Assembly: GCA_029269845.2 (NCBI GenBank)
Contig: CP149973.1
Location: forward strand, 990,001 to 1,022,000
DNA from: Opitutia bacterium KCR 482
GTDB lineage: Bacteria; Verrucomicrobiota; Verrucomicrobiia; Opitutales; Intestinicryptomonadaceae
Direction of reading: 5' to 3'
DNA: 32,000 nt
Both the position numbers and the translations under genes were made by a program. This document shows positions 1-32,000 of this stretch, one piece after another. Within the stretch, counting starts at the first letter, position 1, and each line of letters starts with the position of its first letter. Under the pieces are notes generated by a model. It was not told where the DNA came from, did not search any database, and saw only the letters and a program-made list of their open reading frames with translations.

Positions 1-464
1 TTCGTCGAAAACTTCTGCGCCTTTTTCTGTTCCTTGCTCTTGTTTTCGCGGACGACTTCGTAGGAGTTGTCGGTCGTCGTCGGGAAGATGTCCCAGTAGT
101 GGAGGAACGCGTTTTTGGGCTGTCCGATATCGACGAACGCCGCCTTCAAGCCGGGCTCGAGGTTTTGGATTTTCCCCTTGAAAATCGCCCCGACCATGCT
201 TTCGTCGCCGTTGCGCTCGATTTCGAATTTCTGCATCACGCCCTCGACAAGCAGCGCGACGCGTTTTTCGAAAGGCTCCACGTTGATTACGATTTCGCGG
301 TAGGGTTCGTCTTCGCGTTTGAGAAGTCTGATGATTTTTTCGAGAAGCGGACGCTTTTTTGCGCGCAGCTTCGCCTCCTGATTAAGCTGTTCTTCGGGAA
401 TAGGCTCGACTACCTCCTCCGCGGGACGCTTTGTCAAATCATAGTTTTGGTTTTCCTGTTTCAT
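1..464 (-). CDS. rng: Ribonuclease E/G family protein, N-terminal part (the CDS runs off the left edge)
   Basis: It is absent from the ORF track because there is no stop codon in the window. The minus-strand ATG is at 464-462. My translation is [26 protein letters not shown]...[72 protein letters not shown]. This matches the S1-domain N-terminus of RNase E/G (compare E. coli Rng ...VGNIYKGRVSRVLPGMQAAFVDIGLDKAAFLH). The plus-strand ORF 99..488 is its antisense shadow. Confidence 0.8.
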
Positions 465-465
465 G

Positions 466-495
466 GTTTCGCTTTAATTTTGGATTAAGCGAAAC
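466..495 (-). promoter_or_regulatory. Hairpin in the 41-nt rodA-rng spacer, abutting the rng start codon
   Basis: GTTTCGCTT (466-474) pairs with AAGCGAAAC (487-495), giving a 9-bp stem and a 12-nt loop. On the minus strand the 3' arm ends 1 nt before the ATG at 464. No U-tract follows it on the minus strand, so it is not a classical terminator. Confidence 0.35.
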
Positions 496-505
496 TTTTG
501 CCTTT

Positions 506-1783
506 TCACGCATATTCTTTTCTGTGTCGGTATACGCTTTGAACGAGACCGAGTAGTATGCAACACGTCAAAACAAAAGTTCCGCCATAACTTAACATTG
601 GCAGGGGAACTCCCGTAATCGGCATAATGCCGATGGTCATTCCCACGTTTATGAAAGTGTGCGTCATGAGTATTACGCCGATTCCCGCGCACAGATACCT
701 TCCGAACCCGTCGCGCGAAAGTTGCGCAGCCCCAAGACAGCCGTAAATTATTATTATCGCCATCAATACGACGGCGACCGTCGCCCCGAAGAACCCCGAT
801 TCCTCGGCGAGCACCGAAAATATGAAGTCGTTATACGCGACGCTCGACGGCAGATAGCCCAGTTTTGCCTGAGTGCCTTCGGCGTGCCCCTTCCCGAAAA
901 TGCCGCCCGACCCGACCGAAATCAGGCTCTGCCGCTGGTTCCAGCTAACGCCGTTCCCCTGGGGGTCAACGACTTCGGGAGCAATGAACGCCAAAATTCT
1001 GTTGCGCTGGTAGTCTTTAAGCGGCAGTGTCAGAGCCGCCGACGACCCGTATGCGTTAGCGTTCGCCGCCGCCTCCGCCGACATATTGTGCGACTTCAAA
1101 AACGCGTTGTATCCGCAAATATCCGCCGCCACCACGCCTATCAGCAGCCCGAAAAGGAGCGCGCCGACTGCGAAAAACCTCTTCGGGAGGTTCGATATGT
1201 AGAGCATGGCGAAAAGCATTGGAAAAAATACGAGAGTAGAGCCTAAGTCTGGTTGCAAAAAAATCAACAAAATAGGAACTAAAAATACCGCCGCTATTTT
1301 CAGCCAGAATTTCAAATTTTTCTTTCCGTCGTTGCGGGCGAACATCGCCGCCGCCATTATGCACGTCCCGATTTTCGCGAATTCCGACGGCTGGACGGAC
1401 ACCGCCCCGAAGTCAATCCAGCGCGTCGCGTTGTAGCGGCTTTCCACAAACGGTATCGGAATTCCCAAATTTTCCTTTAACGCAAGCGGAATCAGCAGAA
1501 GCAGCGACAGCGCGTAGATTGCGTTGGCGTAGGTGAAAAACACCTTGTAGTCTATCCACGCAAGAAAGACGTACACGGGCACCCCCGCGAACACAAAATA
1601 GCATATCTGCTTGACCCAAAACTGTTTGGCGAGCGGAATTTCGTCTATATTGTAGCTCTGCGCGGAGTAGATGAACGCCACCCCCATGAGAAACAGCAGG
1701 AACATGCAAAGCGGAACGACGAAGTCGGTCTTGACTCCGCCGCGTTCGGGCACTGTTCCGTATATTTCCCTGTCGAGTTTCAT
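506..1783 (-). CDS. rodA: SEDS-family peptidoglycan glycosyltransferase (RodA/FtsW)
   Basis: I trimmed ORF 506..2275 to the ATG at 1783 (MKLDREIYG...). The upstream part of that ORF overlaps the metH C-terminus in another frame. The protein is multi-pass membrane, with LQPDLGS and GVPLPMLSYGGT motifs typical of RodA/FtsW. Its position next to rng is the usual mre/rodA neighbourhood. RodA versus FtsW cannot be settled from this sequence. Confidence 0.85.
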   Translation of the reverse strand: MKLDREIYGTVPERGGVKTDFVVPLCMFLLFLMGVAFIYSAQSYNIDEIPLAKQFWVKQICYFVFAGVPVYVFLAWIDYKVFFTYANAIYALSLLLLIPLALKENLGIPIPFVESRYNATRWIDFGAVSVQPSEFAKIGTCIMAAAMFARNDGKKNLKFWLKIAAVFLVPILLIFLQPDLGSTLVFFPMLFAMLYISNLPKRFFAVGALLFGLLIGVVAADICGYNAFLKSHNMSAEAAANANAYGSSAALTLPLKDYQRNRILAFIAPEVVDPQGNGVSWNQRQSLISVGSGGIFGKGHAEGTQAKLGYLPSSVAYNDFIFSVLAEESGFFGATVAVVLMAIIIIYGCLGAAQLSRDGFGRYLCAGIGVILMTHTFINVGMTIGIMPITGVPLPMLSYGGTFVLTCCILLGLVQSVYRHRKEYA

Positions 1784-4700
1784 CGCGCCCTTACCGACAT
1801 GTATTTTTCGACATCTTCGACTGCCCGACCGCCGCGTTCGGCGTAGTCGCGAACTTGGTCCCGCCCGATTTCCGCCGAAAAGTATTTCGCCGACGGATTG
1901 GCAATCCACAACGCCGCGACAGACGACTTCGGCGTCATCATGAAGTTGTCCGTAAGTTTTATGCCCGCCGACTCTTCGAGCGAGAGCAGTTTTTCGAACT
2001 TCGCCTTTTCGGAGTGGTCGGGGTATGAAGCGTAGCCCGCCGCCGCGCGGACGCCCGCGCGTTCTTTGGGAGAGTCCGAGAACACCGCGCGTTGCGCGTA
2101 GGTCGAGAGAGCCTCGGCGAGCGCGTCGCACAGGGTTTGGGCAATCATGTAGGAATAGTCGTCGCCGGCGTCCTTGAACGATTTTGCGAACGCCTCCGCC
2201 TCGCTCCCGACCGTAGCCGCGAAGGGAGCTACGTAGTCGCCTTCGGGGGCTACGTAGTCTGCAAGGCACAGGCACTCTCCGCGCGAGTTTTCGACCTGCG
2301 AGCGCACGAGCGACAGCGTTTCAATCCGCGTCCCGTTTTCGAAAAGCGCGATGTCGTCGCCGTCGGGCTTCGCCTCGAAAAATCCGACCCTGATTCTCGG
2401 CTTCGCGACCTCCGCAAGCCTTTCGAGCATTGCGAGGGTGTCCCTGCAAAAGTCCTCCGTCGCCGCCCTGTCCTTCACGCCCCAAGTCCTGAAATACATG
2501 TTCCACGGAATGTCGGGCTTCAACTCCGACACGGGAACGCCGATTGTCCGCACGCCTGTAAACGGCGGCTTTTCTACGTGGGAGAAATCGCAGACCGCCT
2601 TTTTGGAACGCGCCTCGGCAAGCGGCAGAAGTTTTTTGTGCGCGGGCGGGTTGGCGTGCTCCGCCTCGTATTTGTCGCGCAGAGCCTGCTGGGCGGCGGC
2701 TATTGAAAGGGCGAACGCCTCCGCCTTTCCGCCCATGGTGAAGTCGGCGCAGACGCCCGCCGACGCGCCGGCGTCCTCCACGCGCACGACCGTTCCCGAA
2801 TAGAGCGGCGCGAGTTTCACCGCCGTGTGGAGGTCGCTCGTAGTAGCCCCGCCGACGAGCACGGGCACTCTTATGCCGGCGCGTTCGAGCGCGGAAATTG
2901 TGTTCGCCATTTCGTCGAGCGACGGCGTGATAAGCCCGCTAAGCCCGATTACCGCAGCGTCGCGGGCGGCTTCGACGATTGCCTCGGGCTGAACCATCAC
3001 GCCCAAGTCCTCCACGCGGAAGCCGTTGCAGCCGAGCACTACCGAAACTATGTTTTTGCCGATGTCGTGCACGTCGCCCTTGACCGTAGCGAGCACGACT
3101 TTCGGCGCGCTCCCTGTCGCCGACGACTCCATGAAAGGCTCGAGAGCCGCCACCGCCCGCTTCATCACGCGCGCGCTTTTTACGACCTGCGGCAGGAACA
3201 TTTTGCCCGCCCCGAAAAGCTCGCCGACTTTTTTCATCGAATCCATCAGCGGCTTTTCGATTACCCTAAGCGGCGTTTTCAGCTCCTCCAAAAATTCGAG
3301 CGCGAGCTTTGCGGCGGACTCTTCGTCGCCCTTGACGAACGCCCTGTCGAGCCTTTCCTGCGGCGTCGCGTTAGGGTCGTCGCGCGCCTCTTTTTTTTCG
3401 GAGACGGCGGCGTCCTTGTAGTCGGCGGCGATTGCAAGCAGACGCTCCGTGGCGTCGGGCGACGAATTGAGGATTACCGCCTCGACCGCGTCGCGCAGGC
3501 GCGGCTCTATTTCGTCGTAGGGCGCGAGCATTCCCGCGTTGACGATTCCCATGTCGAGCCCTGCCTCCCGCGCGTGGTAGAGGAACACGCTGTGCATTGC
3601 CTCGCGCACCTTGTTGTTGCCGCGCAGGGCAAAGCTGATGTTGCTTACCCCCGCGCTCGTGCGGGCGTAGGGGCATGTGCGCTTGATTTCGCGCACGGCG
3701 TTTATGAAGTCTGTCGCGTAGGAGTCGTGCTCGGGCATGCCCGTCGCCACAGTCAGAACGTTTGCGTCGAAAATTATGTCGCGCGGGTCGAAGCCCGCCT
3801 TTTCGACGAGCAGTTTGTACGCGCGCTGGCAGACCGAAATTCTGTCGGAAAGCGTCGAAGCCTGCCCGCGTTCGTCGAACGCCATCACGATTGCCGCCGC
3901 GCCGAATTTCATAATCTCCCCCGCGTGCGAAAGGAATTTTTCCTCGCCCTCTTTCAGGCTTATCGAGTTGACGACGCACTTGCCCTGTGCGCATTTCAAG
4001 CCCGCCAAAACCGTCTCCCAATTCGACGAGTCTATCATCAGCGGCACGCGCGCGATTTCCGGTTCGGAACCGATGAGGTTGAGGAATTTCGACATGCACG
4101 CGGGGGAGTCAAGCATGCCTTCGTCGAAGTTGATGTCGATGAGGTTTGCGCCGTTTTCGACCTGATTGCGCGCAACCGAGAGCGCGTCGGTAAACCGCCC
4201 CTCCTTGACCATTTTGCGGAACGCGGGCGAGCCCATTACGTTTGTGCGCTCTCCGACGAAAATGAACGGCGCGCCACTGTCGGGAATGCGCAGAAGCTCC
4301 AAGCCCGCAAGCGTGAGCGCATCGGCTGTTTTGGGCTTGCGCGGCGCAAGTTTGGCGCACGCCGCAACGACCGCCTCTATGTGCTTGGGCGTCGTGCCGC
4401 AGCAGCCGCCTACCACGTTCAGAAGCCCGTCGGCGCAGTATTCGCCGAGGTATTTTGCGGTGTCCGCGGGCATTTGATCGTAGCCGAATTCCGAAAGCGG
4501 GTTCGGCAGCCCCGCATTGGGATAGCAGTGGGTGTAGCACTCGGCTATTCTGTCGAAAGTCTCGATGTACGGGCGCATTTTCTCCGCGCCCAGAGCGCAG
4601 TTCAAGCCCACAAAGAGCGGCTTCGCGTACCGTATCGACGCGTAGAACGCCTCTATTGTCTGTCCGCTCAGAATGCGCCCCGACAGGTCGGAGACCGTCA

Positions 4701-5361
4701 TGCTGACGGCTATCGGAATTTTCTCGCCGCGCTCTTCGCAGAGGCTCAAATAGGCGTGGATTGCCGCCTTTACGTTCAGCGTGTCTATCGACGTTTCGAG
4801 TATGAACAAGTCCGCGCCCGACTCCGCCAAGACCGACATCTGTTCGTAGTACGCCGCGCGGAGTTCGTCGAAAGTTATCGAGCGCGCCGACGGGTCGGAC
4901 ACGTCGGAGGCAATGCTTGCCGCCTTGTTCATCGGGCCTAGCGACCCCGCCACGAACAGCGGCTTTCCGCCGAGCTTCGCCGAGACTTCGTCCGCCGCCG
5001 CCCGCGCCGCGCGCACCGCCGCGGCGTTCATGTCGCGCACCAAGTCCTCGCCGATTCCGTATTCCGCCTGCACAACCGAGTTCGCCCCGAAGGTGTTTGT
5101 AGTGGCGATGTCCGACCCCGCCAGATAATATTGCCTGTGAATATCCGATATTACGTCGGGGCGCGTGATTGAGAGCAAATCGTTGTCGCCGCGCAGTTCG
5201 CCCGCGGTTTTTTCGAGACGCGCGTCGCCCTTTCGGAAGTCCGCCTCCGTCAGACCGCGCCGTTGAATGAGCGTGCCCATGCCGCCGTCGAGAAACACAA
5301 TCCTCTTCCCGATTGTTTCGGCGAGCAGCGCGCCCCTTTTGGAAAGAGGTAGTTTAGACAT
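1780..5361 (-). CDS. metH: Cobalamin-dependent methionine synthase
   Basis: I trimmed ORF 1780..5472 to the ATG at 5361 (MSKLPLSKRGALLAETIGKRIVFLDGGMGT...), giving about 1193 aa. All modules can be recognised: Hcy-binding, pterin-binding, the B12-binding DVHDIGKNIV motif, and the AdoMet activation domain. The TGA stop overlaps the rodA ATG as ATGA. Confidence 0.95.
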   Translation of the reverse strand: MSKLPLSKRGALLAETIGKRIVFLDGGMGTLIQRRGLTEADFRKGDARLEKTAGELRGDNDLLSITRPDVISDIHRQYYLAGSDIATTNTFGANSVVQAEYGIGEDLVRDMNAAAVRAARAAADEVSAKLGGKPLFVAGSLGPMNKAASIASDVSDPSARSITFDELRAAYYEQMSVLAESGADLFILETSIDTLNVKAAIHAYLSLCEERGEKIPIAVSMTVSDLSGRILSGQTIEAFYASIRYAKPLFVGLNCALGAEKMRPYIETFDRIAECYTHCYPNAGLPNPLSEFGYDQMPADTAKYLGEYCADGLLNVVGGCCGTTPKHIEAVVAACAKLAPRKPKTADALTLAGLELLRIPDSGAPFIFVGERTNVMGSPAFRKMVKEGRFTDALSVARNQVENGANLIDINFDEGMLDSPACMSKFLNLIGSEPEIARVPLMIDSSNWETVLAGLKCAQGKCVVNSISLKEGEEKFLSHAGEIMKFGAAAIVMAFDERGQASTLSDRISVCQRAYKLLVEKAGFDPRDIIFDANVLTVATGMPEHDSYATDFINAVREIKRTCPYARTSAGVSNISFALRGNNKVREAMHSVFLYHAREAGLDMGIVNAGMLAPYDEIEPRLRDAVEAVILNSSPDATERLLAIAADYKDAAVSEKKEARDDPNATPQERLDRAFVKGDEESAAKLALEFLEELKTPLRVIEKPLMDSMKKVGELFGAGKMFLPQVVKSARVMKRAVAALEPFMESSATGSAPKVVLATVKGDVHDIGKNIVSVVLGCNGFRVEDLGVMVQPEAIVEAARDAAVIGLSGLITPSLDEMANTISALERAGIRVPVLVGGATTSDLHTAVKLAPLYSGTVVRVEDAGASAGVCADFTMGGKAEAFALSIAAAQQALRDKYEAEHANPPAHKKLLPLAEARSKKAVCDFSHVEKPPFTGVRTIGVPVSELKPDIPWNMYFRTWGVKDRAATEDFCRDTLAMLERLAEVAKPRIRVGFFEAKPDGDDIALFENGTRIETLSLVRSQVENSRGECLCLADYVAPEGDYVAPFAATVGSEAEAFAKSFKDAGDDYSYMIAQTLCDALAEALSTYAQRAVFSDSPKERAGVRAAAGYASYPDHSEKAKFEKLLSLEESAGIKLTDNFMMTPKSSVAALWIANPSAKYFSAEIGRDQVRDYAERGGRAVEDVEKYMSVRAR

Positions 5362-6334
5362 CTTTCTTTGCGTTTCCTTTCGCCATGTGGGCGATGAGCC
5401 TGTCGTTGAACGCCTTTGCGCCGTCGTGCCCCATGCGGCGCAGAGCCTGCACCATTGCGGCAACCTCCACAAGACGCGCCATGTCGCGGCCGGGGCGCAC
5501 GGGTATTACAAAATGCGGAATCTGGATACCCAATATGTCGAAATAATTTACCTCCAAGCCCGTTCTGTCTTCGACAACCCCCGGCTTCCATTCGACGAAT
5601 GTCACCACGATGTCTATCGACTTTTCCATGCGCACGCAGCGGATTCCGAAAAGCTCGGCAACGTTGATTATCCCGATTCCTCGGCACTCCATGTAGCCCC
5701 TGTTGAGTTCGTTGCCGCGTCCGAGCACGATTTGGTCGTTGACTTTCACGCAATAGACGTGGTCGTCGGCTACGAGCGAGTGCCCGTGGTCGATGAGCGC
5801 GAGGGCGCATTCGCTTTTGCCGATGCCGCTGTCGCCGCGAATGAGAGTTCCGATTCCCTTGATGTCGAGCAGCGTTCCGTGCACCGACATGCGCGGCGAA
5901 AACAGCCTTTCGAGCCGCACGAAAACCTCGGCGGAAAACTCCTTCGACTTCATCTTCGTGCGGATAAGCGGCACGTTGTGCGAGTCCGCCGACTCAATCA
6001 TCGCCTGCGTGGGTTCGAGGTTGCGCGAGATTACCACGCACGGAATTTCGTGCGAAATCATTTCGCACATCACCGCCGTTTGGCGGTCGCGCGAAAGGTC
6101 GCACATATACGCCATTTCGCCCGCGCCGAAGAGCTGGATTCTCTTGGAGGCGAAGTTTTTGTAGTAGCCCGTGATTGCCAGCGCGGGGCGGTTGAGGCTC
6201 GGCTCGTAGATGATTCTGTCGAGTCCGTTTTTGCCCGCAAGAAGTTCGAGCTGGAGCGAGCCTTCGAACATTTCGAAAAACTCGCGGACTGAAATTTCCT
6301 CCGACACTCTCGTTTTGTTGATTCGGTTTTCCAT
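5354..6334 (-). CDS. hprK: HPr kinase/phosphorylase
   Basis: The 326-aa protein has the Walker A-like loop GDSGIGKSECAL and the ...LVADD...GRG...ECRGIG core typical of HprK/P. Its stop lies 8 nt inside the metH start region. Confidence 0.9.
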   Translation of the reverse strand: MENRINKTRVSEEISVREFFEMFEGSLQLELLAGKNGLDRIIYEPSLNRPALAITGYYKNFASKRIQLFGAGEMAYMCDLSRDRQTAVMCEMISHEIPCVVISRNLEPTQAMIESADSHNVPLIRTKMKSKEFSAEVFVRLERLFSPRMSVHGTLLDIKGIGTLIRGDSGIGKSECALALIDHGHSLVADDHVYCVKVNDQIVLGRGNELNRGYMECRGIGIINVAELFGIRCVRMEKSIDIVVTFVEWKPGVVEDRTGLEVNYFDILGIQIPHFVIPVRPGRDMARLVEVAAMVQALRRMGHDGAKAFNDRLIAHMAKGNAKKDV

Positions 6335-6337
6335 GCC

Positions 6338-7078
6338 CTACATCGTAAAGTTTTCGCCGAGATAGAATTTTCGGCTCTGGGGGTCGTTCACCAAAAAGTC
6401 GCTCGTGCCCTCGCAGAGCACTTTGCCGTCGTGGATAAGGTAGGCGCGGTCTACAATGCTGAGCGTTTCGCGCACGTTGTGGTCTGTTATGAGCACGCCT
6501 ATGTTTTTCGCCTTCAAGCCGCGTATGATTTCCTGAACCTCCGCAACGCTTATGGGGTCTACGCCGCTGAAAGGCTCGTCCATAAGCAGGAATTTCGGAC
6601 GCGCCGTGAGGGCGCGGGTAATTTCAAGACGCCTGCGCTCGCCGCCCGAAAGCGTGAACGCCTTTTGCGACGCCAGCTTTTCAAGCCCAAGCTCCTCCAA
6701 CATCGACATCGTAAAGTCTTTCAGTTCCGATTTCGGCACGGGCAGCGTTTCCGCCACGCCGTAGATGTTTTCGTAGACCGTAAGTTTCCTGAAAATCGAA
6801 GCCTCCTGCGGCAGGTAGCCTATCCCCATGCGGGCGCGTTTGTACATGGGCACGTTTGTGATGTCGCAGTCTTCCAGAAACACTTTGCCCTCTGTTGCGG
6901 GAACGAGGCCTACAATCATGTAAAAACTCGTCGTTTTGCCCGCGCCGTTCGGGCCGAGAAGCCCGACAACTTCGCCCGCCTCAACGCCGATGTTCACGCC
7001 CTTTACGACTCGCCTCTTGCCGTATTCCTTGACGAGGTTTTCGGTGCGTATCGACGATTTTTTATTTTGAAATTCCAT
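6338..7078 (-). CDS. lptB: LPS export ABC transporter ATP-binding protein
   Basis: The protein has GPNGAGKTT (Walker A), LSGGERRRLEITRAL (signature), LLMDEP (Walker B) and a length typical of LptB. The ORF-track start at 7150 is a TTG. In-frame ATGs lie at 7090 and 7078. I chose 7078 (MEFQNKKSSIRTENLVKEYG...) by comparison with the LptB N-terminus, so the start is uncertain by up to 24 codons. Confidence 0.85.
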   Translation of the reverse strand: MEFQNKKSSIRTENLVKEYGKRRVVKGVNIGVEAGEVVGLLGPNGAGKTTSFYMIVGLVPATEGKVFLEDCDITNVPMYKRARMGIGYLPQEASIFRKLTVYENIYGVAETLPVPKSELKDFTMSMLEELGLEKLASQKAFTLSGGERRRLEITRALTARPKFLLMDEPFSGVDPISVAEVQEIIRGLKAKNIGVLITDHNVRETLSIVDRAYLIHDGKVLCEGTSDFLVNDPQSRKFYLGENFTM

Positions 7079-7159
7079 GCCCTGCAACATAGCCGAATTA
7101 CTTTTTTCTTGCAACACTTTTGATGTGTCCGCGCGGGCGTTTTTGAACAATTCCGCCCG

Positions 7160-7354
7160 CTATTTGCGTTTGGCGCGGAGCGCGGCGTCGGCGACCGCCC
7201 ACGCATGCACGCACACGCCCGCTGGAATGTATATCATGTACGCCAAGACCGCCCCGAAGAAAAAGCCCGCCGCCTCGTATCCGCGCGACTCGAACAGCTG
7301 CCCCAAGCCGGGGAGGAAAACGCTTGCGAGCGCGCAAAGCACAATATTTGACAT
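7160..7354 (-). CDS. Small hydrophobic membrane protein (64 aa), function unknown
   Basis: The ATG at 7354 is preceded by AAGGAT (complement of 7361-7366) at good Shine-Dalgarno spacing. The protein has two hydrophobic segments and a basic C-terminus (LRAKRK). It is co-directional and tightly packed with lptB. Confidence 0.6.
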   Translation of the reverse strand: MSNIVLCALASVFLPGLGQLFESRGYEAAGFFFGAVLAYMIYIPAGVCVHAWAVADAALRAKRK

Positions 7355-7388
7355 CGTTTTATCCTTACTTTCAGGTTTTATCTAAAAA

Positions 7389-7417
7389 CAAAAAAAGGGG
7401 AGTTCAAAAAACTCCCC
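7389..7417 (-). terminator. Rho-independent terminator after skp
   Basis: On the minus strand, GGGGAGT (complement of 7411-7417) pairs with ACTCCCC (complement of 7397-7403) across a 7-nt loop. T-rich sequence follows (T7 then G, complement of 7389-7396). It lies 37 nt downstream of the skp stop. Confidence 0.7.
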
Positions 7418-7453
7418 CTAACTCCGTTCCGCGGCGCGGAGCGGAAAAAAAAA

Positions 7454-7999
7454 CTATTTGCCCGCGGGCGCGTTTGCGTTGATGCGCTTGATAAGCTCGT
7501 CGGTGAGGTCGGCTTTCGGGTCGGAATAGTGGCAGACGCTCTTTTCGATAATGCAGTCCGCCTTCTTGTCTTCGGCAAGCTTCTTTACGATTTCCCTGAT
7601 TTCTTCGAGGTGGACTTTGCGGATACTGTCGGCGTTCTGGCGGAGTCTTTCGTTAGCCTGCGCGCTGATGTTGCGCATGTTCGCCTCAATCTGCTGGCAT
7701 TCCACGGCGATGGGTCTGATTTCCTCTTGGAGCTTCTTCTTTGCGTCTTCGCCGAGGGCGGGGTTGTTCGCCTTTTCGAGCAGCGCCTGTGCCTGTTTCG
7801 CCTTTTCGTCGTAGGTCTTTTTCATTTTTTCGAGTTCGCCTTTTGTGGCGTCAATCGAAGCCTGAATTTGTTCCGCCGCGGCTTTCGCCTTGTAGTAGTT
7901 TTGGTAGGCTCTTCCCATTTCGATGTAGTAGATGTTGGGAGCCGCGTTAAGTGCCGCGCAGGCGGCGAGCCCCGCGATTAATGCCGTTAATTTTTTCAT
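7454..7999 (-). CDS. skp: OmpH/Skp-family periplasmic chaperone
   Basis: I trimmed ORF 7454..8134 to the ATG at 7999 (MKKLTALIAGLAACAALNA, a signal peptide). The body is a coiled-coil rich in K, E, A and Q, about 181 aa long. It sits directly downstream of bamA, as in the canonical bamA-skp arrangement. Confidence 0.8.
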   Translation of the reverse strand: MKKLTALIAGLAACAALNAAPNIYYIEMGRAYQNYYKAKAAAEQIQASIDATKGELEKMKKTYDEKAKQAQALLEKANNPALGEDAKKKLQEEIRPIAVECQQIEANMRNISAQANERLRQNADSIRKVHLEEIREIVKKLAEDKKADCIIEKSVCHYSDPKADLTDELIKRINANAPAGK

Positions 8000-8067
8000 A
8001 TGTTTTTTCTTTGTTTGTGTTTTTAGTAAGCTGAAAAAGCCGAATGTTCCGAATCCGCGATTTTTTT

Positions 8068-10575
8068 TTAGAACACCGTTCCGAACGAGAAGTTGAACTG
8101 CATGCCGTCGTCGTTGTACGGGCCGGTTTTCCACGGGAAGCCCAAGTCTATGCGCATGGGCGCGCCCATGAGGAGCACGCGGAAGCCGACGCCGAAGTCG
8201 GAATTATAGTCCGACGGGTCCCAATCCCACTCGCCCGAATTTACGAAGCCGATGTCGTAGAACACCGCAAAACGCACGGGATTGAAAAGCTCTATCGAAT
8301 ATTCCGCCGACGCGAACGCGAACGTTTTGCCGCCGTACGCCTCGCCCGTATTCGGGTCTATCCTGCCGACTTTGCGGTATTTGAAGCCGCGCATGTTGTA
8401 GCCGCCGCCGAGGAAGTACTGCTCGAAATACGGAACGTCTTTGCCGCCGTAGCCTATGACCGTGCCCGTTCTGCCGACGAACGACAGCACCTGATTGCCC
8501 GCCTCGAACGTCGGAATCCACCAGCCCGCGCGAGCCTCCACGCGGTAGAGGTTTGTCTGCCCCAGAAGCGGCCCGCCCGCGACGTCCTGAATAAGCTCGA
8601 AGCGCGTGCCGCGCGTGGGGGTCATGAGACTGTCGCGCGAGTCGCGCAGGAACGAAAGGCTCACCTGCGAAATCGAGCGTTCGCCGATGTCGCCGCGCCA
8701 CTCCTTCATGACAGGGTCGGGGCCCGTGGTGAGCTTCGAATCGACGTCGTAAATATCGACAAGTTCGAGCTTGTAGGCAAGGCGGGCTTCGATGAGCTCG
8801 TAGACGCGCTTTCTCAAATAGTTTGTCGCGCCGAGGCGGACTTCCGAATAGTAGTCGGAATAGTAGCCCGTGTCGGTGCGGTAGGCGTCGATGCCGTATG
8901 CGAGGTTGCGGTTGAAAACCCACGGCTCTTCGAAGCTCACTATAATCTGGTTGCTCTTCAAGCCGATGGACCCGCGGATTCTGAATTTCTGCCCCGCGCC
9001 CTGAAAGTAGCTGTCGTAGTTTTCGTAGTCGAAGTTGCTCTGCGTGATTTCGACCGTCGCCACCAAGCTTTCGATTGTGCTGAAACCCGCGCCGAACGTG
9101 AGGTTGCCCGTGCGCCCCTCTTTGACCACCACGCGCAGATTGCGGCGGTTGGGAATGTTTGTGGCTTCGGGCGAAAGGTTCACTTCGTCGAAGAAGCGCG
9201 TTTCTTTGAGGCGGTTTTCCGAAGACTTCATTCTGGCGAGGTCGAAGACGTCGCCGGGGGCGAGCGCGAGTTCGCGGATTATGACTTCGCTCTTCGTTTT
9301 CGTGTTGCCCTGAATGTTGATTGATTCGAGGTAGAATTTGCCGCTCTCGATTATGTCTATCACCAAGTCGATGTCGCCCGACTCCACGTTCGGCTTGCGC
9401 TGGGCGCGGACGATTGTGTCTATATAGCCGTATTCGCCGTAGTAGATTCTGATTTTTTCAATCATTTCGTCAACTTTCGACGGCGAGAACACGTTGCCCG
9501 TTGTGAGGTCGAAGTACTCCACAAACGGCATGAGTTTTTCGTCGGAGAACAGCTTGTTGTTTTTGAACGAAACCTTGCCGACCTTATACTGCCTGTTGGG
9601 GACTACGTTTATGACGATGTCCATGTCGCCGGGGTTGTCGGCGTCGGGAAATTCGAACTTTACTTTCGACTCGTCGATTTCGACGTCGAGGTAGCCGTGG
9701 TCGCGGTAGACTTTGCGGAGTTTTTCGATGTCCGCCTGAAATTCCTCGTCCTTGAAGCGTCCGTTGTCGGTGATGTAGGAAATGACGGGAATCCAAGTGT
9801 CGGTCTTCATTTCCTTCAAAAGTTTAATCGAGTTAAGCTCGGCGGGATTGTCCTTTGCGAACATGCGCTTCCATAGCTTGCCCCAAAAGCCGTACTGCTT
9901 TTCGACGGCGGGGTCGCCCGTGAACCTGATATTTTCGATTGCGATATCCTCGCCCTCGTTGATGTCGAAAATCACCGCGCCCTTGCCCTGCTCGTCGTTG
10001 CGCTCTATCGAAAAATTCACCTTTGCGAGCGAGTAGCCCTTTTTTTGGTAGAACGCCTTGATTTTGTCGGCGTCGCGCTTTGCCTGAACTTCGCTGAGGG
10101 TGGAGCCGGCGTACGAAGAGATTTCCTCCTGCAATCTCCGCGCCGAATACTCCTTGTTCCCCTTGAACACGATTTGGCTGATTCTGTACTTGGGAACGAT
10201 TAAAAATTCGATGTCCATTCCGCCGTTTGAAGACGCCGTGCGCGTTGCGTCAATGATGTCGTAAAGCCCCGTTTCGTAGAGCGAGCGTATAGACTGGTCG
10301 AGCGATTTTTGGTCGAACTTCATGCCCTTGCGGAGTCTGACATGCGCCGTGATTGCGTCTTCCGAAATCGTCTTCGGGCCTTCGATTTTGTAAGTGATGC
10401 GGTTGATTGTGAGCGTCTGCTCGTCAACCGGCTTTCCCGCCGTCTGCCCGTGCGCCGCCGAGCACGCCGCAATCGCCGCCGCAATCGCCGCAACGCGGAA
10501 CGCGCCCGTCGCGCGTCCGAACGCCGCGCGCGCGGTTTCAAAAATTTTGCCGTTAAACCTGAACATTTTCAGCAT
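8068..10575 (-). CDS. bamA: Outer membrane protein assembly factor BamA
   Basis: The 835-aa protein has a signal peptide, repeated POTRA-like segments, and a C-terminal beta-barrel ending ...NFSFGTVF (terminal aromatic residue). The start is at 10575 (MLKMFRF) or at the ATG at 10566. Both lie inside the end of dnaB. Confidence 0.9.
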   Translation of the reverse strand: MLKMFRFNGKIFETARAAFGRATGAFRVAAIAAAIAACSAAHGQTAGKPVDEQTLTINRITYKIEGPKTISEDAITAHVRLRKGMKFDQKSLDQSIRSLYETGLYDIIDATRTASSNGGMDIEFLIVPKYRISQIVFKGNKEYSARRLQEEISSYAGSTLSEVQAKRDADKIKAFYQKKGYSLAKVNFSIERNDEQGKGAVIFDINEGEDIAIENIRFTGDPAVEKQYGFWGKLWKRMFAKDNPAELNSIKLLKEMKTDTWIPVISYITDNGRFKDEEFQADIEKLRKVYRDHGYLDVEIDESKVKFEFPDADNPGDMDIVINVVPNRQYKVGKVSFKNNKLFSDEKLMPFVEYFDLTTGNVFSPSKVDEMIEKIRIYYGEYGYIDTIVRAQRKPNVESGDIDLVIDIIESGKFYLESINIQGNTKTKSEVIIRELALAPGDVFDLARMKSSENRLKETRFFDEVNLSPEATNIPNRRNLRVVVKEGRTGNLTFGAGFSTIESLVATVEITQSNFDYENYDSYFQGAGQKFRIRGSIGLKSNQIIVSFEEPWVFNRNLAYGIDAYRTDTGYYSDYYSEVRLGATNYLRKRVYELIEARLAYKLELVDIYDVDSKLTTGPDPVMKEWRGDIGERSISQVSLSFLRDSRDSLMTPTRGTRFELIQDVAGGPLLGQTNLYRVEARAGWWIPTFEAGNQVLSFVGRTGTVIGYGGKDVPYFEQYFLGGGYNMRGFKYRKVGRIDPNTGEAYGGKTFAFASAEYSIELFNPVRFAVFYDIGFVNSGEWDWDPSDYNSDFGVGFRVLLMGAPMRIDLGFPWKTGPYNDDGMQFNFSFGTVF

Positions 10576-11992
10576 CTATGTAATTTTCGTAGCGTGTGCA
10601 GCTTCTGTTGAACATGAGCGTGACAACGCCTGTGGGTCCGTTTCTCTGTTTCGCAAGCTCCACCCTAATCAGCCAATTCTGGTTCGAGTTTGCCTCTTCA
10701 TCTGTGACAGATTTCTTCTGCCTACTCAACAGTAAAATTGCGTCCGCGTCCTGTTCTATCGAGCCGGATTCGCGCAAATCGCTCGGTCGCGGGTTGCGCT
10801 GGTCCTTTTCGCTGTCGCGGTTCAGCTGCGCAAGCACTATCACGGGGCAGCGCAGCTCCTTCGACATCGCCTTCATGCCGCGCGAAATTTCAGCGACTTC
10901 CTGCTCGCGCGGAAGCGACGGGTCGGAACCGCGCAGAAGTTGGAGGTAGTCTACAATGACAAGACCGAGCTTCCCGCCGAGCTGTTGGTGGAGCCGCCTC
11001 GCCTTTGCCCGCATTTCGAGAATCGAAATGCCCGCGGTGTCGTCAATCCAAAGCGGCGCGTTTTTCAGTTCGTTCGCCGTTGTGTTGATGTTGCGCAGTT
11101 CCTCGTCGTTGATTCGCCCCATGCCGAGCTTGTGCTGGTCTATCCTCGCGCGGGAGGCTATCATGCGCCCGTACAGCTGTTCGCCCAACATTTCCAGCGA
11201 AAATATCAGCGTCGGGAACTGTTTGCGGCCGAACAGCGCGGTCTCCGCTATATTGAGAGCAATCGACGTCTTGCCCGTGCCGGGGCGTCCCGCAACGACT
11301 ATCATTTCGTTGGCGTGCAGGCCGCGCATCATATTGTCGAGCGCAGTAAAGCCCGTGGGAACGCCCATCAGCTCGCCCTTGTTTTTTATGAGCTGGTTGA
11401 TTAGCGCGACCGCCGCGGGCACTTGTTCGCTCGCTTTTTTTACCGAGTCGCCGACCCTGTCCTGACTGATGCCGAGAATTTTCTCCTCCACGCCCTCTAT
11501 GAACATGTCGATTCCGCCGCGGTTCGCGTAGGCGTTTTCGATTGTTTCGGAGCACGCGCGTATGATTTCGCGCATGAAAAATTTTTCGCGGAGAATGTCG
11601 AGCCACTGGCGGTAGTGGGCGAAAGTTTCAATCCTGCCCGCAATGTCGTTGATTGCCACTATCCCGCCGACCTGCTCCAGCGCGTTGCGCTTTTTCAGAT
11701 ATTCGGCGAGCACGATTTCGTCGATGCTCGCGCCCTCGCTGAACAGGGCGACCAACGCCGAGTAGATTATTCTGTGTTGCGGCTTGTAGAAATATTCCTC
11801 GCGGACTTTCATTGCGACGCACGCGTTGATTACCTCGTTCGTGCCGTCGATTATAATGGACGCCAAAACCCCCGCCTCCGCGTCGAGATTGTGCGGCAGC
11901 TCGCGCCCCAACTCGTCGGTGCTTTGCGGTGTTGCGCGTTTTTTGCGCGCGGGTTTCCTGTCCTCTTCTGCCATTGAATTTTTCGTTTCCAT
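10553..11992 (-). CDS. dnaB: Replicative DNA helicase DnaB
   Basis: The protein contains LPHNLDAEAGVLASIII, the Walker A motif GRPGTGKTS, IVDYLQLL, and SGSIEQDAD. The ORF-track start at 12091 is a TTG with an implausible Cys/Arg-rich extension. I chose the ATG at 11992 (METKNSMAEEDRK). The ATG at 11974 is also possible. Confidence 0.9.
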   Translation of the reverse strand: METKNSMAEEDRKPARKKRATPQSTDELGRELPHNLDAEAGVLASIIIDGTNEVINACVAMKVREEYFYKPQHRIIYSALVALFSEGASIDEIVLAEYLKKRNALEQVGGIVAINDIAGRIETFAHYRQWLDILREKFFMREIIRACSETIENAYANRGGIDMFIEGVEEKILGISQDRVGDSVKKASEQVPAAVALINQLIKNKGELMGVPTGFTALDNMMRGLHANEMIVVAGRPGTGKTSIALNIAETALFGRKQFPTLIFSLEMLGEQLYGRMIASRARIDQHKLGMGRINDEELRNINTTANELKNAPLWIDDTAGISILEMRAKARRLHQQLGGKLGLVIVDYLQLLRGSDPSLPREQEVAEISRGMKAMSKELRCPVIVLAQLNRDSEKDQRNPRPSDLRESGSIEQDADAILLLSRQKKSVTDEEANSNQNWLIRVELAKQRNGPTGVVTLMFNRSCTRYENYIDAENVQV

Positions 11993-12122
11993 GCCGCCAC
12001 AATAGAGCCGCCGCGCGACAAAATGGGACGAGTCCTTATCTACCGCACAACTCGACGGGCAGTGCGCGCCGCGTCGAGTTGCACAATTCAATCAATTTCC
12101 GCCGAAAAGCGGCGAAAACGTC

Positions 12123-12608
12123 TTAGTTGGATTCTTTCGCGGAATCTTCGATGGGATTCTCGGAAACAACCTCGAAATGAATGTCGATTTTGACGTCCTT
12201 GTGGAGCTTGATTTGCGCCGTGTGCTTGCCGAGTTCCTTGACGGGAGCGGCGAGGTGCACAGCCTTCTTCGGAAGCTCGATGCCGCCTTCTGCGATTTTC
12301 GCGACGATGTCCGCAACCGTGACCGAGCCGAACATTTTGCCGCCTTCGCCGGTCTTGACCGCAAACGCAATCGACATGCCTTCGATTGCCTTCGAGAGAG
12401 CCTGCGCGTTTTCGAGTTCCTTGGCTTCGCGGAGTTCGCGTGCCTTGATGAGCGCTTCGATTTGCTTCTTGTTAGCCTTGCTTACGGGAATCGCGATTTT
12501 CTGCGGATAGAGGAAATTGCGCGCATAACCCGCCTTAACCGAAACCTGTTCGCCTTCGCCGCCGAGATTTTCAACGGGCTTGACCAGTAATACTTTGCTT
12601 ATTGCCAT
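12123..12608 (-). CDS. rplI: 50S ribosomal protein L9
   Basis: The protein begins MAISKVLLVKPVENLGGEGEQVSVKAGYARNFLYPQKIAIP..., a classical L9 N-terminus. Confidence 0.95.
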   Translation of the reverse strand: MAISKVLLVKPVENLGGEGEQVSVKAGYARNFLYPQKIAIPVSKANKKQIEALIKARELREAKELENAQALSKAIEGMSIAFAVKTGEGGKMFGSVTVADIVAKIAEGGIELPKKAVHLAAPVKELGKHTAQIKLHKDVKIDIHFEVVSENPIEDSAKESN

Positions 12609-12656
12609 AATTGTGTTGTTTTTAATTTAAAGTTTGTTTGCAAATTTTCCGACAAA

Positions 12657-13121
12657 TCAGAACGGCACGTCGTCGTCTTCGATGTCGTCGTTGGAGGGCG
12701 CGCGCTGCTGGCGCGGAGCCTGACGCGCTCCGCCGCGCGGTTGCGGCGCGGAATACTCGGCGTCGTAGCCGCCGTTGCCGCCCGAATCGCGTCCGCCGAC
12801 AAATTCGAAACGTTCGAGAACCACCATCAATTTGGTGCGCTTCTGCCCCGTCTGCTTGTCTTCCCAAGTGTCCTGACGAAGACGTCCCTCGACGAGTATC
12901 GGTTTGCCCTTCGTGAAAAATCTCGCGATGTTTTCCGCCGACTTTCCGAAGCAGTCGATTTCGACAAAACACGTTTCGTCGCGCAAAGAGCCATCTTGCG
13001 AATTGAACGAGCGGTTGACCGCTATTGCAAAACGGCAAACGCTTGTGCCGTTCTGGGTCTGCCTCAGCTCCGGATCGCGGGTGAGGTTGCCCATCAAGAT
13101 TACTTTGTTAAACGACGACAT
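12657..13121 (-). CDS. ssb: Single-stranded DNA-binding protein
   Basis: The N-terminus is NKVILMGNLTRDPELR (OB fold). A Gly/Gln/Pro-rich linker follows, then the acidic tail DDIEDDDVPF. Confidence 0.95.
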   Translation of the reverse strand: MSSFNKVILMGNLTRDPELRQTQNGTSVCRFAIAVNRSFNSQDGSLRDETCFVEIDCFGKSAENIARFFTKGKPILVEGRLRQDTWEDKQTGQKRTKLMVVLERFEFVGGRDSGGNGGYDAEYSAPQPRGGARQAPRQQRAPSNDDIEDDDVPF

Positions 13122-13142
13122 TTTCGTTCCGTTTACGAAAGT

Positions 13143-13433
13143 TTATTCCGCCATTACCAAAACGCGGTTTACCGTTTTGTCGAGGCGGAGTTTTTCCTTG
13201 ATTGTCGTGTTCGCGGTCGTCGGGCCTTCGAATGCGATTTCAACATAGATGCCGGCGGGAAACGCGCGGTCTGTCGTGCGGGCAAACGCCTTCTGTCCGA
13301 GGTTTTCAACCGACAGAACTTTGCACGAGGCGGATTCCACTACGCCCTTGATTTTTTCGACGAGTGTTTCGACGGGATCGTTATAACCTCTCGTGTCGAG
13401 GATAAACGTTGCTTTGTACTTCTTGTTATTCAT
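13143..13433 (-). CDS. rpsF: 30S ribosomal protein S6
   Basis: This is a 96-aa protein (YKATFILDTRGYNDPVETLVEKIKGVVE...) at the head of the rpsF-ssb-rplI group. Confidence 0.85.
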   Translation of the reverse strand: MNNKKYKATFILDTRGYNDPVETLVEKIKGVVESASCKVLSVENLGQKAFARTTDRAFPAGIYVEIAFEGPTTANTTIKEKLRLDKTVNRVLVMAE

Positions 13434-13475
13434 ATTATTGGTTTTGTTAAATTTTTTCGGGAAATTTTTTGCGTC

Positions 13476-14042
13476 TCACCGACGGTTCACGACGTTCTGC
13501 GCGCCCTCGAAACCCTTTGTCAGGAGGAGCGACAGACAGCCCTTCACGTCGAGCGACTTTATCGCCGCCGCATCGCTTTCGTCGAGCCTGCCCAAAACGT
13601 AGTCCGCCAAGTCCATCGACTTGTACGGCTTTGCGCCTATGCCTATCCTGATTCGCGCGAATCCGTTTCCGCATTTCGCCATGACGTCGGCAACCCCGTT
13701 GTGCCCGCCCGACGACCCGCCGACCGAAAGCTTCATTCTGCCAACGTCGAGCGTAATGTCATCGTAGATTACGGCGGCTTCGGAAATGTCGAATTTGAAA
13801 AATTTGAGGATTTTCGCGACGCCTACGCCGCTCGAATTCATATAGCCGTCGGCAAACGCCAACACGAGCGGTTTCGAAGCCACGGAAACTTTCGCGATTT
13901 GCGCCGCGCAGTATTTGTCGTGCGAAAATTCCGCGCCGCAGCCGCGCGCTACCTCCCTCAAAACGGATTCGCCCGCATTGTGCCGCGTTCCGACATATTC
14001 CGCGCCCGTATTTCCAAGCCCGATTGCGATTTTTAACGACAT
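13476..14042 (-). CDS. pth: Peptidyl-tRNA hydrolase
   Basis: I trimmed the ORF to the ATG at 14042 (MSLKIAIGLGNTGAEYVGTRHNAG...). It contains the GGHNG-containing motif GGSSGGHNGV. It lies downstream of rplY, as in many bacteria. Confidence 0.9.
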   Translation of the reverse strand: MSLKIAIGLGNTGAEYVGTRHNAGESVLREVARGCGAEFSHDKYCAAQIAKVSVASKPLVLAFADGYMNSSGVGVAKILKFFKFDISEAAVIYDDITLDVGRMKLSVGGSSGGHNGVADVMAKCGNGFARIRIGIGAKPYKSMDLADYVLGRLDESDAAAIKSLDVKGCLSLLLTKGFEGAQNVVNRR

Positions 14043-14137
14043 TTGTAAAGAACAATTCTCCGCCGCCGAAAGCCGAGCCGCCGTCAAACCAGTTAGGTTC
14101 AAACAGCACCAAGCCCCGACGCGGCGGATTTTTCAGA

Positions 14138-14821
14138 CTACTTCGCCTTCTTGGCGTCCGCTGCGGGAGCCGCCGCGGGGGCTGCGCCTGCCGCGGCCGC
14201 GGGAGCGGCTGCCGCGTCGCCTTCTGCGGGAGCTTCGGGAGCGGGTTCTTCCTCAACGACGATTTCGTTGCAGGTTACCAAGATGTCTTCGAGGTTCGAG
14301 GTAAATTCCACGCCTTCCGGAGGAACAACGTCTTTGAGGTGGATTGCTTCGCCGACGTGCATTTTCGAAATGTCGATTGTAATCATTTCGGGCAGGTCGC
14401 GCGGGCGGCACTTTACGCGGACTTCGTGTTCGTGGATTTCCACAATGCCGTTTTCGTTCTTGACGCCGGGAGCGTCTGCTTCGCCAGCGAAGTGGAGCGG
14501 GAGAACCGCGTGCATGGGCTTGCCGCGGACAACCTCTACGAAGTCGACATGGATAACCTTGTCCGTAATGGGGTTGCGCTCAACATCTTTGAGCATTGCG
14601 TAGCGCGATTCCGTTCCGTCGGAGAACTGCATGTCGATGAGAACGGCCTTGCCGCTGATTGCTTTGAGCGCGACTGCAAGTTCCTTTTCGTCGATGAGAA
14701 GGTTTTTCTCGCCGCTTTCGCCGTAAATGACGGCGGGGATTTGCCCGCTTTTACGGTAGCGTTTTGCGGAGTTGCCGCCAACGTCTGTTCTTGAAGTTGT
14801 GTTGAGATTTATCTGTTTCAT
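14138..14821 (-). CDS. rplY: 50S ribosomal protein L25 / general stress protein Ctc, with an Ala/Pro-rich C-terminal tail
   Basis: The N-terminus is ...GGNSAKRYRKSGQIPAVIYGESGEKNLLIDEKEL..., the L25/Ctc fold. The last ~40 aa are low complexity (EEEPAPEAPAEGDAAAAPAAAAGAAPAAAPAADAKKAK). Confidence 0.9.
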   Translation of the reverse strand: MKQINLNTTSRTDVGGNSAKRYRKSGQIPAVIYGESGEKNLLIDEKELAVALKAISGKAVLIDMQFSDGTESRYAMLKDVERNPITDKVIHVDFVEVVRGKPMHAVLPLHFAGEADAPGVKNENGIVEIHEHEVRVKCRPRDLPEMITIDISKMHVGEAIHLKDVVPPEGVEFTSNLEDILVTCNEIVVEEEPAPEAPAEGDAAAAPAAAAGAAPAAAPAADAKKAK

Positions 14822-15114
14822 TTTAGTGTACTTATATTGAAATTCTTAAAACCTCAGGCTCGGCGTCTTTTTACGATTCGACAGTAAGCCGTTGATTTAA
14901 AAGGCGCATACTTTACCCTCCCCTGCGACAAAATCAACAAAATTTTTTATTTATTTTTTATCCACCGCGATTTACCGCCGAAATTCCCGCTTATGTCAAA
15001 ACAACAATAAAATCCGCGCGTTTTGTCAAATCGGCTCTCCGTATATTCTTGCATCGGCGCGTTCGAACAAATTCAATGGACGCAAACCTAAAAATTTCCC
15101 TCTACTCTATATAA

Positions 15115-17796
15115 ATGAAGCCAAAATACGGACTGACTCTTTTGCTGGCGTTGACAGCCGCAAGCCTCTGCCGAAGTGCCGACTACACCGTCGAAACCTT
15201 CGGCTCGATTCCACGAATCTGCGTAGACGGCAAGCCCGTGCGCGCGCGAATGTTCTACGGGAACGTTCCCGGAACGCATTTCGACGAAAGCGAAAGCGCC
15301 CCCAAAACCGTGAAGATAAAATTCACAGCCGCGGGCGGCGAAACCCAAGTCTCGCTGAATTTCGGCGCGGCAATCGGAAAAATCGAAATTTCCGAGATGA
15401 AGCTCGCCGACCTGCAATCGGGGCAAATCTCCGACGCCTACGACTTCTCCGCGCCCGACGCCAAAATCGGCTCGAACTGGACAGTCAAAGCCCTCGAAGC
15501 GTGGCGCGACCTGCGCGAGGGAATTTCGCAAAACCCGCCCGACCCGAAAAAATATCCCAAGCCGCCGTTTTCCGCAAGGCACGAGAACGGGAAGCTCGTG
15601 ATAGAGAAAGAATCGGTAGACATGTCGCTCAAACGCAACCAGTCGGTTATACACGACATCGAACGGCTCAATTTTCTGCCGCCCGCGCTCAAAACCACAA
15701 AGGGGCGCGAGTACGAGCTTTCGGTAAAAGTCGCAACAGACAAGCGCGGACGCTGCGAAATTTCGCTGTTCGACGGGGGCGAAAAGCTCGCCTCAAACAC
15801 CGCCGAAACTTTCATGTCGCAGGAGAAGTTCGCAAAAGAGCGCGGAATAGATTTCGTCTCGTTCGGCATGCCCGCCTTTTGGAGCGACTCGCCCCTCTAC
15901 CGAAAAGTCGCCGACGAACGCTTCCAAGCGGCAATCGCGGCGAACCCCGACGTCAGAATAATCGTAAGGCTCGGCTTCGAACCGCCGAACGAATGGCTCG
16001 ACGCCCACCCCGACGACCTCATGCGCTCGCCCGACGGCACGCTCATAGAGCGCATGCACGTGCGCTTCCCCACGCCCTCCTCCGAAGCATACCGCCGCGA
16101 CGCAATGGAGGCGGCGCGGAAATTCGTAGAGTATGTCGAAAAACGCTATCCCGACAACATCGCGGGCTACCACCCGTCGGGCGGCAATTCGAGCGAATGG
16201 TTCTACGGCGGAAGCTACGAAAAGGGCTTCCACGGCTACGACAAGGCGACGCTCAAAGCGTGGCGCAAGTGGCTTGCAAAAAAATACCGCACCGACGCCG
16301 CGCTCAGAAAGGCGTGGAACAACGCGGACGCCTCGATTGAAACGGCGGCAGTTCCCTCAAAGGAGGAGCGTTTCGGCGCGGAGTGCGCGCTGCTCGACCT
16401 TAAAACGCGCCGCGCCGCGTTCGACTTCAACATATTCCTGCAAGACGAAATGACAGACTTCATTCTGCTTGCCGCCCGCACAATCCGCCAGACCGCTCCC
16501 GCAAAAAGGCTGTCGGTGATTTTCTACGGCTACGGAATCGGCTTTTCGACGGTCCCGAACGGCCCCGCGTATTCGGGGCACTACGGCTTCAAAAAGCTGC
16601 TCGCCTCTCCCGACATCGACATTTTCACCGCGCCCATCGCCTACACCGAACGCCAGCTCGGCGGCTTGAAGCGCACCGTGAGCGCGGCGGAGTCGGTCCT
16701 GCTTGCGGGCAAAATCTGGCTCGACGAAGACGACAACCGCACATGGCTCGCCCCGAAATCGGGCTCGCCGCCCTATGTGCTCGACCCCCTGCAAAAAAGC
16801 CGCGCCGAAAGCGTGAAGGTAATGCAGCGCAACATGGCAAACCAGACACTGCGCAACATCGCGTCGTGGTGGATGGACTTGTTCGGCTGCGGCTGGTTTC
16901 TCGACCGCCAGCTCTGGGGCGTCTTCGACCGGTTCGAAAAAATCGAAAAACACTTTCTCGACAACCCGACGCCCTTCGCGCCCGAAACGGCAATCTCGTA
17001 CGACGAAACGTCGCTCTGCACGGTCGCGGGCAAGCCAAGCTCGGCGCGAACCTGCGCGCAGTCGGTCTACCACGTCAACAAGTTCGTAGCTCCCACGGGC
17101 ACGCCATTCGGGCAGTACCTGTTCGACGACGTAGCGTTCGGGCGCGCAAAGCCCAAGCTTCACTACATCGGCGGGGCGTACGCGCTGACGAAAAAACAGC
17201 GACTCGCCCTCCGCGCCTCGGCCGAACACACGTCGTGCGTGTTCATCTGGAACGCGGGCTATGTGGATTTGGACGCGGGCGAATTTTCGACTGCCGCAAT
17301 CGCCGAAGCGACGGGCTTCGACGTCGAGCCTGTCGGCGACACCCCCGCCCTCGCGATTCCGACCGAAGACGGCAAAAAGCTCGGCATTCCGAAATTCGGC
17401 TTCGACCTTAAATTAAACCCGCTCTTTGCGCCGATTCCCGCCGCAGGCGACAGGGTGCTCGCAAAATATCCCAACGGCAAGCCCGCAATGGTGCTGCGCA
17501 CGAGCGGCAAACGCCCGCAGATATACATCGGCCCGACCCAGCTTTCGCCCGAAGTGTGCCGCGCAATAGCAAAAATCTGCGGCGTCCACAGCTTTGTTGA
17601 CAACGAGGCGGTGGCGTTTGCAAACGGCGGCTACCTGCTTGTGTACGCAACAAAAGACGGCGACCACACCGTTTCGCTCAAAACGGAAGCCGACGTCGAA
17701 GACGCGCTCGCGGGCAAAAAGCTCGGACGCTTCAAGACAAAAACATTCCCGCTGAAATCGGGAGACGTTCTGCTGATGAAGCTCTCGTCGAAATAG
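15115..17796 (+). CDS. Secreted glycoside hydrolase-like protein, GH42-related (beta-galactosidase-like TIM barrel plus a trimerisation-like C-terminal domain)
   Basis: This 893-aa protein has the signal peptide MKPKYGLTLLLALTAASLC. The central region (PPNEWLDAHPDDLMRSPDG, YPDNIAGYHPSGGNSSEW, ATLKAWRKWLAKKYRTDAALRKAWN) resembles motifs I recall from GH42-type enzymes. The family assignment is by eye only. Confidence 0.55.
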   Translation: MKPKYGLTLLLALTAASLCRSADYTVETFGSIPRICVDGKPVRARMFYGNVPGTHFDESESAPKTVKIKFTAAGGETQVSLNFGAAIGKIEISEMKLADLQSGQISDAYDFSAPDAKIGSNWTVKALEAWRDLREGISQNPPDPKKYPKPPFSARHENGKLVIEKESVDMSLKRNQSVIHDIERLNFLPPALKTTKGREYELSVKVATDKRGRCEISLFDGGEKLASNTAETFMSQEKFAKERGIDFVSFGMPAFWSDSPLYRKVADERFQAAIAANPDVRIIVRLGFEPPNEWLDAHPDDLMRSPDGTLIERMHVRFPTPSSEAYRRDAMEAARKFVEYVEKRYPDNIAGYHPSGGNSSEWFYGGSYEKGFHGYDKATLKAWRKWLAKKYRTDAALRKAWNNADASIETAAVPSKEERFGAECALLDLKTRRAAFDFNIFLQDEMTDFILLAARTIRQTAPAKRLSVIFYGYGIGFSTVPNGPAYSGHYGFKKLLASPDIDIFTAPIAYTERQLGGLKRTVSAAESVLLAGKIWLDEDDNRTWLAPKSGSPPYVLDPLQKSRAESVKVMQRNMANQTLRNIASWWMDLFGCGWFLDRQLWGVFDRFEKIEKHFLDNPTPFAPETAISYDETSLCTVAGKPSSARTCAQSVYHVNKFVAPTGTPFGQYLFDDVAFGRAKPKLHYIGGAYALTKKQRLALRASAEHTSCVFIWNAGYVDLDAGEFSTAAIAEATGFDVEPVGDTPALAIPTEDGKKLGIPKFGFDLKLNPLFAPIPAAGDRVLAKYPNGKPAMVLRTSGKRPQIYIGPTQLSPEVCRAIAKICGVHSFVDNEAVAFANGGYLLVYATKDGDHTVSLKTEADVEDALAGKKLGRFKTKTFPLKSGDVLLMKLSSK

Positions 17797-17809
17797 CAAG
17801 ACCTGCCGC

Positions 17810-17858
17810 AAAAAAAACGCTTCGAGCCGTTGCGGGTTCGGAGCGTTTTTGTTTTTTT
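17810..17858. terminator. Bidirectional intrinsic terminator between convergent GH genes
   Basis: AACGCTTCGAGCC (17816-17828) pairs with GGTTCGGAGCGTT (17835-17847). That is 13 bp including two G-U pairs on the plus strand. An A8 run lies upstream and TTTTTGTTTTTTT downstream, so a U-tract is available in both orientations. Confidence 0.75.
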
Positions 17859-17891
17859 GCAAAGCCGAATTTATCGGAACGGGCAAAGCCG

Positions 17892-19748
17892 CTATTTTAC
17901 CGAATCTATCAGTTTGAGGTTCGCCTCGCGCAGGCGTTTTTCGTCGAACTTCACGACCTCGCGGTCGTAGGTCATAATGCCGTTCGTCTCGTTTTCGACG
18001 TCCGTTGTCTGCGTGTAGACCGCCGCGGTGATTCCGAACTTGCGCATGTCAACAAGCATGTCGATAAATTCGCAATACTTGTCCATCATTTCGGCGGTGC
18101 TTTTAAAATTGCTGTATCCCCAAGATTTGCGCTTTGTCCAAGTGTGGTTTTCCACAACGTAGCCCAAGCCGCCGTACTCGCCGATTGCGTTGATTTTCTG
18201 GCATTCGAGCATGAGCATGCGCGGGTGCGGGTAGCTGTGGACGTCGGTCATGTCGCCCTTGTTGCCGATGAAGTTTCCGCCGCTTGCGGCGTTGACAAGG
18301 CGGGTCGGGTCGTACTTTTTCGTCCAGTCGGCGACCTGCGCGGTGTTCATCTGCCCCCAGCCCTCGTTGAACGGAACCCAGAACACGACAGACGGGCTTG
18401 ACCAGAGAAAATCTATCATTTCCCGATATTCCTTCATGAACGTGTCGAACGCCTTTTGCGAAAATTCGCCCGTGTCCTTTTCGAGGTATCGCGCGAACGC
18501 CCACGGAGTGCGGACGTTGCCGTCCTTGCCGCAGGGCATGTCCTGCCAAACGAGAATGCCGAGCCTGTCGCAGTGGTAGTACCATCGGGCGGGTTCAACC
18601 TTGATGTGCTTGCGAATCATGTTGAAGCCCCACGCCTTGGTCTTTTCGATGTCGTATTTCAGGGCTTCGTCGGACGGCGCGGTGTAGAGGCCGTCGGGCC
18701 ACCAGCCCTGGTCGAGCGGGCCGAAGTTGTAGACGGGCTTGCCGTTGAGCGTCATTACGTCCTTCGAACGCTTCGGGTGCTCGTCTTTCGTCAGCGACTG
18801 GCGCGAAACTTTGCGCATTGCGGCATATCCCGAAACTTCGTCAACCTGCTTGCCCGCGTCGAAAAGCTTTACCTTTGTACCGTAGAGGTGCGGAGAGTCG
18901 GGCGACCACAACTTGGGATTTTTGATTTCGAAATACGCCTTTGCGTTCGCCGCCGCCTTTGCGGTTGCGACGGTCTTTCCGCCGTCGGAAAGCTCGGCGA
19001 CAAACTCCGTGCCCGCGGGCGCGAAAACTTCAACCGCCATGCGCGACTTGTCTACGTCGGGCGTGTATTTCACCGACGCCACATGCTTTGCGCCGACAGG
19101 TTCGAGCCACACCGTCTGCCAAATGCCGCTAACGGCCGTGTAGAAACAGCCCTTCGGATTGAGCGACTGCTTGCCGCGCGGCTGGAAGCATTTTTCCATG
19201 TCGTCGGTCGGGTCGACAACCTTCACGCGCAGAATGTTTTTGCCCGACTTCAACGCCTTTGTGATGTCGAGCGAAAACGGCGTGTAGCCGCCCGAATGCG
19301 AGCCGACGTGTTCGCCGTTTACCCACACATCGCAGGAGTGGTCCACCGCGCCGAAATTCAGAAGCACGTTTTTGCCGCTCCACGACGCGGGAAGCTCGAA
19401 GTCGCGCTCATACCAAAGGGCATCGGAAGCCGTGAACTTTTTGCCCACACCCGACAACGCCGACTCTACCGCAAACGGCACGAGGATTTCGCCGTCGAAC
19501 TTTGCGCATTCGGCGTCTATCGGCGTGATTGCATAACGCCAAAGGCCGTTGAGGTTCTTCCATTCCGAACGCTCCATCTGCGGACGCGGATACTCCGGCA
19601 ATACGTTGTTTACGTCGATATTCCGTCCCCACTTCGTCATAAGCTGGCCGCCGACAGGCGCCCACGCCGCATTCAAAGACGATACCGCCGATACAAACGC
19701 AAACGCCGCCAGTACCGACCCTACATTCCTGATTCTTGTTCTTCCCAT
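17892..19748 (-). CDS. Secreted glycoside hydrolase family 2 enzyme (beta-galactosidase / beta-glucuronidase-like)
   Basis: I trimmed the ORF to the ATG at 19748 (MGRTRIRNVGSVLAAFAFVSAVSSLNA, a signal peptide). The track start at 19790 is a TTG. The N-terminal sugar-binding domain has GH2-type motifs (WYERDFELP, LNFGAVDHSCDVWVNGEHVGSHSGGYTPF). The TIM barrel contains FNEGWGQ. Confidence 0.8.
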   Translation of the reverse strand: MGRTRIRNVGSVLAAFAFVSAVSSLNAAWAPVGGQLMTKWGRNIDVNNVLPEYPRPQMERSEWKNLNGLWRYAITPIDAECAKFDGEILVPFAVESALSGVGKKFTASDALWYERDFELPASWSGKNVLLNFGAVDHSCDVWVNGEHVGSHSGGYTPFSLDITKALKSGKNILRVKVVDPTDDMEKCFQPRGKQSLNPKGCFYTAVSGIWQTVWLEPVGAKHVASVKYTPDVDKSRMAVEVFAPAGTEFVAELSDGGKTVATAKAAANAKAYFEIKNPKLWSPDSPHLYGTKVKLFDAGKQVDEVSGYAAMRKVSRQSLTKDEHPKRSKDVMTLNGKPVYNFGPLDQGWWPDGLYTAPSDEALKYDIEKTKAWGFNMIRKHIKVEPARWYYHCDRLGILVWQDMPCGKDGNVRTPWAFARYLEKDTGEFSQKAFDTFMKEYREMIDFLWSSPSVVFWVPFNEGWGQMNTAQVADWTKKYDPTRLVNAASGGNFIGNKGDMTDVHSYPHPRMLMLECQKINAIGEYGGLGYVVENHTWTKRKSWGYSNFKSTAEMMDKYCEFIDMLVDMRKFGITAAVYTQTTDVENETNGIMTYDREVVKFDEKRLREANLKLIDSVK

Positions 19749-19841
19749 ATAATATGTGATGTGATTTGTAATAATAATACCCCCCCTCAAACGTCTGAGG
19801 AGCTAAAAACAACCAAAACAAAACCCCAACCCAAACACAAG

Positions 19842-19867
19842 AAAAAAAAGTGCGCGAGTCGCGCCAC
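19842..19867 (-). terminator. Intrinsic terminator (candidate attenuator) about 95 nt upstream of the GH2 start
   Basis: The minus strand reads GTGGCGCG-ACT-CGCGCAC, a 7-bp stem with one bulged G and a 3-nt loop (complement of 19850-19867). T8 follows directly (complement of 19842-19849). Confidence 0.6.
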
Positions 19868-20036
19868 CCGAAACTTGGGGGCTTGCGCCCCCAGGGGTGG
19901 ATTTCGCGTTGCGAAATTCTACACCCACTCCCCCAAGGCTGGGCGCGAGCCGCGGGCGCAAGGTGCGCCTCCCTACGGAGCTTCGGCAGGCTGCAGCCTG
20001 CACGGCAACGGAACTTCGTTCCTTCTGTTATTATTC

Positions 20037-20060
20037 GGCGCGGGTATACCCGCGCCTTTT
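20037..20060 (+). terminator. Terminator-like hairpin oriented on the plus strand
   Basis: GGCGCGGG-TATA-CCCGCGCC (8 bp, 20037-20056) is followed by TTTT on the plus strand only. The minus strand reads GAATAATAA after the stem. No plus-strand gene lies upstream, so its role is unclear. Confidence 0.35.
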
Positions 20061-20156
20061 CTGGATTAGTCCGAATTGCCTGCGGCAATTACTGGCGTTT
20101 GGAAAATGCAATATTTTGAAAAGAAACAAATAAAAATAGACGCGCTTTGCGCGGAT

Positions 20157-20193
20157 AAAAAAAAGCGGGAATCCCCAAACACGGATTCTCCGC
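20157..20193 (-). terminator. Strong intrinsic terminator closing the ahcY 3' region after the repeat pair
   Basis: The minus strand reads GCGG(A)GAATCC-GTGTTTGG-GGATTCCCGC, a 10-bp stem with one bulge (complement of 20165-20193). T8 follows (complement of 20157-20164). Confidence 0.8.
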
Positions 20194-20204
20194 TTACCGC
20201 TTCA

Positions 20205-20342
20205 CTCAACTTTTCTCCCAGAGCACTCTAAAAATCTTCCGCGCTCCGCGCTGTAATATTAGGCGCGTTAGAGTGCCGTTCAGGCGGTGGCTTTCACGCG
20301 CTTGCGGGGTGCGTGGCGTACTTTCGTACGCGAGCAATCCGC
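20205..20342. repeat. Structured repeat unit, copy A (lacks the head segment)
   Basis: Copy A is near-identical to copy C. The stretch 20265-20322 equals 27924-27981, 58/58 nt. It has two hairpin domains:
- 20223-20231 pairs with 20268-20276 (GCACTCTAA/TTAGAGTGC).
- 20298-20307 pairs with 20339-20348, enclosing TGC/GCA and the apical hairpin GCGTAC-TTTC-GTACGC (20316-20331). Confidence 0.85.
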
Positions 20343-20553
20343 AAACAAAAGTCGGCTCGCAAACCCAACAACCCCACTTTTATCCCAACGCAACCTAAAA
20401 AACTTCGTGCGCCAGCACTCACTATTTAGGCGCGTCAAAGTGCTTTCATAAGGGTGGCTTTCCTGTGCACGCAGGGCGCGTGGCGTACTTTCGTACGCGA
20501 GCGGTCTGGGTGCACAGGGAAACGCCCTTAGGGAAGTGCTTTCACGCGCCGTC
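20343..20553. repeat. Structured repeat unit, copy B (diverged, full length); it begins at the last base of the ahcY stop codon
   Basis: Copy B aligns with copies A and C over the tail AAACAAAAGTCGGCT, CTTTTATC, TAGGCGCGT, GGTGGCTTTC, and CGTGGCGTACTTTCGTACGCGAGC. The long hairpin arms are replaced by different but complementary sequence: 20459-20470 TTTCCTGTGCAC pairs with 20510-20521 GTGCACAGGGAA. The head ACGCGCCGTC (20544-20553) is shared with copy C (28036-28045). Confidence 0.8.
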
Positions 20554-21962
20554 TAATAGCGATAGTGAGAGGGTTTATATGGCCCGTCTACGGAGACGCC
20601 GATGTAGTCCGCCTGCTTTTGCGTAAGCTTCGTCAGCTTTGCGCCGAGCTTTTCCAAGTGGAGTCTTGCAACTTCTTCGTCCAAGCGCTTCGGCAGAATG
20701 TAGACTTTGTTTTCGTACTTGTCGCGGTTCGCCCACAAATCCATCTGCGCAAGCGTCTGGTTCGAGAACGAGTTGCTCATCACAAAAGACGGGTGCCCCG
20801 TGGCGCAACCGAGGTTTACCAAGCGACCCTCCGCAAGGAGGAAAATCGAGCGTCCGTCGGGGAACGTGTACTTGTCCACCTGCGGCTTGATGTTCGTCCG
20901 CTTGATGTTCGGATACGCCTGCAATTTCGCGACCTGAATTTCGCTGTCGAAGTGCCCGATATTGCAGAGTATCGCCTGATCCTTCATGTTTTTCATGTGG
21001 TCGATTGTGATGATGTCGCAATTACCGGTGGTGGTTACGTAGATGTCGGCGAGCGGCAGGGCGTCTTCGACGGTTACGACGCGGTAGCCCTCCATAGCCG
21101 CTTGGAGCGCGCAAATGGGGTCTATTTCGGAGACGAAAATCGTAGCTCCCAAGCCCTTCAACGCCTGAACGCAACCTTTGCCGACGTCGCCGTAGCCGCA
21201 GACGAGGGCGACTTTGCCCGCAATCATCACGTCGGTTGCGCGTTTGATGCCGTCTACGAGAGACTCGCGGCAGCCGTAGATGTTGTCGAATTTGCTTTTC
21301 GTTACGGAGTCGTTAACGTTGATTGCGGGAACGAGAAGCCGCTTGTCCTCCACCATCTGGTAGAGGCGGTGGACGCCCGTCGTGGTCTCTTCGGAGACGC
21401 CCTTCAATTCGGCGACGACGTTGTGCCAGTGGTTTTTGTCCTGCGCGTAGACGCGTTTGAGGAGGTCCTTGATTACCTGCTCCTCGTGCGAATCGGAGGG
21501 AGAGTCAACCCACTTGTCGCCGTTTTCAAGCTCGTAGCCGCGGTGGATAAGCAAAGTCGCGTCGCCGCCGTCGTCTACGATAAGCTGCGGGCCTTTGCCG
21601 TTCGGCCAAGTGAGGGCGCGGTAGGTGCAGTCCCAATATTCTTCGAGGGTTTCGCCCTTCCAAGCGAAGACGGGAACGCCCGCCGCCGCGATTGCCGCCG
21701 CAGCGTGGTCCTGCGTGGAGAAGATGTTGCAGCTTGCCCAGCGGACGTCCGCGCCGAGGGCTTTGAGCGTTTCGATGAGAACCGCCGTCTGGATTGTCAT
21801 GTGGAGCGAGCCGCTTATCCTCACGCCGTCGAGCGGCTTTTTGGGCGCGTACTTTTCGCGGATTGCGATAAGCCCCGGCATTTCGTATTCGGCGATGTCG
21901 AGCTCTTTTCTGCCCCACGACGCGAGGTTGATGTCTGCTATTTTATATTCCTGTTCTTTCAT
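20553..21962 (-). CDS. ahcY: Adenosylhomocysteinase (S-adenosyl-L-homocysteine hydrolase)
   Basis: The protein begins ...[26 protein letters not shown], has the NAD-binding GYGDVGKG motif, and ends in the canonical ...[11 protein letters not shown] chose the start ATG at 21962 (MKEQEYK). An upstream in-frame ATG at 21995 would add 11 aa across an AT-rich tandem 10-mer that looks non-coding. Confidence 0.93.
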
Positions 21963-21982
21963 AAATTTTGCAAAATTTTGCA
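21963..21982. repeat. Tandem 10-nt direct repeat immediately upstream of the ahcY start
   Basis: AAATTTTGCA occurs twice (21963-21972 and 21973-21982). On the minus strand this reads TGCAAAATTT TGCAAAATTT ATG. Confidence 0.6.
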
Positions 21983-22042
21983 GTTGGCATGCCATTTAGC
22001 ACAGAAATTTCCGCAAATACGGTGAATTTCCGCGCAGGTTTC

Positions 22043-22071
22043 AATACAAAATGCGCGGCGATAACGCCGCG
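22043..22071 (-). terminator. Probable intrinsic terminator after metK
   Basis: The minus strand reads CGCGGCG-TTAT-CGCCGCG, a 7-bp GC stem (complement of 22054-22071), followed by CATTTTGTATT. It lies 43 nt downstream of the metK stop. The U-tract is only moderate. Confidence 0.5.
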
Positions 22072-22113
22072 TCATTGTCCCAAATATTTTCGAAAACGGG
22101 TGGAAAGCCGAAA

Positions 22114-23286
22114 CTATTTTGCGGCTGCGGCTTTGAGCGCGTCCGCCTTATCGGTCTTTTCCCACGGCAAATCGGACTTCGTGAAGTGCCCGTAGTTCGT
22201 CGTCTTCTTGTAAATCGGGCGGAGCAAATCGAGCTGCTTTACGATGTCGGCGGGTTTGAAGCTGAACACCTTGCGGACGGCCTTTTCGATTTTCTCTTCG
22301 GGGACTTTGCCCGTGCCGAAAGTGTCTATTGCAATGCTAAGCGGCTGGGGATAGCCGATTGCGTACGCGACCTGAATTTCGCACTTGTCGGCAAGCTTCG
22401 CCGCAACGATGTTCTTTGCGACCCAGCGGCACATGTACGCCGCAGAGCGGTCGACCTTGCTGGGGTCTTTGCCGGAGAACGCGCCGCCGCCGTGGCGTCC
22501 GTAGCCGCCGTAGGAGTCTACGATGATTTTGCGCCCCGTAAGCCCGGAGTCGCCCTGAGGCCCGCCGACCACGAAGTTGCCCGTCGGGTTGACGAGGAAC
22601 TTTGTGTTCTTTGTGAGGAGCTTTTTGGGCAGAACCTTTTTGACGACCTTTTCGACAATGTAGTTTTTTATGGTCTTGTGGTCTACGCCCGCGGCGTGCT
22701 GGGTGGAAACGACGACGTTTTCGATGTACGCGGGCTTGCCGTTTTCGTAGGCAACCGCGACCTGGCTTTTGCAGTCGGGGCGCAGCCATTTCGGGCCTTT
22801 GCCGCTCTTGCGCTGTTTTGCAAGCTCCGTCAAAATTCTGTGGGCGAACATAATCGCCGCGGGCATGTATTCGGGCGTTTCGTTTGTGGCGTAGCCGAAC
22901 ATGATGCCCTGGTCGCCCGCGCCCTGTTCCGCAGTTTCCTTGCCCTTCGCCTTGCGGGCGTCTACGCCCTGCGCGATGTCGGGCGACTGTTTGGTAAGGA
23001 GGTTTGTGAGGAAGATTTTGTCGGCGTGGAAAACGTCGTCGTCGTTCGTGTAGCCGATTTCCTCAATCGCCTTGCGGACGATTTTCTCGTAGTCGAGCTT
23101 CGCCTTCGTCGTGATTTCGCCTGCGATGACAACGCAGTTGCTCTTTACGAGCGTTTCGCACGCGACGCGGCTGAATTTGTCCTGTTCGAGACACGCGTCG
23201 AGAACGCTGTCGGAGATATAGTCGGCAACTTTGTCGGGGTGGCCTTCGCCAACCGACTCGGACGAGAATACGAATTTGTCTATCAT
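22114..23286 (-). CDS. metK: S-adenosylmethionine synthetase
   Basis: I trimmed the ORF to the ATG at 23286 ([26 protein letters not shown]...). It contains [12 protein letters not shown] and [19 protein letters not shown]. Length is about 390 aa. Confidence 0.95.
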
Positions 23287-23332
23287 AAAATTCAAGTTAG
23301 GGTTAAGGGATTCTTGGTTCAAGTAAAATCGC

Positions 23333-24853
23333 TTAGTAGGACTTTGCGAATATCGCGCGGTATTTTGCGGGACGCCCCGTGAATATGCACTTTCCGCCCT
23401 TCGGCTCGCCGCCTTCAAGCGGAATGCAGCGCACGGTCACGCGCAAATCCTTTCTGAGCATGTCCTCGACCTCTTCGCTGCCGTCGTATTCGGCGACGGC
23501 AAAGCCGCCGTGGATTTCGGGCTTCTTTTCGTTCTTCGGGGTGAAGTACGCATAGAAGTCCTCCTTCGAGGAAATTTCGACGGTGTTTTCGTCGCGGTAT
23601 TTCTTTGCGCGGGCGAAGAGGTTGTCCTGTATCGACTGCAAGATTTCGGCGATTGTTCCGACGAACTCGGAGCGTGCAATGGCCTTTTTCTCGCCCGTAT
23701 CGCGGCGGGCGACGAACAGCGAATCCGACGCGATGTCGCGCGGGCCGACTTCGACCCTGAGAGGAACGCCCTTCTTGACCCAGCCCCACATTTTTTCGCC
23801 GCCGCGCAGGTCTCGGGCGTCGACGGAGACTTTGACGGGAAGCCCGCAGAATGTCTTTTCTTCAAGCTCCTTTTTGAGGCTGTCGCAGTAGGCGAGCACG
23901 TTGGCGCGTTCCTCCTCCTTGTGGAGAACGGGGAGAACCACGACATGCAGGGGCGCGAGCCTCGGCGGCAGAACAAGCCCGTCGTCGTCTGAGTGCGTCA
24001 TGACCATGCCGCCGATAAGGCGCGTCGAGACGCCCCAGCTTGTCGTCCACGCGTATTCCTGCGCGCCCGACTCGGAGAGGTATTTGATGTTGCTCGACTT
24101 CGCAAAATTCTGCCCCAAGAAGTGGGAAGTGCCCGCCTGCAACGCCTTTCTGTCCTGCATCATGGCCTCGATGCAATATGTATCGACAGCTCCGGGGAAT
24201 TTCTCGCCCTCGGTTTTGCGCCCGCAAATTACGGGGACCGCCATGTAGTCTTGCGCGAAAGTTTCGTAGACGCGGAGCATTTTCTTTGTCTCGATTTCCG
24301 CTTCCCCGCGCGTGGCGTGCGCGGTGTGCCCCTCCTGCCAGAGGAATTCGGCGGTGCGGAGAAAAAGGCGCGTGCGCATTTCCCACCTTACGACGTTCGC
24401 CCACTGGTTGACCAAAATGGGGAGGTCGCGGTAGGACTGAACCCAGCGCGAATACATTTCGCCGATGATTGTTTCGGAAGTCGGGCGGACGACGAGCGGT
24501 TCTTCGAGCGGAGAGGCGGGAACGAGCTTCCCGTCGGGCCCCGCTTCGAGGCGCGAGTGGGTTACAACCGCGCATTCCTTGGCAAAGCCCTCGACATGCT
24601 CCGCCTCCTTTTCGAGGTAGCTTACGGGAATGAAGAGCGGGAAGTACGCGTTTGTGTGCCCCGTGTCCTTGAACATTTTGTCGAGGCCGTGCTGCATGTT
24701 TTCCCAAAGCGAGTACCCCCACGGTTTGATGACCATGCAACCGCGAACGGGGCTGTTTTCAGCCAAGTCCGCCGCCTTGATTACCTGTTGATACCATTCG
24801 GGATAGTCCTGAGCGCGCGTCGGCTCAATCGCCGTTCTTTTTTCTTTTGCCAT
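23333..24853 (-). CDS. proS: Proline--tRNA ligase (short, archaeal/eukaryote-like class II type)
   Basis: I trimmed the ORF to the ATG at 24853 ([47 protein letters not shown]...). Length is about 506 aa, with no bacterial INS editing insertion. The C-terminus is ...YRAIFAKSY. Confidence 0.9.
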
Positions 24854-25085
24854 AGTAAAATAAATAAATACGGCGTCATTCTGCCCCCATTCCGCCGCGA
24901 CTTCAAGTTTTAAATGCGCCATTGCGCCGCGTTTCGGAGCATGCGCGTTCCGAAAAACACAAAAAAAGATGCCGCCGCAGCCGAAGCTCCGACGACACCC
25001 AACACACATGAGAAATTCGATTTAAATTATGTGAGCAATCAAAAGAAACATTTGAGAAAAGTCAATACTTTTTTGTAAAAAATTT

Positions 25086-25103
25086 CCGAAAAAATTTTTT
25101 CGG
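25086..25103. promoter_or_regulatory. Perfect 18-nt palindrome (candidate operator) upstream of dinB
   Basis: CCGAAAAAATTTTTTCGG lies at 25086-25103 and ends 36 nt before the dinB ATG. It follows a possible TTGAGA-N18-TAAAAA promoter-like stretch (25052-25081). A regulatory role is inference. Confidence 0.35.
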
Positions 25104-25139
25104 CCATTTTTTGTGGACGCAAGCGCATAAATACCGAAT

Positions 25140-26357
25140 ATGAAAACCATGCCCGCCGACAGGACAATCCTACACTGCGACCTCAACGGATTCTACGCGT
25201 CCGTCGAAGCCCTCGCCCACCCCGAAATAGGCGACAAGCCCATGGCGGTGTCGGGGAATCCGCGAATCAGGCACGGCATAATTCTCGCGAAGAACGAGGC
25301 GGCAAAAAAGTACGGCATAAGCACGGGAGAGCCGATTTTTCAGGCAAAGAGAAAATGCCCCAAGCTCATTCTGCTCGAACCGCACCACGAAAAATACGCG
25401 GAGTATTCGCGCAGGGTGAACGAAATCTACTCGCGGTTTACGAACAGGGTGGAACCGTTCGGAATAGACGAGTCGTGGCTCGACGTGAGCGGCTCGCTCT
25501 CGCTTTTCGGGTCGGGCGTCGAAATTGCCGACAAGCTCCGCGAAACGGTGAAGTCGGAACTCGGACTTACGATTTCGGTGGGCGTTTCATTCAACAAAGT
25601 CTTCGCAAAGCTCGGCAGCGACTACAAAAAGCCAGACGCAACAACCCTCTTCGGGCGCGGACAAACGCAGATTATCCGCGGACTGCCCGTCCGCGACATG
25701 CTGTTTGTCGGCCGCTCGACGGCGGAAACCCTGCGCCGAATGGGAATACAGACCATCGGAGACCTCGCCGACGCCGACGAAAACTTCCTAATCCGCCGCT
25801 TCGGCAAGCACGGAAAATCGCTGTCGGAGGCGGCGCGGGGCGAGGAAAATTCGCCCGTGGCGTTTTACGGAGAGGACGACGAAGCGAAGTCGGTGGGAAA
25901 CTCCATAACTTTCAAGCGCGACCTCGACGGCGCGGCGGACATCAGGGCGGGGCTCGAACTCGTCGCCGAAAAAGTCGCGCGGCGCATGAAGCGCGACGGC
26001 GTGAAATGCACGGTTATTCACGCGACAATCAAGGGCGCGGACTTCTCGTGCCTGACGCGCCAGACCACCGTGGACAAGCCGACGAATTCGAGGCTCGCGC
26101 TCGCGGAAACCGCCATGCGGCTTGTCTCGACAAACTGGGATTTGAAATCGCCAATCCGCATGCTGGGAATAGCGGGGTCGGGGCTTGTGGACGCGAACGC
26201 GCCCTACCAAGCCGACCTCTTCGAACCGCCGCAGGAGCTTTCCGAAAAAAACGAAAAAGCCGAAGACGCATTCTTCGACATTCGCGAAAAATTCGGGAAG
26301 TCGGCAATCAGCTTCGGCTCGGAATTCGAGCGCAAAGACAGGGACATCGACGGATAG
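25140..26357 (+). CDS. dinB: DNA polymerase IV (Y-family translesion polymerase)
   Basis: The protein reads ILHCDLNGFYASVEAL..., SIDESWLDV-like (FGIDESWLDVSG), and ISVGVSFNKVFAKLGSDYKKPD. Length is 405 aa. Confidence 0.92.
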   Translation: MKTMPADRTILHCDLNGFYASVEALAHPEIGDKPMAVSGNPRIRHGIILAKNEAAKKYGISTGEPIFQAKRKCPKLILLEPHHEKYAEYSRRVNEIYSRFTNRVEPFGIDESWLDVSGSLSLFGSGVEIADKLRETVKSELGLTISVGVSFNKVFAKLGSDYKKPDATTLFGRGQTQIIRGLPVRDMLFVGRSTAETLRRMGIQTIGDLADADENFLIRRFGKHGKSLSEAARGEENSPVAFYGEDDEAKSVGNSITFKRDLDGAADIRAGLELVAEKVARRMKRDGVKCTVIHATIKGADFSCLTRQTTVDKPTNSRLALAETAMRLVSTNWDLKSPIRMLGIAGSGLVDANAPYQADLFEPPQELSEKNEKAEDAFFDIREKFGKSAISFGSEFERKDRDIDG

Positions 26358-26416
26358 CCCCGCAGACGGATAGCCCCGCCGCGCAAAACCGCCAATCCGC
26401 GCCCCGCAGACGGACG
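26351..26416. repeat. Short direct repeats spanning the dinB stop codon
   Basis: CGGATAGCCCCGC occurs at 26351-26363 and again at 26367-26379 (16-nt period). GCCCCGCAGACGGA occurs at 26357-26370 and again at 26401-26414. Confidence 0.7.
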
Positions 26417-26482
26417 TTTGGCGCAAAAAAATTTCCGCGCGGCAGACAAACGCAACGCGCCTACTCTCCCGCATGCGCAAAT

Positions 26483-26512
26483 AAAAAAAGCCGCGCAGAT
26501 TGCCCGCGCGGC
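26483..26512 (-). terminator. Intrinsic terminator after the 396-aa secreted protein gene
   Basis: GCCGCGC (26490-26496) pairs with GCGCGGC (26506-26512). On the minus strand T7 follows (complement of 26483-26489). It lies 20 nt downstream of the stop at 26532. Confidence 0.65.
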
Positions 26513-26531
26513 CCGAAAAAAACTTGAAAAA

Positions 26532-27722
26532 CTACGGATTGAGCTTGCCCTCCAAACGCGCGCGCCAGTACGCGGCAAGGAGCGTGTACGAACTGCCGCT
26601 GTCGTGCGAGCCCGAAACCCTCGCAATGCAGCCGCGCAAAATTTTCTCGTGCTTGGGCGTCAGCTTGTAGCCCGGCGAAAGCAGCTGGCCGTTTATGACC
26701 TCGGCGCAGTCGCGGGCGTACTTGCGCTTGGAAAGGTCGAACACGGGAGAGTTTTCGACAAATTCGGCAAGCATGTCCATGAGGTCGCCGACCTGCTTTT
26801 TGAGCTTTTTGTTTTTTTCGACAACGTAGATTAGTTCGAGCGACGCCTCCATTTGGAGAATCGAATACGCGGGCACATAGGAGCGCATTTTCTTTTCGGG
26901 CATTTGGGGAAGCTCCGCCGTGCGCGTCAGCGCGTAGGGCAGGTGCTTTCTGTAAAGCTCGAAATATTCGGACTTCTTCGTAACGTCGTAGGCGGCGGCG
27001 TAGAACATGGCAAGCCGCGCGGCCTCGTGCGGATAGACGTCGAGCATTTTGCCGACGCCGCGGTCGTCGGGCATGCCCTTGTAGAATTTAAACGAGTACG
27101 GGGGGTTGCCGTCTTCGCGGACTTCGCGCGTCATCTTGTCGGCGACGGCGGAAAAAATCTTCCTGATTTGCGCCTTCTCGGCGGACGACGACATCGGAGA
27201 CCTGTAATAACGCCACATGCCGTGAATGCTGTGCGTGTACTGGTCGCGAGAAGAGCCGGGGTAGACGGACTTGCAGTCGTCGGGCGACACCCCGCGGGCG
27301 ATAAACCCCTCGTCGCCGTGGGCGGTTGCCGCAAGGACAAGCCCCTTGAAAAGGGCGGCGGCGCGAGCCTTTGAGTCGGCGTCTTTCAAGACCTCGTAGC
27401 GGTCGCAAAGCCCCGCAAGGACAATGCCGCCAAGCATGGAACAGTCTTCAATGCCCGAACCGCCGCCATGCCAGTTTGTCATGCCGTTTTTCTTCAAAGG
27501 CTTCAACTCGGCAATCTCGGCGGGCGACGGAATTCTCGCAAGAGGGGCCGTGTAGAAAAGGTTGGACTTCGGCGAATAAAAAGCCCTCGAACTGTCCTGC
27601 CAAAGACGCTCAATCTTCGACTCCAACGCGGCGTTGTCGTCGGGATTCACCTTCTGGGCAAATGCGAACGACCCCGCAAGCGAAATTATAGAAAATACCA
27701 GTGTTAATGACAATCTTCCCAT
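26532..27722 (-). CDS. Secreted hypothetical protein (396 aa), possibly an alpha-helical glycan-active enzyme
   Basis: The signal peptide is MGRLSLTLVFSIISLAGSFAFA. Coding-like composition runs throughout and a terminator follows. I recognise no motif with confidence, so the functional guess rests only on the helical-repeat feel and the carbohydrate-gene context. Confidence 0.6.
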   Translation of the reverse strand: MGRLSLTLVFSIISLAGSFAFAQKVNPDDNAALESKIERLWQDSSRAFYSPKSNLFYTAPLARIPSPAEIAELKPLKKNGMTNWHGGGSGIEDCSMLGGIVLAGLCDRYEVLKDADSKARAAALFKGLVLAATAHGDEGFIARGVSPDDCKSVYPGSSRDQYTHSIHGMWRYYRSPMSSSAEKAQIRKIFSAVADKMTREVREDGNPPYSFKFYKGMPDDRGVGKMLDVYPHEAARLAMFYAAAYDVTKKSEYFELYRKHLPYALTRTAELPQMPEKKMRSYVPAYSILQMEASLELIYVVEKNKKLKKQVGDLMDMLAEFVENSPVFDLSKRKYARDCAEVINGQLLSPGYKLTPKHEKILRGCIARVSGSHDSGSSYTLLAAYWRARLEGKLNP

Positions 27723-27824
27723 ATGCGTTATTCTATATTAAAAACAACACTCTACAAAAAAACCGCCCCATTTTCAATTACTTGTTTTGTAAAAAATAAA
27801 ATAAACAGGCTACACGAAAAAAAA

Positions 27825-28045
27825 CGGCAATCTGTAAACAAAAGTCGGCTAACGAAACGCCCTACCCAACTTTTATCTCTACACACTCTAAAAATCTTCT
27901 GCGTTAGCACTGTAATTTTAGGGGCGTTAGAGTGCCGTTCAGGCGGTGGCTTTCACGCGCTTGCGGGGTGCGTGGCGTACTGATGTACGCGAGCAGTCCG
28001 CAAGCGCGGGGAAACGCCGCATCAACGGTACTATAACGCGCCGTC
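27825..28045. repeat. Structured repeat unit, copy C (full length) plus an 8-9 nt stub of a following unit; it overlaps the hemB 3' end
   Basis: Copy C has the same architecture as copies A and B. 27884-27891 pairs with 27927-27934 (CACTCTAA/TTAGAGTG). 27956-27966 pairs with 27998-28008 (CGCGCTTGCGG/CCGCAAGCGCG, 11 bp), enclosing GCGTAC-TGAT-GTACGC. The tail GCAATCTGTAAACAAAAGTCGGCT (27827-27850) matches the A/B junction (20334-20357) at 22 of 24 positions. On the minus strand it is followed by T8 (complement of 27817-27824). Confidence 0.85.
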
Positions 28046-29038
28046 AGCGAAGTAAGTCAGTATCATGTCCGCTCCTGCGCGTTTTATTGACACAAGAGAC
28101 TCCCTCACCGTCTTCTCCAAATCAATCCAGCCGTTTTGCGCCGCAGCCATAATCATGGAATATTCGCCCGAAACCTGATATGCGGCAATCGGAAGAGTCG
28201 TGCGCTCTTTGATTTTAGCAATGATGTCGAGATAGTGCCCCGCAGGCTTTACCATGATGACGTCCGCGCCCTCCTCTTCGTCGAGAGCCGCCTCTTTCAG
28301 AGCCTCGCGGGAGTTTGCGGGATTTAACTGGTAGCCTTTTTTGTCGAGATACTTCTTCGCCTTGCCCTGCTGCTTGGGCGCGGAACCGATTGCGTCGCGG
28401 AAAGGCCCGTAGAAAGCGGAGGCATACTTTGCGCTGTACGCCATGATTGCGGTGTCCTGAAAGTCGCAGTCGTCGAGGGCGGAGCGGATTGCGCCTATTC
28501 TGCCGTCCATCATGTCGCTCGGCGCGACGAAATCCGCGCCCGACTGGGCGGCGACAAGAGCCATCGCCGCGAGAATCTCGACGGTTTCGTCGTTGATAAT
28601 CCACGTTCCCGAATCGTCGAGAATGCCGTCGTGCCCGTGCGAGGTGTAGGGATCGAGCGCGATGTCGGCGACAACCGCCATTTCGGGAAAGCGTTTTTTC
28701 ACGGCGGCAATCGCGCGGTTTGCGAGGGACTTCGGGTTGACCGCCTCGTCGGCGAGGAGGGTCTTCTTAGAGCGTTCGACAAGCGGGAACGGGGCAATCG
28801 CCATGACGCCCTTTTTCGCCAAGCCGTCGCAGAGGCGCAGGAGAGAGTCGATTGTGTGGCGGTAGACGTTGGGCATCGACGGAATTTTGTCCGCTCCGTT
28901 TTTGCCCTCTTTAAGGAAGACGGGCAGAATCAAATCGGAGGGGGAAACGCGCGTTTCCTCGCAGAGGGAGAGAATGGCGTCGCTCTTGCGCAGGCGGCGC
29001 GGACGCTTTTTTATATCGAGCTTGAAATTTTCGTTCAT
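28031..29038 (-). CDS. hemB: Porphobilinogen synthase (delta-aminolevulinic acid dehydratase)
   Basis: I trimmed the ORF to the ATG at 29038 (MNENFKLDIKKRPRRLRKSDAI...). It contains the RPRRLR, GADFVAPSDMMDGRIGAIR and VKPAGHYLDII motifs. It ends ...ADMILTYFADGAL, which is short after the conserved TYFA. Confidence 0.92.
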   Translation of the reverse strand: MNENFKLDIKKRPRRLRKSDAILSLCEETRVSPSDLILPVFLKEGKNGADKIPSMPNVYRHTIDSLLRLCDGLAKKGVMAIAPFPLVERSKKTLLADEAVNPKSLANRAIAAVKKRFPEMAVVADIALDPYTSHGHDGILDDSGTWIINDETVEILAAMALVAAQSGADFVAPSDMMDGRIGAIRSALDDCDFQDTAIMAYSAKYASAFYGPFRDAIGSAPKQQGKAKKYLDKKGYQLNPANSREALKEAALDEEEGADVIMVKPAGHYLDIIAKIKERTTLPIAAYQVSGEYSMIMAAAQNGWIDLEKTVRESLVSIKRAGADMILTYFADGAL

Positions 29039-29079
29039 TGTGGTTTGATATGAACCCGTCGAAAAAAATAGCAACAAAA

Positions 29080-30495
29080 ATGAATGTATCAATCCACAAC
29101 ACCCTTTCACGACAAAAAGACGTTCTGACGCCCGAAACCGACACGTTCAGAATGTACTGCTGCGGCCCGACGGTCTACGGCCCCGCGCACATCGGCAATT
29201 TCAGGACGTTTGTCGTGCAGGACATTCTGCGGCGCACGCTCGAATGCTCGGGGTTGAAGGTAAAACATGTAAGAAACATCACCGACGTCGACGACAAAAC
29301 AATCCGCGAAAGCCGCAAACTGGGGGTGTCGCTCAAAGAATTTACGAAGAAGTGGGAAGACAAATTCCACGCCGACTGCGACAAGCTCAACATGCTCCGC
29401 CCCACCGTGGAGCCGCGGGCGACCGAACACATCGCCGAACAGCTCGACATGGTTTCGACGCTCGTGGACAACGGGCACGCCTACCCCGCAAAAGACGGCA
29501 GCGTATACTTTAAAATAGCGTCGTTCCCCGACTACGGGAAACTCGCCGGTCTCGACCGCGAGCACATGGCGACGCAGGCGGTAAACTCGGCGGGAGAGGC
29601 AAACAACGCCGACGAATACGAGCGCGAAAACGTATCAGACTTCGCGCTGTGGAAGGGACGCAAGCCCGAAGACGGCGAGAACTTCTGGAAGTCGCCGTGG
29701 GGCGATGGCAGACCGGGCTGGCACATAGAGTGCTCGGCGATGTCGCGCAAATACCTCGGAGACACTTTCGACCTGCACGGCGGCGGCATCGACCTCTGCT
29801 TTCCCCACCACGAAAACGAAATCGCGCAGAGCGAGTGCTCGACGGGCAAATCGCCCTACGTCCGCTACTGGTTCCACAGCGCGCACCTGATGGTCGAGGG
29901 ACAGAAGATGTCGAAAAGCCTCGGCAACCTCTACACGCTCGACGACCTCACGGCGAAGGGCTACACGCCAGCGCAAATCAGATACGCACTGCTTTCGGGG
30001 CACTACCGCCAGCAGCTCAACTTCACGTTCAAGGGGCTTGACGACGCAAAGAGCGCGTTGGCAAAGCTGTCGAAATCGGCAAAGGCGGCGCTCGAAAAAT
30101 CGGGAATGTCGTTCGGCGATTTCGAAAAGCTCGTAAAGCCCGAAAACAACTTTGCGGGGACGATTTTCGAACCCGCGTGGAACGCACTTTGCGACGACCT
30201 CAACACGCCCAAAGCACTCGGCGAAATCTTCGGCGCGCTGCCGAAACTCGGCGGAGACAAAAAGGACGTCGCAGCCCTCGGCTCGCTGATGTACGCGCTC
30301 GGCATAGACCTCTCGGAAAAGACGGAGGAATCCGCCGCAGACGCCCCCGAAGAAATCACCGCCCTCGCACAGGCGCGTTGGGACGCAAAAAAGTCAAGGG
30401 ACTTCGCAAAAGCCGACGAACTGCGCAAAAAACTTGCGGAACTCGGGTGGAGCGTGCTCGACAAAAAAGACGGTTTCGACATCAAAAAAATTTAA
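29080..30495 (+). CDS. cysS: Cysteine--tRNA ligase
   Basis: I chose the start at the ATG at 29080 ([16 protein letters not shown]...[16 protein letters not shown]), by analogy with the CysRS N-terminus. The track start at 29038 is a TTG. The protein has HIGN (the HIGH motif) and KMSKS. Confidence 0.92.
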
Positions 30496-30501
30496 GGATT
30501 T

Positions 30502-31377
30502 ATGAAAGTAATAAGAGCAAAAAGCGCGGGATTCTGCTTCGGAGTGGAGCGCGCGATTGAAATCGCGACAACATGCACCGACGGCGGCAAATGCAAGGTC
30601 TTTACCGACGGTCCGCTTATCCACAACAGGCAGATGATGGAACGCCTCACGCAGTGCGGGGTTCTCGAAATAGGCGACTATAAAAGCGAGTCGTCAATCG
30701 ACGACCAAATCAAAGGCACTTCGCAAAGCGACAGCGTGCTCGTGTTCCGCGCCCACGGCGTCTCGCCCGACCGCCGCAAATACCTGCAAAGCCTCGGCAT
30801 GCGCTGCAAGGACGCCACCTGCCCCGACGTGGGGAAAATCGCGGGCATAATCAAAATGCACGCAAACAAAAATTTCACGACCGTCATCGTAGGCGACCCC
30901 GACCACCCGGAAGTAATCGGGCTTCTCGGCTACGCGGGCGGACGCGGGTACGTCGTCAAAGACAAAAAGGCGATAGACGCCCTGCCCGACATCAAGGGCG
31001 ACATCTGCATGGTCTCGCAGTCGACAATGTTCACCGACGACTACAACGAAATTTCCGAATACTTCAAAAAACGCTTCCCCGACACGAAGGTCATCGACAC
31101 CATCTGCGGCGCGACGAAGGAACGCCAGAAAGACGTGAACGTGCTCGCCGAAAAGGGCGCGGAGGCGATTGTGGTAATAGGCGGCAAACACTCGGCGAAC
31201 ACCGTAAAGCTTGCAATCATGGCGCAGCGCACGGGGCTTCCGTGCTTCCACATCGAAACGCTCAAAGAGCTGGACCTCGACGCAATCAAAAAATTCGGCG
31301 TCGTGGGGGTCACCGCGGGCGCGTCCACGCCCGACTTCCTCATCGACGAAGTCTGCAACAGGCTCGAAAATCTTTGA
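30502..31377 (+). CDS. ispH: 4-hydroxy-3-methylbut-2-enyl diphosphate reductase
   Basis: The protein begins MKVIRAKSAGFCFGVERAIEIA... It has conserved Cys positions and SANTVKL. AAGGA lies 4 nt upstream of the ATG. Confidence 0.92.
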   Translation: MKVIRAKSAGFCFGVERAIEIATTCTDGGKCKVFTDGPLIHNRQMMERLTQCGVLEIGDYKSESSIDDQIKGTSQSDSVLVFRAHGVSPDRRKYLQSLGMRCKDATCPDVGKIAGIIKMHANKNFTTVIVGDPDHPEVIGLLGYAGGRGYVVKDKKAIDALPDIKGDICMVSQSTMFTDDYNEISEYFKKRFPDTKVIDTICGATKERQKDVNVLAEKGAEAIVVIGGKHSANTVKLAIMAQRTGLPCFHIETLKELDLDAIKKFGVVGVTAGASTPDFLIDEVCNRLENL

Positions 31378-31433
31378 CGCCCGCGAAACTTTGACGGATT
31401 TTCGGCGTTTCTAAAAGACAAAGGAAATTTCGA

Positions 31434-31880
31434 ATGGAAAATCACGCACATTCTTTCGGACGCCGCGCGGCGAAATCGGCGCGGAGGGCTTTCACGATTA
31501 TCGAAGTACTGCTGGCAATCGCGCTGATATCGCTGCTTGCGTTCATCGTGGTCGGCAACCTCGACACGCTCATGACGGGCGGGCAGACGAAAATCGCAAA
31601 GTCGATGGTCGAGGACTCGTTCGCGACTCCGCTGATGTCGTTCAAACTTTCCGTCGGCAGATACCCGACGACAGAAGAGGGGCTGAACGCCCTCGTCAAC
31701 GCGCCAGACGCGCTCTCCGAAAGATGGAAAGGCCCGTACGCGCGAAGCCTGCCGCTCGACCCGTGGGGAAACGCCTACCAGTACAGGTGCCCCTCGACGA
31801 AAAGCAAGGTCGGCTACGACGTGTGGTCGAACGGTCCCGACGGACAGCCCGACACCGAAGACGACATCGGCAACTGGTAG
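31434..31880 (+). CDS. gspG: Type II secretion major pseudopilin GspG-like
   Basis: The prepilin N-terminus is RRAFTIIEVLLAIALISLLA. GspG-type motifs are present (YPTTEEGLNALV, KGPY, LDPWGNAYQY, SNGPDGQPDTEDDIGNW). AAGGAAA is the Shine-Dalgarno sequence. Confidence 0.85.
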   Translation: MENHAHSFGRRAAKSARRAFTIIEVLLAIALISLLAFIVVGNLDTLMTGGQTKIAKSMVEDSFATPLMSFKLSVGRYPTTEEGLNALVNAPDALSERWKGPYARSLPLDPWGNAYQYRCPSTKSKVGYDVWSNGPDGQPDTEDDIGNW

Positions 31881-31884
31881 AAAA

Positions 31885-32000
31885 ATGCGGCGCGCGGCGT
31901 TCACCCTGACCGAAGTGCTGCTTGCAATAGCCCTGATTGCCGCAATGGCGGGCTTTGTAGCGGCGGGCACGGGGCTGTTTTCGAAAGACGCGCTTCTTGC
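31885..32000 (+). CDS. Prepilin-type N-terminal cleavage/methylation domain protein (minor pseudopilin), 5' part; it runs off the right edge
   Basis: The ATG is at 31885. My translation is MRRAAFTLTEVLLAIALIAAMAGFVAAGTGLFSKDALL..., with the FTLxE prepilin motif. It is absent from the ORF track because no stop lies in the window. Confidence 0.7.
   Translation, partial: MRRAAFTLTEVLLAIALIAAMAGFVAAGTGLFSKDALL

Follow-up and report, generated by a model that had tools for sequence, protein, structure and literature searches.

Downstream of ahcY in Opitutia bacterium KCR 482, two head-to-tail units of one element (20204-20553) end on the stop codon of the gene, and a third unit (27864-28045) embeds the stop codon of hemB in the same window, by which we mean the whole stretch of 32,000 nt analysed here. 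We tentatively regard these units, at a little short of an even chance, as copies of an insertion-derived, structure-selected and non-autonomous long-hairpin repeat, comparable in behaviour to ERIC, MITE or attC elements. The element belongs to an undescribed family of ~120-nt hairpins which, in Opitutales, are placed on the stop codons of genes.

A repeat search of the window recovered in-register copies at 20248-20344, 20415-20511 and 27907-28003 with 69-93% identity, and an nhmmer profile placed B (20371-20553) and C as full units and A (20204-20351) as a partial one, in line with the tandem repeat and third copy of a preliminary description (Table 1). In each unit, a conserved segment of 36 nt and a small hairpin that covaries are followed by a single imperfect hairpin of ~122 nt, the long hairpin (LH), whose two arms, GGCGCGTCAAAGTGC.. 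and ..GTGCTTTCACGCGCC, are the inverted repeats. The preliminary description had instead divided the unit into two hairpin domains and a conserved linker; this division is abandoned here, since the supposed linker, CCGTTCAGGCGGTGGCTTTCA, is part of the LH 5' arm, pairs with GGGGAAACGCCGCATCAACGG and is not conserved in B. Copy A, formerly taken as head-truncated, has its head in + orientation and lacks the outer 3' arm, and is thus tail-truncated. At base level the earlier account was accurate: the apical GCGTAC-N4-GTACGC lies at 20316-20331 and 20483-20498, the swapped arms at 20298-20307/20339-20348 versus 20459-20470/20510-20521, and the pair T-A at 20310/20336 is replaced by C-G at 20477/20503. 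The junction between A and B looks like a decayed terminator-hairpin module: it can be aligned, at other loci, to the terminator module GCGGAAATCC..GGAATCTCCGC and, upstream of C, to 27827-27863. At the orthologue of the C locus in the close relative Opitutia UBA4654 (L013), a whole extra short unit is found where the window has this remnant; the short form seen in A recurs upstream of full units at L013 and L014, and other truncated upstream units were found at L007 and L053.

Table 1. Coordinates of the repeat units, cassette and adjoining genes in the window
Feature	Position	Strand	Basis or remark
Remainder of repeated cassette	20009-20156	.	BLAST, terminator scan
Two terminator-like hairpins	20010-20022, 20037-20056	+	scan
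Second terminator hairpin, CGCGCAAAGCGCG	20141-20153	-	scan
Intrinsic terminator T1, GCGGAGAATCC..GGATTCCCGC then T8	20157-20193	-	terminator scan
Unit A, short form	20204-20344	+	nhmmer profile positions 1-147
Unit A conserved segment	20204-20239	+	
Unit A small hairpin, CGCG-CTCC-GCGC...	20240-20251	+	then spacer and LH 5' arm
Unit A apex	20311-20335	+	then inner 3' arm only; outer 3' arm absent
A/B junction, ACAAAAGTCGGCTCGCAAACCCAACA	20345-20370	+	
Unit B, full	20371-20553	+	nhmmer profile positions 1-182
Unit B conserved segment, 36 nt	20371-20406	+	
Unit B small hairpin, GTGC-GCCA-GCAC	20407-20418	+	
Unit B spacer	20419-20428	+	
Unit B LH	20429-20550 (apex 20478-20502)	+	
Unit B tail, GTC	20551-20553	+	base 20553 common to ahcY stop
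ahcY (adenosylhomocysteinase)	20553-21995	-	Pfam AdoHcyase, E 1.6e-152
Remnant upstream of C	27827-27863	+	resembles short-form unit tail plus junction
Unit C, full	27864-28045	+	nhmmer, fold, junction with hemB
Unit C LH	27921-28042 (apex 27970-27994)	+	
hemB (ALAD)	28031-29110	-	Pfam ALAD, E 7.6e-132

The family is multi-copy in UBA4654 and in metagenomes and includes tandem arrays; contigs often end at a copy. A 21-base pattern matched 87 loci against 0.3 expected by chance, a figure estimated from collection size and pattern length, and the copy search, which the preliminary description had named as a way to refute its structural claim, returned many copies with their helices preserved. 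At ahcY, six related Opitutales (83-91% protein identity) have TAA, a spacer and a short ordinary terminator without the element, so that the cassette there is an insertion in the window; at hemB, the number of units differs between the window and UBA4654. The idea of a 3'-UTR module specific to this locus gives way to an interspersed, insertion-type repeat with empty sites in related genomes. The extent first given, 20205-20553, is indeed repeated, and the repeated DNA reaches further, as 20009-20335 is common to at least 18 other loci (BLAST). The minus-strand terminator T1, likewise noticed before, was found by the scan. An alignment of 13 upstream flanks shows that its sequence is kept at many other loci of the element, and it therefore belongs to the repeated cassette. 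In this lineage the element appears to travel as a cassette of ~380 nt or more, comprising the LH, the small hairpin, the conserved 36-mer and its own intrinsic terminators.

Regarding the route of insertion, TTA flanks both sides of the LH in many F1 copies, the left TTA being part of the conserved unit, target-site duplication was not seen in F2, F3 or Solirubrobacterales copies, and the bases preceding the element conform only loosely to T, TA or TR. Neither a transposase nor a parent IS turned up among neighbouring ORFs in the 8-15-kb blocks around the copies, and no target-site duplication recurred consistently. Several origins were considered and rejected: viral contigs gave two unrelated coding matches, BLAST with the unit or cassette gave no match in plasmids, and a TnpB omega-RNA or IS605 end disagrees with the lack of a fixed flanking motif and with upstream same-strand ORFs whose translations, on reading, are not TnpB-like. 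Captured gene ends are not needed for the outer arms, since variant spacers held in common account for the extensions into ahcY and hemB. Insertion nested in the loops of terminators is attractive for F2, whose outer stems are like ordinary terminators, but fits neither F1 nor the Solirubrobacterales copies with their variable helices between conserved loops. No match to unit B was found in 5,426 complete E. coli genomes (blastn, word size 11). The earlier remark that the element fits no known RNA family stands: with the covariance models of Rfam 15 nothing in the window reached gathering score, what came up over 20000-20700 at E<10 belonged to unrelated families and scored far below threshold, and the element gave nothing in ten other loci.

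The placement on stop codons is exact. AhcY keeps its natural C-terminus (..HYRY), the TAG stop occupies 20553-20555, and the last base of unit B is the complement of its G, as had been reported; since AhcY homologues measure 468-470 aa, the true start is probably ~11 codons inside this ORF. Besides ahcY and hemB, the neighbouring genes are proS, cysS and dinB. The hemB frame reads into unit C, the last 15 nt of which encode ..D-G-A-L-stop with TAG at 28031-28033, in contrast to the abutting core genes that keep their natural C-termini. In 33 of 34 arrays an opposite-strand frame of at least 90 aa ends -26 to +37 nt from the element end, the gene stop either overlapping the element terminus by 1-2 nt or sitting 12, 15 or 26 nt inside, offsets that match the three reading frames. 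Read in gene sense, the gene-proximal end is (G/A)ACGGSGCGTGA.. or ..TTATAG, and presents a stop in every frame within nine codons.

Folding gave unit B a minimum free energy of -88 kcal/mol (z -12.6), and unit C a z of -10.3. The consensus LH has 47 pairs, 23 of them with compensatory change, and 97.5% of cells are paired compared with 84.7% in shuffles and 28-54% when partners are slid; none of 500 shuffles reached the pairing observed over the 32 full units. The compensatory change proposed in the preliminary description therefore holds for the helices as such, whereas the replacement of a whole helix is better explained by shuffling of a small number of pre-existing variants, each complementary within itself; chimeric copies with mismatched halves exist (L031, L058, L136). 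On the + strand, G.T cells outnumber A.C cells by 185 to 7 (34 to 7 among non-majority cells), the consensus energy is -78.6 kcal/mol against -44.5 on the - strand, and that of unit B is -88 against -67.8; the Solirubrobacterales hairpin gives -63.7 kcal/mol antisense and -36.1 sense. The fold is thus much better on the + strand, antisense to ahcY, and the strand evidence is one-sided; it runs against the former suggestion that the minus strand, as a co-oriented 3'-UTR or sRNA, is where the structure is selected. In copies from outside Opitutales the numbers of G.T and A.C cells are balanced (105 vs 132), and the asymmetry there rests on purine-rich loops. The LH is G-rich on the + strand, against the local skew, and a mutational origin of the G.T excess was rejected, because deamination tied to either transcription or replication should leave G.U on the sense strand, the reverse of the pattern found.

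The 25-nt apex of the LH recurs far beyond Opitutales, capping hairpins that embed stop codons in Solirubrobacterales, Coriobacteriia and DPANN archaea, including Nanoarchaeota, after genes such as fusA, ftsZ, tsf, nrdJ and radA. Among 64 cross-phylum copies, 42 have the stop of the antisense gene 40-59 nt from the apex centre, and in at least 10 Solirubrobacterales the orthologous spacer between fusA and tuf retains the hairpin between diverging flanks. The apex reads YGC-G-U-R-GCGUAC-loop-GUACGC-G-A-GCR and resembles a bulged-G module (GUR/GA); a kink-turn was rejected for misfit of register. Its 3' arm, GUACGCGAGC, is also a universally conserved 23S segment. This identity is probably coincidental, since ~0.1 such 10-mer matches would be expected by our estimate, and the variant apices GUACGUGAGC and GUAUGUAAGC depart from it with pairing kept; nor are the non-Opitutales matches rRNA operons, which dismisses an rRNA fragment. 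A broader proposal, plausible though rather doubtful, is that the window element represents the Opitutales branch of an undescribed cross-domain class of core-gene stop-embedding hairpins, spanning several bacterial phyla and DPANN archaea, with an invariant 25-nt apex and a structure optimised antisense to the gene; such hairpins might be ssDNA recombination or mobility sites (mobile gene-end hairpins) or equally structured antisense nucleic acids at gene 3' ends, with a widely conserved putative partner.

In the insertion model, two tandem units, one of them truncated, would have reached ahcY by an event in which the element lands at or just inside a gene stop codon in a single orientation, and the cassette would have replaced the native 3' flank of the gene. 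The hairpin would be maintained by selection on the single-stranded fold of the + strand, read as folded ssDNA by a putative trans-acting machinery for propagation or recognition, by analogy with REP/RAYT, IS200/IS605 ends and attC, with the invariant apex as recognition site. The co-transcribed mRNA of the gene would carry the weaker complement, a stem-loop that starts with the stop codon and precedes the terminators of the cassette. The differences of A and C from B would go back to a small set of self-complementary variant modules, which recombination at the conserved segments, apex and junction, would have brought into new combinations. The chimeric copies support such shuffling, although some of them may be metagenome assembly artefacts; in L107, homology to the window stops at an apex. 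Against this model stand the failure to find a transposase, parent IS or consistent target-site duplication, the loose sequence before the element and, outside Opitutales, the balance of G.T and A.C cells. Moreover, IS200/IS605-type elements act opposite to the leading-strand template, whereas the strand folded here would be that template itself wherever gene and replication run in the same direction; and the hairpin kept in the Solirubrobacterales fusA-tuf spacer looks like a host function rather than a selfish repeat.

It is that spacer, with its diverging flanks, which also lends weight to an unlikely though substantial alternative, a host-beneficial cis-acting RNA: the stop-embedding stem-loop of highly expressed genes would act on stability, processing or termination at the mRNA 3' end, coupled to the terminating ribosome, with the apex binding a widely conserved putative factor and repeat-like spread being secondary. 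The hairpins abut core genes with intact C-termini (EF-G, FtsZ, EF-Ts, NrdJ, SucD, YebC, Ppk, archaeal DnaG-like, RadA and AhcY), conserved internal-loop words surround variable covarying helices as in riboswitch-like families, and ERIC provides a precedent with its orientation-dependent, ribosome-sensitive effect on co-transcribed mRNA (PMC2229807). Such an RNA would nevertheless be made from the strand that folds much worse in both Opitutales and Solirubrobacterales, conserved positions becoming A.C mismatches in mRNA sense; the Opitutales element, with its tandem arrays and its truncated copies, has clearly been inserted, and no factor common to bacteria and DPANN archaea is evident.

If the + strand were itself transcribed, into structured antisense RNAs or into a terminator of antisense or convergent transcription ending or starting at the gene stop, the wobble pairs, purine-rich loops and bulged-G-like apex would all lie on the right molecule, and a T-run overlapping the stop complement (e.g. 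GGTCTTTTA) comes after the + strand hairpin in F2 and F3, about half of the F2 copies lying between convergent genes. We nonetheless consider this quite improbable: the scan found no sigma-70-like promoter on the + strand, plus-strand terminator-like hairpins stand just upstream (20010-20056), the F1 LH lacks a following T-run, and the spacer of the fusA-tuf operon is an unlikely site for an antisense gene. Very improbable indeed is a reading of the units as common intrinsic terminators, or as mere duplications in decay, alike by chance or local duplication. The terminator-like A-run/T-run flanks of F2 and F3 and the possibly local tandem duplication at ahcY would suit them, but neither the excess of pattern matches over chance, the covariation far above controls nor the apex identical across phyla does. 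No U-tract follows the F1 LH on either strand (GTYTA.. on +, TAAAATTAC.. on -), and the terminators identified by the scan lie elsewhere, at 20157-20193 and 20141-20153, so that the LH was also rejected as an intrinsic terminator in its own right.

The insertion-derived repeat would add a large, structure-selected interspersed family to Verrucomicrobiota, and would account for the assembly breaks met at such sites in these gut Opitutales. Its unusual features are the exact stop-codon placement, a fold selected on the strand absent from the gene mRNA, and an apex identical from Opitutales to Solirubrobacterales and Nanoarchaeota, which together point to an undescribed conserved partner or gene-end mechanism. 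If confirmed, the family would offer a handle on the remodelling of gene 3' ends, and could serve as a portable module of stop codon, hairpin and terminator.

Among known systems, attC sites are imperfect hairpins directly after an ORF, often containing its stop codon, with a fold selected on the bottom strand and conserved mismatches and extrahelical bases; VCRs measure ~123-126 bp. The element likewise folds antisense to the upstream ORF, overlaps its stop and falls in a similar size range. Unlike attC, it has no 5'-RYYYAAC ... GTTRRRY-3' R-box pair on one strand when the sequence is read, the sense strand giving ..TAAC GGCGCG ... CGCGCC TAAA and an inner GTTAGAG ... CTATAAC pair in reverse order; its conservation is central rather than terminal, its neighbours are housekeeping genes in mixed orientation without cassette arrays, and the domain search found no integrase among the window genes. 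With MITEs such as Correia/NEMIS, RUP and BOX it shares non-autonomy, a length of ~100-200 bp, long stem-loops, expected here too in transcripts, stop codons within the element, presence or absence between relatives, BOX-like modular tandem sub-units and terminal inverted repeats, here the LH arms; it departs from them in that no parent IS or consistent target-site duplication was found around the copies and orientation is fixed in 33 of 34 arrays. In contrast to the IS200/IS605-derived PATE, it has a single central hairpin and no fixed flanking word at either end.

REPs are 20-40 bp long with stems of 5-13 bp, and GTAG-tagged REPs occur in Opitutus terrae of Verrucomicrobiota (PMC3733652), the sole repeats of the phylum to be named in the literature consulted. 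Like REP/BIME sequences and CGTC- or GTAG-tagged palindromes, the element is an interspersed extragenic palindrome at gene 3' ends, in mosaic clusters with other motifs, and some copies end in ..CCGTC; a presumed recognition of ssDNA by a Y1 transposase is a further parallel. Its ~47 pairs over 122 nt and inconsistent tag position set it apart, and no RAYT was seen among the neighbouring ORFs of copies. ERIC/IRU sequences of Enterobacteriaceae, imperfect palindromes of ~127 bp, resemble it in size, in the single long imperfect hairpin and in being interspersed, multi-copy and conserved across genera. ERIC reportedly adjoins or overlaps stop codons in a preferred orientation, and the ~122-nt hairpin abutting the stop in one orientation is an ERIC-like feature of the element. 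Sequence similarity to ERIC is absent by BLAST of unit B against the E. coli genomes, and there is no clear TA duplication; what distinguishes the element is a conserved centre with variable outer arms, tandem arrays, terminators of its own, a host in Verrucomicrobiota and an apex that crosses phyla.

The preliminary description had placed a repeat pair beside ahcY and a further copy 7.5 kb away, and a repeat search does recover three in-register copies; its positions for the apical stem, for both versions of the arm pair and for the pair that is T-A in one copy and C-G in another were right, and its minus-strand terminator was also called by the terminator scan. The source genome belongs to Opitutia/Opitutales (Verrucomicrobiota). 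Contig L007 of the close relative Opitutia bacterium UBA4654 is 94-96% identical to the window over 17.1-25.1 kb, and metagenome contig L107 is 98.5% identical over 25.3-28.0 kb. An nhmmer profile made from the three window copies delimits two full units and a partial one, and base 20553 both ends unit B and complements the G in the ahcY TAG stop.

Coordinates of the repeat units and associated features in the window
Feature	Position	Strand	Basis or remark
ahcY	20553-21995	-	ORF
hemB	28031-29110	-	ORF
Unit A, partial	20204-20351	+	nhmmer profile positions 1-147
Unit B, full	20371-20553	+	nhmmer profile
Unit C, full	27864-28045	+	nhmmer profile
Apex 3' arm GTACGCGAGC	20326-20335, 20493-20502, 27985-27994		23S rRNA decamer
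Segment common to at least 18 loci	20009-20335		
Terminator-like hairpin GGAACTTCGTTCC+T-rich	20010-20022	+	within conserved cassette
Terminator-like hairpin GGCGCGGGTATACCCGCGCC+TTTTCT	20037-20056	+	within conserved cassette
Opposed terminators	20141-20193	-	within conserved cassette
Terminator	20157-20193	-	terminator scan
GC-rich small-hairpin cluster	19869-20008		139 nt
Element-encoded hemB end	28031-28045		last four codons and stop

In plus orientation, the unit consists of a conserved segment of 36 nt (ACYCAACTTTTATCCC..CTAAAAATCTTC), a small covarying hairpin (GCGC-NNN-GCGC versus GTGC-NNNN-GCAC), a 10-nt spacer and a single imperfect long hairpin of ~122 nt; what was initially taken for a linker between hairpins is in fact a portion of the 5' arm, whose 3' pairing partner is GGGGAAACGCC..AACGG. 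Unit A keeps the 5' arm, the apex (the conserved 25-nt tip of the long hairpin) and the inner 3' arm and lacks the outer 3' arm; at loci L014 and L013 this short form likewise precedes full units, while L007, L053 and L038 have other truncated units upstream. On the 5' side of the first unit, conservation extends across two minus-strand terminators and the two plus-strand terminator-like hairpins facing them. Since this is seen at at least 18 loci, the repeated object is a cassette of ~380 nt (545 nt here, with two units), and with the opposed terminators all inside it, it resembles a bidirectional terminator block. UBA4654 lacks the neighbouring GC-rich cluster (GGGGGCTTGCGCCCCC, TTTCGCGTTGCGAAA, GGCGCAAGGTGCGCC, GCAGGCTGCAGCCTGC) in the orthologous spacer (L007) and has it at another locus (L017); the cluster thus looks like a second mobile repeat.

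Six other Opitutales contigs carry AhcY homologues (83-91% identity). In all six the gene ends in TAA and is followed, after a short spacer, by a short intrinsic terminator of ordinary type, and none of these loci has a long hairpin, an nhmmer match or an apex. The cassette is therefore a gain of the window/UBA4654 lineage; its start coincides exactly with the native stop, and it took the place of the native 3' flank. The natural AhcY end (..HYRY) is retained, and the end of hemB (..(D/N)-G-A-L-TAG) is element-encoded in the window as well as in UBA4654 (L013); at hemB the window has one unit plus a remnant, UBA4654 two units.

This position on stop codons recurs: of 34 arrays whose 3' end is complete, 33 have an opposite-strand frame of at least 90 aa that stops -26 to +37 nt from the element end, which reads (G/A)ACGGSGCGT in gene sense. 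The stop overlaps the terminus by 1-2 nt at 11 non-redundant junctions, lies 4 nt inside at one (L101, with an aberrant terminus), 12, 15 or 26 nt inside, in the other two frames, at 12, and 1-37 nt upstream at eight. Several of these eight have a gap made up of a partly duplicated terminus (ACGGCGC) or of what is left of an older 3' arm. Short partial duplicates of the terminus (ACGGCGC / ACGGCT) separate stop and complete element at L008, L014, L031 and L096 (for example TGA-CGGCGC-AACGGCGCG, gene sense) and may be footprints of earlier copies.

A 21-base apex pattern matched 87 loci in the genome collection (~0.3 expected by chance, by our estimate), and a longer pattern matched 65 metagenome loci; UBA4654 supplies 15 loci, many at contig ends. 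Aligning 32 full units, RNAalifold gave 47 pairs, 23 with compensatory change, and 97.5% of cells paired against 84.7% in shuffles (0/500 reaching the observed value) and 28-54% in a slid-partner control. The helices fall into a few discrete variants, each complementary within itself (CGCGCTTGCGGGGT/..CCGCAAGCGCG; TGTGCACGCAGGGC/..CTGGGTGCACA; GCGAGTGGCTCAGGGT/..CTGAGACACTCGC), and L031, L058 and L136 join the 5' half of one to the 3' half of another, with pairing lost. Selection for pairing, as proposed from the whole-helix replacement between copies A/C and B, is genuine, but the swap itself is better read as shuffling of variant modules, which would proceed by recombination at conserved segments, superimposed on that selection. 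Some chimeric copies could be assembly artefacts. Where L107 8178-8359 aligns with unit C (27864-28045), homology (98.5% over window 25266-27998) stops exactly at the apex and L107 runs on into a different gene, reflecting either a rearrangement in which one copy recombined with another or an assembly of the metagenome that is chimeric.

Folding strongly favours the plus strand, antisense to the abutting gene: -78.6 versus -44.5 kcal/mol for the consensus of the family (F1), -88.0 versus -67.8 for copy B and -87.2 versus -67.1 for copy C. Wobble-compatible cells in the alignment number 185 on the plus strand (G.T) and 7 on the minus strand (A.C on plus), or 34 and 7 among non-majority cells; six pairs are G.U in most copies. 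The long hairpin is G-rich on the plus strand, contrary to local skew. Mutational bias from transcription or replication was rejected as the G.U source, for it predicts sense-strand enrichment and the opposite is seen.

The apex reads YGC-G-U-R-GCGUAC-loop-GUACGC-G-A-GCR, with covariation at Y/R and in the 6-bp stem, and on the plus strand would fit a bulged-G (GUR/GA) module as we read the pairing table. In sequence, its 3' arm is the same as a decamer universally conserved in 23S rRNA, elsewhere described as 23S exon and homing-endonuclease target (bioRxiv 10.64898/2026.03.18.712669). As variant apices do not match the decamer and still pair, the identity is probably a coincidence. Units at L014, L031 and L085 contain TTCAGACGG (e.g. 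GTGCCGTTCAGACGGTGG), nine of the ten bases of the Neisseria DNA uptake sequence complement, a likeness we assume to be chance.

Sixty-four matches to the 21-base pattern lie outside Opitutales and are not coincidences: Solirubrobacterales, Coriobacteriia (Gordonibacter, Cryptobacterium), Pseudonocardiaceae, Acidimicrobiales, a Gemmatimonadaceae MAG, a Thermomonas MAG, Nanoarchaeota and Woesearchaeota. All carry the identical 25-nt apex (GCGTGGCGTAC-N4-GTACGCGAGC; e.g. L019:1776-1904, L020:3247-3349, L009:2339-2467, among L001-L087) on a hairpin of 100-200 nt, the arms of which differ between lineages but remain complementary, with several copies per genome. In 42 of the 64 an antisense gene has its stop 40-59 nt away from the centre of the apex, whereas same-sense stops are broadly spread, and the stop codon falls within the first four hairpin bases (C-TGA-G ... 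C-TCA-G). The abutting genes are fusA (at the fusA-tuf spacer, an orthologous site across at least 10 Solirubrobacterales), ftsZ, tsf, nrdJ, sucD, yebC, ppk, DUF885, radA and an archaeal DnaG-like Toprim protein; the Pfam profiles scored (EF-G, RadA, YebC, DUF885, Ppk) reach within 3-17 residues of the C-terminus. One NrdJ gene adjoining a Solirubrobacterales hairpin (L030:2730-6809) has an intein with a LAGLIDADG domain. The Solirubrobacterales set has 37 pairs, 21 compensatory, with 93.1% of cells paired versus 75.6% in shuffles (0/500 reaching it), and it too folds far better antisense (-63.7 versus -36.1 kcal/mol). Outside Opitutales, G.T and A.C are balanced (105 versus 132), and purine-purine mismatches number 365 versus 59 pyrimidine-pyrimidine. 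Four further Opitutales families (F2-F5) have core GGCTTTS / GAAAC and GTCAAA / TTTCAC motifs in common, F2 and F3 with A-run/T-run flanks as in bidirectional terminators. At L091, L126, L130, L138 and L145 (Ga0154578/Ga0209417), a conserved repeat (..GGCCTTGCTATAGAGCCATTTTTCAACGGTCTT..) lies 60-110 nt upstream of the hairpin; it often precedes F2 hairpins and looks like the 3' end of yet another copy of a hairpin.

We tentatively favour, at somewhat under even confidence, an insertion-derived, non-autonomous long-hairpin repeat, with selection for its fold acting on the antisense strand. Such a repeat would insert on stop codons in a single orientation, would provide stops in all frames and, in the window lineage, would also carry its own terminators; the simplest explanation of the strand preference is that a putative recognition or propagation machinery would read the antisense strand in the form of folded ssDNA. 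A host-beneficial RNA stem-loop embedding the stop codon is a less probable alternative. The main unexplained point holds across phyla, namely that the structurally optimised strand is absent from the gene's mRNA. A transcribed antisense RNA or antisense terminator would use the better-folding strand and is rather unlikely: a sequence scan found no sigma-70-like promoter on either strand, and with terminator-like plus-strand hairpins just upstream, a plus-strand RNA is unsupported by sequence signals. Ordinary terminators or decay are very improbable beside a pairing level that no shuffle reached.

The element matches no Rfam family, and it shows no sequence similarity to E. coli genomes or plasmids. 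It differs from REP in size (PMC3733652) and lacks the R-box pair of attC. While a member of neither, it comes closest to ERIC/IRU in behaviour and to attC in geometry.

Follow-up and report, generated by a model that had tools for sequence, protein, structure and literature searches.

The window considered here, i.e. the whole 32,000-nt stretch of DNA that was analysed, carries three copies (A, B and C) of a repeat which align with one another over about 190 nt. Copy C lies at the 3' end of hemB, the open reading frame of which spans positions 28031-29110 with a likely ATG at 29041, and the translated sequence of which ends in ...ILTYFADGAL. The features at this locus are the following:

26532-27722, minus strand: next gene downstream of hemB, 396 aa; the region upstream of it is kept between strains.
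27817-27824, minus strand: run of eight T (T8) directly 3' of copy C, as read in the sequence.
27825-28045, minus strand: copy C, one repeat unit of 221 nt.
27825-27920, minus strand: asymmetric tail module of copy C, with two small hairpins and T-runs, ending in ...TTTGTTTACAGATTGCCG.
27921-28042, minus strand: 122-nt imperfect palindrome of copy C (a long hairpin), with predicted folds of -67.4 (sense) and -86.9 kcal/mol (antisense).
27970-27994, minus strand: conserved hairpin tip, GCTCGCGTAC-N4-GTACGCCACGC, invariant among the copies.
28031-28045, minus strand: overlap of the repeat head with hemB, GAC GGC GCG TTA TAG, i.e. D G A L stop; homology to the sister species stops at about 28044.
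28031-29041, minus strand: hemB (porphobilinogen synthase), 335 aa; PF00490, E = 1e-99 against solved ALAD structures.

Read on the minus strand, hemB terminates in ACT TAC TTC GCT GAC GGC GCG TTA TAG, and the base of the copy C palindrome, GGCGCGTTATAG...CTCTAACGCCCC, contains the last hemB codons together with the stop. The polarity of a unit is set by its asymmetric tail module, which in the case of copy C is common to strains with a different palindrome. A stub of a further unit, AGATTGCCG at 27833-27825, had been described ahead of the T8 run in the preliminary description of this DNA; its position is correct, and the supposed stub is the normal 3' end of every unit. A terminator scan of 27600-28100 predicted no canonical terminator hairpin, including before T8. 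The sequence right after the 122-nt hairpin, TAAAATTAC, has no U-tract and the T-runs of the tail are preceded by weak stems only. The sense fold of copy C is nevertheless strong, with a predicted -100.6 kcal/mol over 251 nt (z = -6.2). Searches against Rfam gave no family match, either at the gathering threshold for the whole window or at E-values up to 1 for the hemB region, where two chance-level hits were all that was returned.

The repeat head has evidently replaced the native C-terminal tail of HemB, as had been suggested earlier, with the last 3-4 codons and the TAG being repeat sequence. HemB of the sister species (90% identical) ends in TYFAEYFVDRK, and the DNA homology between the two hemB genes breaks at window position ~28044, which corresponds to the first bases of the repeat head. 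The element contributes 3-4 codons and the stop to hemB, and not the last five codons and stop as initially proposed: homology with the sister species still takes in the first two bases (GA) of the GAC codon. Among 29 relatives, the homology of HemB extends up to TYFA(D/E) and none was found beyond. Order-level relatives have 7-27 residues after TYFA, typically K(D/E)VAxx..., and solved HemB homologues 6-10 residues past the aligned TYFAxx, so that the comparison with relatives confirms a longer C-terminus in the sister species and the order, with these figures in place of the 10-15 further residues given in the preliminary description. The junction lies ~6 codons inside the native stop, and a search against the sister species revealed no remnants of the ancestral hemB tail downstream of the element.

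The HemB tail is naturally very variable in the genus (0-21 residues after TYFA), which would agree with ...DGAL being the native end of the protein and the match of the 10-mer GACGGCGCGT between hemB (28045-28036) and ahcY (20553-20544, where its G is the G of the TAG stop) being due to chance. The coordinates of this 10-mer hold, as does its continuation, without gaps at either gene, into 17 nt and then GGCGTTTCCC. Coincidence has next to no probability and is refuted by the alignment of the full 221-nt unit to other copies with E-values down to 1e-70, by the same codons ending 12 other proteins and by the shift of the HemB tail with repeat subtype between strains. The short HemB tails of other species, in which the stop follows TYFA, TYFAI or TYFAMEV, were considered as further hairpin-caused cases and rejected, strong stop-abutting hairpins being found only in G003, G018 and G014. 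Because few short-tail species show such hairpins, the lability of the HemB tail in the genus is broader than the repeat. In another species, a divergent repeat member encodes the ...ARGA end of hemB, while a close congener has ...AFGE.

Copies A and B belong to an array at the 3' end of ahcY, the features of which are:

20157-20193, minus strand: terminator-like hairpin GCGGAGAATCC/GGATTCCCGC followed by T8, at the end of the ahcY array, as read from the sequence.
20202-20346, minus strand: copy A, second unit of the ahcY array, covering model positions 40-183 and without the left palindrome arm.
20363-20553, minus strand: copy B, first unit of the ahcY array, the head of which begins on the G of the TAG stop.
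20553-21962, minus strand: ahcY (adenosylhomocysteinase), with its native C-terminus ...HYRY intact.

The ...HYRY end of AhcY is conserved everywhere it was compared. The repeat starts on or directly after the ahcY stop in the host species and in two close relatives, and a third close relative has a plain terminator 3' of ahcY. The dtd gene provides a second case of replacement. In most of 27 other species of the genus, Dtd ends in ...GPVTII(x)DS(K/R)x(K/R)(D/E/N)(I/L/F/V), for example ...DSKNRDI, and in the host species in ...GPVTIILDSDGA (...DSDGA), with the junction between TCT and GAC GGG GCG TGA, ~5 codons inside the native stop. The head has here replaced the genus-conserved KNRDI tail, and dtd is an independent replicate of the event at hemB. 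Within the species, Dtd ends in DGA or DGAL according to strain, with different palindromes. The Dtd of another species, truncated after ...IIDS, was discarded as a hairpin case, as plain AT-rich DNA follows it. Each of the three genes is an anchored site whose earlier state is known from sister species. The offset of the repeat from the native stop is 0 at ahcY, about -5 codons at dtd and about -6 codons at hemB, which suggests that selection on the protein sets the final position of the junction.

The complete host genome (2.30 Mb, 55% G+C) contains ~78 units of the repeat family at 40 loci, with 1-4 units each, as counted by iterated nhmmer searches (of 150 hits, 78 lie in the orientation given by the tail); copy C alone, used as a query, matches 78 places of this genome, the lowest E-value being 1e-70. 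A full unit consists of the 122-nt imperfect palindrome with its conserved tip, followed by a T-rich tail of ~65-95 nt. The 58-nt identity of 27924-27981 with 20265-20322, to which attention had been drawn, is exact. Of the interpretations offered for it, recent movement or gene conversion is supported by the strain comparisons below. The relation between copies A and C is not a special one: the 58 nt are the longest of several such blocks, and exact blocks of 55, 45 and 44 nt are common to copy C and copies at three other loci. The units are mosaics of a few stem modules, and the identity between A and C represents no special event. Copy C is a unit of a structured and recombinationally active repeat family.

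A real gene ends at the head in 33 of the 35 head-complete arrays, with the upstream frame of each array picked locally by codon score and the gene calls, used for frame choice and strand bias alike, taken from a crude in-house codon-score finder. Thirteen of the 33 gene-docked arrays have the stop within the head: as TGA at +8 in nine arrays, the proteins ending in xGA; as TAG at +11 in two (hemB and the gene of a 1069-aa protein), giving xGAL; and as TAA at +22 in the remaining two, giving RGVK(T/M)PL. It abuts the head at -3 to 0 in eight arrays and lies 4-36 nt upstream in 12, of which at least seven have an older head stub between stop and head (e.g. TAGACGGCGCGAG joined to ACGGCGCGTGAAA); in glgC, the head stub itself encodes ...DGA. 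Apart from glgC, the invaded genes, which are ordinary ones, include dtd and those for a P-type ATPase, a UvrD-like helicase, a GNAT acetyltransferase, a PLP decarboxylase, a CitMHS transporter, a DegT aminotransferase, a flavin reductase and an AraC regulator. Pfam domains of the invaded genes stop 0-4 residues before the new C-terminus. The repeat head is, on these reading-frame assignments, found to encode the C-termini of hemB and at least 12 other genes, and a repeat, selfish-looking or structural, sets the ends of about a dozen housekeeping proteins.

Translation that runs on into the repeat is soon brought to an end by the way the head is built. The frame of the head read as xAC GGC GCG meets a stop at +8 or +11 in 44 of 47 units, and the second frame meets one at +22 in 31 of 47; the third is open over a median of 141 nt (~47 codons) and is used only where the stop abuts the head. 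The distance from head to stop has a median of 8 nt and a range of 0-36 nt, compared with a median of 231 nt and a minimum of 70 nt from the tail to the next gene, for convergent and same-strand neighbours alike (Mann-Whitney p = 5e-13). Docking is a property of the head only. The earlier view that the element lands exactly at gene 3' ends is borne out as regards the closeness of head and stop and is too strict for dtd and hemB, where the junction lies inside the gene; the targeting mechanism or 3'-end function that had been postulated is supported as a pattern by the same distances.

Strains of the species were compared at hemB using one cluster of 70 proteins at >=90% identity, the representative of which is 99% identical to the HemB of the window. 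HemB ends in DYGA (GAC TAC GGG GCG TGA), DGAL (GAC GGC GCG TTA TAG), NGAL (AAC GGC GCG TTA TAG) or DYGAL (GAC TAC GGG GCG TTA TAG), and each variant is followed 3' by its own palindrome subtype, in 1-3 units by strain. The flank ...GTTTATTTTATTTTTTACAAAAC and the gene downstream of hemB are unchanged across these variants, and the strains end in an identical terminal 60 nt after their 1-3 units, which makes the ancestral tandem array envisaged in the preliminary description plausible. Between the strain of the window and another strain, hemB and both flanks are identical at 49-50 of 50 positions per 50-nt window, and the palindrome arms at only 28-39 of 50 (56-78%), with the tip between the arms conserved. 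Because the divergence is confined to the palindrome arms and the flanks are ~100% identical, the strain differences at hemB mean replacement by another copy, through gene conversion or re-insertion, and not point mutation. Owing to the repeat alone, the C-termini of HemB and Dtd differ from strain to strain within one gut species, and annotators and curators of protein families would otherwise take such repeat-encoded tails as native. No empty site was found within the species, every HemB and Dtd strain variant found carrying the repeat; exact look-ups of AhcY with two start codons yielded no record.

Imperfect palindromes of ~127-168 bp in transcribed regions, known as ERIC/RU-1 and RU-2, occur in Enterobacteria, where some RU-1 copies have become joined to the 3' ends of genes, abolishing the normal stop and contributing repeat-encoded residues (PMC2759123). 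Repeat-encoded C-termini are therefore known as a kind of event; the regularity and the placement rules found here are new, as are the systematic capture of reading-frame ends and the protein C-termini that vary by strain. The enterobacterial fusions are occasional and add up to ~35 residues, whereas here a third of the arrays are fused, in a fixed frame, and only 2-8 residues are added. Elements of the ERIC/RU type occur in either orientation relative to transcription. The orientation of the present repeat is, moreover, strict with respect to the upstream gene and to replication, and no TA target duplication was recognised. The resemblance in size and palindromic shape to ERIC/RU-1 and Correia elements, the behaviour of RU-1 (PMC2759123), the T(G/A) before many heads and the TAA after the palindrome would all be expected of a classical MITE, moved by cut-and-paste through a DDE transposase whose gene lies elsewhere or has since been lost, with TA target duplication and with survival governed by selection alone. 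Such an origin is very unlikely. Random insertion followed by selection predicts arbitrary distances and both orientations, and what is observed is a head within 36 nt of the stop, a tail at least 70 nt from the next gene and a fixed orientation; the TAA is constant whatever precedes the head and so is not a target duplication, and strain swaps replace the palindrome arms only.

The arrays are also polar with respect to replication. The GC skew of the genome switches at ~0.2 and ~1.34 Mb, and both rRNA operons, rpoBC and the S12-EF-G operon lie on the plus strand just right of 1.34 Mb; because of the skew and the orientation of these rRNA and ribosomal-protein operons, the origin is placed at ~1.34 Mb. 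The dnaA gene, at 0.4 kb, was rejected as an origin marker, there being no skew switch point there. With this origin, 36 of the 38 orientable arrays are co-oriented with replication, the two exceptions being weak and divergent hits, compared with 51-56% of the gene calls (binomial p = 1.3e-7, or p = 2e-4 if 70% of the relevant genes were co-directional). The antisense strand is predicted to fold better in all 39 full units, with means of -83.4 and -66.6 kcal/mol for antisense and sense, respectively (Wilcoxon p = 5e-8) and, in the same order, 223 and 45 G:U pairs, an asymmetry that reflects a handful of conserved positions in related units and not 39 independent events. Its direction is opposite to that of C-to-T deamination of an exposed sense strand. 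The leading-strand template of co-directional genes is their antisense strand.

These properties recall the attC sites of integrons, which are likewise imperfect palindromes (~60-140 nt) directly behind or overlapping the stop of an ORF, with stems that vary while the fold is kept, as in the hemB-type repeat, and with a folding strand that is the bottom strand, antisense to the ORF, as in 39/39 units of the repeat. Of 30 sedentary chromosomal integrons, 25 carry the attC bottom strand on the leading-strand template, a placement which limits folding and excision and stabilises the arrays (PMC5371416). The repeat is nevertheless no member of this class. The genome with the repeat has neither an integron integrase nor attI, and the repeat lacks the RYYYAAC/GTTRRRY core sites; its base reads GGCGCGT(G/T)(A/T)(A/T)AG ... 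CT(T/C)T(G/A)ACGCGCC, with any GTT/AAC-like pieces reversed in polarity relative to attC. Further, it occupies ~40 scattered housekeeping loci instead of following promoterless cassettes in one array, and its units form gene-less tandem arrays and possess a conserved tip.

The best explanation of these observations, which we judge somewhat likelier to be right than wrong, is a repeat that docks head first, undergoes structure-dependent exchange or re-insertion as a single strand and has a junction that ratchets into genes. We infer its mode of movement as follows. By analogy with attC, the palindrome would be exchanged or re-inserted at resident heads through a structure-dependent event involving a single strand, the antisense (bottom) one. 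Repeated rounds would leave head stubs and small deletions, and the junction would ratchet into the gene until stopped by selection on the protein, and copies with the folding strand on the lagging-strand template would, again by analogy, be subject to differential loss. The sense copy on the mRNA would form a hairpin over the stop codon, predicted at about -67 kcal/mol, which probably also sets the 3' end or the stability of the transcript. An mRNA role of this kind, in 3'-end processing or coupled to termination as in TRIT and stop-proximal REPs, may coexist with DNA exchange; it leaves the strand and replication rules unexplained.

A function-first RNA element would nevertheless invert this order, the unit being a selected mRNA 3'-end module (a processing site, e.g. 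for RNase III, a stability barrier or a termination-coupled regulator) that is held over the stop by the need for the terminating ribosome to run into the stem, and that spreads by ordinary recombination. We consider this rather unlikely, and it is partly compatible with docking and single-strand exchange. The sense strand still folds strongly in copy C (see above), the unit tails carry T-runs and relatives without the repeat have a plain terminator at the same ahcY spot. A precedent is the Tuberculosis Rho-independent terminator motif (TRIT), the hairpins of which keep to a narrow position at ~-8, in most cases within the coding sequence (PMC3152330). RNase III apparently processes them (PMC13714241). 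The likeness, which is one of behaviour only, is that 11 arrays of the repeat have the stop at position +8 or +11 of the head. TRIT measures ~50 nt by the extraction window of PMC13714241, is mostly bidirectional and has been reported only in Mycobacterium, with no replication polarity, tandem arrays or strain swapping reported, the two being set against each other by description. The better-folding strand is absent from the mRNA in 39/39 units, an RNA function would not account for the avoidance of the 44% of genes that lie on the lagging strand, and the loss of the genus-conserved Dtd tail looks like tolerated damage and not design. Further, the 122-nt hairpin differs from an intrinsic terminator in lacking an immediate U-tract, and no terminator is predicted at hemB.

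REP, BIME and REPIN sequences resemble the repeat in being multi-copy, hairpin-forming and mosaic intergenic repeats. A single-strand mechanism is assumed for REPINs. Many REPs lie within 15 nt of a stop, where translation is affected and ribosomes stall, according to PMC12306157, which cites Liang et al. 2015, and this too would be in keeping with a function in RNA. REPs and REPINs are short palindromes of 20-40 nt, tagged at one end by GTAG or CGTC (PMC3733652), whereas the repeat has one 122-nt hairpin with a conserved tip and a head docked onto or into coding sequence. Its heads start in most cases with T(G/A)ACGG and in a few with GTAGG (for example at genome positions 506,9xx, 562,04x and 1,173,6xx). 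The near-absolute replication polarity is a further difference, as is the lack in the host genome of a Y1 (RAYT) gene. A six-frame search of the complete 2.30-Mb genome for the Y1 domain (RAYT, HUH transposase, PF01797) gave no match, the same search giving matches in 6 of 14 reference genomes used as a control. The RVT_1, TnpB zinc ribbon and IS110 DEDD domains are also absent from the genome, and no integron integrase (TIGR02249) is encoded, the best score in the genome, 74 bits, falling below the cut-off of 265. The genome does encode eight tyrosine recombinases, which look like Xer or phage enzymes. One Xer-like recombinase is located 2 kb from the dtd array, which was taken as coincidence.

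The 22 specified bases of the tip have exact matches, among the matches listed, in more than 100 contigs of many phyla, compared with ~0.1 chance matches estimated for equal base frequencies. The taxa concerned include Solirubrobacterales, Eggerthellaceae (Gordonibacter), Pseudonocardiaceae, Peptococcaceae and other Bacillota, Candidatus Merdousia and other Opitutales, a gammaproteobacterium, a Nanoarchaeota MAG and a Halobacterium. In the literature, the tip sequence was found only in unrelated primer sequences. Most of the tip-sharing hairpins have a long ORF, assigned by length alone, whose end lies 37-52 nt 5' of the tip, most often at -41/-38, and the stops of the host genome at +8/+11 correspond to -42/-39 from the tip, i.e. 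to the same register as in the other phyla. In a sample dominated by related Solirubrobacterales MAGs, the antisense strand of the hairpins from other phyla is predicted to fold better in 49 of 60, and the stop codon is fully paired with its right-arm complement in 25 of 46.

Perfect pairing of the stop with the right arm in many of these hairpins is what would be expected if the palindrome had grown from the 3' end of each gene by fold-back (snap-back) synthesis, the head being native sequence. This origin is scarcely credible and is contradicted for the host genome, where an identical head is found at ~35 unrelated genes and shows no homology to the tails that hemB and dtd have in relatives. 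Returning to the docking and single-strand exchange favoured above, the strict rules of the repeat (head on the stop, one replication orientation, folding of the strand that is not mRNA) along with the cross-phylum 22-nt tip point to a process on single-stranded DNA, or to an RNA of a kind not yet described, with no known enzyme. We tentatively propose, as a possibility that we would sooner expect to need revision than to stand whole, a class of mobile hairpins across phyla of bacteria and some archaea, in which a single antisense strand folds with the stop in the base of the stem. [quoted passage not shown] Within the genus, the subfamily is abundant only in the host species, which has 49 matches compared with 5, 3, 7 and 1 in four relatives.

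The tail of HemB (porphobilinogen synthase) that follows the conserved TYFA motif was found to be unusually labile in the genus, with 0, 1, 3, 4, 5, 7-13 or 21 residues following the motif in the orthologues compared (loci L002-L030 and proteins P0003-P0060), and in several species the protein terminates right at TYFA. The majority of the short tails are at present without an adjoining strong hairpin. In the sister species (L002, the hemB 3' end of G016), the pentanucleotide ACGGC, corresponding to the opening bases of the repeat head, is located directly after the hemB stop codon (TAG ACGGC TTTTCAC...) and no repeat lies behind it. These five bases may represent the footprint of a lost copy, or may have arisen by chance, which is expected at approximately 1 in 1000 per site.

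A different arrangement of the hemB and ahcY arrays was observed in another strain, represented by one ENA metagenome contig (L035), which was compared with window positions 18967-30538. In this contig the hemB array is fused straight to the 3' part and the flank of the ahcY array, followed by the gene beyond, and the 7.3 kb corresponding to window positions ~20553-27836, carrying ahcY and four other genes, are missing. The gap is either a true deletion, in which the two arrays, being direct repeats, recombined with each other, or a chimera that arose during assembly across the repeats.

The repeat arrays are followed by a second layer of repeated modules, each consisting of a common block, ATCCGCGCAAAGCGCGTCTATTTT(T/A)ATTTGTTTCTT, and then short GC-rich hairpins (GGCGCGGTTATAGCCGCGCC, GGAACGAAGTTCC and GCAGGCTGCAGCCTGC). 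The sister species also carries these modules, and they reappear at loci unrelated to each other, as listed below.

Second-layer modules
Window ~20100-20160: second-layer module
Genome 20,560-20,700: second-layer module
L002, sister species: second-layer module
L035, metagenome contig, 3060-3230: second-layer module

Besides the tip, i.e. the conserved apex of the repeat hairpin, the hairpins from other phyla (L070-L149) have flanking motifs in common. These are a 5' motif, GCGT(T/C), with the counterpart GGGCGTTTCC in the KCR 482 genome, and an asymmetric bulge, (G/A)CC..CCTT(G/A), 10-20 nt 3' of the tip, with the counterpart GAAAGCCACCCTTA. Since these motifs are common to the hairpins of other phyla and have counterparts in the KCR 482 genome, the sequence comparison suggests a conserved recognition surface.

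Of the genes for Xer-like tyrosine recombinases in the KCR 482 genome (G000:C1), one (17043-17831) precedes the repeat array at dtd by approximately 2 kb, on its upstream side, and a second (1,782,675-1,783,490), with an unusually long open frame of 558 codons, is located between two arrays. In this genome the skew switch points are at ~0.2 and 1.34 Mb, and dnaA (373-855), located at the start of the record, is almost 1 Mb away from the origin as defined by the skew and ~0.2 Mb away from the terminus so defined. The orientation of the rRNA and ribosomal-protein operons fits the skew but disagrees with the position of dnaA.
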